Source of the DNA: a virus
Length of the DNA stretch: 55,727 nucleotides
Reading direction: 5' to 3' (one strand)
Virus genome (UHGV): UHGV-0036148
This document shows, one piece after another, positions 1 through 55,727 of the stretch. The notes under the pieces were generated by a model. The model did no database searches, had not been told where the DNA came from, and saw nothing but the letters and a program-made list of their open reading frames with translations. Position 1 is the stretch's first letter. Each line of letters starts with the position of its first letter. Both the position numbers and the translations under genes were made by a program.

Positions 1-89
1 TCAATGTATCCGCATTCGTGATACCAGTACGCAATGCCAGCACGGACAAAAAAGCGGGTTTTATCCCGCTTGTGTTCATAGATACGCAT
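1..89 (-). CDS. hypothetical protein, N-terminal part of an ORF that runs off the window start and is in frame with the partial ORF at 55590..55727
   Basis: ATG at 89..87 preceded by GGGGTGA SD; frame stays open to position 1 and joins the open frame at the window end. Confidence 0.3.
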   Translation of the reverse strand, partial: MRIYEHKRDKTRFFVRAGIAYWYHECGYI

Positions 90-99
90 ATTCACCCCG

Positions 100-330
100 T
101 TATGCAGTTGTGTAGCTGTCCACCAGCTTTTCATCTTTCATTCTGGCAAGCTGGTCGATGTTCATCGTGTAGCCGCCATCGGAGAAAAGCAATTCAGCCG
201 CAGCGCGACGAAAAGCAATATCATCATGGTTACGTGTCCATGTAGCGATCACAACGCGTTTCCCGTTAGTGGCGAACATAGACAATTCGTTATCAACAAC
301 GTCGATAGCCTGCCAGATTTTTAATTCCAT
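100..330 (-). CDS. hypothetical protein (76 aa)
   Basis: six-frame ORF in tightly packed minus-strand operon; no recognisable motif. Confidence 0.4.
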   Translation of the reverse strand: MELKIWQAIDVVDNELSMFATNGKRVVIATWTRNHDDIAFRRAAAELLFSDGGYTMNIDQLARMKDEKLVDSYTTA

Positions 331-686
331 GATTTATCCCCGTAGATCTTGAATAGTTCACACGCTTCCTGATTTTCAAATATATTCATATGCAGGTCAC
401 GCAGGCGGCGCATTGTGCGGAAGCGCGGCCTGAACTCCTGGCTACGTTTAATGTATTTGCCGCCAATTGAATAAATATGCCCGTATGCGTACCATCTGTT
501 ACCTACCCATATATCATATTCTTTGCCTTCGTAATTAAATTTTATCGTTAGCTCGCCAACCTCAACTATTAACCCTTTGTCAATAATGTCATTAAGCATT
601 TCGTCCCATTCTTTGAGGAATGGTTGTTGATAAAAACCAAAAAGCGTATTTACAGCATGGCAAAGATAGTCAATGATTATTTGCAT
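321..686 (-). CDS. hypothetical protein (121 aa)
   Basis: ORF in operon context; no recognisable motif. Confidence 0.4.
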   Translation of the reverse strand: MQIIIDYLCHAVNTLFGFYQQPFLKEWDEMLNDIIDKGLIVEVGELTIKFNYEGKEYDIWVGNRWYAYGHIYSIGGKYIKRSQEFRPRFRTMRRLRDLHMNIFENQEACELFKIYGDKSWN

Positions 687-690
687 ATTA

Positions 691-903
691 TCACCACATC
701 ATATAATAAACGTTCTCGTCAGCTAACATGTCAGCTACATCCTGCGTCATGTGTCTGGCCTCAAGGAAAAAATCCTCACTATGCCATTCCCTTACAAGCA
801 TGCGCGCCCATTTACGGCGCTGGCGCTTATTGCGTCGCAGATCATCAAAAGCCTTTAATGCTTTGTCATATGCCCTTACCAGGCGTTTACGGTTACTTTT
901 CAT
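691..903 (-). CDS. small basic protein, tandem paralog A
   Basis: MKSNRKRLVRAYDKALKAFDDLRRNKRQRRKWARML closely parallels adjacent ORF 916..1104. Confidence 0.45.
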   Translation of the reverse strand: MKSNRKRLVRAYDKALKAFDDLRRNKRQRRKWARMLVREWHSEDFFLEARHMTQDVADMLADENVYYMMW

Positions 904-915
904 TTTTCACCCCAA

Positions 916-1104
916 TTAACCAAATAAATCCTCAGCAACAACATCATAAGCCTGATCAGCGGTTAATTTAGTATCACCAAAATTCCAATCCTTTGCTAAT
1001 TTCCTGGCTATGCGTCTTCTCTTGCGCTTATTGTTTTTCAGGTCGTCAAAATAACACAAACATTTATCATACGCCCTTACAAGGCGCTTAAGGTTACTTT
1101 TCAT
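916..1104 (-). CDS. small basic protein, tandem paralog B
   Basis: MKSNLKRLVRAYDKCLCYFDDLKNNKRKRRRIARKL; paralog of 691..903. Confidence 0.45.
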   Translation of the reverse strand: MKSNLKRLVRAYDKCLCYFDDLKNNKRKRRRIARKLAKDWNFGDTKLTADQAYDVVAEDLFG

Positions 1105-1107
1105 ATT

Positions 1108-1407
1108 TTAAATCCTATATTGCCAATAAATATCGCAGTGGATAGCAAAAACCTTAACAGGATCGTCACCAAACAAAGGATGTTGAATTGTCTTAATTGT
1201 GTACCCCATGTAAGGGAGAACAAGAATCCGCTTCTTATCTTCGTTTGCAGGGTATCCCCATTTAAGAATCAATCTTGTGTAGTCGCGCCCCTCAAGGCGT
1301 TTGCGCCAATAGTCATTATAAAGCCGGTATTCCTCTACCTTCTTCCCCGCCCGGATAGCGTGGAAGTATTCTCCTTTTAAATTCAAATGCAGGTGTTTAC
1401 TTGCCAT
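1108..1407 (-). CDS. putative ASCH-domain protein
   Basis: AGKKVEEYR fits the ASCH GxKxxExR signature; ATG at 1407 with AGGA SD; assignment from motif only. Confidence 0.35.
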   Translation of the reverse strand: MASKHLHLNLKGEYFHAIRAGKKVEEYRLYNDYWRKRLEGRDYTRLILKWGYPANEDKKRILVLPYMGYTIKTIQHPLFGDDPVKVFAIHCDIYWQYRI

Positions 1408-1669
1408 TGCTATGATCCTGTAAACAGTCGTTATAGCCTTCAATGTATCCGGTTAATCCGGTGTTACTCACTGACCATTCAGCTGAACGGCGCTTGATGG
1501 CCTCATCCATCGTAATTTCACCTTTACGGTGACATCCGGCGTCAATGTAACGGTTGACAACTGAAGACAACCTTCCGCGTAACTGTTGTGTTCCGGCGTA
1601 ATGGTGGGCCGTTTCCGTTAGTTCGTTAACTAGTTTTGCAAATAGATGTTCCTTTAATTTAGGCTTCAT
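1397..1669 (-). CDS. hypothetical protein (90 aa)
   Basis: ATG at 1669 overlaps upstream stop (translational coupling), GGGGTGA SD. Confidence 0.4.
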   Translation of the reverse strand: MKPKLKEHLFAKLVNELTETAHHYAGTQQLRGRLSSVVNRYIDAGCHRKGEITMDEAIKRRSAEWSVSNTGLTGYIEGYNDCLQDHSNGK

Positions 1670-1859
1670 TATCGTCACCCCGTTTGTATATTTTGATTGG
1701 CTTGATTGGGATTGCTGGCAATTCACCTTCATTCAATGCGCTTGCCATGCCCAATATTAAACGCGCTTCAGCACCAGTAACTTTCTTACACCACGCACCG
1801 CCCGTTTTATCTTCGAACAAGATAACGGCAAACTGATCGTTTATTTCCAGCTTATCCAT
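1659..1859 (-). CDS. hypothetical protein (66 aa)
   Basis: start overlaps Q stop codon (TAATG); operon context. Confidence 0.4.
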   Translation of the reverse strand: MDKLEINDQFAVILFEDKTGGAWCKKVTGAEARLILGMASALNEGELPAIPIKPIKIYKRGDDNEA

Positions 1860-2581
1860 TATTCACCCCGTGTCACTCGTTTGATTTCGTTGTCAGCCCG
1901 CGCCTCTTCTTTGAACAATTCGGCAATGGCGTCTTCATAGAAAGCCCGGTATTTCTTCCACCATGTTGATCGGCTTACCGGGAAAACAAGCTGATTAACC
2001 GCCTGCCGGACAAGATCTACAGGGAAACGCGAGTACCCGCGCCCGCCGCAGTGCTGGCACGTTTTGAACACTGGCATTTCCGCCGCTTCACTGGCTGCTT
2101 TATCCGGTACTTCGCCACGGCCCTTGCATTGTTTGCAATGATTGCGAACCGTCCCATGCCCCTTGCATTTTTTGCAAAGGTGTTTCTCACCGTATTCGTC
2201 AAACGTAAATTTATATCCGCCGCACTCCATACAAGTTTTTTCCGTCGCGGCGCTTTGGCAATAATCCCGAAACGCGAAAACGGCAACAAGAATAATGAGA
2301 TCATTGCGTTTGGCCTCGTCCAGTTCCATAACGTATTCATAATCTTTTGCCATAGCCCTTAAACGCTCTGTAAGCAAAACTACGGCCTTATGTTTTTCGG
2401 CTTGTGATAGTTCCATCTTTCCCAAAAAAGCGCTATAACCAAGCTCTACGCGCGATTGCGCCATACCTGCCGCAGTTAGTGCATCCGTAGTATTAAGAGC
2501 GTCCGGGGACGTGCCCCGGCTTTCATCTGATAAACGCGGTGATTTTGGGAAGTGGAATTTAAGAATAGATTCCAGATTCAT
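1859..2581 (-). CDS. Q: late antiterminator Q (lambda type) with extra CxxCxGxG zinc-finger repeats
   Basis: N-terminus MNLESILKFHFPKSPRLSDE... and C-terminus ...GYSRFPV...ADNEIKRVTR parallel lambda Q as I recall it; four CxxCxGxG motifs. Confidence 0.8.
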   Translation of the reverse strand: MNLESILKFHFPKSPRLSDESRGTSPDALNTTDALTAAGMAQSRVELGYSAFLGKMELSQAEKHKAVVLLTERLRAMAKDYEYVMELDEAKRNDLIILVAVFAFRDYCQSAATEKTCMECGGYKFTFDEYGEKHLCKKCKGHGTVRNHCKQCKGRGEVPDKAASEAAEMPVFKTCQHCGGRGYSRFPVDLVRQAVNQLVFPVSRSTWWKKYRAFYEDAIAELFKEEARADNEIKRVTRGE

Positions 2582-2763
2582 TATTTGCCCCCGTAACGAG
2601 CAATAAGGTGTTTACGATCAGAAATAGACTGAACTAACTTTCTCTCAAGCTCTTTCAATGCAAGCAATTCGCGCATATGAAAAGCCTGGATTTGTCGGAC
2701 TGTAGCTAAATAATGCTCATCGCGCTGAATATCTATTTGCAGATCTTTAATTTCGTTTTTCAT
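2581..2763 (-). CDS. hypothetical small protein (60 aa)
   Basis: ORF between rusA and Q; no recognisable motif. Confidence 0.35.
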   Translation of the reverse strand: MKNEIKDLQIDIQRDEHYLATVRQIQAFHMRELLALKELERKLVQSISDRKHLIARYGGK

Positions 2764-2766
2764 TTG

Positions 2767-3168
2767 TCACCCCCACATATTAGTTTCGTATTCACCAATA
2801 TCCGGTAACAGGTCGCCGCGTTCGCGAACTTTAATAAACAATCGCCCGCCTTTTACCTTCCGGCAGCGAACAATTTTTATTGCGTCGATTTGTCCGTCAT
2901 CATTCCAGAACTCTGCATAAGTAAGACTATCAAAAAGGCATTTGGGGATATTATCTAGATCTCTGGTTCGGTTATCCGGCGGCGCGGCATGAATGGTAAT
3001 TGCCAGTCGGCAAGATAGGTTGATGTTTAAATTTAATAGCTCGATGATGTCTCTTACTTGCTCACGGTATTCTTTTCCAACCTTGCTGATATAGTGAAAA
3101 CCGCGTGAATGCCGATAATATCGGTTATTAGATGGCGGGTAAGGTAGGCTAAATGTATATTCATTCAT
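2767..3168 (-). CDS. rusA: Holliday junction resolvase RusA
   Basis: LPYPPSNNRYYRH ... RDLDN ... KGGRL motifs match the RusA family. Confidence 0.85.
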   Translation of the reverse strand: MNEYTFSLPYPPSNNRYYRHSRGFHYISKVGKEYREQVRDIIELLNLNINLSCRLAITIHAAPPDNRTRDLDNIPKCLFDSLTYAEFWNDDGQIDAIKIVRCRKVKGGRLFIKVRERGDLLPDIGEYETNMWG

Positions 3169-3770
3169 GCTGCCTTTCTCCTTAAGGCGTCTAATTTAGC
3201 CTGATAGACTTTTATGATTTCCTTACATTCTTCTATCGTCCATTTGTGAGTTTCGTTGTTGTTCTCCAGCGCCACCACCCTGGCGAGGCCAATTTTTCGA
3301 ATCAGTGCCGGGCGATACCCTCCGATGTTGCCGTCTAGTGTCTGGTTGCAGTGCCTGCATTGCTTGTGACAATTATCATCGTTGAAACGAAGATGTCCTG
3401 CGGCGGCTACCGTCCTGTAATGGCCTGCATCCCACCCGCATTGCTCACCGTAGTAAGTCCCGCATGATATGCACGGCAATCGCGAGTCACGCTCGCGTAT
3501 ATAAGCGTTAAAAACGTTTTGTGCCTGTTTAATCCAGTAGCTACGCGGATTTAACTGCTTCCGCTTCCGGCTGCGCTCTTCCCGCTGGCTATCACGGCGT
3601 CTCTTCCGCTCCATAGCCTTCATAGCCTTCTCACGGTCGCGGCATAGCTGATCAAACTTCAGCTCTTCCAGACATTCATCGCTGCACCATGTTTGATTGT
3701 GATATTTAGGCTCAAAAAAAACGCCGCAGCATTTGCAACGGCGTCTTATGGGTTTTTTAGGGTTCTGCAT
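3165..3770 (-). CDS. ninG: NinG/Rap-like recombination protein
   Basis: RRRCKCCG, PRSYWIKQAQ, LPCISCGT, DAGHYRT, LRFN, HKQC, HRWTIEECK parallel lambda NinG; ATG at 3770 with GGGGTGG SD. Confidence 0.75.
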   Translation of the reverse strand: MQNPKKPIRRRCKCCGVFFEPKYHNQTWCSDECLEELKFDQLCRDREKAMKAMERKRRRDSQREERSRKRKQLNPRSYWIKQAQNVFNAYIRERDSRLPCISCGTYYGEQCGWDAGHYRTVAAAGHLRFNDDNCHKQCRHCNQTLDGNIGGYRPALIRKIGLARVVALENNNETHKWTIEECKEIIKVYQAKLDALRRKAA

Positions 3771-3784
3771 AAAAACCACCCCGA

Positions 3785-3961
3785 TTATTTTTGATTCTCT
3801 GTTTCGTTCAGCCTTTCGGCGTGTCCGGCCCTTAGCCAATGTTCTAAGCATTCGTTGCACTCGTTACAGCCTCCTTTCTTCGTGCTGCATACATTGCACA
3901 TTGCACGCATGACGCTCTCTCGTTCATAGTCGTCATGCCATTGGTAATTATCAAAAGGCAT
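3785..3961 (-). CDS. small Cys-rich protein (putative zinc-binding)
   Basis: CNVCSTKKGGCNECNEC motif; ATG at 3961 with AAGGAG SD. Confidence 0.4.
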   Translation of the reverse strand: MPFDNYQWHDDYERESVMRAMCNVCSTKKGGCNECNECLEHWLRAGHAERLNETENQK

Positions 3962-4120
3962 AATGCTCTCTCCTTTTAAGGTGATTTCTACGCATTTCAG
4001 CGCTGCCGGATTTTTAAAGAGCATTTTGCTTGCTTGAAGTATACAAAATGGATACGTGTAAACAAGACGAATAGCGCCATTATGTGATCCACATCACGCA
4101 ATGGCGCCATTTTGTAAATT

Positions 4121-4909
4121 TCAGTCCGGCAAAACGCGGTTGAGCGTAGTACGATTGATGGCCCTGTCGTTAGCCAGGAACACAGCACGGGCAAAGCCGC
4201 GCGGCGTTAGTGAGCGGATCATCTTAGTGCGTTTCGACTTTCCTCCCAACTTCGCGTGCTGCTTACTGTCTTCCCATTCGTCCGGCATTGGCACAGGCCG
4301 GAACAGCGGCTGTTTAAATCCGTTGCCGCACCAAATACAAGTTTTCTTCGTGTATGCGTCGCGGGCCGCTATGTATTCAGGGAAGGCAGGATGTTTGTCA
4401 TCTTCCGGCAGGTAGCCACCGTAAGCGCACGGGTTGAAAATAAAATCAGGTTTACGCCATAGCGTTGACAGTGCGCCCACCGGATTTTCCACCATCCACG
4501 GCACGTTATACATATTCGCCAGTTTTTCTACCAATTTTGCGTTATACGCCGCCTTTACCTGGAAAGCAGGATCTTTTTTTCGCTTATCAGCGAACCAGCG
4601 AGCACCAGACACAGCGAGATCGTCGCACGGCGGAAAGCCCAATATAATGTCAGGTGCTGGATAAGAAGATAATTCAGGCGAGAACATTGCCAGGAAATGG
4701 CTGTCAATCCACACGTTAACGTATTCAATATTCGGATGAATGATTTTAACGCCTTCATAATCGCCGTGATTTGCGCCGTCATAGTTGAAGCAATAGCACT
4801 TATATCCTGCTTCCGCCCAATCTTTAACGGCGTACCCGCTGCCGTCGTACAGCGACCACACAACCCAACTTCTAAGCCAATTATTTAACCAGTGTTTAGC
4901 CTTGCTCAT
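4121..4909 (-). CDS. putative DNA C5-cytosine methyltransferase-like protein
   Basis: LYDGSGY (motif I-like), GFPPCDD (PC motif IV-like), MVENPVG (ENV motif VI-like); short, no obvious target-recognition domain. Confidence 0.45.
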   Translation of the reverse strand: MSKAKHWLNNWLRSWVVWSLYDGSGYAVKDWAEAGYKCYCFNYDGANHGDYEGVKIIHPNIEYVNVWIDSHFLAMFSPELSSYPAPDIILGFPPCDDLAVSGARWFADKRKKDPAFQVKAAYNAKLVEKLANMYNVPWMVENPVGALSTLWRKPDFIFNPCAYGGYLPEDDKHPAFPEYIAARDAYTKKTCIWCGNGFKQPLFRPVPMPDEWEDSKQHAKLGGKSKRTKMIRSLTPRGFARAVFLANDRAINRTTLNRVLPD

Positions 4910-5451
4910 TTTCTGCCCTCAAACGTGAAATAGCGGCGCATGATGATAGTGATCACCGTTACCGCTGCCATTTTTGAGATGAATTGCATAGCTGATATTT
5001 CAGGCATAAACGCCATAAACGATAGCGTGGGGAAAATCAACGCATCGCCAATGGCTGACGCTATATTTGCAGGCCAGCGTTTCGAATCGAAATCACCAGG
5101 CAAAACCCGGTAAACACCGCCAGATATAAGCGCACCGGAAACAACCGCGACGAATGACGCGATTGCCACCATCCCTGCGTCATAATTTATCAGCACCGTG
5201 ATCGCGCCAGCGGCGGCGCATGTTGTAGCCGACCATTTCAGGCCGCCGTCATATAACAGAAAGTCGCGGATCATCATATTGACACACACTACGGCTACCG
5301 TGGTGATAGGGATCACCCACGGTCCGCAATGGTTAACAATAAGGTTGATGATCACGAAAACGGCGACATAAACGCAGGCCAATAACCTGTCAATTGCCAC
5401 CTTTTTCATTTGGGTCATACCTCTTATCGCGAATAGCTTCAGATCTGTCAA
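4906..5451 (-). CDS. multi-pass membrane protein
   Basis: several long hydrophobic segments (VYVAVFVIINLIV, ITTVAVVCV, IASFVAVVSGALISGGV, AVTVITIIM). Confidence 0.45.
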   Translation of the reverse strand: MTDLKLFAIRGMTQMKKVAIDRLLACVYVAVFVIINLIVNHCGPWVIPITTVAVVCVNMMIRDFLLYDGGLKWSATTCAAAGAITVLINYDAGMVAIASFVAVVSGALISGGVYRVLPGDFDSKRWPANIASAIGDALIFPTLSFMAFMPEISAMQFISKMAAVTVITIIMRRYFTFEGRK

Positions 5452-5887
5452 AACTCAAATCAAGCCGAGTTGAAATACAACCGCATTGAGGGTTAAGCAT
5501 TGAAGGGGGCAACCCCTTACAGCTTGTTATTGCTCCGTCATTTATTATTCCATCATTAATATTGGCGGCAGTGAACTGATTTTTCTTTAGCTCTTCATCG
5601 CGATCATTTAATATTTGCTCCGCTTTTAGTGCGCTGTAGCTGATTAAGTCAACCAAAGTATCAGTAGGGTCAGAACCATTAGCCAAAATGGCCTCTAAAC
5701 GCGCTTCCTTGAGGCAAATCATCAGATCCCATACATCAAGTGGTGTTAAGTTTGCGCCCTTCTTAGCGTTGTATATAGTGGCTATTTTTGGCGCTGATTT
5801 TTCCTCTTTTCTGTCGTAGCCGTTTTGTTTACCTCTTTGCTCTATTGTTTCCGCTGCAAGTCGTAATAAATCTGCTGCATTAGTCAT
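5390..5887 (-). CDS. hypothetical protein
   Basis: ORF between the two methyltransferase genes; start taken at internal ATG after Dam stop. Confidence 0.35.
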   Translation of the reverse strand: MTNAADLLRLAAETIEQRGKQNGYDRKEEKSAPKIATIYNAKKGANLTPLDVWDLMICLKEARLEAILANGSDPTDTLVDLISYSALKAEQILNDRDEELKKNQFTAANINDGIINDGAITSCKGLPPSMLNPQCGCISTRLDLSFDRSEAIRDKRYDPNEKGGN

Positions 5888-6419
5888 TATCTGCACCTCT
5901 TGCATATAGCTCTTTACGTGTTATCTGCGTGAAAATACATTCATGTCTGCACCGTGGATGCCAGATCAAAAACAAGCTCCCTTTGTTGTTTCCGCTCACT
6001 GGCTTACCAGTCGCAGCATTTATAAAAGCCAGCCGCCCGCGCGTGATTAATCGGCATTCGCTTGCCGTCTCAACGCCGTTCATAAACCAGCTAACAGAAA
6101 TGTCAGCGGGCAATAACATTACGCAACCGATGTGGTTTCGGCTGTGTTCAAGCGCCGCTTTATCAACGAATGGCCCCGGGTTCGAATATGGTGGATTCAT
6201 CCAGACATACTCACCAGGCATTGCCACCGCTCCCCACGGATAATGCAACGTGTCCATTTCTTCGGTTATATATCGCGGTATTAATGCGTTTGCTTCGTTT
6301 GCTGCCACATCTGCGACAAACTCGAACTCGCGATCCATTCCTCTAAAAACTGGTTTAGGTGTCTGCCACAGGTCTTTAATTTCCTTCGGCGTACTGCTGC
6401 CTCCAAAATCATTTTTCAT
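5880..6419 (-). CDS. phage DNA N6-adenine methyltransferase (Dam-like)
   Basis: LWQTP ... MNPPYS (NPPY catalytic motif) typical of phage Dam N6-MTases; ATG at 6419 with GGGTGG SD. Confidence 0.7.
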   Translation of the reverse strand: MKNDFGGSSTPKEIKDLWQTPKPVFRGMDREFEFVADVAANEANALIPRYITEEMDTLHYPWGAVAMPGEYVWMNPPYSNPGPFVDKAALEHSRNHIGCVMLLPADISVSWFMNGVETASECRLITRGRLAFINAATGKPVSGNNKGSLFLIWHPRCRHECIFTQITRKELYARGADND

Positions 6420-6431
6420 TATGACCACCCA

Positions 6432-6683
6432 CTAGAAATAGTCCTGTTCCGTTCCCCAACGGTTGTTCAAATATCCCACCAACCAGATAAAACGCTCAAT
6501 ACTGATTAGTGGGGCGACCTTGCGATAATGCTTTTCTAATATCAGCCGCGTAGCTTTATCGCTGTAGCCGTTTCTTTCTACCTCCGCTTTGCAGGCAGAA
6601 AGCGCAGCGCGGGCGGCAGCTTTTACGGCATTAAATTGCAGTTCTGACATATTGAACAAAGCCATAGGATCACCATTCATCAC
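6432..6683 (-). CDS. hypothetical protein (83 aa)
   Basis: ORF in operon context. Confidence 0.35.
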   Translation of the reverse strand: MMNGDPMALFNMSELQFNAVKAAARAALSACKAEVERNGYSDKATRLILEKHYRKVAPLISIERFIWLVGYLNNRWGTEQDYF

Positions 6684-6906
6684 CCCAATCAGGCGCTACA
6701 GTCCAGCAAAAACCAATGAATGCGCTAACAGCCAATAAAGCGCGGGCTGCAAAAAGAATATTCCCAATGTCGTTAAATTCAGGCAGCGACCACGTAATAA
6801 ACATAGCCCCCAGCATGATAACACCGATAGCAGTCAGGGCCGCCAGGAAAACAAAAAGCGTAGCCAAAAGCCACGCCCCCAACCAGTTAAAAAAGCTCTT
6901 AACCAT
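6670..6906 (-). CDS. small membrane protein (78 aa)
   Basis: two hydrophobic helices (WLGAWLLATLFVFLAALTAIGVIMLGAMFI ; ALLAVSAFIGFCW). Confidence 0.4.
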   Translation of the reverse strand: MVKSFFNWLGAWLLATLFVFLAALTAIGVIMLGAMFITWSLPEFNDIGNILFAARALLAVSAFIGFCWTVAPDWGDEW

Positions 6907-6907
6907 T

Positions 6908-7111
6908 TTAAACCTCGTCTATTACACCGCCTTGCACGCGCTCATTAATGTCCCATGTGTGAGATTTGCACACTTCTTGATAATAGTGATCCGGCCTGCT
7001 GCCGAAATACCATTTACCTTCCATATAAAAATAAACGCCCGAAAATATTCCGGGCGCTGCCTTTGTTGCTGATTCTGGAATCTTCCATTCTTTATATTGT
7101 TTAAACTTCAT
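6908..7111 (-). CDS. hypothetical protein (67 aa)
   Basis: ORF in operon context. Confidence 0.35.
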   Translation of the reverse strand: MKFKQYKEWKIPESATKAAPGIFSGVYFYMEGKWYFGSRPDHYYQEVCKSHTWDINERVQGGVIDEV

Positions 7112-7292
7112 ACATTAACACCGCCTTTTTAAGTGCGCTTAATTCAAAGTGCATAAGACGAAAATGCTGTACACCACCAACAATACTAACCTGATAAATA
7201 TCACCGACACAGTTATAGTAATAACAACCAAATTGACCGATTCCGGCTAATTTAGCGTTATCCGGTATCATGTATTCGCCAACCTTTTTCAT
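7101..7292 (-). CDS. hypothetical protein (63 aa)
   Basis: ATG at 7292 with GAGGTGA SD. Confidence 0.35.
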   Translation of the reverse strand: MKKVGEYMIPDNAKLAGIGQFGCYYYNCVGDIYQVSIVGGVQHFRLMHFELSALKKAVLMYEV

Positions 7293-7295
7293 ATA

Positions 7296-7388
7296 TCACC
7301 TCATATGGTATTCAATAAACCACCTGATAAACAGGCATAAGGCAATAAAACCCCAGCAACAGCACATATAAAACAATGTGTCGTCCAT
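7296..7388 (-). CDS. mini membrane peptide (30 aa)
   Basis: MDDTLFYMCCCWGFIALCLFIRWFIEYHMR; GAGG SD; stop overlaps SD of next gene. Confidence 0.35.
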   Translation of the reverse strand: MDDTLFYMCCCWGFIALCLFIRWFIEYHMR

Positions 7389-7390
7389 AA

Positions 7391-7609
7391 TTAAGCCTCA
7401 ATAACACCGTAATCAAACGTGCCTAAATACCGTTCGATGCTTACAACCTCAATACCATCAATGCACCGTTTCCACACAGACACCCGGCTTTCATTTTCCC
7501 GGAAGTGCATATTAGAAAGCACTTCATCGGCTGGATAGCCTTTCCCGGCGACGTAGGCATCGTGACCTACTCCACCCTCAACACAATAAAGCATTAATTC
7601 GCGGGCCAT
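7391..7609 (-). CDS. hypothetical protein (72 aa)
   Basis: first ORF after the 100-bp intergenic gap that carries a CRP-consensus site. Confidence 0.35.
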   Translation of the reverse strand: MARELMLYCVEGGVGHDAYVAGKGYPADEVLSNMHFRENESRVSVWKRCIDGIEVVSIERYLGTFDYGVIEA

Positions 7610-7686
7610 CTTGTCTTCCTCCGTGCCGTAAACCTTTTAATTTCAGTTCACAAAACGGATTCGCAATCACAACACAAAATGTATAT

Positions 7687-7708
7687 TTATGTGATCGCAA
7701 TCACAATG
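7687..7708. promoter_or_regulatory. CRP-consensus palindrome TGTGA-N6-TCACA
   Basis: ttaTGTGAtcgcaaTCACAatg, perfect half-sites with 6-bp spacer, in a 100-bp intergenic gap. Confidence 0.45.
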
Positions 7709-8329
7709 TTAATGAAGTACGCGTTTTTCAGGTTCAGGCACTAGCTGTGCGTCTTTCCGCGCGTCATTAAGCACAGCTATAGCTGCCTGTACACCTAAAT
7801 CATTTGCGCGCATATTATTGCCAACCATTTCGCCGTAAAATAATGGCATGATCGCCTTTACTTCTTCCTCTGTGTGACCTTCATCAATACACTTCTGTAA
7901 CGCTTTAGCCTCGAATACTTTTTTCATTACGCCGCGCACAGAATACAGCGCAACGCTACCCATATGATTTTCATCTAACGGGAAAATAACAGCACTTCCG
8001 AACGCCAGCGGGTCAATCTCTTCCGGTACTGGTACTCGCCCAAATTCTTCTTCCATTCGTTTTACGAAAGCGAGGCAGAAGACATAACGAGCTACGGCAG
8101 TTTTTTCTTCAGCGTTTAAAGACACATAATCGCGGATCGACGCGTCCATCACAATATCAACAATCTGTAACGCCAGATTCAAATCAGCGTCATACGCACC
8201 AGCTTCCATATCTTTTAATACTTCGTGATAATCTTTAATTTCTACTTCATGAAAACTTGCATCTTCAGTGTAGCGAGTGATTAACATGCCTTCGCTGCCG
8301 AGTGAATAAGCCGTTTTGATGTCTTTCAT
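7709..8329 (-). CDS. hypothetical protein (206 aa)
   Basis: long ORF in early-left operon; no recognisable motif. Confidence 0.45.
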   Translation of the reverse strand: MKDIKTAYSLGSEGMLITRYTEDASFHEVEIKDYHEVLKDMEAGAYDADLNLALQIVDIVMDASIRDYVSLNAEEKTAVARYVFCLAFVKRMEEEFGRVPVPEEIDPLAFGSAVIFPLDENHMGSVALYSVRGVMKKVFEAKALQKCIDEGHTEEEVKAIMPLFYGEMVGNNMRANDLGVQAAIAVLNDARKDAQLVPEPEKRVLH

Positions 8330-8342
8330 GATATTTATCCTT

Positions 8343-8675
8343 TTATAGTGGGTGATGCCATTTCATTTCAGTTTCTGGATTGAACGGGTTTCCTTCGCTT
8401 AAAAGGAATAAGTCACGCGCCCGTTTTAGCTCTTCCTGGTTTATTTCGATTTCATCAATCTGACCGAACGATCCAGGCATCATCCGTTTTAAATCAGATA
8501 GCGGGCGCATAAGGCCGCAGCCACGTAACAACATGTCTAACGCGAATTGCCGCCGCCCAGCCGCATCATTAAAGCGACGTGCCCACGGTACACACACGAT
8601 CCGGCGCTCGAACTCAATAAATAGCGATAGCTTGTTAGTTTCTGCATCATATGCTTTATGTAATTTAATTTTCAT
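8343..8675 (-). CDS. hypothetical protein (110 aa)
   Basis: ORF in operon context. Confidence 0.4.
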   Translation of the reverse strand: MKIKLHKAYDAETNKLSLFIEFERRIVCVPWARRFNDAAGRRQFALDMLLRGCGLMRPLSDLKRMMPGSFGQIDEIEINQEELKRARDLFLLSEGNPFNPETEMKWHHPL

Positions 8676-8856
8676 CTAACACCTCGATATATTGTTCAAG
8701 ATGCCATCTGCCGACTTCCTTCAGGTCTTCATCGTATATAACGACTTCCCCGCCCTGCATGATCATGAAGGCAGCGGCTGTAAATTCACGCCCCCACCAC
8801 GCCTTTAATCGCTCACCGCCTTTCAGGTCTTTGACCTTTACTTCTTTTATAGCCAT
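8665..8856 (-). CDS. hypothetical protein (63 aa)
   Basis: ORF in operon context. Confidence 0.35.
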   Translation of the reverse strand: MAIKEVKVKDLKGGERLKAWWGREFTAAAFMIMQGGEVVIYDEDLKEVGRWHLEQYIEVLDEN

Positions 8857-9119
8857 ACGCCGAACATCCCATTCAGTCCGGCGAACAATTTCCGCCAGTG
8901 GTTTTCAGCATAAGCCCGGAACGGCTTAACGCGAACATTGCGGGCCTTCAGTTCAATCTTGTCGAAGAAACGCGGCTCTATAATTGTTCCGTCCAGATAT
9001 TTAACCAGGATCGGACGCTCAAGATCGTCATGTGTCTTGTTCAGCACAACCAGACCAGGGTCTTTACGGTATTCCGGGAGCACGACCAGATCACCCGTTT
9101 TGATATTCATGAATGGCAT
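8847..9119 (-). CDS. hypothetical protein (90 aa)
   Basis: ATG at 9119 overlapping stop of upstream mini-ORF. Confidence 0.4.
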   Translation of the reverse strand: MPFMNIKTGDLVVLPEYRKDPGLVVLNKTHDDLERPILVKYLDGTIIEPRFFDKIELKARNVRVKPFRAYAENHWRKLFAGLNGMFGVWL

Positions 9120-9235
9120 CACATCACCCCGCCGATATAGCTAATAATTGCCGCAGCCGCGCCAGCCATTACCACCATGAAGACGAAAGCGACCACACAG
9201 AAAACGGCCTTGACAGTATTTTTGTCTACTCGCAT
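9119..9235 (-). CDS. mini membrane peptide (38 aa)
   Basis: MRVDKNTVKAVFCVVAFVFMVVMAGAAAAIISYIGGVM; GAGGT SD; TGATG overlap with next gene. Confidence 0.35.
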   Translation of the reverse strand: MRVDKNTVKAVFCVVAFVFMVVMAGAAAAIISYIGGVM

Positions 9236-9242
9236 ATAAACC

Positions 9243-9350
9243 TCACATGTCAGTAATCAGCTTAACAATCGCCACAGTGATATAGAGTGACGCACTAAGG
9301 TAAACAGCCGCCACAGCGACGGCGGCGGATAACATTGCAATCTTTTTCAT
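9243..9350 (-). CDS. mini membrane peptide (35 aa)
   Basis: MKKIAMLSAAVAVAAVYLSASLYITVAIVKLITDM; ATGA overlap with upstream stop. Confidence 0.35.
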   Translation of the reverse strand: MKKIAMLSAAVAVAAVYLSASLYITVAIVKLITDM

Positions 9351-9571
9351 TTGCCACCCTCCGCAATGAACTTATCAAGCCATTTGTTATTAGCCAGCCG
9401 TTCGGCATCTTCGCCAAATGATTTACGTTCGCTTAATTCCTGTCGAGTTGGAAAAGGCCACTTATCGATCCATCCTGCCGACGTTTCAAACTCGTACAGC
9501 CCGCCACCGAAAGTAATAAGTTCATCAGCGCCGTCAGGAATTTCATTGTCAACTTCTTTATCTTCGATCAT
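9347..9571 (-). CDS. hypothetical acidic protein (74 aa)
   Basis: ORF in operon context. Confidence 0.4.
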   Translation of the reverse strand: MIEDKEVDNEIPDGADELITFGGGLYEFETSAGWIDKWPFPTRQELSERKSFGEDAERLANNKWLDKFIAEGGK

Positions 9572-9585
9572 GATTTAATACCTCA

Positions 9586-9864
9586 TTAATCGTTAATAAC
9601 CTGGCCCATACGCCCGCGATATTTGCGCATACGTGGATCGACATATTCAGGCCAGTGCATATCCGGTTTTCTTTGCAGTGGGTAAAAACTTGCCTGCCAG
9701 TTGTCGAACCATATTTGCTTTGCGTACAGGTCACTAAATCTTTTTGCCATCCGTTCCGCTGCCGTTCCGCATAAAAAAAGCCCATGATCGATATGATCAC
9801 GGGCTTCTTTGAGAACTTGCTCTTTTGTTCGCGGTGGCGGTGGCGTTTTTAAATAATCAACCAT
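9586..9864 (-). CDS. hypothetical protein (92 aa)
   Basis: ORF downstream of ssb. Confidence 0.4.
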   Translation of the reverse strand: MVDYLKTPPPPRTKEQVLKEARDHIDHGLFLCGTAAERMAKRFSDLYAKQIWFDNWQASFYPLQRKPDMHWPEYVDPRMRKYRGRMGQVIND

Positions 9865-9879
9865 CGCTAACCTATTGAT

Positions 9880-10284
9880 TTAAAACGGGATGTCGTCATC
9901 GAAGTCAGGAGGAACATTATTCCCGTTATTATTCTGCTGCTGCGGCGGCGCTTTCTGCTGCTGGCCTTGCTGGTTAACAGCCATGAACTCAAACTCATTG
10001 ACCGCCACTTCTACCGCAGTTCCCTTCGTGCCGTCGTTCCGGTCATATTGCCGAACATCCAGGCGACCGCTTACCACTATTTTTCCACCCTTACGGATAT
10101 GTGGCGCTAATTTTTCCGCACGCTCGCCAAATACAAGACAAGTGATCCACATTACCCGCTTATTATCACCGTAGCCATTCGTTACAGCTAACGGGAAGCT
10201 ACCAATCGCTTTACCATTTTGCGTGTAGCGAACCTCCATATCATTCCCGATATTACCGCCCAGTGTGATTGAATTTAAGCTCAT
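9880..10284 (-). CDS. ssb: single-stranded DNA-binding protein
   Basis: OB-fold-like N-terminal region, Gln/Pro-rich linker, acidic C-terminal tip PPDFDDDIPF. Confidence 0.85.
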   Translation of the reverse strand: MSLNSITLGGNIGNDMEVRYTQNGKAIGSFPLAVTNGYGDNKRVMWITCLVFGERAEKLAPHIRKGGKIVVSGRLDVRQYDRNDGTKGTAVEVAVNEFEFMAVNQQGQQQKAPPQQQNNNGNNVPPDFDDDIPF

Positions 10285-10937
10285 TAACCGATCTCCCCGT
10301 TAAGCTCTTTTAAGCGAATGTCATAAACGTCTTTCGCTTTCTGTTGCTGTTCTGAATCTTTAGGCAGTAGTTTCCAGCACTTCCCGAAGATCTCGCGTAA
10401 CTTGTTAGCGTCCTGCGCTTTCGCTGCCGCATCACAGAAACGCGCTAACACCTCATCAGGATTTGGCGGCGCTTTCTGCTGCTGTGGTTTCTGATTAGGT
10501 TGTTGTTTTGGTGGGTTTTTCTGCTGGCGAGGCTGCTGCCCTGTCTGTTTAGCGTATGCGTCGCTATCTAAATCTTTCGCATCGTCAATACAGAACAAGC
10601 CATTCAAGCAATATTTGCGAGCATAAGAAGATGTCGCGCCAGTTAATTGACCAGCCGACATTCCTTTTTGTTCCTTCTCCTCGCGAGCGAAAGCAGTAGC
10701 CGTTATTTCGTCTTCTCCATCGCTCAATACCGCCGTAGCCTTAATGTAATAACGATCACCAATTAACACAACTTCATCATTAAGCGTTAATGTAATGCCT
10801 TCCAGTAAAGGCTTGACAGCCTCCAAAATATCCTCAGCCGACCTATAATTGTAACCCCCGTATGAGTTGCGCTGAGATTTTGGCGCCTTTAATTGTTGCT
10901 GTATTAGCCACAATTTTTTATATAAATCTTTCTTCAC
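10284..10937 (-). CDS. erf: Erf-family single-strand annealing protein
   Basis: N-terminal region resembles the Erf family (recalled); position beside ssb; GTG start at 10937. Confidence 0.6.
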   Translation of the reverse strand: MKKDLYKKLWLIQQQLKAPKSQRNSYGGYNYRSAEDILEAVKPLLEGITLTLNDEVVLIGDRYYIKATAVLSDGEDEITATAFAREEKEQKGMSAGQLTGATSSYARKYCLNGLFCIDDAKDLDSDAYAKQTGQQPRQQKNPPKQQPNQKPQQQKAPPNPDEVLARFCDAAAKAQDANKLREIFGKCWKLLPKDSEQQQKAKDVYDIRLKELNGEIG

Positions 10938-11379
10938 ATCGTTTCCCCTTTTTTAAAGGAAGAAGTACAGCGGCCTCATGAGTCCAGCCGCGACGCAATC
11001 TTGTATGTATAGTGTGCTCACATATACCGTATTTTTCAGAAAAATAATGTACCGTGTTTGTTTCCCCCTTCACTGTTAACATCATGGTTCTGCATGTATT
11101 GCGCATGTTTTCAGCGTGCGTAACCCATCGGCAATTATCAGGTGAATACCCCTTGTCGTTGTCAATCCTGTCTATTTCTAACCCTTCACGATAACCGTTA
11201 TTTAAAGCCCACTCGATAAACTTTGACGAATCATTCAACCATTCGTCACATATAGTTATATTTTTATCCTTATAGTGTTTATTTCGTGGATTCTTATCGC
11301 TTTCCCTGCATCTCGTTTTCATTCCCTTAAAAACGTCATAAAGTTTTGTATGCGTCATTCCATGTTTTGAATAACCCAT
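10918..11379 (-). CDS. HNH endonuclease
   Basis: IDRIDNDKGYSPDNCRWVTHAENMRN HNH-type motif; AAGGAGA SD. Confidence 0.6.
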   Translation of the reverse strand: MGYSKHGMTHTKLYDVFKGMKTRCRESDKNPRNKHYKDKNITICDEWLNDSSKFIEWALNNGYREGLEIDRIDNDKGYSPDNCRWVTHAENMRNTCRTMMLTVKGETNTVHYFSEKYGICEHTIHTRLRRGWTHEAAVLLPLKKGKRCEERFI

Positions 11380-11528
11380 TAACTAATCTCCTTCGCTGTT
11401 AACACTACATACAAGGCTTTATTCGCGGCGCTCCACATATCGGCATCATGAAGCACTTCCGCTACCGCCAGTTTGAATTGAAGCGCCTGAATAACCATAA
11501 TGTCACCTCAGAATGTTTACATTTTGTA

Positions 11529-11819
11529 TTAATGGTAGCGGACTTTATCCAGGGGTTTCTCCCCTAAATGGCGTGGTTGCGTTGCGTGGTAGTAGCTGCC
11601 GCTTTCATTTTCCGTATACCATTTTACTGATCCTTTGCGACGTTCTTTAATGCTATTTGGTTTGCATCTTTCCTCGTTTGCAAATCGAATAGCTTTATCC
11701 ACATTGTCTGTTTTATTAATTGCAGGTGATGATTTTCTTTCGTTTTCTCTTTTTATCCTTCTGCGTTCCCTGGCGTTCATTTTGCTATCACATTTTCCAT
11801 ACATAATTGTAACGCTCAT
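11529..11819 (-). CDS. putative N-like antiterminator (arginine-rich motif protein)
   Basis: NARERRRIKRENERK arginine-rich motif near N-terminus; first gene of the leftward operon. Confidence 0.3.
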   Translation of the reverse strand: MSVTIMYGKCDSKMNARERRRIKRENERKSSPAINKTDNVDKAIRFANEERCKPNSIKERRKGSVKWYTENESGSYYHATQPRHLGEKPLDKVRYH

Positions 11820-12160
11820 AATCTGATCTCCGTATATCCTTGATGAAACTTAATAAAAAATCATCTTCGTTAATTGCCGCACTTCCAGCGGCTGACCAGA
11901 TTTTTAATGAGCGGCTTAACATCTTTCAACTAATCCCGCAATCATCGCCGTTTCCGGTGTGACCTTGCTCACTCCAAGCAAGCTGACTCGTCGCCTTGCG
12001 TGCGGTTTCGTGGGGGATGTAACGCTTTAAACACCCCATGCGCCTTGTTATCAGTGCCGCTTTCGGTCCCCCATCGGGGAGTTACTCCACGGTTGACAAG
12101 GTGTTAAGCCTGATTTTTAAAGTGCCAGGAAGCTGCTTTTGTTACCTACGCCCTTCCTTT

Positions 12161-12196
12161 GATTCGCAATATACGCCCCGTAAAACACCGAGTCAA
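12161..12196 (-). promoter_or_regulatory. candidate leftward early promoter (PL-like)
   Basis: minus strand TTGACT - 17 bp - TATATT between cI terminator and N-like gene. Confidence 0.35.
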
Positions 12197-12289
12197 TCCA
12201 TTTTGTATACTTTTTTAAAATATTTTATATGCTATTGATATCTAAACAATAAATAGCGTTTTCTGTTTACGTTTTGGTGTTTTTTTGGG

Positions 12290-12320
12290 CGAAGAAAAGC
12301 CGCCATCCGGCGGCTAATGT
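12290..12320 (-). terminator. rho-independent terminator after repressor gene
   Basis: minus strand GCCGCCGGATGGCGGC hairpin followed by TTTTCTT. Confidence 0.5.
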
Positions 12321-12968
12321 TTATGGCAGGTTTACGATCTTCGCATCAACCACCACGCCCAATATTTTTGACTCTGGATTCATAGGGATCGGCGGATACA
12401 ACGGATTCAGTGAACGCAAAAGTTTTCGGCCTCCATCAATAATCAACTGTTTAAACGTAGGTATCTGCCCTTCCTCCAGTTGTGCTATAACAAGTTTTCC
12501 GTCAATAGCTGGCGCGTGCGGGTCAACGAGTATCATAGTCCCCGCCGGGATGCTTAACCCCTGCGGTGCGTTCATTGATTCACCTTTAGCAACCAGCCAA
12601 TAACTATCATCCGAACAAATAACGCTAGTAGCAACGTGTGGCAATGTTGATCGGTGTGTGCCTTCCATATTGTTTGCTACATCCTTCCAGTCAACAACCG
12701 GATAACTGCCTAAATCACGCGGTGGCGCTCCCGGCAACGTGTTAGAAACAGAATCATCAATGACCATTCCGTCATGAGTAACAGTGAATTGCCGACGCCC
12801 AAGCGCCCGCATGATACGCGCAATATCTTCAAGATTCGGCTCACGGCGACCGTTCAGCCAGTGAGAAAGGCCGCCTTTGGTTATCCCCATAAGATCAGCC
12901 AATGAATCCTGGCTCATGCCCTGCGCCCGCATGAGTTGTTTTGCTAAGTCATACCATTTTGTTTTCAT
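12321..12968 (-). CDS. cI: CI-like repressor (HTH_XRE + S24 LexA-like peptidase)
   Basis: N-terminal HTH (QDSLADLMGITKGGLSHWLNG), C-terminal S24 domain with AKGESM serine motif and K later. Confidence 0.8.
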   Translation of the reverse strand: MKTKWYDLAKQLMRAQGMSQDSLADLMGITKGGLSHWLNGRREPNLEDIARIMRALGRRQFTVTHDGMVIDDSVSNTLPGAPPRDLGSYPVVDWKDVANNMEGTHRSTLPHVATSVICSDDSYWLVAKGESMNAPQGLSIPAGTMILVDPHAPAIDGKLVIAQLEEGQIPTFKQLIIDGGRKLLRSLNPLYPPIPMNPESKILGVVVDAKIVNLP

Positions 12969-13273
12969 GTCGCTACCCTATAACCTAAAAAATTTTGATG
13001 CAAGTCACAAAACGTGTTTTTCAAGTCTTGACCCGTTAGCGCCATTCTGTAAACTTGCTGACAAGGTAAAGCCATACTTGCAATGATGCAAGGAAAAAGA
13101 TAAGGGAAAGCACAAAAAGGCCGACGCCTTAAGCTCTTTAAAAATCCGGTGTCGCTGCGAAGCGAAAAACAAATATCACGCAACGGCGGGATCTGTTGAG
13201 CGGTCAGTCACTGCTATCTAATGCTAATGGGATGCCCGCCCGCGCGTTCATTTTAACCATAGGAGAAAATACA

Positions 13274-13528
13274 ATGAGCATGAACATGATTAGCGAAGTA
13301 TGGAAAGTAAAACTTAACAGCCCGATTCAAAAACTGGTCTTAATGGCTCTGGCTGAAAAGGCAGATAACCGCCGTCACGTCATGGTATCACGACAAGAAA
13401 TTGCAAAAATGTGTGAACTTCCTGTTCATACGGTACATGATGCCTTCGCTGCGTTAATGCATAAAGGGTTTGTTTGTCGTCTTGATGCGTTCAGTGATGT
13501 CTATGTAGTGATGTTACCGGAGGAATGA
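13274..13528 (+). CDS. HTH DNA-binding protein, Cro-like candidate
   Basis: first gene of rightward operon divergent from repressor; AGGAG SD before ATG 13274; HTH-like segment. Confidence 0.45.
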   Translation: MSMNMISEVWKVKLNSPIQKLVLMALAEKADNRRHVMVSRQEIAKMCELPVHTVHDAFAALMHKGFVCRLDAFSDVYVVMLPEE

Positions 13529-13531
13529 TCT

Positions 13532-14578
13532 ATGAAGTGGTTTAAGCATGATAGCGATGCGAACCGCGATGAAAAACTTCAAAACGTTTTATTAGATTAT
13601 GGCCTGGAAGGGTACGGGCTTTATTGGTATTGCCTCGAACTAATAACTTATGACGTAGATCAGCACAATCTGACTTTTGACCTACGACATGACGCGAGAA
13701 TCATTGCGCGAAACGTCGGATCGACTGAAAAACGTATAGAAGAAATGATGAAATACTTCATCGAAATTGGTTTGTTTGAATGTTCTCAAGGCCACATAAC
13801 TTGTTTAAAGTTATTGAAAAGGCTGGACCAATCAATGACTTCTAAAAGCGCTTACAGGGCCGCCATAAACACAGCGAAGGAGCAATTAAAATTAGAAAAG
13901 TTAATCAATCCAACACAAAAAGGTCATGATAGGGTCATGACCGGGTCAGGAAAGGGTCATGAATTAGAATTAGAAGAAGAAAGAGAAAAAGATATATACA
14001 CTTCGTGTATTGTCGAAAATGAACAAAAAATGGTCAATCAGGATGGCGTAAACGAAGCGGCGTTGCGTTGCCTGGCCTTCTACAACGACAAGGCAGGATG
14101 CAAATGTCGTGATGCGAAGCCATTCATCGAACTACTGACAGAAACAAAAACACGTAAAGCGTATACGGAGGATGAGATCACATTAGTGATTGAGTGGGCT
14201 TTAACGCAATGGCGTAGCCGTGGTGGAACACCTAAGCCTATCAATATTTGCCGGGTAACTAAATTTGATGGGTATCTGACTGATGCTGAACAATGGCGCA
14301 AACTGTCAGCCACCGCAAACGCTGCCGACGTGGTGGAAGCATTTAACAGCACGTTTGACAGCCTGTTACCACCTGTCGAACTGGATCGGGATCTTGAGCG
14401 CAAGATCTATGCGTTCACTGACTACCTGAAAGACAAAAGCATTAACGGCTTTGTCGCCTACTTCGAAACGTTCAAAAACACGGCTTCAGATTTTTACTTC
14501 GGCGATGGCTTCACAGCGACACTTGATTTTCTGCTTAAACCAAAAACGCTACGCGATACACGCGCAGGCGCTCTTTGA
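13532..14578 (+). CDS. replication initiator / replisome organizer
   Basis: N-terminus MKWFKHDSDANRDEKLQNVLLDYGLEGYGLYWYCLE resembles the phage replisome-organizer N-terminal domain; contains iterons. Confidence 0.6.
   Translation: MKWFKHDSDANRDEKLQNVLLDYGLEGYGLYWYCLELITYDVDQHNLTFDLRHDARIIARNVGSTEKRIEEMMKYFIEIGLFECSQGHITCLKLLKRLDQSMTSKSAYRAAINTAKEQLKLEKLINPTQKGHDRVMTGSGKGHELELEEEREKDIYTSCIVENEQKMVNQDGVNEAALRCLAFYNDKAGCKCRDAKPFIELLTETKTRKAYTEDEITLVIEWALTQWRSRGGTPKPINICRVTKFDGYLTDAEQWRKLSATANAADVVEAFNSTFDSLLPPVELDRDLERKIYAFTDYLKDKSINGFVAYFETFKNTASDFYFGDGFTATLDFLLKPKTLRDTRAGAL
13915..14010. other. candidate origin of replication (iterons + AT-rich tract) inside initiator gene
   Basis: four 11-bp-spaced copies of GGTCATGA/GGTCAGGA followed by AT-rich attagaattagaagaagaaagagaaaaagatatata. 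Confidence 0.5.
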
Positions 14579-14712
14579 CCACCCACGATCCGCAAAAACC
14601 CAAAATAACCCGCAAAACAAGCTCGCCAGCGAGATAAATCGCATGTGGTGCTACACTTACTTACCTTTTTGCGATTAGCTCGTTATAGAGCGTTACAGAG
14701 AGGATTTCAAAA

Positions 14713-14814
14713 ATGGACGGTAAACACGTTTTCGCCCTGGCTTTTGCCATCGCCGCTGCAATAGCTGTTAACGTCGCCTTGTTCGGCGGTTTGTTCCTTC
14801 TCGTCAATCCATAA
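14713..14814 (+). CDS. mini membrane peptide (33 aa)
   Basis: MDGKHVFALAFAIAAAIAVNVALFGGLFLLVNP; GAGG SD. Confidence 0.3.
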   Translation: MDGKHVFALAFAIAAAIAVNVALFGGLFLLVNP

Positions 14815-14946
14815 CCTACCTACCAGTCTGTAAATCAAAAATTAGCCACCCGATAGCGCCTCTAGCGCAATAAGACACTGCAACCTGTGCAAACGGGTTA
14901 CGCGGTGGGATTTTTGCGTTGTAGAGCGTTTTACGGAGAAATTACA

Positions 14947-15684
14947 ATGTCTGAGTTGATGTGTTTTAATTTTGATGACAATAAAATCACTGCTGTAATT
15001 TATGACGGTAAACCTGCTTTTGTTGCGGTTGATGTGGCCCGTGCGCTGGGGTACAACGACGAGCATCAGGCCATTAAAAAACATTGTAAGTCATTGATTA
15101 AACTTGATTCCGTTAAAACAACGGAATTAGGTTTTGGGTTCAGACCAAAAGGCATAATTATAATTCGAGAGGCAGATATATACCGTCTTGTTATGAGATC
15201 AAAATTAGAATCAGCCGAGCGCTTCCAGGATTGGGTGTGCGAGGAGGTTCTTCCGGCTTTGCGTGAAAATGGGTGTTACGGTTGCAAACCTGCTTTGCCT
15301 GACTTCTCTAACCCTGCGGAAGCGGCGCGGGCGTGGGCTAATGAATACGAGCAAAAATTGTTAGTTAAGCAAGAAAATGAACGTCTTGCGCTTGAAAATA
15401 AAGTGCTGGCTCCGAAAGCGGCTGTATGTGACGCGATAGTCAAAAACGATATGCACCGAACGGCTTCAGAGGTAGCTAAACCGCTGGGAATGTCAGCCGT
15501 AAAATTAAACAGAAAACTTTCGGCGGTTGGTGTTTATGATCTTCGCTGTCGCCGCCGTGTATTCAGTCAGTGGTTTATTGATGAGGGCTACGGTGAAATG
15601 AGGGTAACTCACGATGGATATGAGCAGGCTGTATTCACTGCTAAAGGACAAGTATGGATCACTGAGCTTTTAACTTGCAACTAA
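14947..15684 (+). CDS. antirepressor (Bro-N + KilA-C/Ant domains)
   Basis: FNFDDNKITAVIYDGKPAFVAVDVARALGY Bro-N signature; C-terminal Ant-like region; GGAG SD. Confidence 0.75.
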   Translation: MSELMCFNFDDNKITAVIYDGKPAFVAVDVARALGYNDEHQAIKKHCKSLIKLDSVKTTELGFGFRPKGIIIIREADIYRLVMRSKLESAERFQDWVCEEVLPALRENGCYGCKPALPDFSNPAEAARAWANEYEQKLLVKQENERLALENKVLAPKAAVCDAIVKNDMHRTASEVAKPLGMSAVKLNRKLSAVGVYDLRCRRRVFSQWFIDEGYGEMRVTHDGYEQAVFTAKGQVWITELLTCN

Positions 15685-15718
15685 GTATACAATTTGTTAT
15701 TCGTGAGGAAATGACACT

Positions 15719-16837
15719 ATGTCACAAAGAAAAATCAGCGATGAGCAATTGATCGCTGAATATAACAACGGTTTAACGTACAAGCAGATCGCTGAAAAAT
15801 ATGGCATGTCAAAACGCAACGTCGAGCGGCTAGGCGCAAAACTGGCGAAACGCGGTTTAATATCCACGCGTCGCGCACCGGGTTTTGGCGTCAATGCTGA
15901 GTCATTGCTCGTCGATAAGGATGGCAATGTGATCATGCGCTGGATTAAAACAGCCCGTGACCGCGACGAAATGGAACAGTTAATGGAAGCGGCCCGCGAC
16001 GCTTTCACGGATGAAATACCACGCGCGGAGGCTGTGCCAGTGCCTGAAATTGATTTTCAAAAAAGCCTGGCCCTTTATCCGGTGTTTGATCTGCATATCG
16101 GGGCGCTTGCTCATAAAGCTGAATGCGGCGAGAGCTACGACACTGGGATCGCTGAGCGCGTGTTGAATGACTTCTTTGACTACGCTGTTGGCGCTGCTCC
16201 GATGTCTGAAAAAGCCGTACTGCTCCTCGGTGGCGATCTGCTTCATTCTGACGGTATGGTCCCGGTGACGCCAATAAGCGGGCACATTCTTGATCAAGAT
16301 AGTCGCTACGCAAAACTTGTTTATGTGGCGATCCGGTCTGTCCGGCGGGCGGTAGGTAAAATGTTGTTAAATCATAAGGATGTTGAAATCCAGGTGTTAT
16401 CAGGCAATCACGATCAGTCAGGCATGATTTGGCTACGTGCGGCGCTGGCGGCTTTTTACGAAGATGAACCGCGCGTGACGGTTGATGTGTCCCCTACTAT
16501 CGTCCACCACACACAGTACGGCAAAACATTCCTTGCTTACCACCACGGGCACACTATCAAAAAGCCGGAAAATTTATTGTCTGCTTGCGTAGCTGACTGG
16601 CGTGAGGATTTCGGCAAGTCTGCGGCGGTTTACGCTCATTGCGGGCACTGGCATCATCAACGGCTGATTGAATCATCGTTAGGCGTTGTTGAGTATCACG
16701 GCACATTAGCGGGTAAAGACGCTTATTCAACGAATGGCGGTTGGCGGTCGCGGCGTCTGGCGGCGGTGATTATTTACAGCCCGGATCATGGGGAAATTGG
16801 GCGCTTTGTTTATTACCCTGAATATTCCATTTTGTAA
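15719..16837 (+). CDS. HTH domain fused to calcineurin-like metallophosphoesterase
   Basis: N-terminal HTH (LTYKQIAEKYGMSKRNVERL); phosphoesterase motifs DLHIG, GGDLLH, GNHD, HHGH, GHWHH. Confidence 0.6.
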   Translation: MSQRKISDEQLIAEYNNGLTYKQIAEKYGMSKRNVERLGAKLAKRGLISTRRAPGFGVNAESLLVDKDGNVIMRWIKTARDRDEMEQLMEAARDAFTDEIPRAEAVPVPEIDFQKSLALYPVFDLHIGALAHKAECGESYDTGIAERVLNDFFDYAVGAAPMSEKAVLLLGGDLLHSDGMVPVTPISGHILDQDSRYAKLVYVAIRSVRRAVGKMLLNHKDVEIQVLSGNHDQSGMIWLRAALAAFYEDEPRVTVDVSPTIVHHTQYGKTFLAYHHGHTIKKPENLLSACVADWREDFGKSAAVYAHCGHWHHQRLIESSLGVVEYHGTLAGKDAYSTNGGWRSRRLAAVIIYSPDHGEIGRFVYYPEYSIL

Positions 16838-16855
16838 ACCGGAGGCAATAACATA

Positions 16856-18271
16856 ATGGTAACTGAGCAAATAAACTCACTACGGCAGGAACGTGAAGCG
16901 TCAGTTATCGGCGGGCTACTGTTAGGTGGCCTTACTCCTAACGCGCAAGATGTTCTCGCCACACTTGATCCTGAAGTGTTCACGATCCCGCTTTATAAAC
17001 GTGCGTTTGAAGTTATCCGGGCGCAAGCCAGAAACAGGAATCTTATCGACGCGTTATTAGTTGGCGATGAGATTGGCAATGAAAACTTTGTACCGCTAAT
17101 GCAAACGGCGCGATCGTGTCCTTCTGCTGCCAACCTGAAGGGATACGCACAGCTACTACGTGAAGAGCACCAGCGGCGGCAGATGCTGGAACTCATCGAC
17201 GATATGCGCTACAAGCTGGAAACGGGGACGCTTGAAGTCGTCAAAGAGACGATGAAAGATTTTGATTCCCGGTACTCAAAATTAAAGGTAACGAAAGACA
17301 AGATTATTCCGGTTCTGTTGCGCGATGCGGTACAGGAATACACGGAGGTGTTAAGCAAACGCATGGAATGCGGTGTCAATTCTGACAACATCAAAACAGG
17401 GATAGAACCACTCGACGAAATGTTAGGCGGAATTAACGCTACTGATTTGGTACTTCTCGCCGGACGTCCTGGGTCTGGTAAATCTGCGTTGGCGCTTGCA
17501 ATTGCTCGCGAGGCTGCCGAGCGCCCTTACCCTGGTGGCGAAGGTCAGCGGGTAGGCGTTTTGCTGTTTACGCTTGAAATGTCACTCGATCAGATGACTG
17601 AACGGGCCATTGCTGGCGCTGGTAATTTATCAACTGACTGCCTGCGCAATCCGGTAAAACTTGATGATGAGGGTTGGGCGCATGTCGGCCAGGGTATGAG
17701 CGCACTTGCTAATCTTGAGGTGTGGATCGTTGACGCGTCGCAGTTAACGGTTGAGGAAATACGCGCAACAACGGAACGCATGAAGCAGGATCACCCAAAC
17801 TTGGGCATGGTAATGATTGACTACATCGGTTTAATGAAGCTGGCTAAAGCCGAACGTCACGATCTCGCTGTAGGGCAATTGTCATGGTCGTTGAAGATGA
17901 TGGCGAAAGAATTGCGCGTACCAGTGTTGGCGCTGGCCCAGTTATCCCGCCGCGTTGAGGAACGACCTAACAAGCGCCCTAATAATTCAGATCTTCGAGA
18001 TTCAGGGAACCTTGAGCAAGACGCTGACAGGATCATCATGGTTTACCGCGATGGTTATTACGATGAGCAGTCTGTAGCACGCGAATACATGGAAATAATT
18101 GTATCTAAAAACCGTCACGGGAAAACTGGTACTGTTTACCAGCGGTTTGATGACAACGGCAATATCCTCCCTTGTGACCAGGCCCGCGCAGCGTCTGCAT
18201 GTATTCAGTCTATGAATCATCGTACAAGCAGATTTAACCAACGAAACAACCAGAATAACGCATCCTTTTAA
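16856..18271 (+). CDS. dnaB: DnaB-family replicative helicase
   Basis: Walker A GRPGSGKS, Walker B MVMIDYIGLM, DnaB-like N-terminal domain. Confidence 0.85.
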   Translation: MVTEQINSLRQEREASVIGGLLLGGLTPNAQDVLATLDPEVFTIPLYKRAFEVIRAQARNRNLIDALLVGDEIGNENFVPLMQTARSCPSAANLKGYAQLLREEHQRRQMLELIDDMRYKLETGTLEVVKETMKDFDSRYSKLKVTKDKIIPVLLRDAVQEYTEVLSKRMECGVNSDNIKTGIEPLDEMLGGINATDLVLLAGRPGSGKSALALAIAREAAERPYPGGEGQRVGVLLFTLEMSLDQMTERAIAGAGNLSTDCLRNPVKLDDEGWAHVGQGMSALANLEVWIVDASQLTVEEIRATTERMKQDHPNLGMVMIDYIGLMKLAKAERHDLAVGQLSWSLKMMAKELRVPVLALAQLSRRVEERPNKRPNNSDLRDSGNLEQDADRIIMVYRDGYYDEQSVAREYMEIIVSKNRHGKTGTVYQRFDDNGNILPCDQARAASACIQSMNHRTSRFNQRNNQNNASF

Positions 18272-18347
18272 TCAATATGAGCAAACGGCTTACCAGAAAG
18301 TTTACCGCTTTCTGGTGGCTGTTATCGCGTTTAAAGCGAGGCTGAAA

Positions 18348-18857
18348 ATGAAAACTTCATACCAACAACAAATAATTGATTTTTTAAATGACGCTGTTAT
18401 TTCAGGTGAGGGAACGATAGTTAAATCTATTCCTGGACCGGAAGGTGAAATAATTTGCGCTTTGGATGCTTTGGTTTCTGATGGCGTTATTATAAAAGTA
18501 GATCTAAATAGTAAAAGATTATCATATTGCTTGAAGTCAGTAAGGGAAATGGCGATAAGGGATATAATCCCTTTGTTTTCAAATAGTAGCGGGTATTTTT
18601 CAGCGGAAGATGTTAAGAATGAATTGAATATTAATATAAACAAAGGAAAGGTCGGCAGAATATTGCGGATGTTAGGAAGTGAGAATCTATTAACCGTTAA
18701 TAAGTTTGACGGTAAATATTTTTTCAGAAACGCGCGTTTTTATGGTTATTCAAATGTTGTCGCATTTAATTTTAGTAACTTATTAAACGAATACCGTAAA
18801 GATAACGGCCTACTGCCTGATAAACCAGTATTTGAGATTGAAAAACTTAACGGTTAA
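18348..18857 (+). CDS. hypothetical protein, AT-rich gene
   Basis: ORF with visibly lower GC than neighbours; GAGG SD; no motif. Confidence 0.4.
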   Translation: MKTSYQQQIIDFLNDAVISGEGTIVKSIPGPEGEIICALDALVSDGVIIKVDLNSKRLSYCLKSVREMAIRDIIPLFSNSSGYFSAEDVKNELNININKGKVGRILRMLGSENLLTVNKFDGKYFFRNARFYGYSNVVAFNFSNLLNEYRKDNGLLPDKPVFEIEKLNG

Positions 18858-18871
18858 ACGGGGTTGGAACT

Positions 18872-19078
18872 ATGAGGCGTGTAATTTTTTATTCAGTTGA
18901 AACGTTTGTTGACGATACGCGCGTTTATTATCCGTGGGAAGTATACGACGCAATGGTGTATACGCCGCCACTAATGCGGAAATATAAACACGTAAAATTT
19001 AACCGGGTTTTCGTGCCGATGCGCGATGCATTACGGGCGCTGCGTGGGGAATTAAGAAACACAATGCGGATTGTGTAA
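18872..19078 (+). CDS. hypothetical protein (68 aa)
   Basis: ORF in operon context. Confidence 0.3.
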   Translation: MRRVIFYSVETFVDDTRVYYPWEVYDAMVYTPPLMRKYKHVKFNRVFVPMRDALRALRGELRNTMRIV

Positions 19079-19088
19079 GGGGGGGGGG
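19079..19088 (+). repeat. G10 homopolymer tract forming the RBS of the downstream gene
   Basis: ten consecutive G between stop TAA (19076-78) and ATG 19092. Confidence 0.9.
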
Positions 19089-19091
19089 ATT

Positions 19092-19319
19092 ATGAACAAG
19101 GATTTAGAATTGACCGTGGAGGATTTAAGCACTATCGCGGAATACAAGCGCGGCGGTGATCCTGATAAACCTGTCACGGTTGATATGAAATATTTAAAAG
19201 ACGCTTTTATGACTTCTTCAAGATTGATAAGTCTTGATGCAATTATAAAGGCTCGCTGGGAAAGTTGGCAGGAATACAAAGCAAAAAATAAGGCAAAAAG
19301 AAATAATGCGGCAAATTAG
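19092..19319 (+). CDS. hypothetical protein (75 aa)
   Basis: ATG 4 nt after the G10 tract. Confidence 0.35.
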   Translation: MNKDLELTVEDLSTIAEYKRGGDPDKPVTVDMKYLKDAFMTSSRLISLDAIIKARWESWQEYKAKNKAKRNNAAN

Positions 19320-19737
19320 ATTTGAAATAGTAAACGACGCCGTAAAAGAAAACGCTATCAGGCAGATAAGGGAGATCCATCCTGATAGCAAAAGCCCGCT
19401 GGTAATTACCATCCAGGAGAAAACCCGCTCACTGAGTCAAAACGCGTTACTTTGGGCGCTGCTGACAGACGTTAGCAATCAGGTTAATTGGTACGGCAAA
19501 AAGCTGTCGCCGGAAGACTGGAAGGCGGTATTCACTGCCGGGCTTAAGAAATATGGCGTTGTCCCTAACCTGGATAAATCAGGTTTTGTTGTGCTGGGAA
19601 CGTCAACCAGCCGGATGAGTAAAGCGGAATTTAGCGAATTAATCGAACTGATCTACTCGTTCGGCGCGGAACACGGTGTTCAGTGGTCTGGCGATACGAA
19701 GTTAAACGAGGAATTTATAAAACGCTGGGGGCAATAA
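19306..19737 (+). CDS. ninB: NinB recombination protein
   Basis: PLVITIQEKTRSLSQNALLWALLTDVSNQVNWYGK...VPNLDKSGFVVLGTSTSRM parallels lambda NinB. Confidence 0.85.
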   Translation: MRQIRFEIVNDAVKENAIRQIREIHPDSKSPLVITIQEKTRSLSQNALLWALLTDVSNQVNWYGKKLSPEDWKAVFTAGLKKYGVVPNLDKSGFVVLGTSTSRMSKAEFSELIELIYSFGAEHGVQWSGDTKLNEEFIKRWGQ

Positions 19738-19913
19738 TGGTTAGTTATTACAGGGCAAAGCCTACGGGCATTTTGTATAAGATTGATGGCGAATACGTTT
19801 ACTATTTTCACAACCAGGCGCGTGATTGGCGACTGTGTCACGCGCACTTTCAGCACGAAATAGAAAATCACCCTGAATATTTTATCAAAGTTGACAATGT
19901 AACGGTGGCGTAA
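19737..19913 (+). CDS. hypothetical protein (58 aa)
   Basis: TAATG overlap with ninB stop; GGGGG SD. Confidence 0.35.
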   Translation: MVSYYRAKPTGILYKIDGEYVYYFHNQARDWRLCHAHFQHEIENHPEYFIKVDNVTVA

Positions 19914-19914
19914 T

Positions 19915-20568
19915 ATGGCAAATAAAACACCTCGCGCAATAGGAAGAATAGTTCATCGTTTCGACACTGATATTCCAAGTTTTGAAGTAACAACGTTTTT
20001 AAGCTATTACGATTTTGGTACTGAGTATTACGCAGGATCTAAGGTTGGCGGCGAGAGTTATACGCTGATGGCTAATACGTGGAGTTTTGTGCGCTACTCT
20101 GAAAAGGATGATGACGGTATGAACAAAGAAAGCGAAATCATTGATGAATTGATCGAAGATGAGCGCCATGATTGCGAGATGCAACCGGAAAAAACGGAAT
20201 GGCGGGCATGTGAAAAACCTCCGGTTGGCGTGTGGCTTGATTGCGTAGGTCTTACGAGCGGAACGGTTCTCGATGTCGTTAAATTTAAGTATATCGGCGA
20301 TAATTGGGCTATCGCTCACAGTAAATTAGTATCAGACATGGAAACAGCAATATCATGGGAAAAATACTCTTACCGCATTCACATTGACCAGAAGGAAAAG
20401 GCGCTCGCTGAAATCGCGTTCGCACTTGCCACTAAGGTAATGGGTGAAGACGCGGCAAGCGAGATTGACTTTAGCTGTGACAACGATTTTACGTGCGATT
20501 ATCGCAATATGGCGCGAGCTATTATTGTTGGATGTATCGGACACGTTGAATACACGGGGAAAAGATAA
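19915..20568 (+). CDS. hypothetical protein (217 aa)
   Basis: ORF in operon; no recognisable motif. Confidence 0.4.
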   Translation: MANKTPRAIGRIVHRFDTDIPSFEVTTFLSYYDFGTEYYAGSKVGGESYTLMANTWSFVRYSEKDDDGMNKESEIIDELIEDERHDCEMQPEKTEWRACEKPPVGVWLDCVGLTSGTVLDVVKFKYIGDNWAIAHSKLVSDMETAISWEKYSYRIHIDQKEKALAEIAFALATKVMGEDAASEIDFSCDNDFTCDYRNMARAIIVGCIGHVEYTGKR

Positions 20569-20786
20569 TGGATAAGATCGGCACAATTCTTATTAATCGT
20601 GAACAAGTGCAAAAAATGTTAGGCGGGCTTAGTAAGTCAGCATTTTTTAAACTGGTTAAAAAATGGAAGGATTCAGGTACTCCATTCCCTGAACCCGTTA
20701 AGGGGATGCCAGCGTTAAAGCGCGGCGGATATCTTTACCGTTATCAGGATGTTATTTCATTTTGTAAGTCAATGGGTTTCATGTAA
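20568..20786 (+). CDS. AlpA/excisionase-family small DNA-binding protein
   Basis: INREQVQKMLGGLSKSAFFKLVKK...PFPEPVKG pattern resembles AlpA/Vis-type HTH; convergent with integrase. Confidence 0.5.
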   Translation: MDKIGTILINREQVQKMLGGLSKSAFFKLVKKWKDSGTPFPEPVKGMPALKRGGYLYRYQDVISFCKSMGFM

Positions 20787-21958
20787 TAATCAGCCAGCTT
20801 ATTCATCGCCTCTATTTGTTCCCTCACATAGTCATACTGATCGTATATAGCAAACATCCCAGCCAGCTTATGCCCCAAAACCTTTTCCGCAACGTGAGGC
20901 GCAACGCCAAGCGCTGAAAGGTTTGTTCTCACGGTGCGGCGTAGATCGTGACACGACCACGACTCGCCGCCCATCCTTATCATTAAATCCCTCGCTGCTG
21001 TTTTCGGTACACTTCTGTCCACTGCTTCATCCCTTCCAGAAAGCACAGGAACGAAGACAAAATCAAAGCTATGCAGATCCATAGCCTCGCGCAATAAAGC
21101 TACGCTAACGTCTGATAAACCGCGTTTAAACTCGTTCCTGTTCTTACTCAATGCACCTGGCACCGTCCACACACAGCTATCAAGATCGAAATGCTCGCGC
21201 CTTGCGTTTGTCAGTTCGCTTGTTCTACATCCGGTGAGTATAATCAGCTTCATCAATATCTGGTTCAGCCGCGCCATTTTTGAACTGTCTATAAGGCTGA
21301 TTAGATGGTGAATCTCTTGTATTGACAAAACGCGTTTCCTTTGCGCCGGGTTTTTGCCTACATCTTTCACACGTAGCAATGATATGTCGTCACGATCCAC
21401 GCGGCGGCGGCGCATGGCGTACTTTATTACCGCCTTCATTCTGTTGAGAACTATCCCTGCCTGAACTGGTGCGCCACCACTGGCTACCTTTCTAAAAACC
21501 CCCTCCCACATCATAGCGTCCATATCATCGACTATATAGCTACCGTATGGTTTTATGACGTGCTTATCTAGCATGCCCTCAACCTGCTTATAATTGACCA
21601 TGTTCCTTGCCTGCGGCGATTCCATGTACTCCCTTACAATATCCTCAACCGTTGCCCGTGTCGTAACGCGGGAAAGGTGCATTCTTTTTGCTACCGATGG
21701 ATCTCGACCTGAGTTTAGCACTTCCTTATGCTCCGCCACCGCCGCCCGCGCTTCCTTGAGTGTTATTTCTCCGTATGTTCCTATCTTCATCCGTCGAGGC
21801 TTGCCGTTGAATCGGTAGCGATACTGGAAGGATATAACTCCTCGCGGGCTTATCCTGGCAGACAATCCGCCAGCGTCCGGTACTTCTTTCGGGCCGTCGT
21901 ATGGCTTGCCGTGGATGTTTCGTAATTTGGTATCTGTAAGCATAATTTTGGTCACCAT
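20744..21958 (-). CDS. int: tyrosine integrase
   Basis: C-terminal catalytic region HDLRRT...LGH...Y; ATG at 21958 (longer upstream-extended frame exists). Confidence 0.85.
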   Translation of the reverse strand: MVTKIMLTDTKLRNIHGKPYDGPKEVPDAGGLSARISPRGVISFQYRYRFNGKPRRMKIGTYGEITLKEARAAVAEHKEVLNSGRDPSVAKRMHLSRVTTRATVEDIVREYMESPQARNMVNYKQVEGMLDKHVIKPYGSYIVDDMDAMMWEGVFRKVASGGAPVQAGIVLNRMKAVIKYAMRRRRVDRDDISLLRVKDVGKNPAQRKRVLSIQEIHHLISLIDSSKMARLNQILMKLIILTGCRTSELTNARREHFDLDSCVWTVPGALSKNRNEFKRGLSDVSVALLREAMDLHSFDFVFVPVLSGRDEAVDRSVPKTAARDLMIRMGGESWSCHDLRRTVRTNLSALGVAPHVAEKVLGHKLAGMFAIYDQYDYVREQIEAMNKLADYYMKPIDLQNEITS

Positions 21959-22256
21959 TTGGTACACACATTTTACGCATGGATAGTACCACGATAGAAA
22001 ACGATATGACACGATAGAATAAATATTTCTTTTAAAATCAAGGTGAAGAGGTAACGATGTGACACGATGTGAAATGATAGAAATGGCACTATCCATTTAT
22101 CTTTTGAATGGGTGGACTAACGAAAAACTGATTTATATTCAACATCTTATGCTTTGTTTTTGCTTTTAATTTATCGATTTGGTCACAATTTGGTACACAA
22201 AAAGAAACGAGGCGTTAGCCTCGTTTCGCGCGGCGATGTTCTTCGCACATCACCTC
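21944..22256. other. attP-like region with direct repeats and clustered short repeats
   Basis: 22-bp direct repeat TTTGGTCAC(C/A)ATTTGGTACACA at 21947 and 22188; multiple ACGATAG/GACACGAT repeats between. Confidence 0.4.
22214..22238 (-). terminator. rho-independent terminator downstream of tail fibre gene
   Basis: minus strand AAACGAGGC-taac-GCCTCGTTT followed by CTTTTTG. Confidence 0.5.
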
Positions 22257-25200
22257 TTATTCTTCGCTTCCGGTCAACTGACTGATAAGCGCTTCAAGTT
22301 TTGCTATCCGCTCATCCATTGCTGCAATGTTAGCTTTCAGGCTTGCGTTCTCCTCTTCCAGTTCAGTGACGCGGTTATCCGTTTCGCGTGCCACCTGGAC
22401 AAGTAAACCAGTCACCGCCGCATAGTCAACATTAAGGTAACGTGTTTCTTCTCGTAGCTCGTTGCCGTCAACGGTCGGACCCTGCAATTCATTACCGTAA
22501 CGAGTAAACGATCCTACGGCTTCCGGTAGCGCCTCCATTACTTCCTGTGCAATAACGCCAGCATAAGGAAGGCCGTTTTCCCTGAGCGTGTAGGTGTACC
22601 CGTTCATTTTGCGGATTGATTCAGTGGCTTCACCTATAACCTGAATGTTATCTTTAAGGTCGCGGTCAGATGATTGGTGAAGTGTCTGGCATGTGATATT
22701 ACCGCTAACATCAAACATTTGACCTGATGATGTTTTTTGTGCATAAAACAGGTATCCGGCAGATGTTCCAACCTCAAAAACGTTTTGTCGATCACTTGAC
22801 CCCCAGACCCTGATGCTAACTGGCAGTTCTGAATTACCTGAATTAAGTAAAGCAAAACGACTGCCCGTCCCTGCTTGTTTTCTAATTACTAAATCGGCAG
22901 TTGAGTTAACCTCATCTTTGTTGATGGTTAGCGCCTGTTTTGTAGCACCTTTGACAGTACCACTTAGTAATTGAACTGCGCCGTCGTCGCCATTTAACAG
23001 CACTTGAGCGCTGCTTCTGTGGTTTTTCAGGAACAACATTTTGCCTGTGCTTTCTGATGTGCCTACCGACCACGCCGAATTGGTTCCAGTGCTATCAACA
23101 CCGCGTACAGTACAATTCATCGCGCTATAATCTGACGTACTTCCAAGTACATCAACGCGCCCGCCACCTAATTTTGATGGAGCCGCCGAGGTTAACGACC
23201 TGACGGTTACATCCTGATTTCTTCCTGAAACAACAATCTGACTCCATGCAGACCAGTTACCATTTTCACAATAGCGAACGTATATTTGTTTCGTGTCTGT
23301 GCCAACAAGGGTTTGCAAGTTTGTATAATCTGAATCCGTGATCTTACGAATTGACTCTACACGAAGCAAAAAGTTGCCGCCTACGCCGTCAGGCTTATTG
23401 GTAATATTTGCACCGCCTCCGGCAGTTCTGCATTGATAGTATTTAACTGACCCTTTATCTGTGCCTTTTATGGTCAGATTATTAAGATCAACAGCCACTT
23501 CAGAAATGCTTTCAGGCTCAATTGCTCCCGCCATACCTGCGTTAAATGTGGCAAGGTCAGAAAAGGTTGTTTTGCCGCCTACCGTTACCCCGCTATCGAG
23601 TATTGCTTGTGTAATTACTTTGCTGTTTTTTGTGTGGTCAGAATAACTACCAAAATACAAATCACCGTCACCAGCTATACCCAGGTATTTTTGATCAACA
23701 TCATCAACCTTAAACCCAATGGACAAGTTTTTAATTGTGTTGTTGCGCGTTAAAACCAAAGGCGTATGCTGAGATCCTTTGATGCTTACCGTAGTGTTAT
23801 CGGAACTGGTGCTTGTGTTTGCAAATTCTGCGGTGGCTCCGCTGATTTTGTAAGTTACTTTTAGATCGCGGGCCTCAACCCTCCCGTCGTGGCGAACAAT
23901 AAGATCCCCTCCTGTTACGCCTTTTGCGTTTTTGGCCCTGATGCGAACTTCGCCAAGCGTATCAGTATTTGCAGGCGCCCAAACAATGCCGCGCTCACTA
24001 TCATCGTTATTATAAAACCGCAAAGCTGCGATTCCATCGACTGCCCGCAGGAAGACTGACGGTGTACCTTTTTTGATTGTCAAGTCACCGGTCATTGTAT
24101 CGCCGGTTTTTTTTACCTGCGCATCGTTAGTTACGTTACCAAGTCCAACGTCCGATTTCGACGGCTTATTTTGGGTTCCGTATAGCTCATTAATGGCATA
24201 AGTGCCGCTGTTGAGTCCAGTATCGTTACCAGCGAAAATCTTGACCCTGGCATTTTCGTATTCGATATTAATCGCTGACCACGTATCACCGCACCGCGAG
24301 AATATACCAGAACCGTGGCTATAAATGGTCGCCGTGCTTCCGGTCGGCCTATCACCGCGCCAGAAATGACCACCTTTGTCACGCAGAGCTTTTAATAGTT
24401 CTGTATTGCTCATCTTGCCGTTTGTTGCTATCCCGCTACCGCCAAGACCGAAAGCGCCTGTAAGCATAGCATTAGAAAGGCCCAGATCTGCCTTGCTGGG
24501 TTTGTTTACCTGGTCGTAAATCCTTGCTGCTGGGCTTTCAATATATCCAGCGGGTGCGTCGGCTTGCTTAACAAATCCTTCAGGAATGTATAATTCCGTG
24601 TTGCCAGTCTGCGCCAGCACCGCTACTTTTGTGTTTTTAATATAAGATCGCTGGTAGCACCAGACCTCGATATAGCCGTCACCTTTAACCAGGCCGTAAC
24701 ACATTTGACTATTATTGGGAAGGTTTGGTGAACCGAGTCGGCGAATACTTAAAAATTTAGATATATTTTCACTGGTTACTTCGCCTGTGTCGTTAAGACC
24801 TCGAGCGGAGATCTCTATAAAGTCAATATTCCCGTAACTTAAACCGTAGCCACCGCCATTTGTAACCATTAGCGTTAAGTGGCAGTCTGATGACTTTGGA
24901 TCGCTAAGTTTAGCAATCTTAACGTAAGCGCCATTACCGCTAGTTTCAACAGGCCAAGCACATTGGACCATTGGGCTGGTAAGCCTTCCCATTTGATTCA
25001 GATATTCTTGCGCCCTGTCCTCTGATGTTTTGGCTTTGGTTTCGCTTGTTTTCGCTGCCGTCTCGCTTGCCTTAGCGTTGGTTTCTGATGTTTTCGCTGC
25101 CGTGGCGGATTTTGCAGCCGCTGTTTTTGACGCTTCTGCTGCGTTTTTGTCGGATCCTGTTTTTTGAGCGTTGGCGGTTGATTTGGCTGTTTCTGCGCGA

Positions 25201-25577
25201 ATGTTGGTAAGAAGCTGATCCAACTGACCTTCGCCGCCAAAATCTTCCCACCACTCGACAGCGGAGGCGATTTCTGTTTCCTTGCCCTGGTAGTAACGCA
25301 GGGTTTCAGCTACGTCCTGAGCAAGCCCATCAACTGAGATCGAGTCAGATAGCAGGATGCTGAATTTTGTCCCGGCAGGGATGGCGGGGTTAGCCGCTGG
25401 CGTCACTGACAGTTCAGTGCCGCTTTTAATTTCTGTGATGGTAAAGATCTGTACCGGATTGCCAACAGCAATGAGCGTGCAACCTACACGAATAAGAGAA
25501 AGCGGCGCGGAAAAGTTTGTTCCCGTGCCTTTAACAGTATTGCCGTTAATGGCAACTGTTCCAGTTGTGTAAATCAT
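22257..25577 (-). CDS. tail fibre protein with C-terminal intramolecular chaperone (S74-like) domain
   Basis: 1106 aa; Ala/Lys/Thr low-complexity linker; C-terminal SDRDLKDNI...GYTYTLRENG...GVIAQE motif typical of autocleaving chaperone domains. Confidence 0.8.
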   Translation of the reverse strand: MIYTTGTVAINGNTVKGTGTNFSAPLSLIRVGCTLIAVGNPVQIFTITEIKSGTELSVTPAANPAIPAGTKFSILLSDSISVDGLAQDVAETLRYYQGKETEIASAVEWWEDFGGEGQLDQLLTNIRAETAKSTANAQKTGSDKNAAEASKTAAAKSATAAKTSETNAKASETAAKTSETKAKTSEDRAQEYLNQMGRLTSPMVQCAWPVETSGNGAYVKIAKLSDPKSSDCHLTLMVTNGGGYGLSYGNIDFIEISARGLNDTGEVTSENISKFLSIRRLGSPNLPNNSQMCYGLVKGDGYIEVWCYQRSYIKNTKVAVLAQTGNTELYIPEGFVKQADAPAGYIESPAARIYDQVNKPSKADLGLSNAMLTGAFGLGGSGIATNGKMSNTELLKALRDKGGHFWRGDRPTGSTATIYSHGSGIFSRCGDTWSAINIEYENARVKIFAGNDTGLNSGTYAINELYGTQNKPSKSDVGLGNVTNDAQVKKTGDTMTGDLTIKKGTPSVFLRAVDGIAALRFYNNDDSERGIVWAPANTDTLGEVRIRAKNAKGVTGGDLIVRHDGRVEARDLKVTYKISGATAEFANTSTSSDNTTVSIKGSQHTPLVLTRNNTIKNLSIGFKVDDVDQKYLGIAGDGDLYFGSYSDHTKNSKVITQAILDSGVTVGGKTTFSDLATFNAGMAGAIEPESISEVAVDLNNLTIKGTDKGSVKYYQCRTAGGGANITNKPDGVGGNFLLRVESIRKITDSDYTNLQTLVGTDTKQIYVRYCENGNWSAWSQIVVSGRNQDVTVRSLTSAAPSKLGGGRVDVLGSTSDYSAMNCTVRGVDSTGTNSAWSVGTSESTGKMLFLKNHRSSAQVLLNGDDGAVQLLSGTVKGATKQALTINKDEVNSTADLVIRKQAGTGSRFALLNSGNSELPVSIRVWGSSDRQNVFEVGTSAGYLFYAQKTSSGQMFDVSGNITCQTLHQSSDRDLKDNIQVIGEATESIRKMNGYTYTLRENGLPYAGVIAQEVMEALPEAVGSFTRYGNELQGPTVDGNELREETRYLNVDYAAVTGLLVQVARETDNRVTELEEENASLKANIAAMDERIAKLEALISQLTGSEE

Positions 25578-25620
25578 CTCGATGACTCCATTTTGTTAAT
25601 TAACGGAATAATTCTACCAT

Positions 25621-25642
25621 TTTGTGATCTGTGTTGCATTTT
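25621..25642. promoter_or_regulatory. degenerate CRP-like site upstream of lipoprotein gene
   Basis: tttTGTGAtctgtgTTGCAttt; left half-site perfect, right half degenerate. Confidence 0.25.
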
Positions 25643-25754
25643 CTGCTTACACAAAATGTATTTGTTGATTTATATCAATATACGAAATGTTGTTTTGTCG
25701 GATATTCAAGACACCGGATGAACCGGACGAGCTAACAAGAACGAGGATTAAAAA

Positions 25755-26003
25755 ATGAAAAACATGTTCAAAGTGGTTTTATTCTCTGCGGCTGTAGCTC
25801 TTACTGGTTGCGCTGTTGACAAAGAGGCCGCATTGCATAACCTGCCGAATAGCGGAGTAATTCCACAAGATGTTGTCTATGATGGTGAAGGTCATCTTGT
25901 CTATGACACTGAAAAACTGCCTTATACTGGTCAATGGTGTCATGAACTCGATCACAACATGCGCCGCATCGGTAGCCCTTCTAACTGTGTAGCTAACTAC
26001 TAA
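25755..26003 (+). CDS. small lipoprotein (moron)
   Basis: signal peptide with lipobox LTGC; AGGA SD; opposite strand between J and tail fibre; own terminator. Confidence 0.6.
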   Translation: MKNMFKVVLFSAAVALTGCAVDKEAALHNLPNSGVIPQDVVYDGEGHLVYDTEKLPYTGQWCHELDHNMRRIGSPSNCVANY

Positions 26004-26008
26004 AAGAA

Positions 26009-26032
26009 AACCCCGCGCGAAGCGGGGTTTTT
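26009..26032. terminator. bidirectional rho-independent terminator
   Basis: CCCCGC-gcgaa-GCGGGG hairpin flanked by A-run and T-run, between lipoprotein and J stops. Confidence 0.6.
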
Positions 26033-26034
26033 GT

Positions 26035-29000
26035 TTATCCTGAGAATGAACCAGAACCGCGCGACACTATGACTGTCGGCGAATTTATATAAGCCCCCTT
26101 GTCATTTTGAGCAGATACCTTAATTTTAACTGTAACGCCCCTGCTGGTTACTGCTGCTGAATGCATAACAAGGCGCTCCGTGCCATCCAGTGCTGAATCT
26201 TTTGATGAACCGCCGATTGTTATTGTGCAACCACCAAAACCCTTAACGTTAGCCATAACGCAGATATGTCGGCTATACGCTGCGTCAGATGTGTCATTGT
26301 ATGTTATTACTTTTTCCAGCATCCCATCCCTTAACGTGCTAACGTCAGAACCTGTGTACATGTTTGCAACATCACCGATAAAGGTTTTCGCCTCAAGTGA
26401 ACCGGTAAACTTGCCGCTGTCTGCATGTATTTCACCCCTTACAACAACGTTGTTAAATTCTGATGCGCCGCTTTGTGTTATCCTCCAACCATTGGAACCG
26501 GGGACGAAGTTTGCTGATTTAATTTCATTGACAATTTTAGCCATAGTAATAGAGGCATCTGCAATTTTAGCTGTCCCTATTGATGCATCCTTAATAAATG
26601 CCTCTTTCACATACATTGCGCCGTTAGTGACATAGAAGGGCGATGTATATGCGCCGTTTGCCGCCGTCATTAACACGAAGCGGTCAACAAGGAAAATGCA
26701 CTGCGACTGAAAGTTAGTGCCATCACCAGTCAGGCCAAGCGACATACCTGTTGCGTATTTCATGCCGTTGTTGTCGGTGGCGAGCTTGATTGAATATGTC
26801 GCATCAACATTACCCCTAAAGTCGGTTAACGCTTTAGATGTCGTCTCTATTGCTGTCTTATTCCCGTTAACGGTAACTGTTAGCTGATCAATTTTCGTTG
26901 ACAACGCCTTATCTGCTGTAGCCATTGCCTGCGACCATTCTGTAATGCTTGAGTTTACCGATTCGAAAGACGCTGAGATCTGGCTAAATTTTTCTGCGCT
27001 TGATTCCTCATGCGTAGAAAGTGCCGTTGATACTTCAGACACTTTTGAATTGATCGTACTGGTAAGCGATGCGCTAAGGCCGCTTATTGCGTCTGCGCGT
27101 GCTTTTGTTTCGTCGGCGATGGCTTTGTCCATCCTGGTGACGTTGCTTGTCACTTTATTATCAAGCGTGCTGACACTTGCGCTAACTTCGCTGATAGCTT
27201 GTCCTCTGGCGCTTGTTTCGTCAGCAATTGCCTGATCAAGACGGTTTACGCTGGCTTCAGTCTTCTTATCAAGATTAGTGATCGATGCGCTTACCCCGCT
27301 AATGGCTTCCGCTGTTGCTTTTTTCTCTTCTGCCACAACGTTGTCAATGCGGTCGATTTTCGCGTTGGTTTCCCTGATTCCTTTCTTGTATTGGGCAGAA
27401 AGAGTAACACGCGTGTTGGTTTGAGCGATTGAGTTATTGATAAGTGCAATAGATGCGTTTTGCAGGCTTGCTTTTGCCTGATTTATTTCGTCGCTGTTTT
27501 TGCCAACATTATTTTCAACAGTGCCAAGATTTGCGCTGAGTCCTGATATTGCTTGTGCGCGGGCGCTTGATTCATCGGCAATTGCCTGATCAAGACGCTT
27601 AACGCTGGCGTTTGTGCTGTTCTCAAGCGTTGTTAAATCTGCTTTAACCTCTGTTATTGCGTCGCTTCTTGCCTGCGTTTCATCTGCTATTGCTTTATCA
27701 AGACGGGAAACGCTCGCGTCGGTTTTTCTTTCTAGACTGTCTATTGAGGCGTTCACGCCACTGATTGCTTGTGCGCGTGCGCTGGCCTCGTCAGAAATTG
27801 CCTGATCAAGTCTGCTTACTTCTGATTTGGTGTTGCTTTCAAGTGTGCTAATACTTGCATTCACGCTGCTGATAGCGTCAGTGCGTGCCTTCGTTTCGTC
27901 AGCAATCGCCTTATCAAGACGATTAACGTTACTTGTGACCTTACCGTCAAGTGTGGAAATTGACGCCTTCACACCGTTAATGGCTTCAGTTCTCGCGCTC
28001 GTCTCGTCTGCTATTGCCTTATCAAGACGGCTTATACTTGAGTCAGTTTTCTTGTCGAGAGCTGATACCGAGGCGTTTACTCCACTAATAGCCTCGCTGC
28101 GGGCGCTTGTTTCGTCTGCAATAGCTTGATCCAAACGTTTAACGCTGGCGTCAGTTTTCTTGTCAAGTGCTGAGATATTTGCGTTAACGTCGCTGACTGC
28201 CTGGGTGCGTGCGCTTGTTTCGTCGGCGATAGCTTGATCAAGGCGGTTAACGCTGGCGTCAGTTTTCTTGTCAAGATTGCTTATTGAGGCGTTTACACCG
28301 TTAATAGCTTCAGCGCGTGCGCTGGCCTCGTCAGCTACTGCGCGTTGCACGCTAGAAATCTGACCTTTGAGGTTTGAATCCATCGTATTCATTTCTGCCG
28401 TGATGGTTTTCAGTGATTCCGCTGTCGCTTTTTTCTCTTCAGCGATAACGTTGTCAATACGGTCAATTTCCGCTTTAGTCTCTGTCCTGCCTTTCTTGTA
28501 CTGAGCGGTAAGAGTTACGCGCGTGTTTGTCTGTGCAAGTGAGTTATTAATAAGAGCAAGTGACGCGTTTTGCATGCTTGCTTTCGCTTGCGCCAGTTCG
28601 CTGCCAACTTTTTCGCTGGACACTTCTAATGAATCAATTCTTGACTCATGCTGACCAATATCATCGGCGTTTTCCTTAACTTTTTTATAAAGATCTTCTG
28701 TTTCTTTTTTTAGCGTATCTGTATCAGCTTTTATTGATCCTGTTTCTGTAATCAGGTTGTCAGTATCATTTCTTAAATCTTCGGTTATGTTAGTCAGGTT
28801 GTCGGTTTCAGTTCTTAAATCGTCAGTTATGTTGGTCAGATTATCAGTTGCAGTTTTGAGGTTGTCGGTAGCTGCTTTTAGTTCATTTGTGGCATTTTCA
28901 ATAACATCCGTGCGATCACCAAGATCTTTGATGTCACCAATCATTTCCTTGAACTGTTCTGAGTTCATCACGTCTTTGGTGACGTAATCGCTGATTTCAT

Positions 29001-31413
29001 CAAAATTCTCTGTCGGCTTACCTGATGCCTCCACAAAGTCAGACACGCCAAAAGCATTGCGTGTGCGCACATAAACGTAATAGGTGTGCCCCGTGTTCAT
29101 GCCGCCAAAAGTCCACTGATGACCACGCCCGGTATATTGTGCCTTAGTGGTTACTGATGCCGGATCGGTGATCTGTTTTTCACCTGAGTAATAAAACTCA
29201 TAACTGGTGTCAGTGGTAAGCGTTGTTCTGCTGATCGGGTAAACTGTAGCCTGAAATACACCGGGAACCCAGTTAACTCCTACCGGGGCCGCTGGTGCAC
29301 CAATAACCAGATCCACAATACTTTCTGCACCCTTCATGCCCGTGTCATTTCTGCCACGGATGCCTAATGAGTAGGTTCCCGCATCAATGCCATAAAAATC
29401 ATAACTGTAATTAGTAGTTTCGTAGTATTTAACTACTGCCCCCGCTGAATTGTATACGCGGATTTCAAAGGTCAGGCGATGAGTTGTCGTCAGTGTTTCC
29501 CATGTTGCGCGGCATTGAACTGTTTCAGATCCAATGTTTAACACCTTCAGGTTTTCAATGTTCGGCACGCGGAAGTGATTAAGCGTATCGTTGTTGACCT
29601 CAAAGATTGCGCCATTATCAACTACAGCCTGTTTGTGCGGGTCATGCTGTGATGCCTCGATCGTGTACACGCTGTTATTTTCTGTTTCTGCCACACTGAT
29701 AATTCGACACAATACGGGTTTTGCCGCGTTAGTTGACACAGCAAATACAGTACCGTTACGAATCCACGCCGGGGCGGATGCAAGGGTAATTTTGTTTCCG
29801 CTAACTCCGGTGATCTGGTGTTTTTTAAATTTGCCGTCACTATCAAGCAGGCTAATGGTGTCGCCAGGGGTGATATATTCAGAATCAACCTTATCGACAG
29901 TGATAACCCTGCCATTGTTTGCCACGATACGACCACCTAGACGGGCGCCAGCGCGGTTATTGTCGAGTATCTCGATAATATCACCAGGGGTGAAGTGAAT
30001 TGCGTCACGGGCCATTTTAAACGTGAATTTAGACGGCTCGCGTTTTGCTGTTTCTATCAGCCATTTGCCAGCGCGGTACGCTTGCCCGCGTGACGTGCAC
30101 CCGAACGCCTCCAACGTGGTTTCGTTATAACCATCGCGGGCGATTAGTTCATCATCTGCCACGTATTCTTTTGATTGCTCCCAGCCGTTTTCCGGGTCAG
30201 TCCATGATACGATCACGGCGTTGTAACACTCTGCAAGCGGAAGACTTGAGCGAGTAAACGCGCCATCAACGACGTTTGCGTTTGTGATGGTGGCAATTGG
30301 ATCCTGTGGTGCATCAATCATCACGGTAAGGCGTTGCCCGTCCCATAACGCGATACCACGGAACATACCTGCAATGTTATCCAGTAGGTCGCGGGCGCTC
30401 ATTTGCTCCGTAATGTAAGCGTTAAGCGTCATGCGAGGTTCAAGGCCACCATAGCCATCATCAACCAACTGATCGCAGTATTGGGAGAGCACGTACAAAG
30501 CGCCATCATCAACATCAATGTAACCAGCATGTTTAGCAAGCCCGAAGCGCTCGTTTTTAACCAGATACCGGAAAATCCACGCAGGGTTATTGGTGTACGC
30601 TTTTTTGAATCCGCCAAGCCATAAACCAGAATACGCGCGCGTTTCTGTGTTGTAGTTATCAGGAACATCAACAATCAGGCCGCGAAGGTGATAGGTACGT
30701 GTAGGCGTATCAGTATATTGATCGTGGTCAATTACCGCGCCAGCTACAGCGGTATGAGGATAAGACAGGTTATCGTCAATTATTTCGCTGTAACTACTCC
30801 ACCGCGTATCATTCCTCAATAGATCGCCGTTGCTGTCTGGTGTTACGCGACGAACGCGAATATCAAATGGTTTTTCATCCGGCGCTTTAATGATGTGAGC
30901 TTCCAGATATTCACCACTTTGCTTGCCGGGGCCAATGTGTATATCCTTAATCAGCGACCACGTAGAAGATAATGACGGTTTAACATCAACCATCAACATG
31001 ACAGATGTATTGTACTGGTTGCCCTTTTCATCTGACTGGACTAGAGCATCGACACCAAGATTTAACCTGACACGGGTAACGTTTGGATCTGAAACAGTCC
31101 TGATTATTGGTGTGTCGTGAGTTACCTTTGCGTTGACAATAACGGTTGATTCGATGGCATTAAAGCCATTAATCGGCGATTGGTCAGCCGTGCCGTTGCG
31201 CCAGGCTACACTAATCCCGGGGATTGATGTATTCCCGTTTGCGTCAGTAACAGGTGTGTCATTAAGCATCACGTCATTCAGTGGCGCTTTCTGGTTTACC
31301 GGACCGTATATCGGCCCTTCACTGAGAATGTCTAAAACACGATAAAACTGTTTGTGATACAGGTTATCGTTCAATAATGTTGGTGTTTTGGCTTTGCCGC
31401 CGCCGCTACTCAT
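26035..31413 (-). CDS. J: host specificity / central tail fibre protein J with expanded repeat region
   Basis: N-terminus MSSGGGKAKTPTLLNDNLYHKQFYRVLDILSEGPIYGPV parallels lambda J; 1792 aa with about ten 35-aa tandem repeats. Confidence 0.9.
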   Translation of the reverse strand: MSSGGGKAKTPTLLNDNLYHKQFYRVLDILSEGPIYGPVNQKAPLNDVMLNDTPVTDANGNTSIPGISVAWRNGTADQSPINGFNAIESTVIVNAKVTHDTPIIRTVSDPNVTRVRLNLGVDALVQSDEKGNQYNTSVMLMVDVKPSLSSTWSLIKDIHIGPGKQSGEYLEAHIIKAPDEKPFDIRVRRVTPDSNGDLLRNDTRWSSYSEIIDDNLSYPHTAVAGAVIDHDQYTDTPTRTYHLRGLIVDVPDNYNTETRAYSGLWLGGFKKAYTNNPAWIFRYLVKNERFGLAKHAGYIDVDDGALYVLSQYCDQLVDDGYGGLEPRMTLNAYITEQMSARDLLDNIAGMFRGIALWDGQRLTVMIDAPQDPIATITNANVVDGAFTRSSLPLAECYNAVIVSWTDPENGWEQSKEYVADDELIARDGYNETTLEAFGCTSRGQAYRAGKWLIETAKREPSKFTFKMARDAIHFTPGDIIEILDNNRAGARLGGRIVANNGRVITVDKVDSEYITPGDTISLLDSDGKFKKHQITGVSGNKITLASAPAWIRNGTVFAVSTNAAKPVLCRIISVAETENNSVYTIEASQHDPHKQAVVDNGAIFEVNNDTLNHFRVPNIENLKVLNIGSETVQCRATWETLTTTHRLTFEIRVYNSAGAVVKYYETTNYSYDFYGIDAGTYSLGIRGRNDTGMKGAESIVDLVIGAPAAPVGVNWVPGVFQATVYPISRTTLTTDTSYEFYYSGEKQITDPASVTTKAQYTGRGHQWTFGGMNTGHTYYVYVRTRNAFGVSDFVEASGKPTENFDEISDYVTKDVMNSEQFKEMIGDIKDLGDRTDVIENATNELKAATDNLKTATDNLTNITDDLRTETDNLTNITEDLRNDTDNLITETGSIKADTDTLKKETEDLYKKVKENADDIGQHESRIDSLEVSSEKVGSELAQAKASMQNASLALINNSLAQTNTRVTLTAQYKKGRTETKAEIDRIDNVIAEEKKATAESLKTITAEMNTMDSNLKGQISSVQRAVADEASARAEAINGVNASISNLDKKTDASVNRLDQAIADETSARTQAVSDVNANISALDKKTDASVKRLDQAIADETSARSEAISGVNASVSALDKKTDSSISRLDKAIADETSARTEAINGVKASISTLDGKVTSNVNRLDKAIADETKARTDAISSVNASISTLESNTKSEVSRLDQAISDEASARAQAISGVNASIDSLERKTDASVSRLDKAIADETQARSDAITEVKADLTTLENSTNASVKRLDQAIADESSARAQAISGLSANLGTVENNVGKNSDEINQAKASLQNASIALINNSIAQTNTRVTLSAQYKKGIRETNAKIDRIDNVVAEEKKATAEAISGVSASITNLDKKTEASVNRLDQAIADETSARGQAISEVSASVSTLDNKVTSNVTRMDKAIADETKARADAISGLSASLTSTINSKVSEVSTALSTHEESSAEKFSQISASFESVNSSITEWSQAMATADKALSTKIDQLTVTVNGNKTAIETTSKALTDFRGNVDATYSIKLATDNNGMKYATGMSLGLTGDGTNFQSQCIFLVDRFVLMTAANGAYTSPFYVTNGAMYVKEAFIKDASIGTAKIADASITMAKIVNEIKSANFVPGSNGWRITQSGASEFNNVVVRGEIHADSGKFTGSLEAKTFIGDVANMYTGSDVSTLRDGMLEKVITYNDTSDAAYSRHICVMANVKGFGGCTITIGGSSKDSALDGTERLVMHSAAVTSRGVTVKIKVSAQNDKGAYINSPTVIVSRGSGSFSG
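27150..28420 (-). repeat. tandem ~105-bp coding repeats within J
   Basis: recurring gcttgtttcgtc(a/g)gcaat(t/a)gc(c/t)tgatcaag...aacgctggcg units; protein repeats LDxAIADETSAR... Confidence 0.7.
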
Positions 31414-31427
31414 GGCTTTTTCTCCTG

Positions 31428-31964
31428 TTAACTTACAACGTCTAAGGCGTCTTTGTTGTTGCTTGTGTCTATGCCTAACGATCCGACGTTTGAACCTATT
31501 TTCATTTCACCCAACAGGATTGGCACTGGCCTGCCCTGTCCCACCTTGTTTTCAATGCTGGTGTAGGTGTTGTTCGTTATGGTGTTATCTTGTGCGCTTT
31601 CTGCTGATGTTTTTATCTTCATGTTGCGTGACATAAAGATTGAGAACGCAACGCTAACAACCGAAACACCAATCAGAACCCAGCCAAGCAATCCTATTTC
31701 TAAACCACCGAGTCCACCTTCCACCACTGGCGCAACAATGACAGTAGTCCCATTAGGGTATTTACTGTTAACCGCTGCGGGCGCGGTCTTTTCGTCATAA
31801 TCTTTTCCGGCAATTCGCAAGCGCAATGGGGTACTTAAAAACGCCTTTTTGAACTCATAATTTTGCGCAACCAACAAGCTAAGCCCCTGCGCTGGCGTTT
31901 CAACGTTTAAACACACCTTGCCGTAATATCTTCGAAGATTGCCCGTAAATCTAAATTTGAGCAT
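31428..31964 (-). CDS. I: tail assembly protein I-like
   Basis: position between K and J; internal hydrophobic segment. Confidence 0.55.
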   Translation of the reverse strand: MLKFRFTGNLRRYYGKVCLNVETPAQGLSLLVAQNYEFKKAFLSTPLRLRIAGKDYDEKTAPAAVNSKYPNGTTVIVAPVVEGGLGGLEIGLLGWVLIGVSVVSVAFSIFMSRNMKIKTSAESAQDNTITNNTYTSIENKVGQGRPVPILLGEMKIGSNVGSLGIDTSNNKDALDVVS

Positions 31965-32644
31965 TTGTCAGATCTCCATATTGAATTGGTCTGTCGAACA
32001 TACGCGGGCCGCATTTGCTCGCGGCGGCTTAACAGTCCGGCATTGTCATGATGCAAAACAGTGTTATCGCCCAGGTAAATCATCGCGTGGCATGGGTCAG
32101 CGCCTTTAAACGGCTGGCGGATAATCACATCACCGGGCTGAATGTTTTGCGCGTCAACCATGAAAAACCCGTTCAATGGCAGGTTTTTTATGTACAGGTT
32201 TTCCCCACGCAGCCACCACCCATCGCGGCGCTCAAAGTCAGGCAGATCCACGCCGCAAAGGTGATAGGCGTCACGAAAAAGCGAGTAGCAGTCTGTTTTC
32301 CCGTGCTCAAATTTACGGCCTAACAGGTGCGCTACCGGGCGGAATTTTCTTACCCTGCCACCGGAACATAAAAACCACGGTAGGCCGGAAATAACCTGCT
32401 GTTGTCGATCCCGTGCTGACAATACCAATGAATCGTTAGTATGTGAGTGGAAAACGGCTGTTATAACGCCTAATTCGTCAGCTTTGATATAATCGTCAGG
32501 CGAGATTTTAAAGCTGTTGTGCGGCGTTTCAGACACGTTTAAACACGGGTAAAAATAATCGTTATCTATCACCAGCCCACACACTTCTTCGTCAGGGTGG
32601 GCCGCTGCATAGCGAATCATTTTATCTTCAAGTGCCATAATCAA
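31907..32644 (-). CDS. K: tail assembly protein K (JAMM/MPN + NlpC/P60-like)
   Basis: CGLVI, AVFHSHTN (JAMM HxH), AMIYLGDNTVLHH parallel lambda K. Confidence 0.85.
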   Translation of the reverse strand: MIMALEDKMIRYAAAHPDEEVCGLVIDNDYFYPCLNVSETPHNSFKISPDDYIKADELGVITAVFHSHTNDSLVLSARDRQQQVISGLPWFLCSGGRVRKFRPVAHLLGRKFEHGKTDCYSLFRDAYHLCGVDLPDFERRDGWWLRGENLYIKNLPLNGFFMVDAQNIQPGDVIIRQPFKGADPCHAMIYLGDNTVLHHDNAGLLSRREQMRPAYVRQTNSIWRSDKCSNLDLRAIFEDITARCV

Positions 32645-33345
32645 CCCACCTTGCTGGATCCAGGGAAACAGGAAATTGGTAACGGATTAGGGCGCGGAAA
32701 ACGCAAACGGCAACCGCTTAGGCGGTGGCTGCATTTATCCAGCTTCGGATCACTGGTTAGCTCGTCTTTGTCAGTAGCTACGGGGCCGCCACTGTATCTG
32801 CAACCGTCGCCGCGATATTGCCACTGGCAAACGTCAGCGAGAATTGTGCGCCCGGGGATAACCGCCTTGTCAGCATCAATTGGCGTTGACAGTTCATATT
32901 GCACCTGGTCGGCTGTTTCTTCGCTCATCGCCTCAACGACGTAAAAAGATACAGCCTCAATAGATGGATCTGCATCTGGATTGCCGTTGGGGAAGTTAAC
33001 AGCGTCCAGGTATTTTACTTCCACCTGGCGGCGCGTAACCTTCATTCCTCGCAGGTCGTTAAAATCGTTGTTCATCCCGGTGATTAGCCCGCCAATGTTG
33101 GCTACTACCATTTGCGGGCGCGAGTAAACGCCTTCGTTTTTCATTTCGAAGCCAGTAGCCTCGATTGGGTAGCTGTTGTAAGTCACTCCCTTCCAGATAA
33201 CCGGGCCGTAATAGCCATTCGCGCCGGAATGGAAGCGGATAACCTCGCCACCCAGGGGCGTGAGGTCTAATTCAAACAAATCAATTACCGCGCCGACTCC
33301 GGCATCGACGGAATCAATAATCATTTCTGTAGGTATGCTGCGCAT
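32641..33345 (-). CDS. L: minor tail protein L
   Basis: YLDAVNFPNGNPDADP, LSTPIDADKAVIPGR, QWQYRGDGCRYSG, KCSHRLSGC parallel lambda L. Confidence 0.85.
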   Translation of the reverse strand: MRSIPTEMIIDSVDAGVGAVIDLFELDLTPLGGEVIRFHSGANGYYGPVIWKGVTYNSYPIEATGFEMKNEGVYSRPQMVVANIGGLITGMNNDFNDLRGMKVTRRQVEVKYLDAVNFPNGNPDADPSIEAVSFYVVEAMSEETADQVQYELSTPIDADKAVIPGRTILADVCQWQYRGDGCRYSGGPVATDKDELTSDPKLDKCSHRLSGCRLRFPRPNPLPISCFPGSSKVG

Positions 33346-33361
33346 TTTTTCACCTTGTCAT

Positions 33362-33383
33362 TTTGTGATCGCCGTCACGCTAA
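33362..33383. promoter_or_regulatory. degenerate CRP-like site in divergent region between L and plus-strand moron cassette
   Basis: tttTGTGAtcgccgTCACGc. Confidence 0.25.
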
Positions 33384-33473
33384 ATCATACCAAAACGGTT
33401 GATAGCGATTTTTACAATATGTATATTGTACTCAAAAGGAAGCATGGTTAACAAAATGGCGCGGAGGTGTGAG

Positions 33474-33629
33474 ATGACTGATAAGGTGTGGAGGTTGACG
33501 GTATTCCTGTCAGGCGGCAGGGAAATGACTGTGGCTCTGTATAAAGACGAAGGCGAGGCACTGACTGACGCGCTTTTACTTACTGAAGATGACCGCGTTT
33601 TGGGATACAGGATCGAACCTGCCAAATGA
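33474..33629 (+). CDS. hypothetical small protein (51 aa), moron cassette gene 1
   Basis: GGAGGTG SD; plus strand inside minus-strand tail module. Confidence 0.35.
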   Translation: MTDKVWRLTVFLSGGREMTVALYKDEGEALTDALLLTEDDRVLGYRIEPAK

Positions 33630-33642
33630 AAGGTTAACAAAA

Positions 33643-33993
33643 ATGCAAAAATACAGATTAGACGTGTGGACTGATAAATGTGAGTGGGAAAGCATAGGAC
33701 TATTTGACACATTCGAATCAGCGCGTAATGAAGGTTGTGAATTGCTCCGCTGTTGGTCTGGTGCTCGTGATTATTATGTTATTCCGGTGCAAGTGCCGGA
33801 TAAGGTGGAAGAGATGAACCCGAAAGATATTAACTTTAACGTCAATGTTGAATTTGCCGACTCTATGGATCAGGCTTGCCCTGGTGAAATACACGCAAAA
33901 GGTTTCCCGGCAGACAATCCGCAAGCAAAACGCGAATACGAAAAAGCGGCAAAAGATTTCTGTATCGACAATTTGTCTGCGTTCGATAAATAA
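33643..33993 (+). CDS. hypothetical protein (116 aa), moron cassette gene 2
   Basis: ORF following gene 1 on plus strand. Confidence 0.4.
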   Translation: MQKYRLDVWTDKCEWESIGLFDTFESARNEGCELLRCWSGARDYYVIPVQVPDKVEEMNPKDINFNVNVEFADSMDQACPGEIHAKGFPADNPQAKREYEKAAKDFCIDNLSAFDK

Positions 33994-34002
33994 GGCGGCA
34001 AC

Positions 34003-34251
34003 ATGGGGCGGCGCAATCACGGCGATTATGTGTACACGTTGAAACAGGCCGCCCGCCTCGTTGGTTATCATGAACACGAATTTATTGATTTGCTGATTGA
34101 GCGCGGGATACTGTACCAGGTCTGTTTAACGCTGTACCCGAAAGCGAAATACCTACAGGAAAAGTTATTCATCATCATGACGGATGAAAACCAGGTTAAC
34201 CATTCATTCGTCACTGATAAGGGCGTTAATTATCTGCGTGATAACTTATAG
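34003..34251 (+). CDS. hypothetical protein (82 aa), moron cassette gene 3
   Basis: AAGGCGG SD; plus strand. Confidence 0.4.
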   Translation: MGRRNHGDYVYTLKQAARLVGYHEHEFIDLLIERGILYQVCLTLYPKAKYLQEKLFIIMTDENQVNHSFVTDKGVNYLRDNL

Positions 34252-34261
34252 GTGACAGATT

Positions 34262-34378
34262 ATGAAAATAGAAGTTTTGGCGCTAATAATAATGGGATTG
34301 ATAGTATTTGGCGTTCATGCTGTAGATCTGGACTGGAAAACGATAGCGGAAAATATAGCATTAATGGAAATGGAATAA
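34262..34378 (+). CDS. mini membrane/secreted peptide (38 aa)
   Basis: MKIEVLALIIMGLIVFGVHA... hydrophobic N-terminus; GGTGA SD. Confidence 0.3.
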   Translation: MKIEVLALIIMGLIVFGVHAVDLDWKTIAENIALMEME

Positions 34379-34382
34379 TAAT

Positions 34383-34410
34383 AACCCCGCTTCTCGCGGG
34401 GTCGTGTTTA
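34383..34410. terminator. hairpin terminator closing the plus-strand moron cassette
   Basis: CCCCGC-ttctc-GCGGGG hairpin; T-rich on minus side, TCGTGTTTAT on plus side. Confidence 0.45.
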
Positions 34411-34605
34411 TACGCCATCAACCAAAAATAAAACTTCCTTCCCTTCCCGGGATCTACACCCCACGTACCCATCGCCAACGTCGTGAAGATACCATATATC
34501 GCCGTTGTCAGCTTTTACAGTAAGGTCGTTGATCTCATAGTCGTCAAACAATGTAAAAGCGTCAGTTTTGTCAACTACACAAGTCCCGTACATATCAACC
34601 CCCAT
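34408..34605 (-). CDS. hypothetical protein (65 aa)
   Basis: ORF immediately downstream of M. Confidence 0.35.
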   Translation of the reverse strand: MGVDMYGTCVVDKTDAFTLFDDYEINDLTVKADNGDIWYLHDVGDGYVGCRSREGKEVLFLVDGV

Positions 34606-34958
34606 TAGCCGACAACTTGCTCAAATGTTGCGTTTAGCGTGTATACAGGCCCATCTTTGGTCATGCTCCAGCTACGACAAACAAAAAGCCTCTGCACGTT
34701 ATCCATAGATGGCGACCAGTAAAAAGCCTCGATAGCGCCTCGCGCCCTCAAGAATGCTTCTGCCTGGATCGCCACGTTCCCTCCATCACCACATCCCGCG
34801 CTACTGCCTTTAAAAACCAGGGTGTAACTATCAAGTAATGTGTTAATCCCTTTCGCCTGGCGTTGTTCATACCCATCACCAAGTTTAATGACAGATACGT
34901 TTGGCTCCCTGGTCACGCTGTAGCTTCTTTGCGGCGTCCATCTGAAAACTTCTGGCAT
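34605..34958 (-). CDS. M: minor tail protein M
   Basis: FRW...LGDGYEQRQAKGIN...EQVVG parallels lambda M; GGGGGAAT SD. Confidence 0.8.
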   Translation of the reverse strand: MPEVFRWTPQRSYSVTREPNVSVIKLGDGYEQRQAKGINTLLDSYTLVFKGSSAGCGDGGNVAIQAEAFLRARGAIEAFYWSPSMDNVQRLFVCRSWSMTKDGPVYTLNATFEQVVG

Positions 34959-34984
34959 GATTCCCCCTATAAGTTACATATTGC

Positions 34985-35020
34985 ATACATCTTTACGCGC
35001 TTCTACGCGAAAAATGAGAA
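34985..35020 (-). promoter_or_regulatory. conserved intergenic element (copy 1) upstream of M
   Basis: atacatCTTTACGCGCTTCTACGCGAAAAATGAGAAA; near-identical copy at 47609..47645. Confidence 0.4.
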
Positions 35021-35127
35021 ATTCATCACAAGAATTATAACCAGTTTACAAAATGGCTTCACACAGTGCGTGACAATATGTATATAGTAAGCAAGAAGAA
35101 AAAGCAGTACCGACAAAGGAGGCCAAC

Positions 35128-35283
35128 ATGAAGCGTTATGTAGTGGTAATGCTGAACAACGCATTCGAACAGGTGGAAGTGGCGATAGTCAAAGGCTTTG
35201 ATGACGCATTCAAATACGGTCAATTCATGATGAATGCGAAGGAAAACGAGTACCGTGATTTCTTCCTGAAAGTGGTCAACTAA
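35128..35283 (+). CDS. hypothetical small protein (51 aa)
   Basis: AGGAGG SD; plus strand between M and tape measure. Confidence 0.35.
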   Translation: MKRYVVVMLNNAFEQVEVAIVKGFDDAFKYGQFMMNAKENEYRDFFLKVVN

Positions 35284-35301
35284 TGGATTGCGGGGTGGGT
35301 T

Positions 35302-35556
35302 ATGAAATTGGTAGCGATTGGTAAAAATCTGAAAGCACAGAAAAACGCACAGGACCGGATCATCAAAAAGGGCAAGGCTTTATTAAATGCTTTCCTGAGA
35401 AAAGAGGCCACCCCCAAAAAATTACGCGATGGTTACGGTTATAAATTTGATATTAACCCCGATTGGCGGTTATTCAGCGAAGATTTAAAGGCGTGGTTAA
35501 TTATCGACCATCTGGAATATAACAGACACTGTGGGGTTAAAGGGGCGCATAAGTAA
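35302..35556 (+). CDS. hypothetical protein (84 aa)
   Basis: GGGGTGGG SD; plus strand. Confidence 0.4.
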   Translation: MKLVAIGKNLKAQKNAQDRIIKKGKALLNAFLRKEATPKKLRDGYGYKFDINPDWRLFSEDLKAWLIIDHLEYNRHCGVKGAHK

Positions 35557-35691
35557 GGCGGGCATGAAGGGCGATAAATTCACCCGGCGGGGGAACTGGA
35601 ATGTTTGACAGGTAATTTTGGATAGGGTGTATCGCGCGGAATGGTTGTTTATAAATACGAAAATAGCCCCGGCATTGTGCCGGGGTTTGGT

Positions 35692-38600
35692 TTATTTGCG
35701 GCGAGGTTGCAACATTCCTCCAGGGCGTTGCGACTCCCTTGCCATCATTTTCATTGCTACGCGTTCCATTGTCTGCTCAAGCCTGCGGCTATCCTCGTCA
35801 CTAAATCCGTTTGTGGTCTGGACGGTGATGTTTACAGGCATATTGATACCGCCACCGCTGAAAAGATCGCGGCCAGGAATAACCCTGCCATTTTCACCAG
35901 GAATCATATACTGACGCCCGTTGCTCGTCTGGAATAGCTCCGGTATCCCGTGTTCCCCTACGCGATACAGGCTACCACCATTAACCGCACCGCCGTTATA
36001 GCGAGCGCCAGCCAGTCCAAGCGTTTTGGCGGCAGCTACGCCAGTAGTAAGCCCAGTAAGTCCAGTGGCCCCAGCGCCGCCCATCGTGGCAACGTTTGCC
36101 AGGTATGCAGGAGTAGCCCACGCTGATGATAACGCTGCCGCCTCTGCCAGTGCTTTGGTTGTTGCCATAGTTCTTGCTGTATCACCAATCAATTGCTGCT
36201 TGACCCACTCAGTACCCATTTGAACAATCGTACCAATCACAGAGGAAAGGATTGTATTGCCAATGTTAGCCAGCGCCTGTTGCCAGCTTTGAGTACCGTT
36301 AATCAGGCCGACAAGCGCGTTAGTTGCAGATCCGCCCATTGCATCAACAGCATCACCTAACAGTTGGTTGGTCAATGACTGCGCCTTATACCTCTCCCAC
36401 TGAAGTGATAGCATTTCCCTCTCGTGCGCTTTTTCTTGCTCCCTCATATATTGCTCTGTAGCGCCTAAATCTGTGAGCATTTGTTTGCGAACCGCCCATT
36501 CGTTCATCGCCTGCTGAATTGGGTCTAGCTGCCCGCGTAGTTGCAGCTCATTGTTTACCAGATTATCCCAACTAGATTGGCGTTTGCGTTGCTCTTCCGC
36601 CGCAACCAGCGCTTTCCATGCCGTAGTATATTGTTCGGTATTTATTTTTCCGCTTTTAAGTGCGGCGTTTAGCGCATCCTGATCCTCTTTTAATTTCCGT
36701 TGTGCTGCGGCTTCTACGTTGTATTTGTCTGCAACATTCTGGCCCCGCTTCTCAATCTCTTTGCGCAGGCGTTCAGCCTCTTTTAGACGTTTTTTCTCCT
36801 CGCTTTCGCCAGTTTTTTTCCCATGACTGGCCTTTCTTTCAGCTTCGGCGCGTTTCTGCTCGGTGTCGTATGCTTTGGTCATTGTAGCCATGTATTTTTC
36901 ATACGCTTCCCCGGTCAGGTTTGCTTTCTCAGCCTCACGCTTAAACCCATCAATCGCCTTTTCCCTGCTGGCTGTTTTGGAGTCGAGTTTTGCCAGTTCC
37001 AGGCGGCGGTTTGCCAGATCCATTAGTTCTTGTTGATCTGCGTTAAGTGCTGCTGAAGCGTGTTGCGTTGCTGCTGCTGCGCGTTCTGCTTCTGTGGTGA
37101 TTCTTCCGTATGCATCCGCCACCAACCCTAATGAAGTGGCAAGGGTCTTCATTAGCGGATCTGTATCCTGCATAAGCAAAATATATTTGCGCTGCATTTG
37201 ATTAAGGCGGTCGAGAATATCCTCACGCTGCGCCTCTTCCCTGGTCAGGCGGGCTGTGATTTCCTGATTAGCTTTCGATAGGTTGGCGTAAGCGCGTGAC
37301 CCCTCCTCTGCTTTCTCCAGTGCCTGTTTATTCAGCTCCAGCGCCTGCGTGTCCTGGTCAATCTGTTTGTTGAGACTGGCAACGTCTTCCTCTAACTGAC
37401 CCATTGATATTTGTAGTTTATCTGCGCCAGCCAGTTTAGCCGCCTTGCTCATTCGCTCCAGTGATTCGGTACTAACATCCACTGAATCAGCAAGGTTGCG
37501 GTTTGCCTCTGCCGTTTGATCTACGTGATCTACATATGCTGTCAACCCGTAAACAGCAAGCATTAACGCGCCAGGGATACCACCAATCGCGCCCAGAGTA
37601 GCGCTAAATGCTGTTTTTAGTAGTCCCGCATTAGTCGCCGCCGCAGTGTGGGCCGCAGCAAGGCGCTGCTCTGCCGCAGTAAGGGCGTTTGATGCCGCCG
37701 TGTTCTGTGCTTTGGCTACAGCCAATTCTTTCAGCGTCTGAACTTCGAATTTTGTTCCGGCGTTTGCCGCAGCATAAGCCTGCGCCTCTCTCAGCCTTGC
37801 CGCCGCCGCCGCTGCTGATTGCCGTGCTGATACCACCTGAGCGTTAGCTAGCGCCAATTCACTCTGAGCGGCCTGCCGTGCCGCTGCCGTTTGTGCCCTG
37901 GTTGCCTGAGCGTTAGTTAATGCCTCTGCTGTTGCAGCTACGAATTTATTTACCACTCTGCCACCCATCACAGTGGCAAGGCCAATAAATGCAGTAGCTA
38001 TTTCGTTAAGGTTTTCTGACAGGGTTACAACTGCCGAATTAAAAGCACCAATCCCGCCCATAATTGACGAATTGCTGCCGAAAAATTTAGCTGCGTTGTT
38101 GCCTGCAACAGTGAAAGCCTCCTGCATAGTTGGGGTGAGTTTAGAAAACTCAGCATCAACCTCCGCTTTCATTTCCTTAAGGGCTTTAATGATAGCTTCA
38201 CGGGTGATCTTCCCTTCTGCTGCCATCTTGCGCATTTCTGCCGACGATACGCCCAATGATTTAGCCAAACCCTCTGACAGCCTGGTAGCGTTTTCTGTAA
38301 CGGAGTTAAATTCATCGCCATTCAAAACACCTTTGGCGAGGGATTGACCCAACTGACGGATCCCGCCTTCTGCTTCAGCGGCAGAAGCGCCAGAAATGCG
38401 GAATGTTTTGTTAATGGTTTCAACCATATCACCAAGTGCTTGCGTCGATAAACCAGCGTCGCGCGTCGAGCGCTCTAATTTACCGTAAAGATCTGCCGTA
38501 GCATCAAGATCGCTTCGTGAATTTTGCGCGATCTGAAATACACGCTGATTAACGTCTGCCAGTGATTCACCAGCACGAACGCTATTGATTAGCCTGTTAT

Positions 38601-38841
38601 TCACCTCCTGCCAGGCGTTTGCATACTCAATGATTTTTTTTGCTGCCATTGCAGCACCCAGGGCACTGGCAATCGAGGATAGCTTTGACAGTGACTTACT
38701 TGCCTGAGTGGCGGCACTATCCACGCGCTCCAAATCCTTTTCCATTTTGCCAGTTGCGCGATCTACCTCGCGCTGAACAGTCAGAAGCTGACCCGTTTTT
38801 GCATCAACCTCGTAATAAATTGTGCCTAAATTTGTTGACAT
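35692..38841 (-). CDS. H: tail tape measure protein
   Basis: 1049 aa, Ala/Gln-rich coiled-coil, position between chaperone and M; GAGGT SD. Confidence 0.85.
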   Translation of the reverse strand: MSTNLGTIYYEVDAKTGQLLTVQREVDRATGKMEKDLERVDSAATQASKSLSKLSSIASALGAAMAAKKIIEYANAWQEVNNRLINSVRAGESLADVNQRVFQIAQNSRSDLDATADLYGKLERSTRDAGLSTQALGDMVETINKTFRISGASAAEAEGGIRQLGQSLAKGVLNGDEFNSVTENATRLSEGLAKSLGVSSAEMRKMAAEGKITREAIIKALKEMKAEVDAEFSKLTPTMQEAFTVAGNNAAKFFGSNSSIMGGIGAFNSAVVTLSENLNEIATAFIGLATVMGGRVVNKFVAATAEALTNAQATRAQTAAARQAAQSELALANAQVVSARQSAAAAAARLREAQAYAAANAGTKFEVQTLKELAVAKAQNTAASNALTAAEQRLAAAHTAAATNAGLLKTAFSATLGAIGGIPGALMLAVYGLTAYVDHVDQTAEANRNLADSVDVSTESLERMSKAAKLAGADKLQISMGQLEEDVASLNKQIDQDTQALELNKQALEKAEEGSRAYANLSKANQEITARLTREEAQREDILDRLNQMQRKYILLMQDTDPLMKTLATSLGLVADAYGRITTEAERAAAATQHASAALNADQQELMDLANRRLELAKLDSKTASREKAIDGFKREAEKANLTGEAYEKYMATMTKAYDTEQKRAEAERKASHGKKTGESEEKKRLKEAERLRKEIEKRGQNVADKYNVEAAAQRKLKEDQDALNAALKSGKINTEQYTTAWKALVAAEEQRKRQSSWDNLVNNELQLRGQLDPIQQAMNEWAVRKQMLTDLGATEQYMREQEKAHEREMLSLQWERYKAQSLTNQLLGDAVDAMGGSATNALVGLINGTQSWQQALANIGNTILSSVIGTIVQMGTEWVKQQLIGDTARTMATTKALAEAAALSSAWATPAYLANVATMGGAGATGLTGLTTGVAAAKTLGLAGARYNGGAVNGGSLYRVGEHGIPELFQTSNGRQYMIPGENGRVIPGRDLFSGGGINMPVNITVQTTNGFSDEDSRRLEQTMERVAMKMMARESQRPGGMLQPRRK

Positions 38842-39100
38842 GATTTAACCTCATACAAAATGTGATCTATGCCTCTATTTTATACAAAATGGATTTACCT
38901 CAGTGAACACATTTTGTATAAAGAAGCCAAAGGAAAGGGATAGAGCGAAGGGACTTAAAAGGCCGGATTGACCGGAGGAAGCAAAAGAGGATAAGAAAAT
39001 GAAAAACGTAAACTACCACCCCAACGAACATGAGCGCTATGCTGACTTTATCGAGCAAATGTTAAAAGCGCTGAAAAACAAAAACTAAGCGGGGTGAAAT

Positions 39101-39460
39101 ATGAAAAGTCTGGCAAAAATCTTAATCGTGGCGGTACTTGCAGGAGTTGCGCTTAATGCTAATGCTGAGCACTCTCCGTCCGCAAAATACATACTTCGTG
39201 AATGTGCGCATAATGCTCAGTTGTACGATATAAAGCATGGTGACGGTAATGGTGATCTGGAAATGCCATTTAACGTTGGCTGTATTCATTACGCAATGAA
39301 GCCAGTATTAGAAAAAACCGCTGAATGGAAAGATCTTAATAGCAAGTACAATGAATTAAAAGAGGCGGCAAAAAACAATAAAGCGTCACTAAATGCGTTT
39401 AAGGATGGCGAGTCTTATGGTGTAAACGTGGCCCACAGAGTTGATGCGTATTTCAACTAA
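39101..39460 (+). CDS. secreted protein with signal peptide (moron)
   Basis: MKSLAKILIVAVLAGVALNANA signal peptide; opposite strand within tail module. Confidence 0.5.
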   Translation: MKSLAKILIVAVLAGVALNANAEHSPSAKYILRECAHNAQLYDIKHGDGNGDLEMPFNVGCIHYAMKPVLEKTAEWKDLNSKYNELKEAAKNNKASLNAFKDGESYGVNVAHRVDAYFN

Positions 39461-39472
39461 CACAGAATTTTA

Positions 39473-39499
39473 GAGGCCCGGCTAATCCCGGGCTTTTTC
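39473..39499 (+). terminator. rho-independent terminator after secreted-protein gene
   Basis: GCCCGG-ctaatc-CCGGGC followed by TTTTTC. Confidence 0.5.
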
Positions 39500-40162
39500 T
39501 TGCTCGCTATTTTCCATTCTTTTTAGTATCTCCATAGCCTCCCTCATTCCATCGTCATAAGCCTTTTTATCCAGTAATACATCTGGTCGTTTTTGTTTGT
39601 TTCTTGCTTCTGGCGGCGTTTTAGCACGCACAGCGGCCCTATATCCGGTCATTGTCATATTCCACGCTTCTGATTCTGATAACCCCAGGTGAGCAACGGC
39701 AGAATAAACAAACTCCAGTATGTCGAACGTTGGTTTGTATTCACCTTCCTGTCTATCGCTTGCGACCTCTTCAGGGCCATCACCAATTAAGCCGTGGTAC
39801 ATGCAGTGTTGCGCCAGCGTAATAACATCATCAACCGGCATTATTCCCGGTTTTAATCTCAATTTACCCGAAGGAGTGAACCTGCATTCGCCCAATAACG
39901 GGCCTGTTTCGTCGTCTGAGCAACATTTCAGTATGTGGATGGATGTTTGTACTATCTCACCATAACACCGCGCCATAATGCGATTGCGGAGGTCTGGATC
40001 TGTGGGTAATCGTGATGGGTATTTGCTGCCGTGGATAAGTGCGAAATATTCGACAAGCTCACTATCGTTGCCGATTTTAGCCATCGCAGCAAAGCAAGGA
40101 TTAAATTCATAGCGCTTACCGTTCACCACAGCCGCAAATTGTCCTGTACGAACATGGATCAT
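39482..40162 (-). CDS. putative tail assembly chaperone (by position)
   Basis: occupies the G/GT position between major tail gene and tape measure; ATG 40162 with AGGGTGA SD. Confidence 0.3.
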   Translation of the reverse strand: MIHVRTGQFAAVVNGKRYEFNPCFAAMAKIGNDSELVEYFALIHGSKYPSRLPTDPDLRNRIMARCYGEIVQTSIHILKCCSDDETGPLLGECRFTPSGKLRLKPGIMPVDDVITLAQHCMYHGLIGDGPEEVASDRQEGEYKPTFDILEFVYSAVAHLGLSESEAWNMTMTGYRAAVRAKTPPEARNKQKRPDVLLDKKAYDDGMREAMEILKRMENSEQEKARD

Positions 40163-40181
40163 AGTATTCACCCTAAAAGGA

Positions 40182-40199
40182 AGGGGCTAAATAGCCCCT
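40182..40199. terminator. hairpin between major tail gene and chaperone (possible attenuator)
   Basis: AGGGGCT-aaat-AGCCCCT stem-loop. Confidence 0.3.
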
Positions 40200-40206
40200 T
40201 TATTGT

Positions 40207-40683
40207 TTATGCGGCAACTGGATCGGTTACAGTTACCTGGCCCGCGCTTTCGCACTCAATGGACCAGGTTGTCACATCATCGTGCGGCGCTTCTTCTTCG
40301 AAAGATGTGCAAAGGAATGGACCCTCAGTCACATCGGTGGGGGTGACGATTTTTAGCCACACGTATGGCTGATTTCCGGTAGCAGTGCCCGGTGACATTA
40401 CATGACGCTTTAGTTCTTTCTGGTTGTGTAGAGCATCACTACGTGATACGCCGTCGCCGGAGAAAGAAACAGATTTGTAAGTGACCAGGGATTCTTTGGT
40501 ATAGTCGGCGGATTTATCAGCGGTGGCGTCTGCGGTTTCCCATTCTACGGAAAGCGTTTTGCCGCGCATCATGCCTAACGCTTTATATGCTTCTTTACCA
40601 GGTTTCGCATTAGGGCAAGCGATAGCAAAGAATACAGCAACGTCACGGCCTGTAAATGAGCCATTTTCGCAAGTCTGAGACAT
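40207..40683 (-). CDS. major tail protein (V-like, by position)
   Basis: 158-aa ORF in the V position upstream of chaperone/tape measure. Confidence 0.5.
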   Translation of the reverse strand: MSQTCENGSFTGRDVAVFFAIACPNAKPGKEAYKALGMMRGKTLSVEWETADATADKSADYTKESLVTYKSVSFSGDGVSRSDALHNQKELKRHVMSPGTATGNQPYVWLKIVTPTDVTEGPFLCTSFEEEAPHDDVTTWSIECESAGQVTVTDPVAA

Positions 40684-40696
40684 GGTTTGTTACCTC

Positions 40697-41083
40697 TTAT
40701 CTAGATATGATAGTTTGAAAAGCTACGGTAAAAATAAAGCGCCCTTCTTTTGTCTGCATTGCAGGAATAGCGCCTACTGGCTTCATGTGTGTAATTTTAT
40801 CAGTTTTATACTCTGTTATCATACTTTGCCGTATAGCGTCGGCGAGATCTTCCACTTCACTGATATTTGCGTCATTACGCGCTGAAATAACCAGGATGCG
40901 GAAATAATCACGGGTTATTGCTTCTTCACCAGCCGCCCCGCCGTTTTGCTGTATGACAATGTATCTGCTGTTATTCGAATTGGATCGCTCATTCCAGAAA
41001 CGGGCCTGCAAAATATAACCTTCGTCGTACCCGTGGGATTTAATCCAATCCCTTATTTCGTCGTATACTTCGCTGCGTTTCAT
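40697..41083 (-). CDS. tail terminator-like protein (U position)
   Basis: 128 aa, position immediately upstream of major tail gene. Confidence 0.4.
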   Translation of the reverse strand: MKRSEVYDEIRDWIKSHGYDEGYILQARFWNERSNSNNSRYIVIQQNGGAAGEEAITRDYFRILVISARNDANISEVEDLADAIRQSMITEYKTDKITHMKPVGAIPAMQTKEGRFIFTVAFQTIISR

Positions 41084-41520
41084 GTTTTGTAACCTTCTAC
41101 AATCGTTTTATAAATATCGTCGGCGTTATCTGGTTCTTCGAATGCCTTGCGCAAAAATTCCGGTTCCGCGTTTGGATCCCAGTAATCACCCTTACCAGTA
41201 CCGCCGCCAAATTCGACGCCTTCTCTTGTTTTACCGAAATGTTCGCGCGGCTGGCCTTTTAATTTACCCGGCATATTATGCACCCATTCAGCGTAACGGG
41301 CCGTATATCCCAGCCGTAACTGCATACCCTCAGCCGTGTTACCTATGTACTGGAATTGACTGTTAATTAAAAAACCAGTATCGATCGGTGTCATGTTCGC
41401 AGCGAATCCACCAGCAACAAGCCCCACTCGCCATAATACATCGTGCGTTTTTCTGTCTGTAATTTCCTTTATTTCCTGCTTCAATCGCTCCCTGACGCGT
41501 TTAACACCCTTAATAGGCAT
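41080..41520 (-). CDS. head-tail joining / tail completion protein (by position)
   Basis: 146-aa ORF in neck module. Confidence 0.4.
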   Translation of the reverse strand: MPIKGVKRVRERLKQEIKEITDRKTHDVLWRVGLVAGGFAANMTPIDTGFLINSQFQYIGNTAEGMQLRLGYTARYAEWVHNMPGKLKGQPREHFGKTREGVEFGGGTGKGDYWDPNAEPEFLRKAFEEPDNADDIYKTIVEGYKT

Positions 41521-41531
41521 AGAAAACCCCT

Positions 41532-41924
41532 TTAATATTTACTTCGCACGCTGTTACCTGTAATGATTTTATAATCCGGCGTGTCGTTAAACATGCTCAT
41601 ATCCCATTCAACCACGCCGGAGATCTCATTCGCGCCAGCTTCAAGCGGATCAGAAAAAGCCGTGGTGTCACCTGGTGCAATCATCCACCCTTTCTTGGGG
41701 CGCTCCACTGGTTGCAGGTTGTAAAGCAGTTCGGTAAATATGATGTAACTAACATCGGTTTCACTCCCGCGCTCGTCTTCGTCTTTACCTTCCGTCGTCG
41801 TCCAGGCGCAATCAATCAGGTAAGGTTGCCCGTATACCTTCGAATTATTCCAGTCGTCACGCGTTACGGGGTAAACGGTGGCTAATGCCTTGTAGCTGAA
41901 TCTCGCAATCTTACTCATAGCCAT
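41532..41924 (-). CDS. head-tail joining protein (by position)
   Basis: 130-aa ORF in neck module. Confidence 0.4.
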   Translation of the reverse strand: MAMSKIARFSYKALATVYPVTRDDWNNSKVYGQPYLIDCAWTTTEGKDEDERGSETDVSYIIFTELLYNLQPVERPKKGWMIAPGDTTAFSDPLEAGANEISGVVEWDMSMFNDTPDYKIITGNSVRSKY

Positions 41925-42096
41925 AGCTCCATTTGACGATTTTCGGATGGGTTTTCGCCACGCGCGGGCAAAGAATTACCCATTCGCCAGCGTCATTAAG
42001 ATAGGCCGCCACCTGTCGCCCGGTATCAGTTTTCACCCACACGCGGGTAAACAGTTTCGGCAATAGCGGATCCGGTAATGTCAGGTCGTTCCACAT
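41911..42096 (-). CDS. hypothetical small protein (61 aa)
   Basis: ORF in neck module. Confidence 0.3.
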   Translation of the reverse strand: MWNDLTLPDPLLPKLFTRVWVKTDTGRQVAAYLNDAGEWVILCPRVAKTHPKIVKWSYGYE

Positions 42097-42098
42097 TG

Positions 42099-42485
42099 TT
42101 ACATCCTCCCGCTTTTACCTATCCAAAGCCCAGCGTGTGCGGTGTTTTCTGGATCTGGTGGAATCAGTTCGGCTGTACAGTGATGTTTATCAAGGGAGTA
42201 AAGCAACGAGCAGGCTGCCTTCCATTTTTTATTGAAATCGACATAGCGGTATGACTGGCCTGCACCGTTCGGACCAGTTTGCGAGGAAACGTACTTGTTA
42301 GCCTGGGTGAGTCCTAACAGGCCGATCAGATAAAGTTGGATCAATGTTGCAATGGAGGCCGGATAGTTGGCATCAAGGCATTCATTAACGCTATTTGCCT
42401 GCTCCACCAGCAAGGATAAGATAATGTCTGGCAGGTCAATACCCTGGCTTTCAAGATATTCCCGCGCCTGTTCTGTAGTGACCAT
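42099..42485 (-). CDS. head completion / DNA-packaging adaptor (by position)
   Basis: ATG 42485 with GGAG SD just downstream of terminator. Confidence 0.4.
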   Translation of the reverse strand: MVTTEQAREYLESQGIDLPDIILSLLVEQANSVNECLDANYPASIATLIQLYLIGLLGLTQANKYVSSQTGPNGAGQSYRYVDFNKKWKAACSLLYSLDKHHCTAELIPPDPENTAHAGLWIGKSGRM

Positions 42486-42502
42486 TTTGTCTTCTCCACA
42501 TA

Positions 42503-42531
42503 CAAAAAAAATCCCCGGCATCGCGCCGGGG
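42503..42531 (-). terminator. rho-independent terminator after major capsid gene
   Basis: minus strand CCCCGGC-gcgat-GCCGGGG followed by TTTTTTTT. Confidence 0.65.
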
Positions 42532-42550
42532 AGTTACAGGAAATAAGAAA

Positions 42551-43600
42551 TTATTTGTGACCGTAAACAACACCGGAACGGCCCAGCATGTCGCAGGTGA
42601 TTTGTAAGCCTTCGGCAGACATGATTTTGAAGTTATAATTATCAGTCGGCATAAAGCGCGGTACAGGTACTACGCCAGTGGTCATACCGATCAGCGGGGT
42701 GATAACGTCACGACGGCGCTGATAAGCAATGATTTCGTTACCTTTCAGTGCAAAGGTCTGACGGATTCCACCAACAGGGGCGAACGGCATAACCGTATTG
42801 AGTACGCTGCCAACAACAGCACCGTTAACGATGTGCGGACGGGCCAGGTTAGCCATGATTTCAGGTGATACCCACATCACATCATATTTAGCAACGAAGT
42901 TATTGCGGGCCATCACGCCAAATTCGCCAACAGTGAAGAAGTCGATCAGTGCGTCAAATTTTGCAGTGGTAAGGTCAGTGGTCAGTTTCAGTTGCTGGGT
43001 GTTTTTATGTTTTTTAATACCCATAGCTTTATGACCATCAACCACGATGTTTTCGTTACCTTCAAGGTAGAATTTAACGCGTGCTTTGTTGAATTTTTTC
43101 AGTTTCAGGCGCTGGCTGTCCAGGGCAAGGTCGATGCCTACAGTATTTAAGCCCTGGGCTAAACGCCAGTTAACACCGTAACCCGCTGCGAACATCGGGA
43201 TCGGGTCGCCATCGCTGCCGTATTCGGTGTGATCATAGCCGTGTGGCGCCTGACCATCCATAGACATTACGACTTCATCGTTGATGTCACCGGATACGCT
43301 GTACATTTTCAGTGTTTTACCGATTGGCAGTACGGTTTGCACACCCATCAGGTCGTTGACGATTTCAATACCGATTTCTTCGGTGTTCAGTTCGATAATC
43401 TGGTTGTCGATTTCTTTCCAGAACTCTTTTGCAAAGCCGCCAACGGCGTTACAGGCAATCATTTCAGCGGTCATGTTCGCCTTGTTTGCTGCAATCATGG
43501 CGTCATGCTGATCGTTGAAGATGTTGCGTTGCGCCCACAGTTCTTTCCAATGGCCCTGCATACGGGCGTTGGTAGCAAGGTTTTCTTTAGTAAAGTACAT
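42551..43600 (-). CDS. major capsid protein (by position and size)
   Basis: 349 aa, follows decoration-size gene and is followed by a strong terminator. Confidence 0.6.
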   Translation of the reverse strand: MYFTKENLATNARMQGHWKELWAQRNIFNDQHDAMIAANKANMTAEMIACNAVGGFAKEFWKEIDNQIIELNTEEIGIEIVNDLMGVQTVLPIGKTLKMYSVSGDINDEVVMSMDGQAPHGYDHTEYGSDGDPIPMFAAGYGVNWRLAQGLNTVGIDLALDSQRLKLKKFNKARVKFYLEGNENIVVDGHKAMGIKKHKNTQQLKLTTDLTTAKFDALIDFFTVGEFGVMARNNFVAKYDVMWVSPEIMANLARPHIVNGAVVGSVLNTVMPFAPVGGIRQTFALKGNEIIAYQRRRDVITPLIGMTTGVVPVPRFMPTDNYNFKIMSAEGLQITCDMLGRSGVVYGHK

Positions 43601-43617
43601 GTTTTTCCCCTTTTAAA

Positions 43618-44046
43618 TTAAGCGACGCGAACGCGAATGAAGTCTTCCGCTTCCAGGGTTACGTCTTCCTGGCAGTATGCGATGATTGGGTCCGCAGTAC
43701 CCTCATCACTCGGCGCGGTAAACAGCTTGACGCCAGTAGCAGAAAGAGCGATAGCCGCGCCTTTGGTGTAAGCGTCAGCGGGAACACGAAGAGCAAACTC
43801 ACGGCCCTGCTCTACATAATCAGCAACAGCCGTAGCATTAGCTGCGATTGCATCAGCAATGGTTTTACCTTCATGGAATGCCGGGTTAACGACAAACAGT
43901 TGAGTTGCGCCTACATCAGTTGGGGCGGCTTTAGCAAATTTACCGCTAGCCAGTTTAACCAGTTCACCCGGTTTTAATTCAGCACCAGCTAGGCGGGTTT
44001 CGGTGATGGATTTACCATCAATATTTACACGACGAAAACGAAACAT
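43618..44046 (-). CDS. head decoration-like protein (by position)
   Basis: 142 aa, Ala-rich, immediately upstream of capsid gene. Confidence 0.4.
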   Translation of the reverse strand: MFRFRRVNIDGKSITETRLAGAELKPGELVKLASGKFAKAAPTDVGATQLFVVNPAFHEGKTIADAIAANATAVADYVEQGREFALRVPADAYTKGAAIALSATGVKLFTAPSDEGTADPIIAYCQEDVTLEAEDFIRVRVA

Positions 44047-44062
44047 TGTGATCCCCTTTTAA

Positions 44063-45346
44063 TTAGAAATAGGTGTTAAAGTCTGGGACTTCGCCTTTTT
44101 TGCCTTCGCTTGCTGCGTTGGTTGCCATCGGCGCGGCTTTACCCAGGGATTTAAACATTGCTTCTAACGCTTCACCACTTAATGCGTTAGCAACAATTTC
44201 GCCGTGTACTTTCATAACTGCGGCGCGTTTTTCTGCTTCTTCTTTATTTGCGTTTGCTGCAATTTCTTCTTTAATTGCTTTCTGGTTGGTCTGTAATTCT
44301 TCAACGCTTGCCTGTACTGGTTTTAATGCCTCTGCTACTGCATTAGCGATATTAGCGGCTAAACCTTCGTTAATTTCTTTTACCAGTTCGGCGCGTTCTT
44401 CTTTGGTTAAAGGCATGGGTTCACCCTCCGATTTATTGGCCTTAATTTTTTCATTCAGGGAGAAAAGATTAGATAGGTGTTCAGCGAACTGAGCGAACCA
44501 TGATTTACTTTCCTCATTGGTTGCAAGCTCGCCATTATTGAGAATAATTTTATCAGCCTGTTTTTGGTAGTTGTATTTTTCTGCGTAATTTTTATTGGTG
44601 GCAATTGTCACCTCTTTGTCTGTGAAGTCCACGACATAGACATAATCGGCATCAGGAAGCAATTCACGCGCCGCTTCCGTCAGTTGTCTTTCAAGCGTGC
44701 GATAGCTGTTTTCTTTCATTGCCACCGCCATTAAAGGCTTCGCCTGGTCAGTGTTAACCATCAGGCCAACGCCCTGTTCTGGCGATGCGGCTGGCGGTTC
44801 ATGCAGTAAGATGGCGTCATGGTCAATCGACATAATTTTGACAACGCTGTCAGCACCCTGGGCTTTCATTTCTTCGGTGGCTGGCATGCGCTGACGATAT
44901 ACGGCAACAGATGACCAGATCGGATCTTTGCTTTCGCCTTTTTCCAGCGCTTCCAGTCGGCTTAATAATTCGCGGCCTTGTTCTGAATGGCTGGCAGTTT
45001 CAACATCCACCCATTTTTCCACATAAACACGGTTGCCGCGTAATTCCACGTTTCTGTTCCACGCTCCACAAAAGCCAATATTCAGACCTTCAGGGCTAAA
45101 TGCGGAAACAAATTCACCGTCAACAGTAGGATGGCCCAACGGTGCGAGTGTACCTTCCAGTGACTGATAATTAGCGATAATTTCAGCTTCAGGGTAATAT
45201 TCACGATTCATAACGATGTTGAAGGGCAATGTATATGACGGGACTACAATATGCTCGCGCCCGTTATACGTTTCCCGGCGGATGGTATTAGCGGTTAATT
45301 TGGTATTAACCTGAATCAATTCTTTACTCACGGTTTTTACTCCCAA
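44063..45346 (-). CDS. head maturation protease / scaffold-like protein (by position)
   Basis: 427 aa with C-terminal Ala/Glu/Lys coiled-coil typical of scaffolds. Confidence 0.4.
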   Translation of the reverse strand: MGVKTVSKELIQVNTKLTANTIRRETYNGREHIVVPSYTLPFNIVMNREYYPEAEIIANYQSLEGTLAPLGHPTVDGEFVSAFSPEGLNIGFCGAWNRNVELRGNRVYVEKWVDVETASHSEQGRELLSRLEALEKGESKDPIWSSVAVYRQRMPATEEMKAQGADSVVKIMSIDHDAILLHEPPAASPEQGVGLMVNTDQAKPLMAVAMKENSYRTLERQLTEAARELLPDADYVYVVDFTDKEVTIATNKNYAEKYNYQKQADKIILNNGELATNEESKSWFAQFAEHLSNLFSLNEKIKANKSEGEPMPLTKEERAELVKEINEGLAANIANAVAEALKPVQASVEELQTNQKAIKEEIAANANKEEAEKRAAVMKVHGEIVANALSGEALEAMFKSLGKAAPMATNAASEGKKGEVPDFNTYF

Positions 45347-46287
45347 TCTTCGCCATATTTAGCGTGCGCAACCTTATAGTTTTCTTGCGCCCGTTCTAAT
45401 ATTCGTTTGTTTAATATATTACCGTCTTCGTCAACTAATACGGTAATAGTGCTGCATTTGCAGTTAATTGAATTAGGGGATCTACTCCACCATTCGCGCT
45501 GCTCTTCTATGGTGTACGTTTTCCCGTGCCGCTGTGCGTGTGACAGCCTGGTAGTCGGCGACAATGCCGAAATGTGCATCTGCATAGTGCGCAAGTTAAG
45601 CTCATCCGATGCGGCCTCTGCCTCATCCATACGCGCTGTGCGCAACGCTGTGCATATTTCAGTGCGGGCAATACGTTTGCACCTGTATAGTGGTAATTGC
45701 GTTTCCTGCTGCAATGTGCGCGCTATTTCGAGTGGGTTTAAGCCACGAGCCATGCCTTCAGTTAATCGGCGGGCCATATCCTTCTTGATCTGTGCTGTAA
45801 GCCCGCGCATCTCTTCAAATACACGGGTACGAACAAGGGCAAGGCGCGTGCGATAGGTCTGACTGGTTAATACCGCCGACACTTCAGGGTAAGCCCTGGA
45901 ATATGTGACCGACTGGTTAGCGAGGTTGGCATATTCCTGTGCAGTACCGCGCTGATATGCCACTTTCACGTACTCCTGCCAAAACCAGAAGTTTTCCGGG
46001 TCGGTAAGGTCGAATATCTCATCAATCATGTCGCTGGCGTCTTCAAGCAAATCATGCAATTCGTCGATGTAGATCTGAAAAGTGTATTTCTTGTTAACAG
46101 CCAGGGTGTATTGCATCCGGTCCAGTATGGCGATATACGGTTCCGCAACTTTCTTAAGGCAGGCTTTAAAACGCTTGATAGCACCGGACCTCAACTTCCC
46201 TGTCATGGTCGGGTCTTCGGTGTTAGATGGCATTATCGCGGCTGGAGGTATTCGCCTGATTATCTTCTTCACCTTCATCATCGTCAC
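45337..46287 (-). CDS. MuF-like minor head morphogenesis protein
   Basis: central and C-terminal regions resemble the Mu F / SPP1 gp7 family (recalled). Confidence 0.55.
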   Translation of the reverse strand: MTMMKVKKIIRRIPPAAIMPSNTEDPTMTGKLRSGAIKRFKACLKKVAEPYIAILDRMQYTLAVNKKYTFQIYIDELHDLLEDASDMIDEIFDLTDPENFWFWQEYVKVAYQRGTAQEYANLANQSVTYSRAYPEVSAVLTSQTYRTRLALVRTRVFEEMRGLTAQIKKDMARRLTEGMARGLNPLEIARTLQQETQLPLYRCKRIARTEICTALRTARMDEAEAASDELNLRTMQMHISALSPTTRLSHAQRHGKTYTIEEQREWWSRSPNSINCKCSTITVLVDEDGNILNKRILERAQENYKVAHAKYGEDWE

Positions 46288-47593
46288 CCTCTTCCGTTTC
46301 TACTACACTAGCGGGGCCATCGTATCCGGCAGCCTCGCGGATTTCGTCACCGCTAAATATCTCTTCACCAGTAGCCAGACAAGCCTGATTGATTTGTGCC
46401 ATTTTGTGTGCCGCTTCCAGTAGTTCGGCTTTGGTCATGGCGTTCAGGTCGTCCCATATTACTGATACATCAATTGGCATACTGATAAGGCGGAGATCTG
46501 CCATCTTGCGGAACAGATCTTCAAGTTCACCGCCAATTTCCTCCCTGCGGGTCATACAGCGGCTGTTGAAATAGCGGAGATCTTCGGTTGATGCGCGTTC
46601 TCCCTGCTGGTTCCCTACCAGGATGCGGGTCGGAATATCAATACCAGCGGCGGCGGTTTGCAGGTTGACGTCATAGGTTGCTGACGGGTCAGATACGGCA
46701 GTCACCAGCGGGCTGACTGTTGCCCCCTGTAATGCCATCATCACATCGTTACCCTTATTCATTTCAGCCGCAGCCTCATTGAATCTTTCGCGTAGCTCTG
46801 TAACGTCGCAATCGTATGTTGCAGCCAGGGAACGGAAGTCAATTTCCTTATCGAATGAGATAGCAAGCTGGCGGGCGGCGTTTTTCAGGAATGATTCACC
46901 GCTACCACCTTCCACCTTCTCCAGTGACACAAAGGCGTTATAGGAAGGTTCAAGGAAAGCGATAGCATCATCAGAATAGTCGCCAAAGATGAATATGCGG
47001 TCAGGGTGGATCTTTCTGGCAATGGTTTTACTGTTTATGCGCTCTTTGTATTCCCACCATGTCGGCAGGCCATAATTTTCACTGTTCGGGTCTTCTTCGA
47101 CCTCCTTCGGTGTAAGAGCGCCAGCCCATACCGGGGTAAATTTGGCAATACCTACGCCTTTTGTCACTGGCTGATCCCACGGCTGGTTATCTCTGACATG
47201 AATCAACAGGCCAGCATAACGACCAATGAGGCGGCGGCGGTCACATTCGGCAATGATGCGCCAAAATCTGTTATCAAACTGTTTCTTGATTTCTCTTTCC
47301 CAGGATGTTTCTGTTTCCGCTTTCTCGTCTTCTGTTCCTTCAATCATCGTTGGCCTGGTGCGCCAGCAAGTTGTGATGATTTTCTCAATAGCACCGTGAG
47401 CAATACCACCGCGACGATACAGTTTGTATAGATCGTCATACGTGATCTCTTCTTTGAATCCGTATTCACTCCACGCAGCATCGCGTTTGGCATCTATCCC
47501 CATAGTGAATGGGTTGGCGGCTGCATAGCGGGCATAGGCCGCCTGACGTTGTGACAAGGCAGCATTAACCGCCAATTCTAAATTGGATGGCAT
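46223..47593 (-). CDS. portal protein
   Basis: large ORF directly downstream of TerL with acidic C-terminus; ATG 47593 with AGGAG SD. Confidence 0.65.
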   Translation of the reverse strand: MPSNLELAVNAALSQRQAAYARYAAANPFTMGIDAKRDAAWSEYGFKEEITYDDLYKLYRRGGIAHGAIEKIITTCWRTRPTMIEGTEDEKAETETSWEREIKKQFDNRFWRIIAECDRRRLIGRYAGLLIHVRDNQPWDQPVTKGVGIAKFTPVWAGALTPKEVEEDPNSENYGLPTWWEYKERINSKTIARKIHPDRIFIFGDYSDDAIAFLEPSYNAFVSLEKVEGGSGESFLKNAARQLAISFDKEIDFRSLAATYDCDVTELRERFNEAAAEMNKGNDVMMALQGATVSPLVTAVSDPSATYDVNLQTAAAGIDIPTRILVGNQQGERASTEDLRYFNSRCMTRREEIGGELEDLFRKMADLRLISMPIDVSVIWDDLNAMTKAELLEAAHKMAQINQACLATGEEIFSGDEIREAAGYDGPASVVETEEGDDDEGEEDNQANTSSRDNAI

Positions 47594-47608
47594 AATGTTT
47601 ACTCCTGA

Positions 47609-47645
47609 ATACATGTTTACGCGTTGCTACGCGAAAAATAGAAAA
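47609..47645 (-). promoter_or_regulatory. conserved intergenic element (copy 2) upstream of portal
   Basis: atacatGTTTACGCGTTGCTACGCGAAAAATAGAAAA. Confidence 0.4.
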
Positions 47646-47671
47646 ACTTGTGGGGGATTGTGGGATGGTTT

Positions 47672-49150
47672 TTAAAATCCGCGCAGGCGCTTCGGTAACA
47701 TGAGGCCCATAGCCTGTGGCTGGCTTAATTCAGTGATACCCCACACCATTGCGTCGAGGCGGTCCGGGGATTTTTTAGCGGTAGCTGGCACGTATTCCAT
47801 CATTTGATTTTCCAGCGTGTACAGACTGCCAGTGTGTGCTACTCTGCCTTGTGCATACAGTGCAGATATTGGTTCGGCACGGGCAAATTTACCTTTGCTT
47901 GCGTGCACCTTAACAATGCGGCCTTTGAATCCGGCATTGCGTAGCGTGGCCTCCGCCATTTCACCGCCCTGGTTGGTTTCGATAACTATCGCATCAGCCT
48001 CATGGATGTCATAGGCGTTCATTGCTGCTTGCGCCCAGTCGTTAGGCGACATGCGGCCTGAGTAGTCACCATCAACAGAATACTGAGCATTCTTACCGCC
48101 ACCATAAGCGGAACACGCCACGATACCCGTTTCGTCAGACTCATCAGATGATGTTGTCGCAGGGTCAATGGCTACCACCGTGCGGATCTTGTCCTGCGTT
48201 ATCTGCATCCGGTGTGCTGCTGTTATCATAGCCTCAGTCCACAATGCACCCTCTTCGTCGAACTTACGCGGGCGCTGCATGTACTGGGCCTCAAATGACC
48301 GCCTGTGTGCTTTCAGTCCAGCTTCATGATCGTCATTGTGCTTCCTGGGCCACAGCCAGCCATCAGGAAGATTGTGAGCAATAGGGATTGCGAACTCGTT
48401 TTCAGGGTACAGATCCCAATAGTCAACGCTGTTGTCAATCTTCACTGGCAGGTTCAGGTGATACCACTTCTCCCCGCTCCCACCGCGTAACAGGTAGCCG
48501 GACAAATCATCGTAGTGGATGCGCTGCATAATGACGATAACAGGCGTTGTTTGCACTGCCAGACGTGACGCAAGCGTGTCGTTATAGTTTGTGTTAACCT
48601 GCTTTCTCACCACGTCAGAATAAGCGTCAGCGGGTTTTAATGGGTCATCGATTATTAACGCACCGTTAAATCCCGGTTCCATATACCCAGCACGGAACCC
48701 AGTTACCTGGCCCAGCGATGAGGTTGCGTACACGCCGCCACCGTATTCGGTCCACCACATCGATTTTGAGTTGGCATCGTTGCGGATCTTCATAGGCCAC
48801 ATTGCCTGATACTCAGGCGTGCAGATCATGTTTCTTACGGTTGAGGAATTGAGTAACGCGAGGTTATTGGAATAGGAAACGTGAAGGAATCTTGTGCGGG
48901 GATTTATTGCGAGGGACCGTGCCATCATATTGATGGTAGCGATCATGGTCTTACCGTACCCTGGGGGAATGTTGATGATGAGTCGGGTTATCTCACCATT
49001 GACAACGCGTTGCAGTGCGTCGCGGATAGCTAAGTGATGGCCTGATAGTAACATCTTCGTCCCGTTCGCTTGCTTATAGAAGTAGCGATTGAAAAACAGG
49101 CCATCGTTTTCACATTTGGACTGAATAACTCGTTCTTTGATTGTCAGCAT
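47672..49150 (-). CDS. terminase large subunit
   Basis: P-loop-like NIPPGYGKT, C-terminal nuclease-like acidic motifs (AIDPA, IVIETNQGG, DRLDA); GAGGTG SD. Confidence 0.85.
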   Translation of the reverse strand: MLTIKERVIQSKCENDGLFFNRYFYKQANGTKMLLSGHHLAIRDALQRVVNGEITRLIINIPPGYGKTMIATINMMARSLAINPRTRFLHVSYSNNLALLNSSTVRNMICTPEYQAMWPMKIRNDANSKSMWWTEYGGGVYATSSLGQVTGFRAGYMEPGFNGALIIDDPLKPADAYSDVVRKQVNTNYNDTLASRLAVQTTPVIVIMQRIHYDDLSGYLLRGGSGEKWYHLNLPVKIDNSVDYWDLYPENEFAIPIAHNLPDGWLWPRKHNDDHEAGLKAHRRSFEAQYMQRPRKFDEEGALWTEAMITAAHRMQITQDKIRTVVAIDPATTSSDESDETGIVACSAYGGGKNAQYSVDGDYSGRMSPNDWAQAAMNAYDIHEADAIVIETNQGGEMAEATLRNAGFKGRIVKVHASKGKFARAEPISALYAQGRVAHTGSLYTLENQMMEYVPATAKKSPDRLDAMVWGITELSQPQAMGLMLPKRLRGF

Positions 49151-49152
49151 AA

Positions 49153-49638
49153 TCACACCTCATCTTCTACTTCCTGGACGATGCGGGCGATTTCTTCTTT
49201 CGTGACTTCTACCTGTACGGGCGCTTCTTCCCTGTTGCCTACGATTTCCTGCGTAACGCGTTCGCCATACTTACGCGGTTGCAGTTTTGCTAACAGCCAT
49301 TTACGAGTCTCAATCATCAAATGGTGTCTGTTCAGTTCTTCCTTTTTGATGTTCTCTGGCGCGTCAGCAAGATCGATAATCTCATCAGCTAACACCTCGA
49401 AGCCGATCTCCTTCGCGCGTATGTACATGTCCGAAAATTCTGGCACGTCACGGAACCACTTAAGGATTGTTGAGCGTGCAGGCATACCAGGCATCTTCGA
49501 AATTTTGTTAATGCTTTCGCCGTCCGCCACCAGTTCACAAATCTCTAATGCCTTTTCTTCGGTATAACCATGCGGACGGCCCGTCTTTTTGGCTGCTGGC
49601 TTTTTGTCTTCAGCCTTTGCCTTTTTCGTGCGGGCCAT
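49153..49638 (-). CDS. terminase small subunit
   Basis: basic N-terminus plus HTH-like segment; immediately upstream of TerL; AGAGGTGA SD. Confidence 0.6.
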   Translation of the reverse strand: MARTKKAKAEDKKPAAKKTGRPHGYTEEKALEICELVADGESINKISKMPGMPARSTILKWFRDVPEFSDMYIRAKEIGFEVLADEIIDLADAPENIKKEELNRHHLMIETRKWLLAKLQPRKYGERVTQEIVGNREEAPVQVEVTKEEIARIVQEVEDEV

Positions 49639-49649
49639 AATGTCACCTC

Positions 49650-49736
49650 TTAAAACCATTTACATAGAATATATAAGCACGCAATTAATGTTGCGCAGTA
49701 CGTTAATACTTCCAGCCAGTCGAATAGCTCTTTCAT
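49650..49736 (-). CDS. mini membrane peptide 9 of array (28 aa)
   Basis: MKELFDWLEVLTYCATLIACLYILCKWF; AGGTGA SD; stop overlaps terS SD. Confidence 0.4.
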   Translation of the reverse strand: MKELFDWLEVLTYCATLIACLYILCKWF

Positions 49737-49743
49737 TGTTCAC

Positions 49744-49812
49744 CTACTGAGTTAGTGCAGCCATAGTCAGAGAAATAGCGACAAACAGGAAGAAGAAATC
49801 AAGCCATTTCAT
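49744..49812 (-). CDS. mini membrane peptide 8 of array (22 aa)
   Basis: MKWLDFFFLFVAISLTMAALTQ; AGGAG SD. Confidence 0.4.
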   Translation of the reverse strand: MKWLDFFFLFVAISLTMAALTQ

Positions 49813-49829
49813 TTTTGAACTCCTGCGAT

Positions 49830-49901
49830 TCAGTTAACACTTAAAAGCACCGCAATAATGACAATCACTATAATCATGCAAAAGAAATCTGCTTCCCTCA
49901 T
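49830..49901 (-). CDS. mini membrane peptide 7 of array (23 aa)
   Basis: MREADFFCMIIVIVIIAVLLSVN; ATGA overlap with upstream stop. Confidence 0.4.
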   Translation of the reverse strand: MREADFFCMIIVIVIIAVLLSVN

Positions 49902-49978
49902 TTCCTGAACCCTCGATAAAAGTCAACAGCAACGACCACAACTACAGCCACCAATAACAGCATTTCATATGCGTTCAT
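49898..49978 (-). CDS. mini membrane peptide 6 of array (26 aa)
   Basis: MNAYEMLLLVAVVVVVAVDFYRGFRK; GGGAG SD. Confidence 0.4.
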   Translation of the reverse strand: MNAYEMLLLVAVVVVVAVDFYRGFRK

Positions 49979-50072
49979 CGACACTCCCTATAACCAGCCC
50001 AATAATAAGGATGATGGCGACAACGCCCAGCATCATGCCGAACATGATCGCCAGTAATTCGAATATATCCAT
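49965..50072 (-). CDS. mini membrane peptide 5 of array (35 aa)
   Basis: MDIFELLAIMFGMMLGVVAIILIIGLVIGSVDERI; AGGTGA SD. Confidence 0.4.
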   Translation of the reverse strand: MDIFELLAIMFGMMLGVVAIILIIGLVIGSVDERI

Positions 50073-50080
50073 GCCGTCAC

Positions 50081-50155
50081 CTATACGACATTCTTCCACC
50101 AGAAATAGATAATGACGGCGACCACTGACCACCAGATGAGATCGTAAACACTCAT
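50081..50155 (-). CDS. mini membrane peptide 4 of array (24 aa)
   Basis: MSVYDLIWWSVVAVIIYFWWKNVV; GAGG SD. Confidence 0.4.
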   Translation of the reverse strand: MSVYDLIWWSVVAVIIYFWWKNVV

Positions 50156-50164
50156 GCGGATGCC

Positions 50165-50239
50165 TCAGCTTTCAATGAATATCATGATCGCCAGCCATAC
50201 AGCGAAGCAGGCGGAAAGGATGATGAGCGGGTCAATCAT
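50165..50239 (-). CDS. mini membrane peptide 3 of array (24 aa)
   Basis: MIDPLIILSACFAVWLAIMIFIES; GGGGTGG SD. Confidence 0.4.
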   Translation of the reverse strand: MIDPLIILSACFAVWLAIMIFIES

Positions 50240-50252
50240 CTTGCCACCCCGT

Positions 50253-50348
50253 TTAGCATTTGCTCTTTGTGGCTATCAGCACAGCGATAACAAAACCCAC
50301 CAGGAATACAGACACGCCGATCAATCCGGCTATTTCGTAAGCGTTCAT
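50253..50348 (-). CDS. mini membrane peptide 2 of array (31 aa)
   Basis: MNAYEIAGLIGVSVFLVGFVIAVLIATKSKC; shares MNAYE start with peptide 6. Confidence 0.4.
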   Translation of the reverse strand: MNAYEIAGLIGVSVFLVGFVIAVLIATKSKC

Positions 50349-50352
50349 ATAG

Positions 50353-50421
50353 TTAATCCCATAACAGAAAGACTACAGCTATAACCATTCCGATGAATAA
50401 ACCACACAGAAAAGTGAGCAT
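50353..50421 (-). CDS. mini membrane peptide 1 of array (22 aa)
   Basis: MLTFLCGLFIGMVIAVVFLLWD; GGGGG SD; ATG 2 nt after stop of HExxH gene. Confidence 0.4.
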   Translation of the reverse strand: MLTFLCGLFIGMVIAVVFLLWD

Positions 50422-50423
50422 AA

Positions 50424-51008
50424 TTACCCCCGTTTAAAGCTCATCACACGCGGTACAAGCGCCTCTTTTGTTTTAGGCTTACGTTTGCCTTTCTTAGCTG
50501 GTTTTTTCTCTTCTTTCGGCTCCTCTGCCTGTTCAACTGCCTGTTCTGCTGCATCAGTCGCCTTCTCTGCCTGTTCCAGTGCCTTCTCTACGACTTCGGC
50601 GGCCTGCATAGCTGCCAACTGTGCTTCGTTAGATTCAGCAAGGATCGGGAAGAATGCGTCAAAGATGCGGCCCACCATGTAAGCATAAGTCTCGTTCGCT
50701 GGATGGCTTGGATCAGTGGTCGCTACGACGCCCACATCGCTCAGTACGTGGAATGTAGTGTGTGCGCATTCATGGACCAGAGTACCAAGCTCATTATCGA
50801 ATACTGCGATCACGTAGAAGTTACCGCCTTTCTCGCCAGTGCAAGTAAGTGTTAAACCTCCTGCCAGTTCAAAATCAGGTTCGATTGGAATGCCTGCCTT
50901 TTCGCAAAACTCGTAAAACATGTCGCGAGTAGGGCAGAAGAAAACTGTTGTATGCTCAAAGAGCGGGACTTTGAATTGAGGCAATTTAATGCCTTTAGCC
51001 TTAGCCAT
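50424..51008 (-). CDS. HExxH motif protein (putative zinc metallopeptidase-like) with Ala/Glu/Lys-rich basic tail
   Basis: LVHECAHTTFH motif; AGGAG SD; low-complexity C-terminus. Confidence 0.45.
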   Translation of the reverse strand: MAKAKGIKLPQFKVPLFEHTTVFFCPTRDMFYEFCEKAGIPIEPDFELAGGLTLTCTGEKGGNFYVIAVFDNELGTLVHECAHTTFHVLSDVGVVATTDPSHPANETYAYMVGRIFDAFFPILAESNEAQLAAMQAAEVVEKALEQAEKATDAAEQAVEQAEEPKEEKKPAKKGKRKPKTKEALVPRVMSFKRG

Positions 51009-51287
51009 CAGAATAATCTCCTATTCTGAAAAATATAACCCCCGCAAAACTCGACACCGCAGGGAGTGAAAACAGCTATAAAACACTGAAAACGGCGCTT
51101 CATCAGTACCGTTTCCAGAATTTTATAAAATTGGTGAATGGCGCTTTCTTCTACCCAGGTAGCGCCCGACCTGTTAATGGGACTGTTGATCCGGTATTAC
51201 GTGTTTTTGACTATTCCGCCGTCGCTCGCGGGAAGGATTGGCCCGGTTATGGCTGGCTGGCGAAAACGGCGACACGTCCACGCGCTG

Positions 51288-51758
51288 TTATTTTTTGCGT
51301 AAGCACTGCGTTTTGATATAGCTCTGAAGTCCGGCGATCTTCGCGTCTTTCTCTTTTAGTTGTTCTCTGAGGGATAGATAAGCCGATTCAGCGTCTGGAG
51401 TGAGTCTACAGGTGGCTCCATCAATGCGGCTGGCGGTTCCGGTATTGTCGAGCAATCGCACTGGCTCGGCGTTGACGTGCAACCGGATAGCACCGCTATC
51501 AATGCCAGCACGCAGATCGGCAATGTCAGATCTGATAGCTTTAATCTCATCGTGATACCTCTTATCAAGTTTTGACAGTTCGGCGTTTCGCTCCTTCATC
51601 TGCTGAATAGTGTTACTTGCTGTTTTTAGTGCGCCTTTCGTCACCGTGACTTCTTCCTGCAACCTTGCCGTTTCACCCTGGTAATAACACGTTACGGCTG
51701 TAAGGCTGGCAATAATGCAAACAACAACGGCGATGATTAACGTCTTCACCTTGTCCAT
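51288..51758 (-). CDS. i-spanin (Rz-like)
   Basis: N-terminal TM helix then coiled-coil; directly downstream of endolysin. Confidence 0.65.
51356..51550 (-). CDS. o-spanin (Rz1-like) embedded in Rz in alternate frame
   Basis: [24 protein letters not shown] lipobox, Pro-rich mature part; fully nested in Rz. Confidence 0.55.
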   Translation of the reverse strand: MRLKLSDLTLPICVLALIAVLSGCTSTPSQCDCSTIPEPPAALMEPPVDSLQTLNRLIYPSENN

Positions 51759-52237
51759 TTCTCACCCCATTCGCAAACGGCATATTCAACCTCGCGGCGG
51801 TTTACCAGGCCTTGCCACTTCTTACCGCCAGCGTATACCCAGCGTTTAAGCTGTGCGCACGCTTCTGATTTCTTGCCGTCATTGAGTAGTTTTAATAAGG
51901 TTGATGTTTTAAAGTTGGTTGTGCCTACGTTATAGGCGAATGAATAAAGTGCTGCGCGGGTAAAATCTGATATTTCGACTTTAATATAGGGATCGATCGC
52001 TTTTGCGGTCTTGTGTAGATCTTTATTTAACAAAGTATCGCATTCTGATTGCGTGTAAGTCTTGCCAAGCATGATGTCTTTTCCGGTGTGACCGTGGCAA
52101 ACAGTCCACACACCAACAACATCACGATAAGGATTGTAATCAACTCCCTCTAATGGCTTAATCATCACCGCCGCAATAGCGATCGCCCCACCAGCCGCCG
52201 CCGCAACAATCTTGTTTTTCAGCGATTGGCTAATCAT
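51746..52237 (-). CDS. SAR endolysin (T4-lysozyme-like muramidase)
   Basis: Gly/Ala-rich N-terminal SAR segment [18 protein letters not shown]; E...D...T catalytic spacing in [18 protein letters not shown]. Confidence 0.85.
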
Positions 52238-52438
52238 TTACTTATTCCCCATTCGCGCGTCGTGTTCCTCTTGCGCTCGCTTGTTCTCCTGTGATTTGAA
52301 GTAATAGTTAACGGCAAATGTGCCTACGGTTGATAAGATACCCACAAAGACGGCAATATCATTGATGGTTATCGCGCCGAAAAAAGCAGTTACGGCCCCA
52401 GTCACATACGCGCACGCCTCCCGTATTCTGTCTAACAT
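52238..52438 (-). CDS. holin (pinholin-like, two TM segments)
   Basis: 66 aa, two hydrophobic segments, charged C-terminus, immediately upstream of SAR endolysin. Confidence 0.65.
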   Translation of the reverse strand: MLDRIREACAYVTGAVTAFFGAITINDIAVFVGILSTVGTFAVNYYFKSQENKRAQEEHDARMGNK

Positions 52439-52455
52439 AGATTTACCTCCAACAA

Positions 52456-52480
52456 AGCAAAAACCCGGCGCGGGGCCGGG
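52456..52480 (-). terminator. rho-independent terminator immediately upstream of holin (tR'-like)
   Basis: minus strand CCCGGC-cccgc-GCCGGG followed by TTTTTGCTTTGTT. Confidence 0.55.
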
Positions 52481-52508
52481 TAATTACAATTTCGCATTGT
52501 TAGGTAAT

Positions 52509-52537
52509 ATTTTAATCTGTTTGTTTACGCTCTACAA
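52509..52537 (-). promoter_or_regulatory. candidate late promoter (PR'-like)
   Basis: minus strand TTGTAG - 17 bp - TAAAAT about 30 nt upstream of terminator hairpin. Confidence 0.3.
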
Positions 52538-52545
52538 ATACGGCT

Positions 52546-52722
52546 TTACGACTTTCTTTTTATCAGGCCATTATCAAGCAATAATTGCATTTGTTCACGG
52601 CTCATATTTACACCAGACCAGAAAGGCCGCTCACTCGACATAACAAAAACCTTTTCACCTTTCAGCAAGTAAGCAATATCAAATACATTATGCAAATAGA
52701 TGCCGTCTTCGATCTCGTTCAT
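52546..52722 (-). CDS. hypothetical protein (58 aa)
   Basis: ORF below 60-aa cutoff found by manual translation; MNEIEDGIYLHNVF... Confidence 0.3.
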   Translation of the reverse strand: MNEIEDGIYLHNVFDIAYLLKGEKVFVMSSERPFWSGVNMSREQMQLLLDNGLIKRKS

Positions 52723-52916
52723 AGCTCACCAACCTTGCGCCAATATCCGTGATTAAACATCGTGATGATCTCCACAGATGTCATAGGTAAAAACGGCTCA
52801 TGCCACTTCTCAAACTGACTTAATCGCATCATCACTTGTTCACCTTCAAGGCGATAATAAGCGCGTGAAGCCAATGACTGATAAACACCGTCATATTGAT
52901 GGTTGCTATTTCCCAT
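52719..52916 (-). CDS. hypothetical protein (65 aa)
   Basis: ORF in operon context. Confidence 0.35.
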   Translation of the reverse strand: MGNSNHQYDGVYQSLASRAYYRLEGEQVMMRLSQFEKWHEPFLPMTSVEIITMFNHGYWRKVGEL

Positions 52917-53148
52917 TTTTACGCTCCTTAATGGCTCGCTTGATCTGCTCTACCGTAGCATCGAAGAAAGCAAGAAACATAACTACAGGCCATAAAGGAA
53001 TCTCAAGGCCACCAGGTTTAGCACCGCTAAACTTAATAAAACATGACATCAGGATCGCGCCAGCGATATAAAGCAAAACAATCACAGCAATAAGGCATTC
53101 AATCATCATCGTCCTCATCGTCCTCATGTTCAGCCAGGAACTCATCAA
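52906..53148 (-). CDS. small membrane protein (two TM)
   Basis: IAVIVLLYIAGAILMSCFI and LWPVVMFLAFF hydrophobic segments. Confidence 0.4.
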   Translation of the reverse strand: MMSSWLNMRTMRTMMIECLIAVIVLLYIAGAILMSCFIKFSGAKPGGLEIPLWPVVMFLAFFDATVEQIKRAIKERKNGK

Positions 53149-53353
53149 CTACGCGGTAAGTCACTGGCGGGATGTATTCGAAATCATCAGAATCAAGATC
53201 AAGCGTCCGGCTGTCGCCGTCATCGTCCAGCGTATTCATCCCTAATTCACCGAAAGGGCCGTACCCAATACAGCCCAGATATTCGCAACCAATCGTAAAG
53301 CCAGGATATTCTCCCTTACACCTGATCTTGTACAGCTTATTTGATGCGCTCAA
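53099..53353 (-). CDS. small protein with poly-acidic C-terminal tail
   Basis: ends ...AEHEDDEDDDD; Cys/Gly-rich N-terminal half. Confidence 0.4.
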   Translation of the reverse strand: MSASNKLYKIRCKGEYPGFTIGCEYLGCIGYGPFGELGMNTLDDDGDSRTLDLDSDDFEYIPPVTYRVVDEFLAEHEDDEDDDD

Positions 53354-53660
53354 TGTTAATTCCCCCTTCCGCGCCCTCAGTCATTTTGTATTCCGCCACC
53401 AGTTCAGCACCGATCAATTCCACTTCATCACCAGGGAACGGAACGAGCGCCAGCGACGCGAAAACAAACTGTTTAATGTGGTTCAGATGGTCAAGGTCTT
53501 TCACGTCAAAAGGCGGTTCCGCTACATCGAAGCACTTAACACATGATTCATCATCAGTTGCTACACGGAAACATGCGCCAGGTTGTCCAGCGAATTGTCC
53601 AAGTTTTTTATTTTCTGCAAAAGTGCCACGGAAAACCTTAACGCTGATAAATTTAGACAT
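53337..53660 (-). CDS. hypothetical protein (107 aa)
   Basis: ORF in operon context. Confidence 0.4.
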   Translation of the reverse strand: MSKFISVKVFRGTFAENKKLGQFAGQPGACFRVATDDESCVKCFDVAEPPFDVKDLDHLNHIKQFVFASLALVPFPGDEVELIGAELVAEYKMTEGAEGGINIERIK

Positions 53661-53663
53661 TTG

Positions 53664-53921
53664 TCATTCTCCTTCGTAAAGAATTGTTACCAGTTCTGCA
53701 TCTGTTAGCGTGTTGTGATCTTTATAAGTACCGTAGCGAGCAACGAAAGCTATTTCGCCAGCTATTTTCCGCCACATAGGGATCGACTCATCAAAATAGG
53801 TGTTCTCCATTGCCTCCCTGTATGCCAGTTCATAAAAACGCCCACGGTTAACATCTTCAATCACGCGGCTATACGTGCCATCGGTACGACTTACGCCGCG
53901 CCATAGCCTGAACACAACCAT
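53664..53921 (-). CDS. hypothetical protein (85 aa)
   Basis: ORF in operon context. Confidence 0.4.
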   Translation of the reverse strand: MVVFRLWRGVSRTDGTYSRVIEDVNRGRFYELAYREAMENTYFDESIPMWRKIAGEIAFVARYGTYKDHNTLTDAELVTILYEGE

Positions 53922-53923
53922 AA

Positions 53924-54223
53924 TTAAAACTCCGCACCAGGTAAGCTACGCGCTTTGTTTACCACATCGCTTTCTAGTCTACGACGCGCTTTATAATTCA
54001 TGTTCGACATAAAGATTGCAGGTGTTTCATCATACCATGCCTTAATTTTTAACAACTGATCCACAGTGAAAACCATGTCATCATCTGTTATGTATAGCCA
54101 GTCTTCGCGCTTGCCGACCACAACATGAGATTTTCCCCAACTGTCTTTAAACTCATAATCGCAGAAGGCATCACCTTTAGGCACTTCAACAAAACAGCAC
54201 GCTATGAACTTATTGCTTTTCAT
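53924..54223 (-). CDS. hypothetical protein (99 aa)
   Basis: ATG 54223; longer frame would begin inside an intergenic hairpin. Confidence 0.4.
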   Translation of the reverse strand: MKSNKFIACCFVEVPKGDAFCDYEFKDSWGKSHVVVGKREDWLYITDDDMVFTVDQLLKIKAWYDETPAIFMSNMNYKARRRLESDVVNKARSLPGAEF

Positions 54224-54262
54224 GATTTTGTCCCATCTGTCTTTCTGTGGTTTATATATAAC

Positions 54263-54292
54263 AAAATGGCATCGCCGGAGAAATGCCATTTT
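54263..54292. promoter_or_regulatory. perfect 10-bp inverted repeat hairpin in intergenic gap
   Basis: AAAATGGCAT-cgccggagaa-ATGCCATTTT. Confidence 0.4.
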
Positions 54293-54295
54293 GTA

Positions 54296-54317
54296 TACAT
54301 TGTGATACAGATCACAT
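54296..54317. promoter_or_regulatory. CRP-consensus palindrome TGTGA-N6-TCACA
   Basis: cattgTGTGAtacagaTCACAtttt; perfect half-sites, 6-bp spacer, A/T flanks as in CRP consensus. Confidence 0.45.
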
Positions 54318-54326
54318 TTTGTTCAT

Positions 54327-54614
54327 TTAACTTGCATTTTCATCTACCTTTAAATAATTTTTCGTGTCAATACCTGCCGGATACCTTGAAAATTGCGCTA
54401 ACCATTGTCCGGTAATGTTTTTCACCAGTGCATAATCAAGATCGCCGCAGTAGAATACCTGGTACATTGTCCCTTCGTTATCATCCATAACAAAGACCAT
54501 CGGATCAGTAGTCGCATTGCGCAGCCTGTGAATCGTGTAAGCCTGGCCAGTAGTGAATTTGTACTCGTTACACGTTGTGCGGCAAAACATCCGGTCAAAA
54601 TAGCTTTCCATCAA
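54327..54614 (-). CDS. hypothetical protein (95 aa)
   Basis: ORF in operon context. Confidence 0.4.
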   Translation of the reverse strand: MMESYFDRMFCRTTCNEYKFTTGQAYTIHRLRNATTDPMVFVMDDNEGTMYQVFYCGDLDYALVKNITGQWLAQFSRYPAGIDTKNYLKVDENAS

Positions 54615-54862
54615 AAAATCCCCTTATAATCGACCGTGTATTTTGCTATCAGCTTCCATTCACAATAGCTTTCCATGTCTCGCGGCTGCCAGCCTTTCAT
54701 GCCTACAGCACTCCGCGCAGCGTGACGGCGATAATCGTCATTAAGATCCGCAATACACCACGGCTGAAGAAAAAACATATAATTCGCTTCGTTAACCAGG
54801 ATAGACATTAGTCTTCCAGTGGCCTTATCTTTCGCCCTGAAATAACTTACCTTGATTTTCAT
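54611..54862 (-). CDS. hypothetical protein (83 aa)
   Basis: ORF in operon context. Confidence 0.4.
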   Translation of the reverse strand: MKIKVSYFRAKDKATGRLMSILVNEANYMFFLQPWCIADLNDDYRRHAARSAVGMKGWQPRDMESYCEWKLIAKYTVDYKGIF

Positions 54863-55073
54863 TTTTAATTACCTCGATCAACATTTCTTCTTCCAGGTTA
54901 GCCGGACGTTTACGAAATATTCCGGCAAAAACCAAATCGTCGAGTAGGTCTTTACGCTTAAATAACCACTCCTTCATTATTACCCCGTCGTCGCTGCGAT
55001 ATACGACGCCGTTTTTCAGAAAATAAAAAGTACGGGTGTTTGTCTGGAGGTATAGATCTTCGTAAACGTCCAT
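54825..55073 (-). CDS. hypothetical protein (82 aa)
   Basis: ORF in operon context. Confidence 0.4.
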   Translation of the reverse strand: MDVYEDLYLQTNTRTFYFLKNGVVYRSDDGVIMKEWLFKRKDLLDDLVFAGIFRKRPANLEEEMLIEVIKNENQGKLFQGER

Positions 55074-55077
55074 GATG

Positions 55078-55305
55078 TTAACCCTCGACTACTTCCAGCC
55101 CGCGCCCCTTGTCGCCAACGAAGCCCCCCAGGCTGAACGTATACGACCATGCCGGATTAATGTAATGGTCATCAGCGCCAGCGGCTATCAGGTCAGCACC
55201 GTTAATCATGCATGTGACATTATCGCTATGCACCACTTTAACGACCTTACCAACAACCTGTTTCAGTGACGGATAACCGTGATCGTGCAAGAATTTTACT
55301 TTCAT
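55078..55305 (-). CDS. hypothetical protein (75 aa)
   Basis: ORF in operon context. Confidence 0.4.
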   Translation of the reverse strand: MKVKFLHDHGYPSLKQVVGKVVKVVHSDNVTCMINGADLIAAGADDHYINPAWSYTFSLGGFVGDKGRGLEVVEG

Positions 55306-55307
55306 CT

Positions 55308-55586
55308 TTACCCCTTATAAGTAACAGCATCAGAAAGCAACAATACCGCCAACATCTCACCGCCATGTAACGGATCTGGAATACCAAAAAATATATCGCT
55401 TTTACTGTCAGGCACTACTACGCGCATATTTCCCTGTTTGTCTTCATGCACGAACCACAGCTTTTCGTGTGGCTCAAACATGCCGAAAAGCAATTTAAGA
55501 TCTATCTCTTCGCCCTTCGTGAATAACGAAACATCCGTTGTGGCTATAACTAACGCTTTCTGATCTGCTGTTTTCTTCGTTCTCAT
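55308..55586 (-). CDS. hypothetical protein (92 aa)
   Basis: ATGA overlap with upstream partial ORF. Confidence 0.4.
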   Translation of the reverse strand: MRTKKTADQKALVIATTDVSLFTKGEEIDLKLLFGMFEPHEKLWFVHEDKQGNMRVVVPDSKSDIFFGIPDPLHGGEMLAVLLLSDAVTYKG

Positions 55587-55589
55587 TCC

Positions 55590-55727
55590 TCTGTCTCCCA
55601 GCGTTCAATACTGATTAAGAAGTCCCGGATAGCGTGTCGCTCGTCGCGCGTTGGTTTGCGCTTACGGTAGATCCTGAAATCGAACCATTCTTTTTCCTGC
55701 TCAAAATCCAAATCGTAAGCAACAGCT
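55590..55727 (-). CDS. hypothetical protein, C-terminal part of ORF running off the window end (in frame with 1..89)
   Basis: open frame ...AVAYDLDFEQEKEWFDFRIYRKRKPTRDERHAIRDFLISIERWETEE ending at 55590. Confidence 0.35.

Follow-up and report, generated by a model that had tools for sequence, protein, structure and literature searches.

A coliphage lipoprotein gene convergent with J very probably encodes a superinfection-exclusion protein specific for maltoporin LamB

T5 Llp and the Cor proteins of T1, phi80 and N15 are outer-membrane lipoproteins of about 60 residues, encoded beside the receptor-binding gene, that carry an intramolecular disulfide and inactivate the phage's own receptor from the periplasmic side. 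They target FhuA, a plug-bearing TonB-dependent transporter whose allostery is known, whereas LamB is a porin. The exclusion lipoproteins Rtp45 (target LptD) and Lpp021 of phage mEp021 (target OmpA) are encoded in a module adjoining J. Rtp45 attaches to the periplasmic interface of LptDE, shifts the loops EL4/5 out of place and has a hairpin that reaches up the barrel lumen; a receptor that is not TonB-dependent can thus be blocked from its periplasmic interface. For the phages that target LamB, such as Bas23, it was stated that they 'likely do have SE lipoproteins' (van den Berg et al., PNAS 2022, PMC9586334). The same authors asked how SE lipoproteins could act on a receptor lacking allostery; no allostery is known in LamB, which does not belong to the TonB-dependent transporters, and its block by a periplasmic ligand was noted there as unexplained.

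A lipoprotein acting against LamB-dependent phages has since been described by Negrete-Mendez et al. (Front Microbiol 2025, PMC11893012), where gp116 of phage mEp010 is named Lpp010 and classed as a 'type-C' lipoprotein. According to these authors, Lpp010 expressed from an IPTG-inducible Ptac plasmid excludes mEp010, mEp044, mEp554 and, unexpectedly, lambda, while mEp013 is not excluded and the OmpA-dependent phages mEp021 and mEp515 are reported to be inhibited only by the other lipoprotein, Lpp021. The phages mEp010, mEp013, mEp044 and mEp554, like lambda, are all given there as requiring lamB. The readout was plaque formation on the Ptac overexpression strain, and the accessible part of the article holds no data on adsorption, localisation, binding or expression in lysogens.

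The DNA analysed here (the window) is the whole stretch of 55,727 nucleotides of the virus genome UHGV-0036148. Phage mEp010 covers about 83% of its first 22 kb at about 90% identity, the integrase and the cI repressor included, and its tail region is 85–88% identical to those of mEp013, mEp044 and mEp554; the window therefore represents a temperate coliphage of the 'mEpimmI' group. The length of 55.7 kb and the location of the integrase gene directly after the tail fibre gene suggest a whole genome in phage order and not an integrated prophage. The initial annotation had described, between J and the tail fibre gene and on the opposite strand to both, an 82-aa ORF with a lipobox signal peptide, an SD of its own and a bidirectional terminator. 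All these elements were found in our analysis, as follows.

20744-22096, minus strand: integrase ORF, 450 aa as listed, directly after the tail fibre gene, as in packaged phage genome order
22257-25577, minus strand: side tail fibre gene, 1106 aa, with a C-terminal Peptidase_S74 intramolecular chaperone; divergent from the lipoprotein gene, 177 bp away
25578-25754, no strand assigned: intergenic region common to the lipoprotein and the divergent tail fibre genes, 177 bp, almost invariant among mEpimmI relatives
25616-25611, minus strand: candidate extended -10 promoter for the tail fibre gene, -10 TAGAAT, the best candidate on either strand
25623-25638, plus strand: CRP-like sequence TGTGATCTGTGTTGCA, 2 mismatches to TGTGA-N6-TCACA, not counted as functional
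25743-25747, plus strand: Shine-Dalgarno sequence GAGGA, 7 nt before the ATG, kept in six relatives
25755-26003, plus strand: lipoprotein gene, ATG start, 82-aa precursor, stop included; orthologue of Lpp010 / mEpimmI type-C, phrog_12984
25755-25808, plus strand: signal peptide M1-G18, as read from the sequence
25800-25811, plus strand: lipobox L16-T17-G18-C19, which fits [LVI][ASTVI][GAS]C
25809-25811, plus strand: C19, the predicted lipidated first mature residue
25809-26000, plus strand: mature protein, 64 aa
25938-25940, plus strand: C62, conserved throughout the phrog_12984 homologues
25986-25988, plus strand: C78, conserved throughout the phrog_12984 homologues
26006-26032, both strands: bidirectional intrinsic terminator of the lipoprotein gene and the convergent J gene, with an 11-bp G+C-rich stem
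26038-26382, minus strand: receptor-binding tip of J, last 115 codons, of the type of LamB-dependent phages
26035-31413, minus strand: J-type central tail fibre gene, 1792 aa, with five Pfam domains of the lambda tip attachment protein J

The terminator fills the 31 bp that separate the lipoprotein stop (26003) from the J stop (26035); T-runs flank the hairpin on both sides, a terminator is called on either strand, and one is annotated at the same place in mEp010, mEp013, mEp044 and mEp554. The integrase ORF is probably started too far upstream in the list, with its true start internal, because the profile matches begin about 45 codons inside it.

The full 82-residue translation of the lipoprotein gene is MKNMFKVVLFSAAVALTGCAVDKEAALHNLPNSGVIPQDVVYDGEGHLVYDTEKLPYTGQWCHELDHNMRRIGSPSNCVANY. 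Its N-terminus reads MKNMFKVVLFSAAVALTGC followed by AVDK, with K2 and K6 in the n-region, then a hydrophobic core and the lipobox, and the residue at +2 is Ala (A20) and not Asp. Across 23 homologues the lipobox Cys is invariant and the +2 residue is A, G or S. The conserved core of the mature part runs PNSGV.P ... DTEKLP.TGQWC.E..H..RRIGSPSNC...Y, and every invariant column of it is found in the window protein. The conservation of both C62 and C78, together with the analogy with Llp and Rtp45, makes it likely that these residues form a disulfide pair. The protein matches the phrog_12984 'lipoprotein' family at E=1.2e-26 over residues 7-82, and tblastn found matches to it in 44 phage records. 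In the comparison with five close relatives, over 15 pairs, dN/dS lies between 0.03 and 0.18, synonymous changes far outnumbering non-synonymous ones, and 25755-26003 is thus a genuine gene under strong purifying selection. The lipoprotein locus is present in only 18 of 5426 complete E. coli genomes, and an identical protein (WP_086611538.1) occurs in a prophage of E. coli strain 2-331 with the annotation 'hypothetical protein'.

Searches of Pfam, NCBIfam and PADLOC with the lipoprotein returned nothing specific, the sole Pfam match being the generic lipid-attachment motif, below the cutoff, and a sequence search of solved structures gave a chance match only (E=0.71). AlphaFold2 models of the full precursor with 23 homologues and of the mature part with 20 were unusable (pLDDT 56 and 50, respectively), and as matches to such models would be meaningless, no fold search was made. 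Published AF models of Llp and Rtp45 are likewise inaccurate.

The nearest relatives of the window protein are the 82-aa proteins of mEp010, mEp044, mEp013 and mEp554, with 94–96% identity. It shares 96% of its 82 residues with Lpp010 and 63 of 64 residues in the mature part, so experiments have already established this function in a protein that is essentially the same. The differences are V4M and A12S in the signal peptide and S46E as the sole mature change; position 46 is variable among the homologues (S, E, D, G or N), and E is also found there in another close homologue. Locus, SD, terminator and phage group are the same for both genes, and the partner J tip of mEp010 is also of the LamB type, although it is only 70% identical to that of the window. 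The suggestion of the initial annotation that this is a receptor-blocking exclusion lipoprotein is therefore supported by the exclusion of four LamB-dependent phages by plasmid-expressed Lpp010, one mature residue apart. We consider it very probable that the product of the gene mediates superinfection exclusion as a lipoprotein specific for maltoporin LamB.

The protein had also been likened to the Cor/Llp type, and this holds for the function and the kind of locus but not for homology. We built an hhalign profile from 23 lipoprotein homologues and compared it with T5 Llp, N15 Cor, Rtp45 and Lpp021 of mEp021. The alignments with Llp and Cor covered only residues 1-22/26, i.e. the signal peptide, and with Rtp45 and Lpp021 the signal peptide was likewise aligned and nothing beyond it. 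The window lipoprotein gave no match to phrog_1119 at E<=1, while Llp and Cor match this family at 1e-19 and 3e-32, and no match to phrog_4281 or PF24052. The PHROG families are therefore distinct: Llp and Cor belong to phrog_1119, Rtp45 and Lpp021 to phrog_4281 / PF24052, and the window protein and gp69 of 9g to phrog_12984, with no cross-hits. By sequence, the protein thus does not count as homologous to Cor or Llp, the likeness being functional. The orientation differs as well, since llp is divergent from oad, whereas the window lipoprotein gene is convergent with J. Rtp45 and Lpp021 differ from the window protein in being a separate sequence family with other receptors. In mEp021 the Lpp021 gene (gp81, record L009, 1762-1980) fills the genomic slot that is held here by the LamB-type gene. 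Lpp021 and Rtp45 (record L012, 3688-3918) are members of one family despite their different receptors.

In a filter-free HMMER profile search of 1.84 billion representative proteins, three genuine clusters only were recovered, and none of these representatives was a remote relative bridging to Cor or Llp. The phrog_12984 family is thus a small one, restricted to enterobacterial phages and without detectable remote kin. Its members with 50–60% identity to the window protein are found in Seuratvirus (CAjan, Seurat, Bas21-24), Nonagvirus (9g gp69) and Dhillonvirus (EP23, HH3, PNS1). These virulent phages share with the window the invariant core, the two cysteines, the convergent position, the homologous J tips and the LamB receptor, but in their proteins the linker that follows the lipid-anchor cysteine has three residues fewer; an exclusion function has been predicted for them (PMC9586334). 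A homologue of about 57% identity was also seen in two IMG/VR contigs of about 28 kb (L045, 2986-3204, and L047), in an A+T-rich context with no J nearby; a megablast search of the L045 locus against phage records gave no match. The signal peptide of this homologue lacks a canonical lipobox (..ILLCTNAFA/NTNE..), so it may be a soluble periplasmic version.

The lipoprotein gene lies directly after J and on the opposite strand in mEp010, mEp013, mEp044, mEp554, MagusPhagus, Bas21, Bas22, EP23 and 9g, and in the same loci the genes for the lateral tail fibres come after it. Of the 32 loci recovered from IMG/VR, 30 have the convergent end of a J gene of the same tip family 28–65 bp away. The J tips of the carriers (last ~115 residues) form one homologous family with sub-types. 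The first comprises those of the window, the mEp phages, Bas22, HK97 and 9g, the second those of Bas21, EP23 and MagusPhagus, about 28% identical to the first, and a further divergent variant is present in record L046. The window tip is 83% identical to those of mEp013 and mEp044, 70% to that of mEp010 and 59% to those of KurtStettler, HK97 and Bas22, and has no relationship to those of lambda J (14% identity) or of the OmpA-dependent mEp021; the BLAST alignment of window J with lambda J ends short of the tip.

In all eight carriers for which the receptor is known from experiment (mEp010, mEp013, mEp044, mEp554 and Bas21-24) it is LamB, the evidence for Bas21-24 coming from the BASEL S5 Table, with complementation and RB-TnSeq hits in lamB and malT. 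FhuA, the receptor that a Cor/Llp likeness might bring to mind, is rejected on these homologies, the J tip of the window matching those of LamB-dependent phages. Sequence comparison thus indicates that the lipoprotein gene travels with a LamB-specific J tip as a receptor module. The linkage is not absolute, however: HK97 has a J tip of the same type followed by a 208-bp gap with no lipoprotein homologue, so that such a tip can occur without the exclusion gene. The two partners also differ in their rates of change. The mature lipoprotein of the window is 98% identical to that of mEp010 and 92% to that of MagusPhagus, versus 70% and 28% for the J tips, and the mEp-type and Seuratvirus-type lipoproteins are each found with either J-tip sub-type. 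A lipoprotein far more conserved than the tip next to it fits a ligand of an invariant host surface.

With the Seuratvirus-like phages CSP1 and CSP1C the window shares a segment, 25902-26382, of 83% nucleotide identity. It spans the lipoprotein gene from about codon 50 (its 3' third), the terminator and the last ~115 codons of J, and looks like a mobile receptor module delimited by recombination. In the last 150 codons of J (26038-26487) there are 25 positions at which mEp013 differs from all three excluded mEp phages; the window J carries the mEp013 residue at 12 of these, the residue of the excluded phages at 9 and another residue at 4. By its sequence the window tip is therefore a mosaic, in which about half of these residues are specific to the escaping phage mEp013. 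Elsewhere in J, its middle part (27000-28600, residues ~950-1475) is a long array of imperfect repeats, ..DKKTDASV.RLDQAIADETSAR..AISGVNASIS.L.., the length of which varies among the relatives, whose J proteins have from 1478 to 1828 aa.

Both strict and permissive scans of the plus strand upstream of the lipoprotein gene gave no convincing sigma-70 promoter, and the mEp relatives, with their near-invariant intergenic region, likewise have no good one on this strand. The initial annotation had pointed to a degenerate CRP-like site in this region, and this claim failed. The window contains 33 sites with no more than two mismatches to TGTGA-N6-TCACA versus 23 +/- 4 in shuffled sequences (33 being reached in 2 of 100 shuffles), so the occurrence at 25623-25638 is at the chance level and is not evidence. 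The scans gave no -10/-35 pair downstream of it on the plus strand, and it is absent from the virulent and distant relatives. A lipoprotein promoter activated by cAMP-CRP thus finds no support, and neither does the attractive idea of a LamB blocker co-regulated with the CRP-dependent lamB. Two perfect matches to TGTGA-N6-TCACA lie elsewhere in the window (7690-7705 and 54301-54316). In the virulent relatives a strong sigma-70 promoter is located directly upstream of the gene, e.g. TTGACT-N16/17-TATATT in Bas21 and Bas22, which, by analogy, fits an early gene like T5 llp.

The region upstream of the lipoprotein gene also holds a TTG-initiated ORF of 42 codons (25593-25721, plus strand), for which the mEp records give a hypothetical protein. 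As its starts and lengths (37–42 codons) vary from phage to phage, we take it for a probable overcall inside a conserved regulatory region. A second block on the plus strand is embedded in the tail operon, where four small ORFs (76, 134, 82 and 59 aa; 33399-34431) sit between an L-like gene (32641-33345, minus strand) and an M-like gene (34605-34958, minus strand). Conservation of this block extends to the mEp phages and to MagusPhagus, three of its ORFs match PHROGs of unknown function, and a CRP-like sequence with one mismatch, TGTGATCGCCGTCACG (33364-33379), is found just upstream of it.

In E. coli, lipoprotein precursors are processed by Lgt, LspA and Lnt and then sorted by LolCDE, LolA and LolB, Asp at +2 being the signal for retention in the inner membrane. 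The precursor encoded in the window would, judging from its sequence and this established pathway, be exported and, once lipidated at C19, processed by signal peptidase II. With Ala and not Asp at +2, it should follow the Lol pathway to the inner leaflet of the outer membrane, where the triacylated 64-residue protein would face the periplasm, probably with a disulfide bond introduced by DsbA. The mature protein, probably in its C62-C78-bonded form, would then bind LamB, which would stay in place but no longer serve most of the siphophages that depend on it. The analogy with Llp-FhuA and Rtp45-LptDE suggests LamB as the direct target and binding from the periplasm; as in those cases, a ligand on the periplasmic side of the trimer may alter the outer face of LamB. 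The exclusion of lambda despite its non-homologous tip points to the shared receptor and not to a phage protein as the target. The lysogen would gain protection against superinfection, and in the virulent relatives the lipoprotein would also stop the waste of progeny on infected cells and debris. Points that count against LamB-specific exclusion are the escape of mEp013 although it uses LamB, the occurrence of the HK97 tip without a lipoprotein, the lack of a convincing upstream promoter and the fact that LamB has no allostery known so far.

The step at which infection is arrested may be viewed differently. J might still bind LamB, with a later event being blocked (tail-tip opening, tape-measure insertion or passage of the DNA through the periplasm), in which case adsorption would be normal and ejection abortive. 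The plaque assays, as presented in the accessible part of PMC11893012, do not separate adsorption from ejection, the escape of mEp013 shows that LamB is accessible to at least one tip, and a periplasmic location would suit interference with a penetrating tail tip. Nevertheless, we regard such a block as unlikely, since Llp and Rtp45, the two structurally solved cases, both prevent the binding of the receptor-binding protein, and the exclusion tracks the receptor type across the unrelated tail tips of lambda and the mEp phages. The idea that the protein reaches the cell surface by flipping and there covers LamB from outside, which was raised in PMC9586334 for exclusion lipoproteins with non-TonB-dependent receptors, seems less probable still. 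The later Rtp45-LptDE structure is an instance of periplasmic binding at just such a receptor, the sequence carries no known surface-export signal, and the lipoprotein is conserved whereas the J tips that face the variable outer loops of LamB evolve fast.

Even less can be said for the two explanations that dispense with LamB exclusion as the proper function of the window gene. The allele may be inactive or serve another role, e.g. as a moron tuning maltodextrin uptake via LamB with exclusion as a side effect, given the S46E change in the mature part, the failure of the scans to identify a promoter and the fact that a LamB ligand could also affect sugar flux. We find this highly improbable in view of the variability of position 46, with E occurring in another close homologue, of the strong purifying selection, and of the retention of the gene, under a strong sigma-70 promoter, in strictly virulent phages, for which the tuning of host nutrients would have little point. 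An indirect effect, in which overproduction of the lipoprotein causes envelope stress and thereby lowers LamB without any specific target, could be suspected because the published assay (PMC11893012) employed an inducible plasmid, but is barely credible. According to the same paper, mEp013 needs LamB and yet plates on the cells producing Lpp010; LamB must therefore be present and functional. It has been neither removed nor closed altogether, and this speaks against an overexpression artefact as well. Lpp021 under the same expression is reported there to exclude only OmpA-dependent phages, and a tight linkage of the gene with J tips of the LamB type is seen in three phage lineages that are not related to one another. 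Specific exclusion through periplasmic binding to LamB thus appears to be the best reading of the data.

LamB is a plugless trimeric porin, and its inactivation may differ from the Llp mode and be entangled with an arms race between J tip and lipoprotein within one phage group, a suggestion that we make tentatively and with rather low confidence. One possibility is that a part of the lipoprotein, threaded up the LamB channel from its periplasmic end, changes the shape of the outer loops and leaves LamB usable by some J alleles. From this point of view, the window J could be an escape allele able to superinfect the lysogens of its relatives, while its own lipoprotein excludes these relatives.

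The finding itself is already known, as the orthologue was tested in the 2025 paper and the family was predicted in papers of 2021–2022, and our analysis adds little biology beyond the former. It links the mEpimmI 'type-C Lpp' with the unnamed lipoproteins of the virulent LamB-targeting BASEL phages, and contributes the count of eight LamB users among eight carriers with a known receptor, the contrast between the conserved lipoprotein and the fast-evolving J tip, and the mosaic structure of the window tip. A product labelled 'hypothetical protein' in RefSeq and GenBank can accordingly be named as a LamB-specific superinfection-exclusion lipoprotein, at the level of probability given above. Three unrelated families of small lipoproteins, Cor/Llp, Rtp45/Lpp021 and phrog_12984, now occupy the slot beside J.

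What the first reader, a model, noticed from the sequence alone, without database searches (positions are those of the whole stretch)
33362..34410. Plus-strand moron cassette with its own promoter-like region and terminator inserted between tail genes L and M
Four small plus-strand ORFs (33474..33629, 33643..33993, 34003..34251, 34262..34378) lie between the conserved, minus-strand L and M genes, which are adjacent in lambda. They are bounded by an AT-rich promoter-like region carrying a degenerate CRP-like site and by a GC-rich hairpin. The upstream element acaatatgtatat(t/a)gta recurs before a second plus-strand cassette at 35128..35556. The products have no recognisable motifs and are candidates for lysogenic-conversion or anti-defence functions.
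Basis: partly seen in the sequence, partly recalled or inferred. Interest (0 to 1): 0.5.

Follow-up and report, generated by a model that had tools for sequence, protein, structure and literature searches.

The report
Reverse-strand accessory operon inside tail genes
A small four-gene operon with its own promoter and terminator sits backwards between two tail genes of an mEp021-type E. coli phage; it is real and conserved, and it is an ordinary "moron-type" accessory cassette whose function is still unknown.

Summary
The window is a complete mEp021-like (mEpimmI) temperate coliphage genome. At 33362..34410 four plus-strand ORFs lie between tail genes L and M (plus an extra 65-aa late-strand gene). 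All four are under purifying selection (dN/dS 0.12-0.24). They are conserved at this position in 7 isolated phages, 34 complete E. coli genomes and about 45 viral contigs.

A conserved sigma-70-like promoter (TTGATA-17-TATATT) with a CRP-like site about 62 nt upstream precedes them. A bidirectional hairpin terminator follows. GC content is lower than in the flanking tail genes.

The claim of "no recognisable motifs" is wrong. ORF3 is a KilAC/ANT-domain protein with a predicted MerR/Xis-type winged helix. The second cassette encodes a ParE-like protein. A third reverse cassette lies at 38884..39497.

ORF1, ORF2 and ORF4 are orphan families almost confined to these phages. ORF2 has a small beta-beta-alpha-beta domain and an invariant C-terminal tail, and it travels with ORF4, a membrane peptide.

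Expression in lysogens and function were not testable. The anatomy is moron-type and the genes are already annotated as hypothetical. This is a new member of a known kind, of modest interest.

The parts
33364..33379 (.). CRP-like palindrome TGTGATCGCCGTCACG, centred about 62 nt upstream of the inferred start of cassette-1 transcription
   Evidence: 9 of 10 core positions. TGTGAT and CAC are invariant or nearly so in 41 distinct related sequences. The position relative to the start site is inferred from the -10 hexamer.
33399..33427 (+). Promoter-like site P1: -35 TTGATA, 17-nt spacer, -10 TATATT
   Evidence: 10 of 12 match, best in the region. TTGAT and GTATATT are invariant across relatives. 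No transcript data.
33414..33430 (+). Shared element ACAATATGTATATTGTA overlapping the -10; second copy at 35073..35089
   Evidence: Nearly invariant in relatives. The right arm of the apparent palindrome varies (TTGT or TTTT), so the palindrome itself is not strictly conserved.
33447..33460 (.). Invariant 5'-UTR element GTTAACAAAATGGC, one copy of the phage-wide CATTTTGT/ACAAAATG motif. On the minus strand it supplies TTGTTA, which with TACAAT (33430..33425) forms a possible leftward promoter toward L.
33474..33629 (+). ORF1, 51 aa; orphan family (phrog_29559); named 'transporter' in some RefSeq records, with no support found here
   Evidence: dN/dS 0.24 over 41 distinct alleles. A profile comparison with the ORF2 N-domain is collinear over the full length, P=0.0024.
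33643..33993 (+). ORF2, 116 aa: N-terminal beta-beta-alpha-beta domain (residues 1-50, deeply diverged alleles), poorly modelled linker, nearly invariant C-terminal 47 residues ending in a helix
34003..34251 (+). ORF3, 82 aa: stand-alone KilAC/ANT domain, predicted MerR/Xis-type winged helix-turn-helix
34262..34378 (+). ORF4, 38 aa: hydrophobic N-terminal segment (VLALIIMGLIVFGVHA), a membrane or signal-like peptide
   Evidence: Conserved in 30 loci, dN/dS 0.20. A homologue directly follows the ORF2 homologue in an unrelated phage contig.
34383..34403 (.). Bidirectional intrinsic-terminator-like hairpin shared by the cassette (+) and the 65-aa late-strand gene (-)
   Evidence: Annotated as a terminator on both strands in mEp021.
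34408..34605 (-). 65-aa late-strand gene directly after M (phrog_3249, unknown function); lost together with the cassette in L046
35015..35089 (+). Control region of cassette 2: CRP-like TGAGAAATTCATCACA (35015..35030), ACAAAATGGC (35048..35057), -35 TTCACA (35058..35063), 17-nt spacer, -10 TATATA (35081..35086), shared element (35073..35089)
   Evidence: The consensus scan did not call this promoter because the -10 lacks the final T.
35128..35283 (+). Cassette 2 gene 1, 51 aa (phrog_29810), possible partner of the ParE-like protein
   Evidence: dN/dS 0.07. Absent in L021 and L031 although the next gene is intact there.
35302..35556 (+). Cassette 2 gene 2, 84 aa, ParE-like toxin domain
   Evidence: PF24732, E=3.7e-11, 43.3 bits against a cut-off of 24.4. 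RefSeq name 'ParE family toxin-like protein'. dN/dS 0.08.
35665..35687 (.). Bidirectional terminator-like hairpin between cassette 2 and the tape-measure gene
38884..39497 (+). Third reverse-oriented cassette between the tape-measure gene and the tail chaperone genes: ACAAAATGGA, TTTACC, 17-nt spacer, TATAAA (38884..38922); a 29-aa ORF (38999..39088); a 119-aa protein with a signal-peptide-like N-terminus (39101..39460); hairpin (39475..39494)

Best explanation
The region is a self-contained accessory ('moron-type') operon that belongs to the standard gene set of mEp021-like (mEpimmI) temperate coliphages. It is one of three such units placed backwards inside the late tail operon.

Shown here:
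- Four real protein-coding genes lie on the strand opposite to the tail genes.
- They are preceded by a strongly conserved sigma-70-type promoter sequence with a CRP-type site upstream, and followed by a hairpin that looks like a terminator in both directions.
- GC content is lower than in the flanks.
- The unit is dispensable, at least in one natural deletion derivative.

Inferred mechanism:
1. Host RNA polymerase starts at P1 near 33434, independently of the Q-dependent late transcript. cAMP-CRP bound near -62 acts as a class-I-type activator.
2. The transcript covers ORF1-ORF4 and stops at the hairpin. The same hairpin also stops unmodified polymerase coming the other way.
3. During lytic growth, antiterminated late transcription reads through in antisense and probably shuts the cassette off.
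4. ORF3, a KilAC winged-helix protein, is most likely a DNA-binding regulator. A possible target is the element shared by the -10 regions of cassettes 1 and 2.
5. ORF2 and the membrane peptide ORF4 are the likely effector pair, because they also travel together without ORF3 in an unrelated phage. They probably act at the inner membrane, in superinfection exclusion, defence or counter-defence.
6. ORF1 is probably a stand-alone copy of the small domain that forms the ORF2 N-terminus.

Rough confidence by layer: anatomy and conservation 0.9; autonomous transcription 0.7; expression in the lysogen 0.45; ORF3 as DNA-binding regulator 0.5; membrane-level exclusion, defence or counter-defence by ORF2/ORF4 0.2.
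For: - Identity of the phage and conservation of the cassette at the L/M position.
- Coding reality: dN/dS is 0.24 (ORF1), 0.24 (ORF2; 0.11 for its C-terminus), 0.12 (ORF3) and 0.20 (ORF4), against 0.04 for L. The antisense ORFs are broken in relatives.
- Promoter and CRP-like site: with phylogenetic footprints.
- Terminator.
- Composition: GC 0.43 for the cassette against 0.49-0.53 for L, M and the tape-measure gene, with reversed GC skew.
- Dispensability: L046 keeps the promoter up to GTTAACAAAAT and then joins the 3' end of M.
- Hot spot for extra small genes: a 77-93-aa, a 67-aa and a 58-aa ORF, and an HNH insertion, appear in relatives.
- ORF3: Pfam ANT/KilAC above cut-off; predicted fold matches MerR, excisionase and RDF winged helices.
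- ORF2: confident beta-beta-alpha-beta N-domain, invariant C-terminal tail.
- ORF2+ORF4 pairing outside this phage group, flanked by consensus promoters.
- Late genes depend on a Q-like regulator in mEp021.
- Moron definition and the HK97 gp15 precedent, a tail-region moron that blocks DNA entry: PMC3594210, listed; the details are from my own knowledge.
Against: - No transcript data exist, so promoter use, CRP dependence and expression in lysogens are all inferred from sequence.
- The control regions carry the phage-wide CATTTTGT/ACAAAATG motif (27 copies against 6.4 expected). The motif also sits just upstream of the -35 of the early promoter for the N-like gene. If it is an operator of the immunity repressor, the cassette would be silent in lysogens.
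- The plus-strand U-tract after the hairpin is poor (UCGUGUUUAU), so the hairpin is a better terminator for the late strand.
- The right half of the CRP-like site weakens in some relatives (GCCACG), and its left half overlaps a copy of the CATTTTGT motif.
- The apparent palindrome over the -10 is not conserved as a palindrome, which weakens the operator idea.
- No search gave ORF1, ORF2 or ORF4 a function.
- L046 comes from a metagenome, so its viability is unknown.
Confidence: 0.55

Rival explanations
1. Early accessory genes under immunity control, not a moron. The cassette promoters would be kept off in the lysogen by the phage repressor, or by another phage regulator that recognises the CATTTTGT/ACAAAATG motif. 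They would fire early after infection or induction. ORF2/ORF4 would then serve host takeover or counter-defence for the infecting phage.
For: - The motif is over-represented 4-fold (27 against 6.4) and invariant in the control regions of cassettes 1 and 2.
- The same ACAAAATGG-(-35) arrangement occurs at the strong early promoter upstream of the N-like gene (TTGACT-17-TATATT) and at cassette 3.
- A related copy lies in the spacer of the PR-like promoter at 13028..13056.
- In an unrelated phage contig the ORF2+ORF4 pair sits between consensus TTGACA-17-TAAGAT/TATAAA promoters, as early genes of lytic phages often do.
Against: - The factor that binds the motif is unknown.
- CI-type repressors normally have few, palindromic operators next to their own gene, whereas 27 copies are scattered over early and late regions and some lie inside coding sequence.
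- In cassette 1 the motif lies in the 5'-UTR and upstream of the CRP-like site, not over the core promoter.
- Nothing in PADLOC or the structure searches marks ORF1, ORF2 or ORF4 as counter-defence proteins.
Confidence: 0.2
2. A second immunity or antirepressor module, comparable to immI of phage P22. ORF3, named 'antirepressor' in databases, would inactivate the prophage repressor, and the small upstream proteins and the -10 element would keep it in check.
For: - ORF3 hits the ANT/KilAC family and weakly hits phrog_63 'anti-repressor Ant' (E=0.008).
- mEp021_71 and the RefSeq orthologues carry that name.
- ORF3 is embedded in the late region with its own promoter, as P22 ant is (my own knowledge).
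- ORF3 is the most conserved gene of the cassette (74-100% identity).
- The mEpimmI paper counts the KilAC-like protein among near-core genes (PMC11893012).
Against: - ORF3 is only the KilAC domain. It aligns to positions 274-355 of the 431-position Ant profile and lacks any N-terminal Bro-N, KilA-N or AntA part.
- Its predicted fold groups with DNA-binding MerR/Xis winged helices, and no antirepressor structure was retrieved.
- ORF1 shows no ribbon-helix-helix signature or any Pfam hit.
- A constitutive-looking promoter in front of an antirepressor would destabilise lysogeny.
- The cassette can be lost.
Confidence: 0.1
3. Toxin-antitoxin or addiction modules. Cassette 2 would be a type II ParE/RelE-family pair (51-aa antitoxin, 84-aa toxin). 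Cassette 1 would be a related stabilisation or abortive-infection unit that uses the same kind of small domain and the same autoregulated promoter element.
For: - ParE_like domain, E=3.7e-11.
- A small gene 18 nt upstream, present in 53 of 55 loci and very conserved (dN/dS 0.07).
- The shared -10 element could be an autoregulatory operator.
- The secondary-structure pattern of the 51-aa protein read from its sequence resembles ORF1 and the ORF2 N-domain (inference only).
Against: - Two relatives (L021, L031; by its identifier L031 appears to derive from an isolate genome, my reading, not checked) keep an intact 84-aa gene directly behind the promoter with the 51-aa gene gone.
- The 84-aa protein varies from 62 to 100% identity while the 51-aa protein stays at 82-98% (mostly 90% or more), so there is no co-variation.
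- The 51-aa protein matches no antitoxin family, and profile comparison with ORF1 and the ORF2 N-domain found nothing.
- Nothing in cassette 1 resembles a toxin.
Confidence: 0.1
4. The conserved control region mainly serves the tail genes. The GTTAACAAAATGGC and TACAAT/TAAAAT sequences would form a leftward promoter that restarts transcription of L-K-I-J after the hairpin, and the plus-strand ORFs would be passengers.
For: - The scan finds TTGTTA-18-TACAAT on the minus strand (9 of 12).
- The G/T polymorphism in the shared element converts TACAAT into TAAAAT, both good -10 hexamers.
- Minus-strand copies of CCATTTTGT followed by a -10-like sequence also precede M and the tape-measure gene.
Against: - An unregulated tail-gene promoter in a prophage would be costly.
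- No comparable -35/-10 pair is found on the minus strand at cassette 2 (my reading).
- It does not explain purifying selection on four plus-strand genes.
- It is compatible with, not exclusive of, the main explanation.
Confidence: 0.05

Closest known systems
Genes mEp021_71 to mEp021_74 of phage mEp021 (MH706966.1) and their counterparts in mEp044, mEp010, mEp554, mEp013, mEp515, MagusPhagus and E. coli prophages
   Same: Direct orthologues at the same place between L and the 65-aa gene/M, 84-99% DNA identity, same promoter region and terminator.
   Different: mEp021 carries one more small gene between ORF2 and ORF3 (mEp021_72). Alleles of ORF1 and of the ORF2 N-domain differ strongly. None has been studied: the mEpimmI paper (PMC11893012) does not discuss these cassettes.
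Morons of lambdoid phages, e.g. HK97 gp15, lambda bor and lom (PMC3594210)
   Same: Extra genes between conserved late genes, with their own promoter-like and terminator-like signals and deviating base composition. The HK97 gp15 precedent shows that a small membrane protein encoded in the tail region can block DNA entry (my own knowledge).
   Different: This unit has four genes including a putative regulator, and it is a near-constant feature of the phage group rather than a sporadic addition. Expression from the prophage is not shown. There is no sequence similarity to any described moron product.
P22 immI region (mnt-arc-ant)
   Same: A regulatory unit with its own promoter lying inside the late gene region, encoding a small first gene and an 'Ant'-family protein (my own knowledge; ANT hit).
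   Different: ORF3 is only the 82-aa KilAC domain. No Arc/Mnt-type ribbon-helix-helix protein was detected, and no evidence of antirepressor activity exists.
ParE/RelE-superfamily type II toxin-antitoxin pairs (for the neighbouring cassette 2)
   Same: An 84-aa protein with a ParE_like domain follows a small gene in one operon behind a promoter carrying a conserved element.
   Different: The upstream protein belongs to no known antitoxin family. The 'toxin' occurs intact without it in two relatives. There is no co-variation.
DUF7336-like small phage proteins (50-60 aa, beta-beta-alpha-beta)
   Same: The ORF2 N-domain superposes on many such uncharacterised phage proteins. The best is DUF7336 of Escherichia phage 2725-N35: Foldseek E=8e-4, TM 0.73 on the target, 27% identity.
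   Different: No Pfam hit by sequence at E up to 1. ORF2 adds an invariant 47-residue C-terminal tail. The function of this fold class is itself unknown.

Membership tests
Moron (independent transcription unit added to a phage late operon) | Lies between two genes that are adjacent in related phages | tested here: met
   L and M flank it and they are neighbours in lambda (established gene order H-M-L-K-I-J). In L046, L follows M after 125 nt, although that is a deletion derivative and not an ancestral empty site.
Moron (independent transcription unit added to a phage late operon) | Own promoter | tested here: inconclusive
   10 of 12 consensus match, with -35 and -10 invariant in 41 distinct sequences. 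No transcript or reporter data.
Moron (independent transcription unit added to a phage late operon) | Own factor-independent terminator | tested here: met
   Hairpin at 34385..34401, -16 kcal/mol, z about -3. The U-tract is weaker on the plus strand.
Moron (independent transcription unit added to a phage late operon) | Base composition different from neighbouring genes | tested here: met
   GC 0.43 against 0.49-0.53 in L, M and the tape-measure gene; GC skew reversed.
Moron (independent transcription unit added to a phage late operon) | Expressed from the repressed prophage and of benefit to the host | not testable with these tools
   Needs RNA-seq of a lysogen and phenotype tests. A shared motif with an early promoter raises doubt.
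KilAC / ANT domain proteins (PF03374) | Match to the family model above the curated cut-off | tested here: met
   ORF3 residues 10-82 match model positions 23-105 of 108, 29.1 bits against a cut-off of 25.3. Relatives carry PF03374 precomputed.
Phage antirepressor (Ant-type) | Full-length architecture with an N-terminal Bro-N, KilA-N or AntA domain in front of KilAC | tested here: not met
   ORF3 is 82 aa and contains only the KilAC part. It aligns to positions 274-355 of the 431-position phrog_63 profile.
Phage antirepressor (Ant-type) | Binds and inactivates the immunity repressor | not testable with these tools
   The fold search returned DNA-binding winged helices, not antirepressor complexes. 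That is not a test of activity.
Type II toxin-antitoxin, ParE/RelE superfamily (cassette 2) | Toxin domain | tested here: met
   PF24732 ParE_like, 43.3 bits against a cut-off of 24.4.
Type II toxin-antitoxin, ParE/RelE superfamily (cassette 2) | Obligatory linkage to a cognate antitoxin gene | tested here: not met
   The 51-aa gene precedes it in 53 of 55 loci, but L021 and L031 keep the intact 84-aa gene without it. The 51-aa protein matches no antitoxin family.
Type II toxin-antitoxin, ParE/RelE superfamily (cassette 2) | Toxicity neutralised by the partner | not testable with these tools
   Needs expression experiments.
CRP-dependent class I promoter | TGTGA-N6-TCACA site centred near -61.5, -71.5 or further by helical turns | tested here: inconclusive
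   9 of 10 core matches at both cassettes. Centres are about -62 and -71 from start sites inferred from the -10 hexamers. The left half-site is invariant and the right half mostly so. Binding and activation are untested.
HEPN / HepS-like proteins | R-x(4-6)-H motif and HEPN fold | tested here: not met
Known anti-phage defence systems (PADLOC-DB) | Match to any defence-protein model | tested here: not met
   No hit at E up to 1 for any of the seven small proteins.

The most novel reading that the evidence does not exclude
ORF2 and ORF4 could form a previously undescribed, mobile two-gene module. ORF2 would be a small variable beta-beta-alpha-beta 'recognition' domain joined to an invariant tail, and the tail would dock it to the ORF4 membrane peptide or to a conserved target.

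The module would act either as a superinfection-exclusion or defence device with allele-specific targets, or as an inhibitor of a host abortive-infection nuclease. The invariant tail shows a short resemblance to the C-terminal helix region of the HEPN protein HepS, which senses the tail-tip protein J of siphoviruses. ORF1 and ORF3 would be its modulator and regulator.

The scattered CATTTTGT motif would in this reading mark a dispersed regulon of mEpimmI phages that links the three reverse cassettes to the early promoters.
Probability: 0.1. Interest if true: 0.65.

Novelty: new member of a known kind. Interest (0 to 1): 0.3.

Why it matters
mEpimmI phages are reported to be as common as lambdoid phages in human faecal E. 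coli (PMC11893012). All of them examined here except one deletion derivative carry this operon and two sister cassettes inside the tail gene cluster. If the cassettes are expressed in lysogens, they are candidate fitness or phage-resistance factors of gut E. coli. If they are early genes, they are candidate counter-defence factors. Either way the products are orphan proteins with no assigned function, so they are cheap and well-defined targets for deletion and expression tests. As it stands, the finding adds an ordinary example to the known class of accessory cassettes in phage late operons, and it corrects the claim that the products lack recognisable domains.

Tried and rejected
1. Paralogy of ORF1, the ORF2 N-domain and the 51-aa protein of cassette 2.
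   - BLASTP found nothing.
   - hhalign gave only a suggestive full-length match for ORF1 against the ORF2 N-domain (P=0.0024) and nothing for the 51-aa protein.
   - The extra N-terminal domain of the natural 172-aa variant P0048 is a duplicate of the ORF2 N-domain (E=7e-4), not of ORF1.
3. Ipe, the one studied accessory protein of mEp021, is encoded elsewhere (mEp021_29) and is unrelated.
4. Positive selection on ORF2. The N-domain has high dN (0.38), but dS is saturated (1.6) and dN/dS is 0.24. This indicates deep allelic lineages shuffled by recombination, not detectable positive selection.
5. Minus-strand coding under the cassette was rejected.
6. Structured RNA. No Rfam match near any family threshold in 32500..40000.
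7. Wider relatives.
   - The ORF2 profile found only 14 proteins among 1.84 billion representatives.
   - The genome-contig scan for the ParE-like protein found nothing.
   - The phage collection holds ORF2 only in mEpimmI phages.
   - The foreign contig L005 matched no phage record and its neighbours are uninformative.
8. LexA box. The shared element reads ACAA-N8-TTGT, not CTGT-N8-ACAG (my reading of the sequence), so it is not an E. coli LexA box.
9. Repressor operators. I looked for operators of the immunity repressor resembling the shared element in 11800..13300 and found only nut-like repeats.
10. LF82 prophage transcriptomes (PMC9928086) concern other prophages and give no expression data for this group.
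Full report
**What the window is.** The cassette region matches seven isolated coliphages at 90-92% identity: mEp044, mEp010, mEp554, mEp013, mEp515, mEp021 and MagusPhagus. It also matches prophages in 34 of 5426 complete E. coli genomes, the best at 99.1%. These are the Nus-dependent, non-lambdoid 'mEpimmI' phages described in PMC11893012. The gene order on the minus strand is tape measure (35692..38841), M (34605..34958), a 65-aa gene (34408..34605), L (32641..33345), K, I and J. This is the lambda order H-M-L-K-I-J (established knowledge), interrupted by plus-strand inserts.

**Checking the observation.**
- The promoter-like site TTGATA-17-TATATT (33399..33427) is the best match in the 3.5-kb scan (10 of 12).
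- The CRP-like site TGTGATCGCCGTCACG (33364..33379) has 9 of 10 core positions.
- The hairpin at 34385..34401 folds at -16 kcal/mol on either strand, well below shuffled controls, with a U-rich tail that is better on the minus strand.
- The 17-nt element recurs with one mismatch at 35073..35089.
- The loose palindrome pattern is not significant on its own. An exact 13-mer shared by the two short upstream regions was reached in only 2 of 3000 shuffles.
- The cassette is 43% GC against 49-53% for L, M and the tape-measure gene, with reversed GC skew.

**Are the ORFs genes?** I collected 55 related loci: two phage records, five E. coli genomes, two assembly contigs and 46 IMG/VR contigs.
- All but one carry the cassette in the same place.
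- Pooled Nei-Gojobori estimates give dN/dS of 0.24 (ORF1), 0.24 (ORF2), 0.12 (ORF3) and 0.20 (ORF4). The two genes of the second cassette give 0.07 and 0.08.
- The long antisense ORFs are interrupted by stop codons in about two thirds of relatives.
- The plus-strand genes are therefore real.

One contig (L046) keeps the promoter region up to GTTAACAAAAT and then continues with the 3' end of M. ORF1-ORF4, the hairpin and the 65-aa gene are gone, while L and M stay intact. The unit can therefore be lost, although the viability of that phage is unknown. Relatives also carry extra small genes between ORF2 and ORF3 or between ORF3 and ORF4, or an HNH insertion. None has a Pfam assignment. The site behaves as a hot spot for accessory genes.

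**What the products are: ORF3.**
- It is a KilAC/ANT domain (PF03374, above the gathering score) and nothing else. It aligns only to the C-terminal part of the Ant profile.
- I therefore read it as a likely DNA-binding regulator. The database name 'antirepressor' is untested.

**What the products are: ORF2.**
- It belongs to a tiny family: 54 clusters in 5.8 billion proteins and 14 hits among 1.84 billion representatives, all from E. coli or its phages.
- Its first 50 residues fold with high confidence into a beta-beta-alpha-beta domain.
- Residues 57-89 are poorly modelled.
- The last 47 residues are almost invariant (ADSMDQxCPGEIHxxGFPxDxPxAKREYEKAAKDFCIDNLSAFDK) and end in a helix.
- The N-domain exists in deeply diverged alleles (dS about 1.6), but without excess amino-acid change.

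**What the products are: ORF1 and ORF4.**
- ORF1 (51 aa) gives a collinear but weak profile match to the ORF2 N-domain (P=0.0024).
- In one variant (P0048, locus L003) the ORF1 position is taken by a second copy of the ORF2-type domain fused to ORF2.
- ORF4 is a 38-aa hydrophobic peptide.
- In an unrelated phage contig, an ORF2 homologue is followed directly by an ORF4 homologue without ORF3, between two consensus promoters. I take ORF2+ORF4 to be the functional core.
- PADLOC, NCBIfam and the PDB gave nothing for ORF1, ORF2 or ORF4.
- The RefSeq name 'transporter' for ORF1 has no support in any search here.

**Regulation.**
- Alignment of 41 distinct cassette-1 and 47 distinct cassette-2 control regions shows invariant blocks:
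  - TGTGAT..CAC, the CRP-like site;
  - TTGAT, the -35;
  - ACAATATGTATATT, the -10 and the shared element;
  - GTTAACAAAATGGC in the 5'-UTR.
- In cassette 2 the blocks are TCACA, AGTTTACAAAATGGCTTCAC and CAAGATGTATA.
- With start sites inferred from the -10 hexamers, the CRP-like sites are centred near -62 and -71. These are within about 1 nt of the classical class I positions (inference).
- CRP-type palindromes are enriched in the whole genome (9 against 1.6 expected).
- The 8-mer CATT[TC]TGT is also enriched (27 against 6.4 expected).
- ACAAAATGG immediately precedes the -35 at three promoters:
  - cassette 2 (TTCACA-17-TATATA);
  - a third reverse cassette (TTTACC-17-TATAAA, 38884..38922);
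  - the strong early promoter upstream of the N-like gene (TTGACT-17-TATATT on the minus strand, 12196..12168).
- I could not identify the protein that reads it.
- This matters for the interpretation. If the motif is an operator of the immunity repressor, the cassettes are early genes and not prophage-expressed morons.

**The neighbouring cassettes.** Cassette 2 encodes a 51-aa protein and an 84-aa ParE_like-domain protein (PF24732; 'ParE family toxin-like protein' in RefSeq). It looks like a toxin-antitoxin pair. However, two relatives keep the intact 84-aa gene directly behind the promoter without the 51-aa gene. The two proteins also do not co-vary. I therefore leave membership open. Cassette 3 (38884..39497) encodes a 29-aa ORF and a 119-aa protein with a signal-peptide-like start, followed by a hairpin. 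All three cassettes have low GC and end at hairpins that face both ways.

**How it most likely works.**
- Shown: a conserved, dispensable four-gene unit on the opposite strand, with promoter-like and terminator-like signals.
- Inferred:
  - host polymerase transcribes it independently of the late operon, helped by cAMP-CRP;
  - the hairpin insulates it from the tail genes;
  - Q-modified late transcription (mEp021 has a Q-like gene) reads through in antisense during lytic growth;
  - ORF3 regulates;
  - ORF2 and ORF4 act together, probably at the membrane.
- The HK97 gp15 moron, a small membrane protein in the tail region that blocks DNA entry (PMC3594210 and my own knowledge), is the nearest functional precedent. 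There is no sequence similarity to it, and no test was possible.

**Verdict.** Expression in lysogens and function are unproven, and the statement that the products lack motifs is wrong. The genes are already deposited as hypothetical or 'putative antirepressor' in several phage and RefSeq records. This is a new, uncharacterised member of a known kind of element, of modest interest.

Noticed in passing
whole window; e.g. 4043..4115, 12199..12206, 13043..13050, 25589..25658, 33359..33366, 33451..33458, 35048..35055, 38855..38917, 54261..54322: The 8-mer CATT[TC]TGT occurs 27 times on both strands against 6.4 +/- 2.1 in shuffles, mostly in intergenic regions. Either ACAAAATGG abuts a -35 hexamer or CCATTTTGT abuts a -10-like TAnAnn. 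Two inverted pairs (38884..38917 and 54261..54294) have exactly 18 nt between the 8-mers. This may be the site of an unidentified regulator that links early promoters and the reverse cassettes.
   Followed up: partly
4083, 7690, 11958, 12994, 33364, 35015, 47372, 49142, 54301 (16-nt sites): CRP-type palindromes TGTGA-N6-TCACA with at most one mismatch occur 9 times against 1.6 expected. The two perfect ones (TGTGATCGCAATCACA at 7690, TGTGATACAGATCACA at 54301) lie immediately after -10-like sequences, where a bound protein would repress rather than activate.
   Followed up: partly
38884..39497: A third plus-strand cassette lies between the tape-measure gene and the tail chaperone genes. It has a promoter-like TTTACC-17-TATAAA bracketed by an inverted repeat of the motif, a 29-aa ORF, a 119-aa protein with a signal-peptide-like N-terminus (no Pfam hit), and a hairpin. 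It corresponds in position to mEp021_63.
   Followed up: partly
34408..34605 (minus strand): A 65-aa gene (phrog_3249, no Pfam hit) overlaps the stop codon of M and has no counterpart in the lambda tail gene order. It is deleted together with cassette 1 in contig L046.
   Followed up: partly
L021 2334..2755 and L031 (IMG/VR contigs): The ParE-like 84-aa gene is intact and sits directly behind the cassette-2 promoter, but the 51-aa upstream gene is missing. This is hard to reconcile with a classical toxin-antitoxin pair. A different 58-aa ORF follows downstream in L021.
   Followed up: partly
L046 1681..1810: A natural deletion derivative: the cassette-1 promoter is kept up to GTTAACAAAAT and then joins the 3' end of M. 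ORF1-ORF4, the hairpin and the 65-aa gene are lost.
   Followed up: yes
L005 3910..4530 (ENA metagenome contig, unrelated phage): Homologues of ORF2 (51% identity) and ORF4 (61%) form a two-gene unit without ORF3, flanked by consensus promoters TTGACA-17-TAAGAT and TTGACA-17-TATAAA. The contig matches no phage record in the collection.
   Followed up: partly
L003 4001..4519 (protein P0048): A 172-aa variant of ORF2 carries two tandem copies of the small N-terminal domain and takes the place of ORF1 plus ORF2.
   Followed up: yes
33425..33454 (minus strand): A possible leftward promoter, TTGTTA-18-TACAAT, overlaps the cassette -10 and points toward L. The common G/T polymorphism turns TACAAT into TAAAAT, which is also a good -10.
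   Followed up: partly
33898..33984 (ORF2 residues 86-114): Short local resemblance to the C-terminal helix region of the HEPN abortive-infection protein HepS, which senses tail-tip protein J: 14 of 29 identical, including FCIxNLxAF.
   Followed up: partly
11895..11912, 12109..12125, 13133..13150: Three copies (two direct, one inverted) of CCnGATTTTTAAnGnGC flank the repressor gene. They probably correspond to the nut sites reported for mEp021.
   Followed up: no
34975..34998: The conserved sequence GTTACATATTGCATACATCTTTA (GTTACATTTTGTATATATCTTTA in relatives) lies just upstream of M on the opposite strand. From memory it resembles the tandem half-sites bound by OmpR at ompC and ompF. This was not tested.
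   Followed up: no
33474..33629: RefSeq names the ORF1 orthologues 'transporter'. A 51-aa soluble-looking protein with no family hit gives no support for that name.
   Followed up: yes

Follow-up and report, generated by a model that had tools for sequence, protein, structure and literature searches.

A conserved intergenic element at the heads of morphogenesis gene blocks in mEp021-like coliphages and of a TerS-containing operon in CPZ-55-type islands of Escherichia coli

Background

Why does a temperate phage keep nearly the same short sequence in front of two separate structural genes, and at what level is that sequence read? The question arises from the virus genome UHGV-0036148, the full 55,727-nucleotide stretch of which was analysed and is called the window here. 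A preliminary description, made from the letters of the window, had noted a near-identical pair of ~35-bp sequences upstream of the portal gene and the gene of minor tail protein M, and had proposed that conservation of non-coding DNA inside a late operon reflects a shared regulatory or RNA-processing signal.

Results and discussion

The phage and the layout of its late genes

The region of the window around the element matches seven GenBank phages (mEp021, mEp010, mEp013, mEp044, mEp515, mEp554 and MagusPhagus) at 84-97% identity, and by these matches the window is an mEp021-like (mEpimmI) temperate coliphage of E. coli. The mEpimmI group consists of Nus-dependent, non-lambdoid temperate coliphages, which encode an N-like protein, Gp17, and have published nut sites nutL, nutR1 and nutR2 (PMC11893012). 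That paper discusses the repressor, Gp17 and the nut sites of these phages, mentions neither their late promoters nor the motif described here, and gives no virion DNA termini.

The late genes lie on the minus strand and, in transcription order, comprise holin/lysis genes, terS, terL, the portal gene, head/tail genes, the tape measure gene, M, L, K, I and J. The gene names given in the preliminary description were borne out: the first gene after the second copy of the element is a portal gene (46223..47593, minus strand; phrog_146, E=1.3e-114), located downstream of terL (47672-49156, minus strand) in transcription order, and the first gene after the first copy encodes a 117-aa minor tail protein M-like product (34605..34958, minus strand; phrog_14, E=3.6e-29). 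The placement of both copies within a late operon was only half right. The 1,049-aa tape measure gene (35692-38841, minus strand) is followed by a bidirectional terminator (35665..35687), identified by a terminator scan and by annotation in relatives, which parts the late genes from an opposite-strand cassette of two small genes (51 and 84 aa; 35128..35556, plus strand) preceding the M site. The M copy sits in a divergent intergenic region, after both the terminator and the cassette. At the analogous junction before L there is an ordinary promoter, TTGTTA-18-TACAAT.

Several other features of these regions were noted. The window has more matches than expected to the motif TATACAAAATGG (CCATTTTGTAWA on the other strand), 30 at up to 2 mismatches against 7.1; its sites include 4040-4051, 4107-4118, 12198-12209, 16827-16838, 19768-19779, 33448-33459, 35045-35056, 38881-38920 and 54261-54297. 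It adjoins the -35 of an early pR-like promoter (TTGACT-17-TATATT, ~12195-12160, minus strand) and is found again, frequently in inverted pairs, wherever late genes meet an opposite-strand cassette; it is probably an operator or promoter-associated site. The gene of a 1,792-aa tail protein (26035-31413) contains tandem and dispersed repeats at 27097-28590, namely a 108-nt period, 243-nt units of 60-74% identity, and a 174-nt pair 1,110 nt apart. A 194-aa protein encoded between the lysis genes and terS (50424-51008, minus strand) has an HExxH motif (LVHECAHT) and a lysine-rich tail, with no Pfam match and a match to phrog_1365 (unknown function).

The phage encodes a Q-lambda-family antiterminator (ORF 1859-2581; PF03589). 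A candidate pR'-like late promoter is located on the minus strand at 52540-52440, just before the holin start at 52438, where TTGTAG-17-TAAAAT is followed by a -10-like AACAAT (AACGAT in lambda) and by a strong terminator at ~52482-52458. This cassette, which does not adjoin the Q gene and lies ~5 kb downstream of it on the late strand, is plausibly a pR'-tR' arrangement.

Two copies of the element

The two copies, each of 37 nt on the minus strand, are located at 34985..35021 (M site; sense TTTCTCATTTTTCGCGTAGAAGCGCGTAAAGATGTAT) and 47609..47645 (portal site; sense TTTTCTATTTTTCGCGTAGCAACGCGTAAACATGTAT). Both sequences are present as first quoted, with identity at 31 of 37 bases; a repeat search of the window aligned them at 88% identity over 34 nt. 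The coordinates given earlier for the portal copy were correct, and the end given for the M copy, 35020, was one base short. A search for further copies returned these two sites only: the pattern TTTACGCGNNNCTACGCGAAAAAT (21 specified bases, up to 3 mismatches) matches nowhere else in the window, where the number expected by chance is 0.00 (100 shuffles), CGCGTA-N4-CGCGTA is likewise confined to them, and in a looser scan of the window every other site differed from the element by at least 11 of 37 bases. As had been described, each copy contains a direct repeat of CGCGTA and ends shortly before the start codon of a minus-strand gene. On the gene strand the two CGCGTA units are 10 bp apart. 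The M copy stops 26 nt short of the ATG of M at 34958, and the portal copy 15 nt short of the ATG at 47593, with AGGAG at 47603-47607 in between.

The longest portal open reading frame begins at an ATG within the element (47614), and the GenBank record of mEp021 is annotated likewise. No ribosome-binding site precedes this ATG, and other contexts have ATATAT, AAGTAT or GTGTAT variants in its place, so that the element is not kept as coding sequence; a start codon in ATGTAT as the function of the element was rejected, as it is not conserved. The suspicion that the second copy merely encodes the N-terminus of the portal protein therefore fails. The ATG at 47593, after AGGAG, is the more likely start, and the deposited mEp021 portal coding sequence is probably seven codons too long.

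Conservation in related phages

In ~45 related viral contigs the element is retained at both of these locations. An exact-core scan of IMG/VR returned 90 stretches, of which three are chance matches and the rest lie in contigs of ~50-57 kb, most having one portal-type and one M-type copy. Search bias was removed by flank-anchored sampling, in which loci were recognized by the portal ribosome-binding site and start, and the element was not required: it is present at 50 of 50 such loci, one with a T-to-C change beside the first CGCG. Nor is it missing from any of the mEp-like M sites recovered from viral and metagenome contigs, a few of which have variants (A-to-G in the first CGCGTA, a spacer shorter by 1 nt, or C-to-T opening either CGCG); a metagenome scan gave 22 real sites, among which a single variant was new. 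In a set of 43 distinct M-site sequences, variation is heavy between TATAAT and the T-run and moderate beyond TAAA; neighbouring intergenic positions vary in at least 10 of the 43, and core columns in 0 to 4. The element is thus intergenic and under purifying selection at both sites, as the claim of non-coding conservation implied, and the possibility that it is absent from relatives has been disposed of.

What is conserved is not quite what had been emphasized. The CGCGTA direct repeat is present, but the conserved unit is ATTTTTCGCGTAG (35003..35015 in the M copy and 47627..47639 in the portal copy, minus strand), the sole invariant block across eight representative contexts, and invariant or nearly so across 32 distinct sequences. 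The invariant columns of the 32-sequence alignment are the T-run, GCGT of the first CGCG, G of TAG, GC of the second CGCG, and TAAA. The second CGCG and TAAA (34992..34999 and 47616..47623, minus strand) run into the -10-like TAAAGAT in the M copy and TAAACAT in the portal copy. The second half, NNN-CGCGTAAANRT, is kept in phages and decays in the genomic islands described below. The variable triplet is not specific to a site, since AAG occurs at the portal site in two contigs and CAA at the M site in one.

In one contig, L080 (IMGVR_UViG_2695420423_000006), an extra gene lies between the element and M, and the element still heads the enlarged block. Homologues of M in unrelated phages are without the element, as is Klebsiella phage RAH1, which has the closest terL-portal junction outside the group (15-nt gap). 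A relaxed-pattern scan of species-representative genomes gave only chance matches in unrelated taxa. One sequence picked up by the pattern, in an Omnitrophota MAG (L203, JAGLHE010000217.1), consists of closely spaced TTT(C/T)GCGTAGTTTCGCGTAAA-like repeat units and is almost certainly unrelated to the element.

Genomic islands with the same element

When 5,426 complete E. coli genomes were queried with 39 nt, the element was found in 52, most of which have it in two places and at least 14 of those listed in only one; among the genomes listed, none was recognized as a laboratory strain. Most of the single copies examined lie outside mEp-like prophages, in small islands between eutB and eutA that are bounded by intZ, which makes them members of the CPZ-55 family. 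The island layout is intZ, accessory genes, a gene of 61-66 aa encoding an HTH_17/AlpA-like protein, at most one open reading frame, the element, and small genes including a TerS-like gene; that is, copies of the portal type head a TerS-containing operon. Island L200 has a full copy, ATTTTTCGCGTAGCAACGCGTAAACATGAAT. In islands L198 and L215 the second CGCG is changed to CGCA. In island L214 TTCTATTTTTCGCGTAGCAAC is intact (21 of 21 bases of the 5' half), followed by complete divergence with the 3' arm gone, and the next gene is a diverged homologue of its counterpart in other islands. The element is always co-oriented with the next gene, and in three unrelated contexts, those of the phages included, the start codon follows the second CGCG at a distance of 26-42 nt.

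Because the islands have TerS-, tape-measure- and Xis-like genes related to those of this phage, they look like satellites of mEp021-like phages; the literature search returned no paper describing CPZ-55-type islands as such. Between the TerS-like proteins and the N-terminal domain of TerS of the window, identity is 34-40%. The KSC9 island (L201, NZ_CP018323 143500-163500) encodes a shortened tape measure protein of 726 aa, in which the N-terminal 42 and C-terminal 115 residues match the two ends of the 1,049-aa phage protein at 55-60% identity, and a 78-aa protein 79% identical to the 72-aa Xis-like protein of the phage. The L214 island also occurs as a separate 8,009-bp record in two strains (NZ_CP062904.1 and NZ_CP062859.1), with the element at 3461 and 1114, respectively, as for a circular or permuted episome, which suggests that the satellite is active.

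A tR'-like terminator hairpin, CCCGGCCCCGCGCCGGGTTTTT (window 52456-52482), is 96-100% identical to terminators at gene ends in islands L199, L202 and L215, and is a second short regulatory module common to phage and islands; the 23-nt match comprises the terminator hairpin only, with no adjoining pR'. As for a shared trans-acting factor, the island AlpA-like HTH protein has no homologue in the phage, and the Xis-like protein was found in the KSC9 island only, other island loci stopping short of that end. No copy of the element was found near int in the islands, and attachment of the island integrase was rejected as its function, the element being internal to integrated islands and so not their attP.

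Helper and satellite share 28 identical bases, the otherwise variable triplet included, which could also be expected of a packaging site bound by the small terminase subunit and copied by the satellite from its helper, much as P4 carries the P2 cos region. The relationship of the island TerS-like proteins to the DNA-binding domain of phage TerS agrees with such a site, as do the A/T tracts flanking the GC cores of the element. It is nonetheless improbable: each phage genome has two copies in the same orientation, with 12.6 kb between them and always intergenic near start codons, the portal copy is downstream of terL rather than in or before terS, one island retains half of the site, and the same specificity is not expected of TerS domains so low in identity.

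Still less probable is that the element is a functionless recombination scar or a product of gene conversion at module boundaries. The two phage copies do coincide with mosaic boundaries (terminase/portal, and opposite-strand cassette/M), some genomes (L003, L023 and L058) show exchange of the variable triplet between the sites, and in L199 and L214 the homology stops inside the element. A scar would hardly account for a core kept in ~50 genomes while its flanks diverge, for the strict orientation, or for a perfect core in islands where the flanking gene has diverged to ~35-40% identity.

Repeats, hairpin and the possibility of an mRNA-level signal

As CGCG is self-complementary, the element can be described in three ways: as a direct repeat (CGCGTA-N4-CGCGTA) in 10-bp phase, as an inverted repeat (TTTWCGCG-N6-CGCGWAAA), and as a hairpin. 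The third description raises the possibility that a U-run and short stem-loop (CGCGU-loop-RCGCG, flanked by UUU and AAA) act in the untranslated region of the mRNA, either as an RNase E-type processing site with a protective 5' hairpin or as the operator of an RNA-binding protein, with the effect that stability or translation of structural genes is uncoupled from that of upstream genes (TerL or AlpA-like).

At each site the minimum-free-energy structure predicted for the sense RNA contains the hairpin, and 97.7% of cells in the alignment are pairable. Two stem substitutions in phages (C1 to T and C11 to T) retain G.U pairs in the sense RNA only, loop position 10 is a purine able to pair with U5 in 28 of 32 sequences, and a 1-nt deletion falls in the loop. 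The portal and island elements lie within a co-directional gene array, after a stop codon and a C/A-rich linker. At all M sites there is a perfect -10 hexamer, TATAAT (35034..35039, minus strand), 24 nt upstream of the first CGCG; its best -35 is only GTGAAG (3/6), so that the consensus promoter scan described below does not list it. It is possibly the sigma-70 -10 of the M block, in which case the element would lie ~17 nt into the leader.

Against these observations, the fold energies are no better than those of shuffled sequences (z = -0.89 and -0.53), and there is no compensatory change among the eight pairs in 32 distinct sequences, while the T-run and TAG, which are unpaired, do not vary. 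The terminal pair of the hairpin is broken in the L198 and L215 islands, and L214 keeps a perfect 5' half with no 3' arm. The distance to the ribosome-binding site, 13-29 nt, makes direct occlusion unlikely, and no Rfam family matches: nothing was found at the gathering threshold and nothing relevant at E <=10. The lack of covariation and the island that keeps only the 5' half argue against a purely structural RNA signal. On balance the constraint appears to be on sequence rather than structure, and mainly on the 5' half. Action at the mRNA level is accordingly viewed with some doubt, and yet it is nearly as likely as the promoter or operator considered below.

Known classes of signal

The element was compared with signals that might be expected before late genes. 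A sigma-70 promoter scan of 33000-50500 (-35 and -10 each at least 4/6, 16-18 bp apart) listed none at either copy. By eye, -10-like YATTTT and TAAANRT can be discerned within the element, and every -35 candidate has at most 3/6. An intrinsic terminator was rejected, as the T-run precedes the hairpin on the sense strand, the A-run follows it on the other, and the scan for terminators did not return it. An antisense promoter on the plus strand (TTTACG-17-TAnnnT) scores 9/12 in island L200, and its -10 is unconserved in the phage copies. A CRP-like TGTGA-N6-TCTCA upstream of the M copy is absent from the portal site and is centred at a non-activating distance. Both a CII-like geometry, with direct repeats flanking a -35, and a class II activator centred at -41.5 fail at the portal site, where the start codon falls at the -10 position. 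A leader peptide or read-through frame ending at TAG is broken by variants in the length of the T-run, and a CpxR box (GTAAA-N5-GTAAA) matches partially, leaving the invariant CGC unexplained. The RfaH ops element has the consensus GGCGGTAGnnTG in the non-template strand; only GTAG is in common with it, positions 1-4 and 11-12 being different.

Signals for antitermination were examined with particular regard to the biology of the group. The boxA sequence GCTCTTTAAAAATC occurs exactly in the window at 4009, 11899 and 13134 only. Taken as CTCWTTAAAAATC, it is exact at 4009-4021 (minus), 11899-11911 (minus) and 13134-13146 (plus), each copy followed by a small hairpin with a GNRA-like loop, and these three sites presumably correspond to the published nutR2, nutR1 and nutL on which Gp17 acts; a further copy, at 12112-12124 (minus), has one mismatch. 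A nut site at the element was rejected, as the boxA-like neighbour of the portal copy has three mismatches and is at chance level (77 such sequences found, 80 expected), and as the loops of the element, UAGAAG and UAGCAA, are not GNRA-like, the nut loops of the window being U-GAAA-U, U-GCGA-A and U-GGAAG-U. A Q-lambda loading site was rejected also: with a Q-binding element of 13 or ~14 bp, at positions in lambda that are our own assignment, and a -35-like hexamer 1 bp before the -10-like pause element, all within an initially transcribed region, no register fits either copy. The layout of the loading site was taken from the lambda pR' sequence and the literature (PMC9388147).

The same comparisons bear on a further reading, in which the element is a site where elongating RNA polymerase pauses or is loaded with a factor, rather than a site where it starts. 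The non-template YATTTT would capture sigma-70, and a helper factor (Q, the N-like protein or another) would modify the polymerase there, ahead of the head and tail-tip genes. Both critical bases of YATTTT are kept: 31 of 32 sequences have A as the second base, and all have T as the last. The consensus of the elemental pause is G-10 Y-1 G+1, of which CGCG-N6-CGCG, with its CGCG spacing of exactly 10, contains two matches. Q-lambda contacts its site in two patches, positions 1-4 and 11-13 (PMC9388147), a geometry that the two CGCG patches match, and the phage group is Nus-dependent with an N-like Gp17 (PMC11893012). The spacer of the candidate pR' contains GCGTAAAC, an 8-mer common to the portal copy, although such sharing is expected ~1.7 times by chance. 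With the Q-lambda layout fitting neither copy, boxA at chance level, loops (AGAA/AGCA) unlike the GNRA type of the three nut sites, and no strong terminators in the island operon, this reading is considered unlikely.

A shared promoter or operator

Strict orientation, position before the first start codon and reuse by the satellite point to control of expression by a sequence-specific factor, and the element is probably a control signal read by both the phage and the islands. Of the regulatory or RNA-processing signal first proposed, the regulatory part is well supported, because the element is non-coding, always co-oriented, under purifying selection and reused at the head of a satellite operon; it may act at the level of DNA or of RNA. 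The best explanation, to be held tentatively, is that it is a factor-dependent internal promoter or operator, read on DNA by helper and satellite alike.

According to this explanation, the element would be a strand-oriented cis-regulatory cassette marking the starts of morphogenesis gene blocks: the portal-to-tape-measure block and the M block in mEp021-like phages, and the TerS-containing operon in CPZ-55-type islands. The invariant block would supply a weak sigma-70 core without a -35, consisting of the -10-like YATTTT, a TCGCGT discriminator and a start at the A of TAG, which would give ordinary leaders of 35-51 nt; alternatively, TAAANRT would be the -10, with a purine 7 nt downstream as the start. 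The core would overlap a CGCG-N6-CGCG recognition site, made up of two 4-bp patches one helical turn apart and bound by a putative regulator specific to the phage family. A single regulator may thereby switch on the head and tail-tip genes of the helper and the packaging genes of the satellite together. We infer action on DNA, initiation of transcription and a dedicated factor from these features.

Action on DNA is favoured because the invariant half survives by itself in L214, because that half has the shape of a -10-like hexamer whose A and final T hardly ever vary, a GC-rich discriminator and a pyrimidine-purine start (T then A, 7 nt after the hexamer), and because transcription of the M block has to start anew past a terminator and an opposing cassette, the L block having an ordinary promoter at the analogous junction. 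Several observations weigh on the other side. Neither copy has a -35 or a promoter by the consensus scan, and a start from TAAANRT would begin the portal mRNA at its own Shine-Dalgarno sequence, with a leader of 13 nt. The Q-lambda-family antiterminator and the pR'-tR'-like cassette are present in this phage, and the arrangement of Q and pR'-tR' in lambda makes internal late promoters unnecessary. The search for an activator covered 10 proteins, nine of them without assigned function, and gave no DNA-binding Pfam match and no candidate. The perfect TATAAT of the M site, 24 nt upstream, fits a location of the element in a 5' leader.

Comparison with known systems

The arrangement most closely recalls the Ogr/delta-dependent late promoters of P2 and P4, in which one cis element precedes the morphogenesis operons of the helper and the late operon of the satellite; here too, the same cis element was found at several late operons of the apparent helper and at an operon of the apparent satellite. 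In P2 and P4 that element is a dyad, TGT-N12-ACA, with its centre near -55 of promoters with a recognizable -10 and -35, and the activator is a zinc-finger protein of the Ogr family. No such dyad was found upstream of either copy. The element of the mEp021-like phages is unrelated in sequence, lies no more than ~45 nt from the start codon and has no -35, and the helper has a lambda-type Q. Cis elements shared between helper and satellite are thus already known from P2 and P4, and it is in sequence, architecture and the Q-type helper that the present case differs.

The lambdoid qut site at pR' is similar in having two 4-bp patches one helical turn apart by -10-like hexamers, and a Q-lambda-family protein is encoded by this phage; the spacing rules are not obeyed, however, and there are two copies of the element, both distant from the Q gene and the candidate pR', with no terminator directly after them. 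With nut sites it shares a small GC stem, a purine-rich loop, an untranslated location in a long operon and a Nus-dependent phage, whereas it lacks an above-chance boxA, its loop opens with A in place of the G of a GNRA-like fold, and its stem sequence is invariant while the three real nut sites use three different stems. Intercistronic processing sites of the papB-papA type, which have a stabilizing 5' hairpin, and the PeSL cassettes of T4-like phages are also repeated intergenic stem-loop cassettes at block boundaries with evidence of exchange between copies, but the element is conserved in sequence rather than structure, and PeSLs contain a recognizable early promoter.

Conclusions

Among gut coliphages, the mEpimmI phages form a common group that was defined only recently, and the 13-nt core gives a handle on their late regulation. 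The occurrence of the same core before a packaging operon in the islands suggests a pairing of helper and satellite that was not encountered in the literature searched, and bears on the long-open question of how satellites in Gram-negative bacteria time their packaging genes to the late phase of the helper. If the factor is a helper protein, the element would be the sensor of the satellite; if it is encoded by the host, the element would be a new type of promoter or leader signal. Should a pause in elongation be the true function, satellites would have copied a checkpoint, such that their packaging operon is expressed only with the helper factor, and this would be a case of trans-exploitation of helper elongation control by a satellite.

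Follow-up and report, generated by a model that had tools for sequence, protein, structure and literature searches.

The window analyzed here, that is, the whole 55,727-nt stretch of DNA of the virus genome UHGV-0036148, represents a phage of the mEpimmI group (mEp021, mEp554 and their relatives), either as a complete genome or as a prophage; the group was described in 2025 (PMC11893012). Its segment 32900-35800 is 89-93% identical to seven mEpimmI phages. The minus-strand genes around this segment are the tail gene L (32641-33345), a 65-aa ORF (34408-34605), the tail gene M (34605-34958; Pfam Phage_min_tail, 2.5e-28) and the tape measure gene (35692-38841; identified by the annotation in relatives 84-98% identical). 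In phage lambda, genes H and M are adjacent. In the window, a plus-strand cassette, hereafter cassette 2, is located between M and the tape measure gene and is directed opposite to the tail operon. The sequence-only reading of this DNA had described such a mini-cassette with the same two neighbors, and both neighbors are confirmed by the matches listed above.

Cassette 2 consists of two plus-strand genes, c2a (35128-35283, 51 aa), with GGAGG 5 nt before its ATG, and c2b (35302-35556, 84 aa), with GGGGTGGG before its ATG; c2a lies 18 nt upstream of c2b. Hence the two ORFs and their Shine-Dalgarno sequences are as originally proposed. Some databases list longer versions of c2a (68-76 aa), whose ATG lies within the motif or upstream of it, but the extension is out of frame in the window and is not conserved, and thus the 51-aa form was taken as the real one. 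Downstream of c2b there is a 14-codon remnant ORF (35564-35608, plus strand, MKGDKFTRRGNWNV followed by a stop), which is similar to the beginning of a 31-aa ORF following c2b in the relative L054 (MNDDKFTWREIWNIW...) and of a 37-aa ORF in L092. A bidirectional intrinsic terminator (35665-35687, both strands) is shared by cassette 2 on the plus strand and the 3' end of the tape measure gene on the minus strand; it is a hairpin followed by a T-run, with energies of -18.8 (plus) and -16.3 (minus) kcal/mol and z about -2.8. The Rfam search of the window yielded no RNA family.

The cassette was found in 32 out of 5426 complete E. coli genomes. Within mEpimmI phages it is nearly universal and hence no occasional addition, which counts against the moron-like reading given below. 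It is already present in published mEp021-type genomes, where its products are the hypothetical proteins gp67 and gp68. The G+C content of the cassettes in this region is 0.40-0.43, compared to 0.48-0.52 in the flanking tail genes; in particular, it is 0.428 in cassette 2, 0.477 in M and 0.509 in the tape measure gene.

The predicted promoter of cassette 2 (C2) comprises the -35 hexamer TTCACA (35058-35063) and, 17 nt downstream, the -10 hexamer TATATA (35081-35086), the latter assigned by the spacing geometry. The upstream arm TTTACAAAATGG (35045-35056), a member of the TWTACAAAATGG family considered below, ends 1 nt before the -35 hexamer. The 5' leader (35087-35127) contains the Shine-Dalgarno sequence GGAGG (35118-35122), and its sequence AAAGCAGTACCGACAAAGGAGG has a homologue in L093, where the leader AAAGTAGTACCAAAACAAAGAGG precedes a distant c2b homologue. 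The -35 hexamer matches the consensus in four of six positions, and the -10 hexamer (TATATA, replaced by TATACA in many relatives) does not have the usual T in position 6, so the predicted promoter may be weak or may need an activator. As the consensus promoter scan requires T in this position, it missed the cassette-2 -10 hexamer.

Another plus-strand cassette, cassette 1 (33474-34402), contains genes encoding a 51-aa protein (c1a), a 116-aa protein, an 82-aa KilAC/ANT-domain protein and a 38-aa membrane peptide, and has a bidirectional terminator at 34384-34402. Its predicted promoter (C1, 33387-33430, plus strand) is formed by the arm ATACCAAAACGG, the -35 hexamer TTGATA (33399-33404), a 17-nt spacer and the -10 hexamer TATATT (33422-33427), and scores 10/12 in the promoter scan. 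The first genes of both cassettes encode 51-aa proteins, and their paralogy was considered and rejected (hhalign probability 0.1).

The 17-mer ACAATATGTATATAGTA (35073-35089), which runs from the end of the C2 spacer through the -10 hexamer into the discriminator, is identical in 16 of 17 positions to ACAATATGTATATTGTA at 33414-33430 in front of cassette 1. Such pairs are expected by chance 0.01-0.08 times (dinucleotide-preserving shuffles), and the search of the whole window with up to 2-3 mismatches gave no site beyond these two. The sequence-only reading had noted a matching promoter-like motif upstream of both cassettes, and this observation is well founded, since in both cases the motif includes a predicted -10 hexamer situated 17 nt after a -35-like hexamer.

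To characterize the conservation of the upstream regions, about 50 related loci were collected and both regions were aligned (51 genomes for cassette 1 and 52 for cassette 2). The TTCAC part of the cassette-2 -35 hexamer is kept in 51 of 52 relatives and TGTATA is invariant (52/52), while the 9 nt between them drift freely; preservation of the -35 and TGTATA core with a drifting spacer is the pattern expected of a promoter. In the relatives, the 17-mer is mostly ACAAGATGTATA[T/C]AG[A/G/T]A, and the arm TTTACAAAATGG is retained in 34 of 52, with single-base variants in the remainder.

Elements of the same kind are abundant in the window. The most frequent and at the same time the most over-represented 8-mer is ACAAAATG, observed 24 times against 3.6 expected. 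The sequence TWTACAAAATGG (reverse complement CCATTTTGTAWA) has 13-15 sites versus 1.2-3.1 expected, almost always intergenic, and the pattern CA[AT][ATC][AT]TGTA[TA]A has 15 sites versus 1.2 expected. The core of the 17-mer, CAATATGTATA, is a one-base variant of CATTTTGTATA. These elements form a design of approximately 80 bp, consisting of TWTACAAAATGG, 1 nt, the -35 hexamer, 17 nt ending with TG, TATAWW and a CAAAGGAAG-like start.

The spacing of the arm, -35 and -10 is identical at four predicted promoters. The promoter located before nutR1 (12209-12168, minus strand) is TATACAAAATGG, A, TTGACT, 17 nt, TATATT; C2 is TTTACAAAATGG, C, TTCACA, 17 nt, TATATA; C3, facing a third plus-strand cassette (38881-38922, plus strand), is TATACAAAATGG, A, TTTACC, 17 nt, TATAAA; and its mirror on the minus strand, facing the tape measure gene, has TTCACT, 17 nt, TATAAA. 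C3 and the mirror promoter constitute a back-to-back pair (38879-38922) with the arms TATACAAAATG-N18-CATTTTGTATA. The fifth promoter, C1 (ATACCAAAACGG, TTGATA, 17 nt, TATATT, plus strand), has a degenerate arm and no 1-nt gap in this window. The CAAAGGAAG-like sequence follows the -10 hexamer in the nutR1, C1, C2 and C3 copies.

In 80-nt ungapped alignments anchored on the -10 hexamer, these five promoters share 35-44 positions pairwise, compared to 23.1 +/- 3.9 (99.9th percentile 36) in the background of TATAWW-anchored windows. C1 and C2 are identical in 41 of 80 positions; each is similarly close to the nutR1 promoter (12173, minus strand; 41 and 42 of 80) and to the third-cassette promoter (40 and 38 of 80). 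As C1 and C2 are no closer to one another than each of them is to the nutR1 and C3 promoters, their resemblance reflects a generic phage promoter design and not a private mark of the two cassettes. Regulation of the cassettes in common, which the sequence-only reading derived from the shared element, is plausible, but it would extend to more promoters, among them an early one, and singling out the two cassettes as jointly regulated is too restrictive: the motif corresponds to the -10 region in a design found at no fewer than five predicted promoters of the phage. The genome-wide motif search recommended there gives the same picture, since the 17-mer itself is found only at its two sites, while the TWTACAAAATGG design recurs beyond both cassettes. 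Scans of the viral collection with the 17-mer and with the arm and -35 pattern returned mEpimmI contigs and unrelated A+T-rich chance matches, and were uninformative beyond the group.

The early member of this set can be placed by its position relative to antitermination sites. The boxA-like sequence GCNCTTTAAAAATC occurs at 13133 (plus strand), 12112 (minus strand) and 4009 (minus strand), positions that match the published nutL, nutR1 and nutR2, of which nutR1 lies upstream of gp17 (PMC11893012). Each of these sequences is situated 15-80 nt downstream of one of three promoters of the family type; in particular, GCACTTTAAAAATC (12112-12125, minus strand) is about 40 nt downstream of the 12209-12168 promoter. 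This placement indicates that the promoter family includes the ones feeding the N-like antitermination system. The paper describing the group does not discuss promoters, operators or the two cassettes (PMC11893012), and the present analysis gives a testable promoter consensus for these phages, which have no published promoter or operator map: candidate promoters are placed before the three nut sites, other promoters are predicted inside the tail operon, and CRP input is possible (see below). The architecture of promoters and dyads across the phage is a more useful result than the cassette itself.

Taken together, these data make it probable, and we hold it with fairly good confidence, that cassette 2 is a self-contained moron-like unit with its own predicted promoter, a copy of the reused design, and with a RelE/ParE-fold protein, c2b, as one of its products. 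The interval 34959-35691 would then be an accessory transcription unit inserted backwards between M and the tape measure gene of an mEpimmI temperate siphophage, in which a sigma-70 promoter would be followed by a leader with a strong Shine-Dalgarno sequence, c2a and c2b, and the bidirectional terminator. One and the same design would also drive the promoter before nutR1 and the N-like antiterminator, the third plus-strand cassette and the divergent promoter facing the tape measure gene. The resemblance of the two 17-mers is explained by both promoters being copies of this design, and transcription of the cassettes probably relies on the RNA polymerase of the host and obeys the rules that apply to the wider promoter set.

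Morons of lambdoid phages, such as lom and bor of lambda and gene 15 of HK97, are reportedly known from the work of Hendrix and colleagues. Cassette 2 is similar to them in being located between conserved tail genes, in having its own (here predicted) promoter and terminator, and in its lower G+C content compared to the neighbors. Unlike them, it runs counter to the tail operon and is shared by almost the entire group. Moreover, the predicted cassette-2 promoter copies a phage promoter of the early type, and expression from a repressed prophage is for this reason not assured. In P22, the immI region (ant, arc, mnt) forms a regulatory cassette that is oriented against the late genes surrounding it. 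The cassettes studied here likewise place small genes, with predicted promoters of their own, among late genes, and cassette 1 encodes a KilAC/ANT-type domain; however, no Arc- or Mnt-like repressor was found here, and nothing pointed to an antirepressor role. Cassette 2 is thus one more example of accessory genes among phage tail genes.

The assignment of c2b is based on both sequence and predicted structure. It matches the Pfam family PF24732 (ParE_like) with 43.3 bits against the cut-off of 24.4 (E 3.7e-11), and is named "ParE family toxin-like protein" in RefSeq. The first structural model, built from a shallow alignment of close homologues, had pLDDT 55 and was not used; after addition of two distant homologues (48-52% identity), pLDDT was 86.3 and pTM 0.75. 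This model shows an N-terminal helix packed on an antiparallel beta-sheet, the RelE/ParE fold. The top Foldseek match is YoeB, with probability 0.92 but E 0.13, a weak agreement, and the best structural matches are ParE-like proteins of the virulent jumbo phages fHe-Yen9-04 and RaK2 (TM 0.69-0.84, E about 1e-5). The FG-GAP-like matches P0103 and P0104 are spurious. The second protein, c2a, belongs to phrog_29810 of unknown function (1.8e-36) and is 80-98% conserved in the relatives; it has no match in Pfam, NCBIfam, PADLOC or PDB, and no relatives were detected outside the group. Sequence searches of PDB with c2b and c2a produced nothing meaningful.

This composition raises the possibility that c2a and c2b are a classical type II toxin-antitoxin module, acting in prophage addiction or abortive infection, a reading to which we give an appreciable chance, though clearly below even. 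Besides the fold of c2b and its score above the Pfam ParE_like threshold, it agrees with the position of a small gene 18 nt upstream of c2b, usual for antitoxins, with co-occurrence of the two genes in 48 of about 50 relatives, and with the presence of shortened c2b copies beside intact c2a (L044; P0033-P0041). In addition, the residues K40, R56, H70, H83 and K84 are invariant in c2b and could form an RNase-type site, as their conservation hints. On the other hand, c2a has no match among antitoxin families or solved structures, PADLOC gives no match, and the cassette-2 promoter has no palindromic operator in any of the 52 genomes. In two relatives, L054 and L064, c2a is missing although c2b is intact (90-92% identical) and the promoter is present. 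The nearest distant c2b homologues (48-52% identity) are solitary, being located in same-strand arrays of small genes with their own consensus promoters and without a c2a-like neighbor, and the proteins closest to c2b in structure are likewise solitary, in virulent jumbo phages. The retention of c2b without c2a in two relatives and the solitary occurrence of distant homologues in virulent phages make the toxin-antitoxin pair doubtful.

Comparison with known systems gives a similar picture. The c2b protein is only 5-23% identical to the solved toxins of RelE/ParE modules (YefM-YoeB, DinJ-YafQ, RelBE, ParDE, PaaA2-ParE2), c2a resembles no known antitoxin, and, as noted, c2b or its homologues occur alone both in the two relatives and in virulent phages. 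The PF24732 proteins of Yersinia phage fHe-Yen9-04 and Klebsiella phage RaK2 belong to the same Pfam family and are the best structural matches; they are solitary proteins of lytic jumbo phages, whereas c2b is encoded in the tail region of a temperate phage, behind a 51-aa gene. We prefer to consider c2b as an accessory RelE/ParE-fold protein, possibly with a partner, host manipulation and defence being among its candidate roles; c2a may be that partner or a neutralizer of c2b. In any case, a RelE/ParE-fold family of virulent jumbo phages is also present in a common group of gut coliphages.

The promoter set as a whole could also be under control of a trans-acting factor: the host CRP, acting at candidate dyads, or a regulator of the phage that recognizes the TWTACAAAATGG arms. 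We regard this as a tentative and rather unlikely reading; it is compatible with the reuse of one promoter design, and according to it the cassettes would switch together with the promoters of nutR1 and nutR2 and those restarting transcription of tail genes. Dyads similar to TGTGA-N6-TCACA are enriched in the window (9 vs 1.6 and 18 vs 4.3 expected), and they are located at similar distances upstream of the family promoters. With dyad centers calculated from coordinates relative to the predicted transcription starts, these distances are about -62.5 at C1 (TGTGATCGCCGTCACG, 33364-33379, plus strand), -59.5 at the nutR2 promoter (dyad 4083), -59.5 at the 7650 (minus strand) promoter, -60.5 at the 54260 (minus strand) promoter, -60.5 at C3 and -70.5 at C2 (TGAGAAATTCATCACA, 35015-35030, plus strand). 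In class I CRP-dependent promoters, the site is centered at -61.5 or -71.5, and the candidate dyads described here, with centers between about -60 and -62.5 or, in C2, near -70.5 from the predicted starts, would fit this geometry.

Conservation of the dyads points in the same direction. The C1 dyad has 15 variants among 51 relatives, nearly all changes affecting the central 4-5 bases, so that its center is hypervariable and the half-sites are nearly invariant. The C2 dyad was compared in 52 relatives: its right half, TCACA, hardly changes, whereas TGAGA, TAAGA and TGATA all occur as left half and the inner 6 nt vary. In the window, this dyad has one mismatch to TGTGA-N6-TCACA (the left half being TGAGA), and this weaker match speaks against CRP at cassette 2. 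A phage protein of similar specificity could also recognize the dyads. The arms also form inverted pairs with an 18-nt gap (35045/35074, 38881/38910, 54258/54287), but the arm sequence partly overlaps the -10 region of the promoter on the opposite strand, and this could alone explain the pairs. At 4108 (plus), 12199 (plus), 15696 (minus) and 54287 (plus), the TWTACAAAATGG arms have no fitting -35 or -10 hexamer, so the arm may be a protein-binding site and not just a part of the promoter. On the other side, the apparent operators of the immunity region (12969-13100), which are TGATGCAAG repeats and CTTG/CAAG palindromes (12996-13092), look different from these elements. Comparison of the immunity region with the nutR1 promoter revealed no common operator word, and a lysogen repressor of the nutR1 promoter was not found.

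A more specific variant, which we consider frankly speculative and less likely still, is that the TWTACAAAATGG/CCATTTTGTATA arms, which often form inverted pairs 18 nt apart and have a dyad of the type TGTGATC-N4-GATCACA some 60 nt upstream of them, would serve a single regulator, either of the phage or CRP, gating back-to-back promoters throughout the genome. Wherever a counter-oriented cassette breaks the long rightward operon, one promoter of the pair would fire the cassette and its mirror would restart the tail genes. If true, this would be a previously undescribed wiring of accessory cassettes into the early and late programme of a phage.

Returning to the preferred reading, a promoter that is a copy of the common design, we consider it improbable that the 17-mer is an operator of a dedicated repressor (a c2a/c2b complex or the cassette-1 KilAC-domain protein) coupling the two cassettes specifically. 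In this window, the cassette-1 -10 hexamer does lie inside a palindromic 18-mer (33413-33430, TACAATAT-GT-ATATTGTA), type II antitoxins typically autoregulate via palindromes over the -10 region, and the half-site ACAATAT/ACAAGAT presumably recalls operators of phage 434. However, the cassette-1 site is ACAATATGTATATTTTA in 33 genomes and ends with TTGTA in 13; accordingly, the palindrome is perfect in 13 of 51 copies and broken in 33 (ATTGTA to ATTTTA), which makes a dedicated operator unlikely. The cassette-2 site is symmetric in none of the 52 genomes, its right arm never being symmetric and its left arm being ACAAGAT in most relatives. No co-variation between the cassette-1 and cassette-2 sites was seen among 51 genomes, in L054 and L064 the promoter and c2b persist without c2a, and, as shown by the 80-nt alignments, the nutR1 and cassette-3 promoters resemble C1 and C2 as much as these resemble one another. 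Operators of the phage 434 type were rejected as well: ACAA-N6-TTGT occurs once and ACAA-N8-TTGT twice in the window, no more than expected by chance. The 17-mer was also tried as a CI-type repressor operator and rejected, since the immunity region carries other repeats and does not contain it.

Finally, a mere coincidence of A+T-rich -10 regions is scarcely credible: in most relatives the two sites have only TGTATA and a few flanking bases in common, but 0.01 such 17-mer pairs are expected, and the similarity spans 80 nt (41 of 80 positions vs 23 +/- 3.9) and is seen again at other promoters. That the two 17-mers are almost identical is, however, specific to this genome. Among 51 genomes, the two sites of the same genome differ in one position in this window only, in two positions in 3 genomes, in three in 7, in four in 19, in five in 15, and in at least six in 6 genomes.

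The most over-represented 8-mer in the entire window is ACAAAATG, with 24 occurrences against 3.6 expected. Its extended form, the unit TWTACAAAATGG / CCATTTTGTAWA, which constitutes the arm of the predicted sigma-70 promoters of the family, is located almost exclusively in intergenic regions throughout the window and frequently forms inverted pairs with 18-nt spacing (35045/35074, 38881/38910, 54258/54287). Examples of such sites are 4040-4052, 4106-4118, 12197-12209, 16826-16838, 25587-25599, 33448-33460, 35045-35057, 38881-38893, 54258-54270 and 54285-54297.

CRP-like dyads TGTGATC-N4-GATCACA are also enriched in the window, two copies being perfect. The stronger dyads are found at 4083-4098, 7690-7705, 33364-33379 and 54301-54316, and the weaker ones at 35015-35030, 38861-38876 and 25620-25635. 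The dyads lie approximately 60 nt upstream of the predicted starts of the family promoters. In 51 relatives, the dyad preceding cassette 1, a plus-strand unit among the tail genes, has a hypervariable center and invariant half-sites.

Two more plus-strand cassettes were observed. The third one (38842-39500), which has the tape-measure gene on one side and the gene 39482-40171 on the other, comprises an ORF of about 29 aa, a gene (39101-39460) with a secreted product of 119 aa, and a terminator around 39468-39495. Two family promoters are predicted back-to-back at 38879-38922, one driving this cassette and the other facing the tape-measure gene. The fourth cassette (25578-26034), situated between J and the fiber gene, has three upstream copies of ACAAAATG and a terminator at approximately 26005-26030. 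Its plus-strand gene 25755-26003 codes for a lipoprotein of 82 aa that is apparently identical to the Lpp superinfection-exclusion protein described in PMC11893012.

Upstream of the tail gene M, positions 34975-34992, on the minus-strand side of its ribosome-binding site, are occupied in most relatives by a perfect family element ACATTTTGTATATATC; in the window this element is degenerate, ACATATTGCATACATC. The element may represent a promoter or a binding site immediately upstream of M. A 31-nt repeat ATACATCTTTACGCGCTTCTACGCGAAAAAT occurs at 34985-35015 and 47609-47639 (90% identity between the copies); on the minus strand, the gene 46223-47614 (463 aa) has its start codon within the repeat, and the copy upstream of M contains a seven-codon mini-ORF, MYAICNL*.

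The N-terminal part (about 50 residues) of c1b, the 116-aa product of cassette 1 (33643-33993), exists in at least three highly divergent allelic forms in relatives L042-L090; its C-terminal half, MNPKDIN...AAKDFCIDNL, is conserved, a pattern suggestive of diversifying selection. In cassette 2, the 51-aa gene c2a is absent from two relatives, L054 (2833-3260) and L064, where the intact gene of the RelE/ParE-fold protein c2b immediately follows the promoter; the opposite case, c2a retained and c2b truncated, is seen in other genomes, including L044 (2965-3153).

A distant c2b homolog is encoded by two Logan contigs, L092 and L093 (G+C content 0.41-0.42), which carry arrays of small genes, all on the same strand, each with its own predicted near-consensus sigma-70 promoter. 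The contigs also contain homologs of the DKFTWRE... peptide and the ...RMAWIV...SVRGG... protein, whose small ORFs follow c2b in some mEpimmI phages. The comparison points to an accessory-gene pool common to temperate and probably virulent coliphages.

Finally, the boxA-like sequence GCNCTTTAAAAATC has three exact copies, at 4009-4022 (minus strand), 12112-12125 (minus strand) and 13133-13146 (plus strand), which match nutR2, nutR1 and nutL as located in PMC11893012. A fourth copy with one mismatch (11899-11912, minus strand) is absent from that account. Two copies of TGATGCAAG at a distance of 88 nt lie in the intergenic space of the immunity region (12969-13100), together with the palindromes CTTGCAATGATGCAAG and TCAAGTCTTGA. 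All of them are candidate Rep/Cro-like operators and differ from the promoter-family motif.
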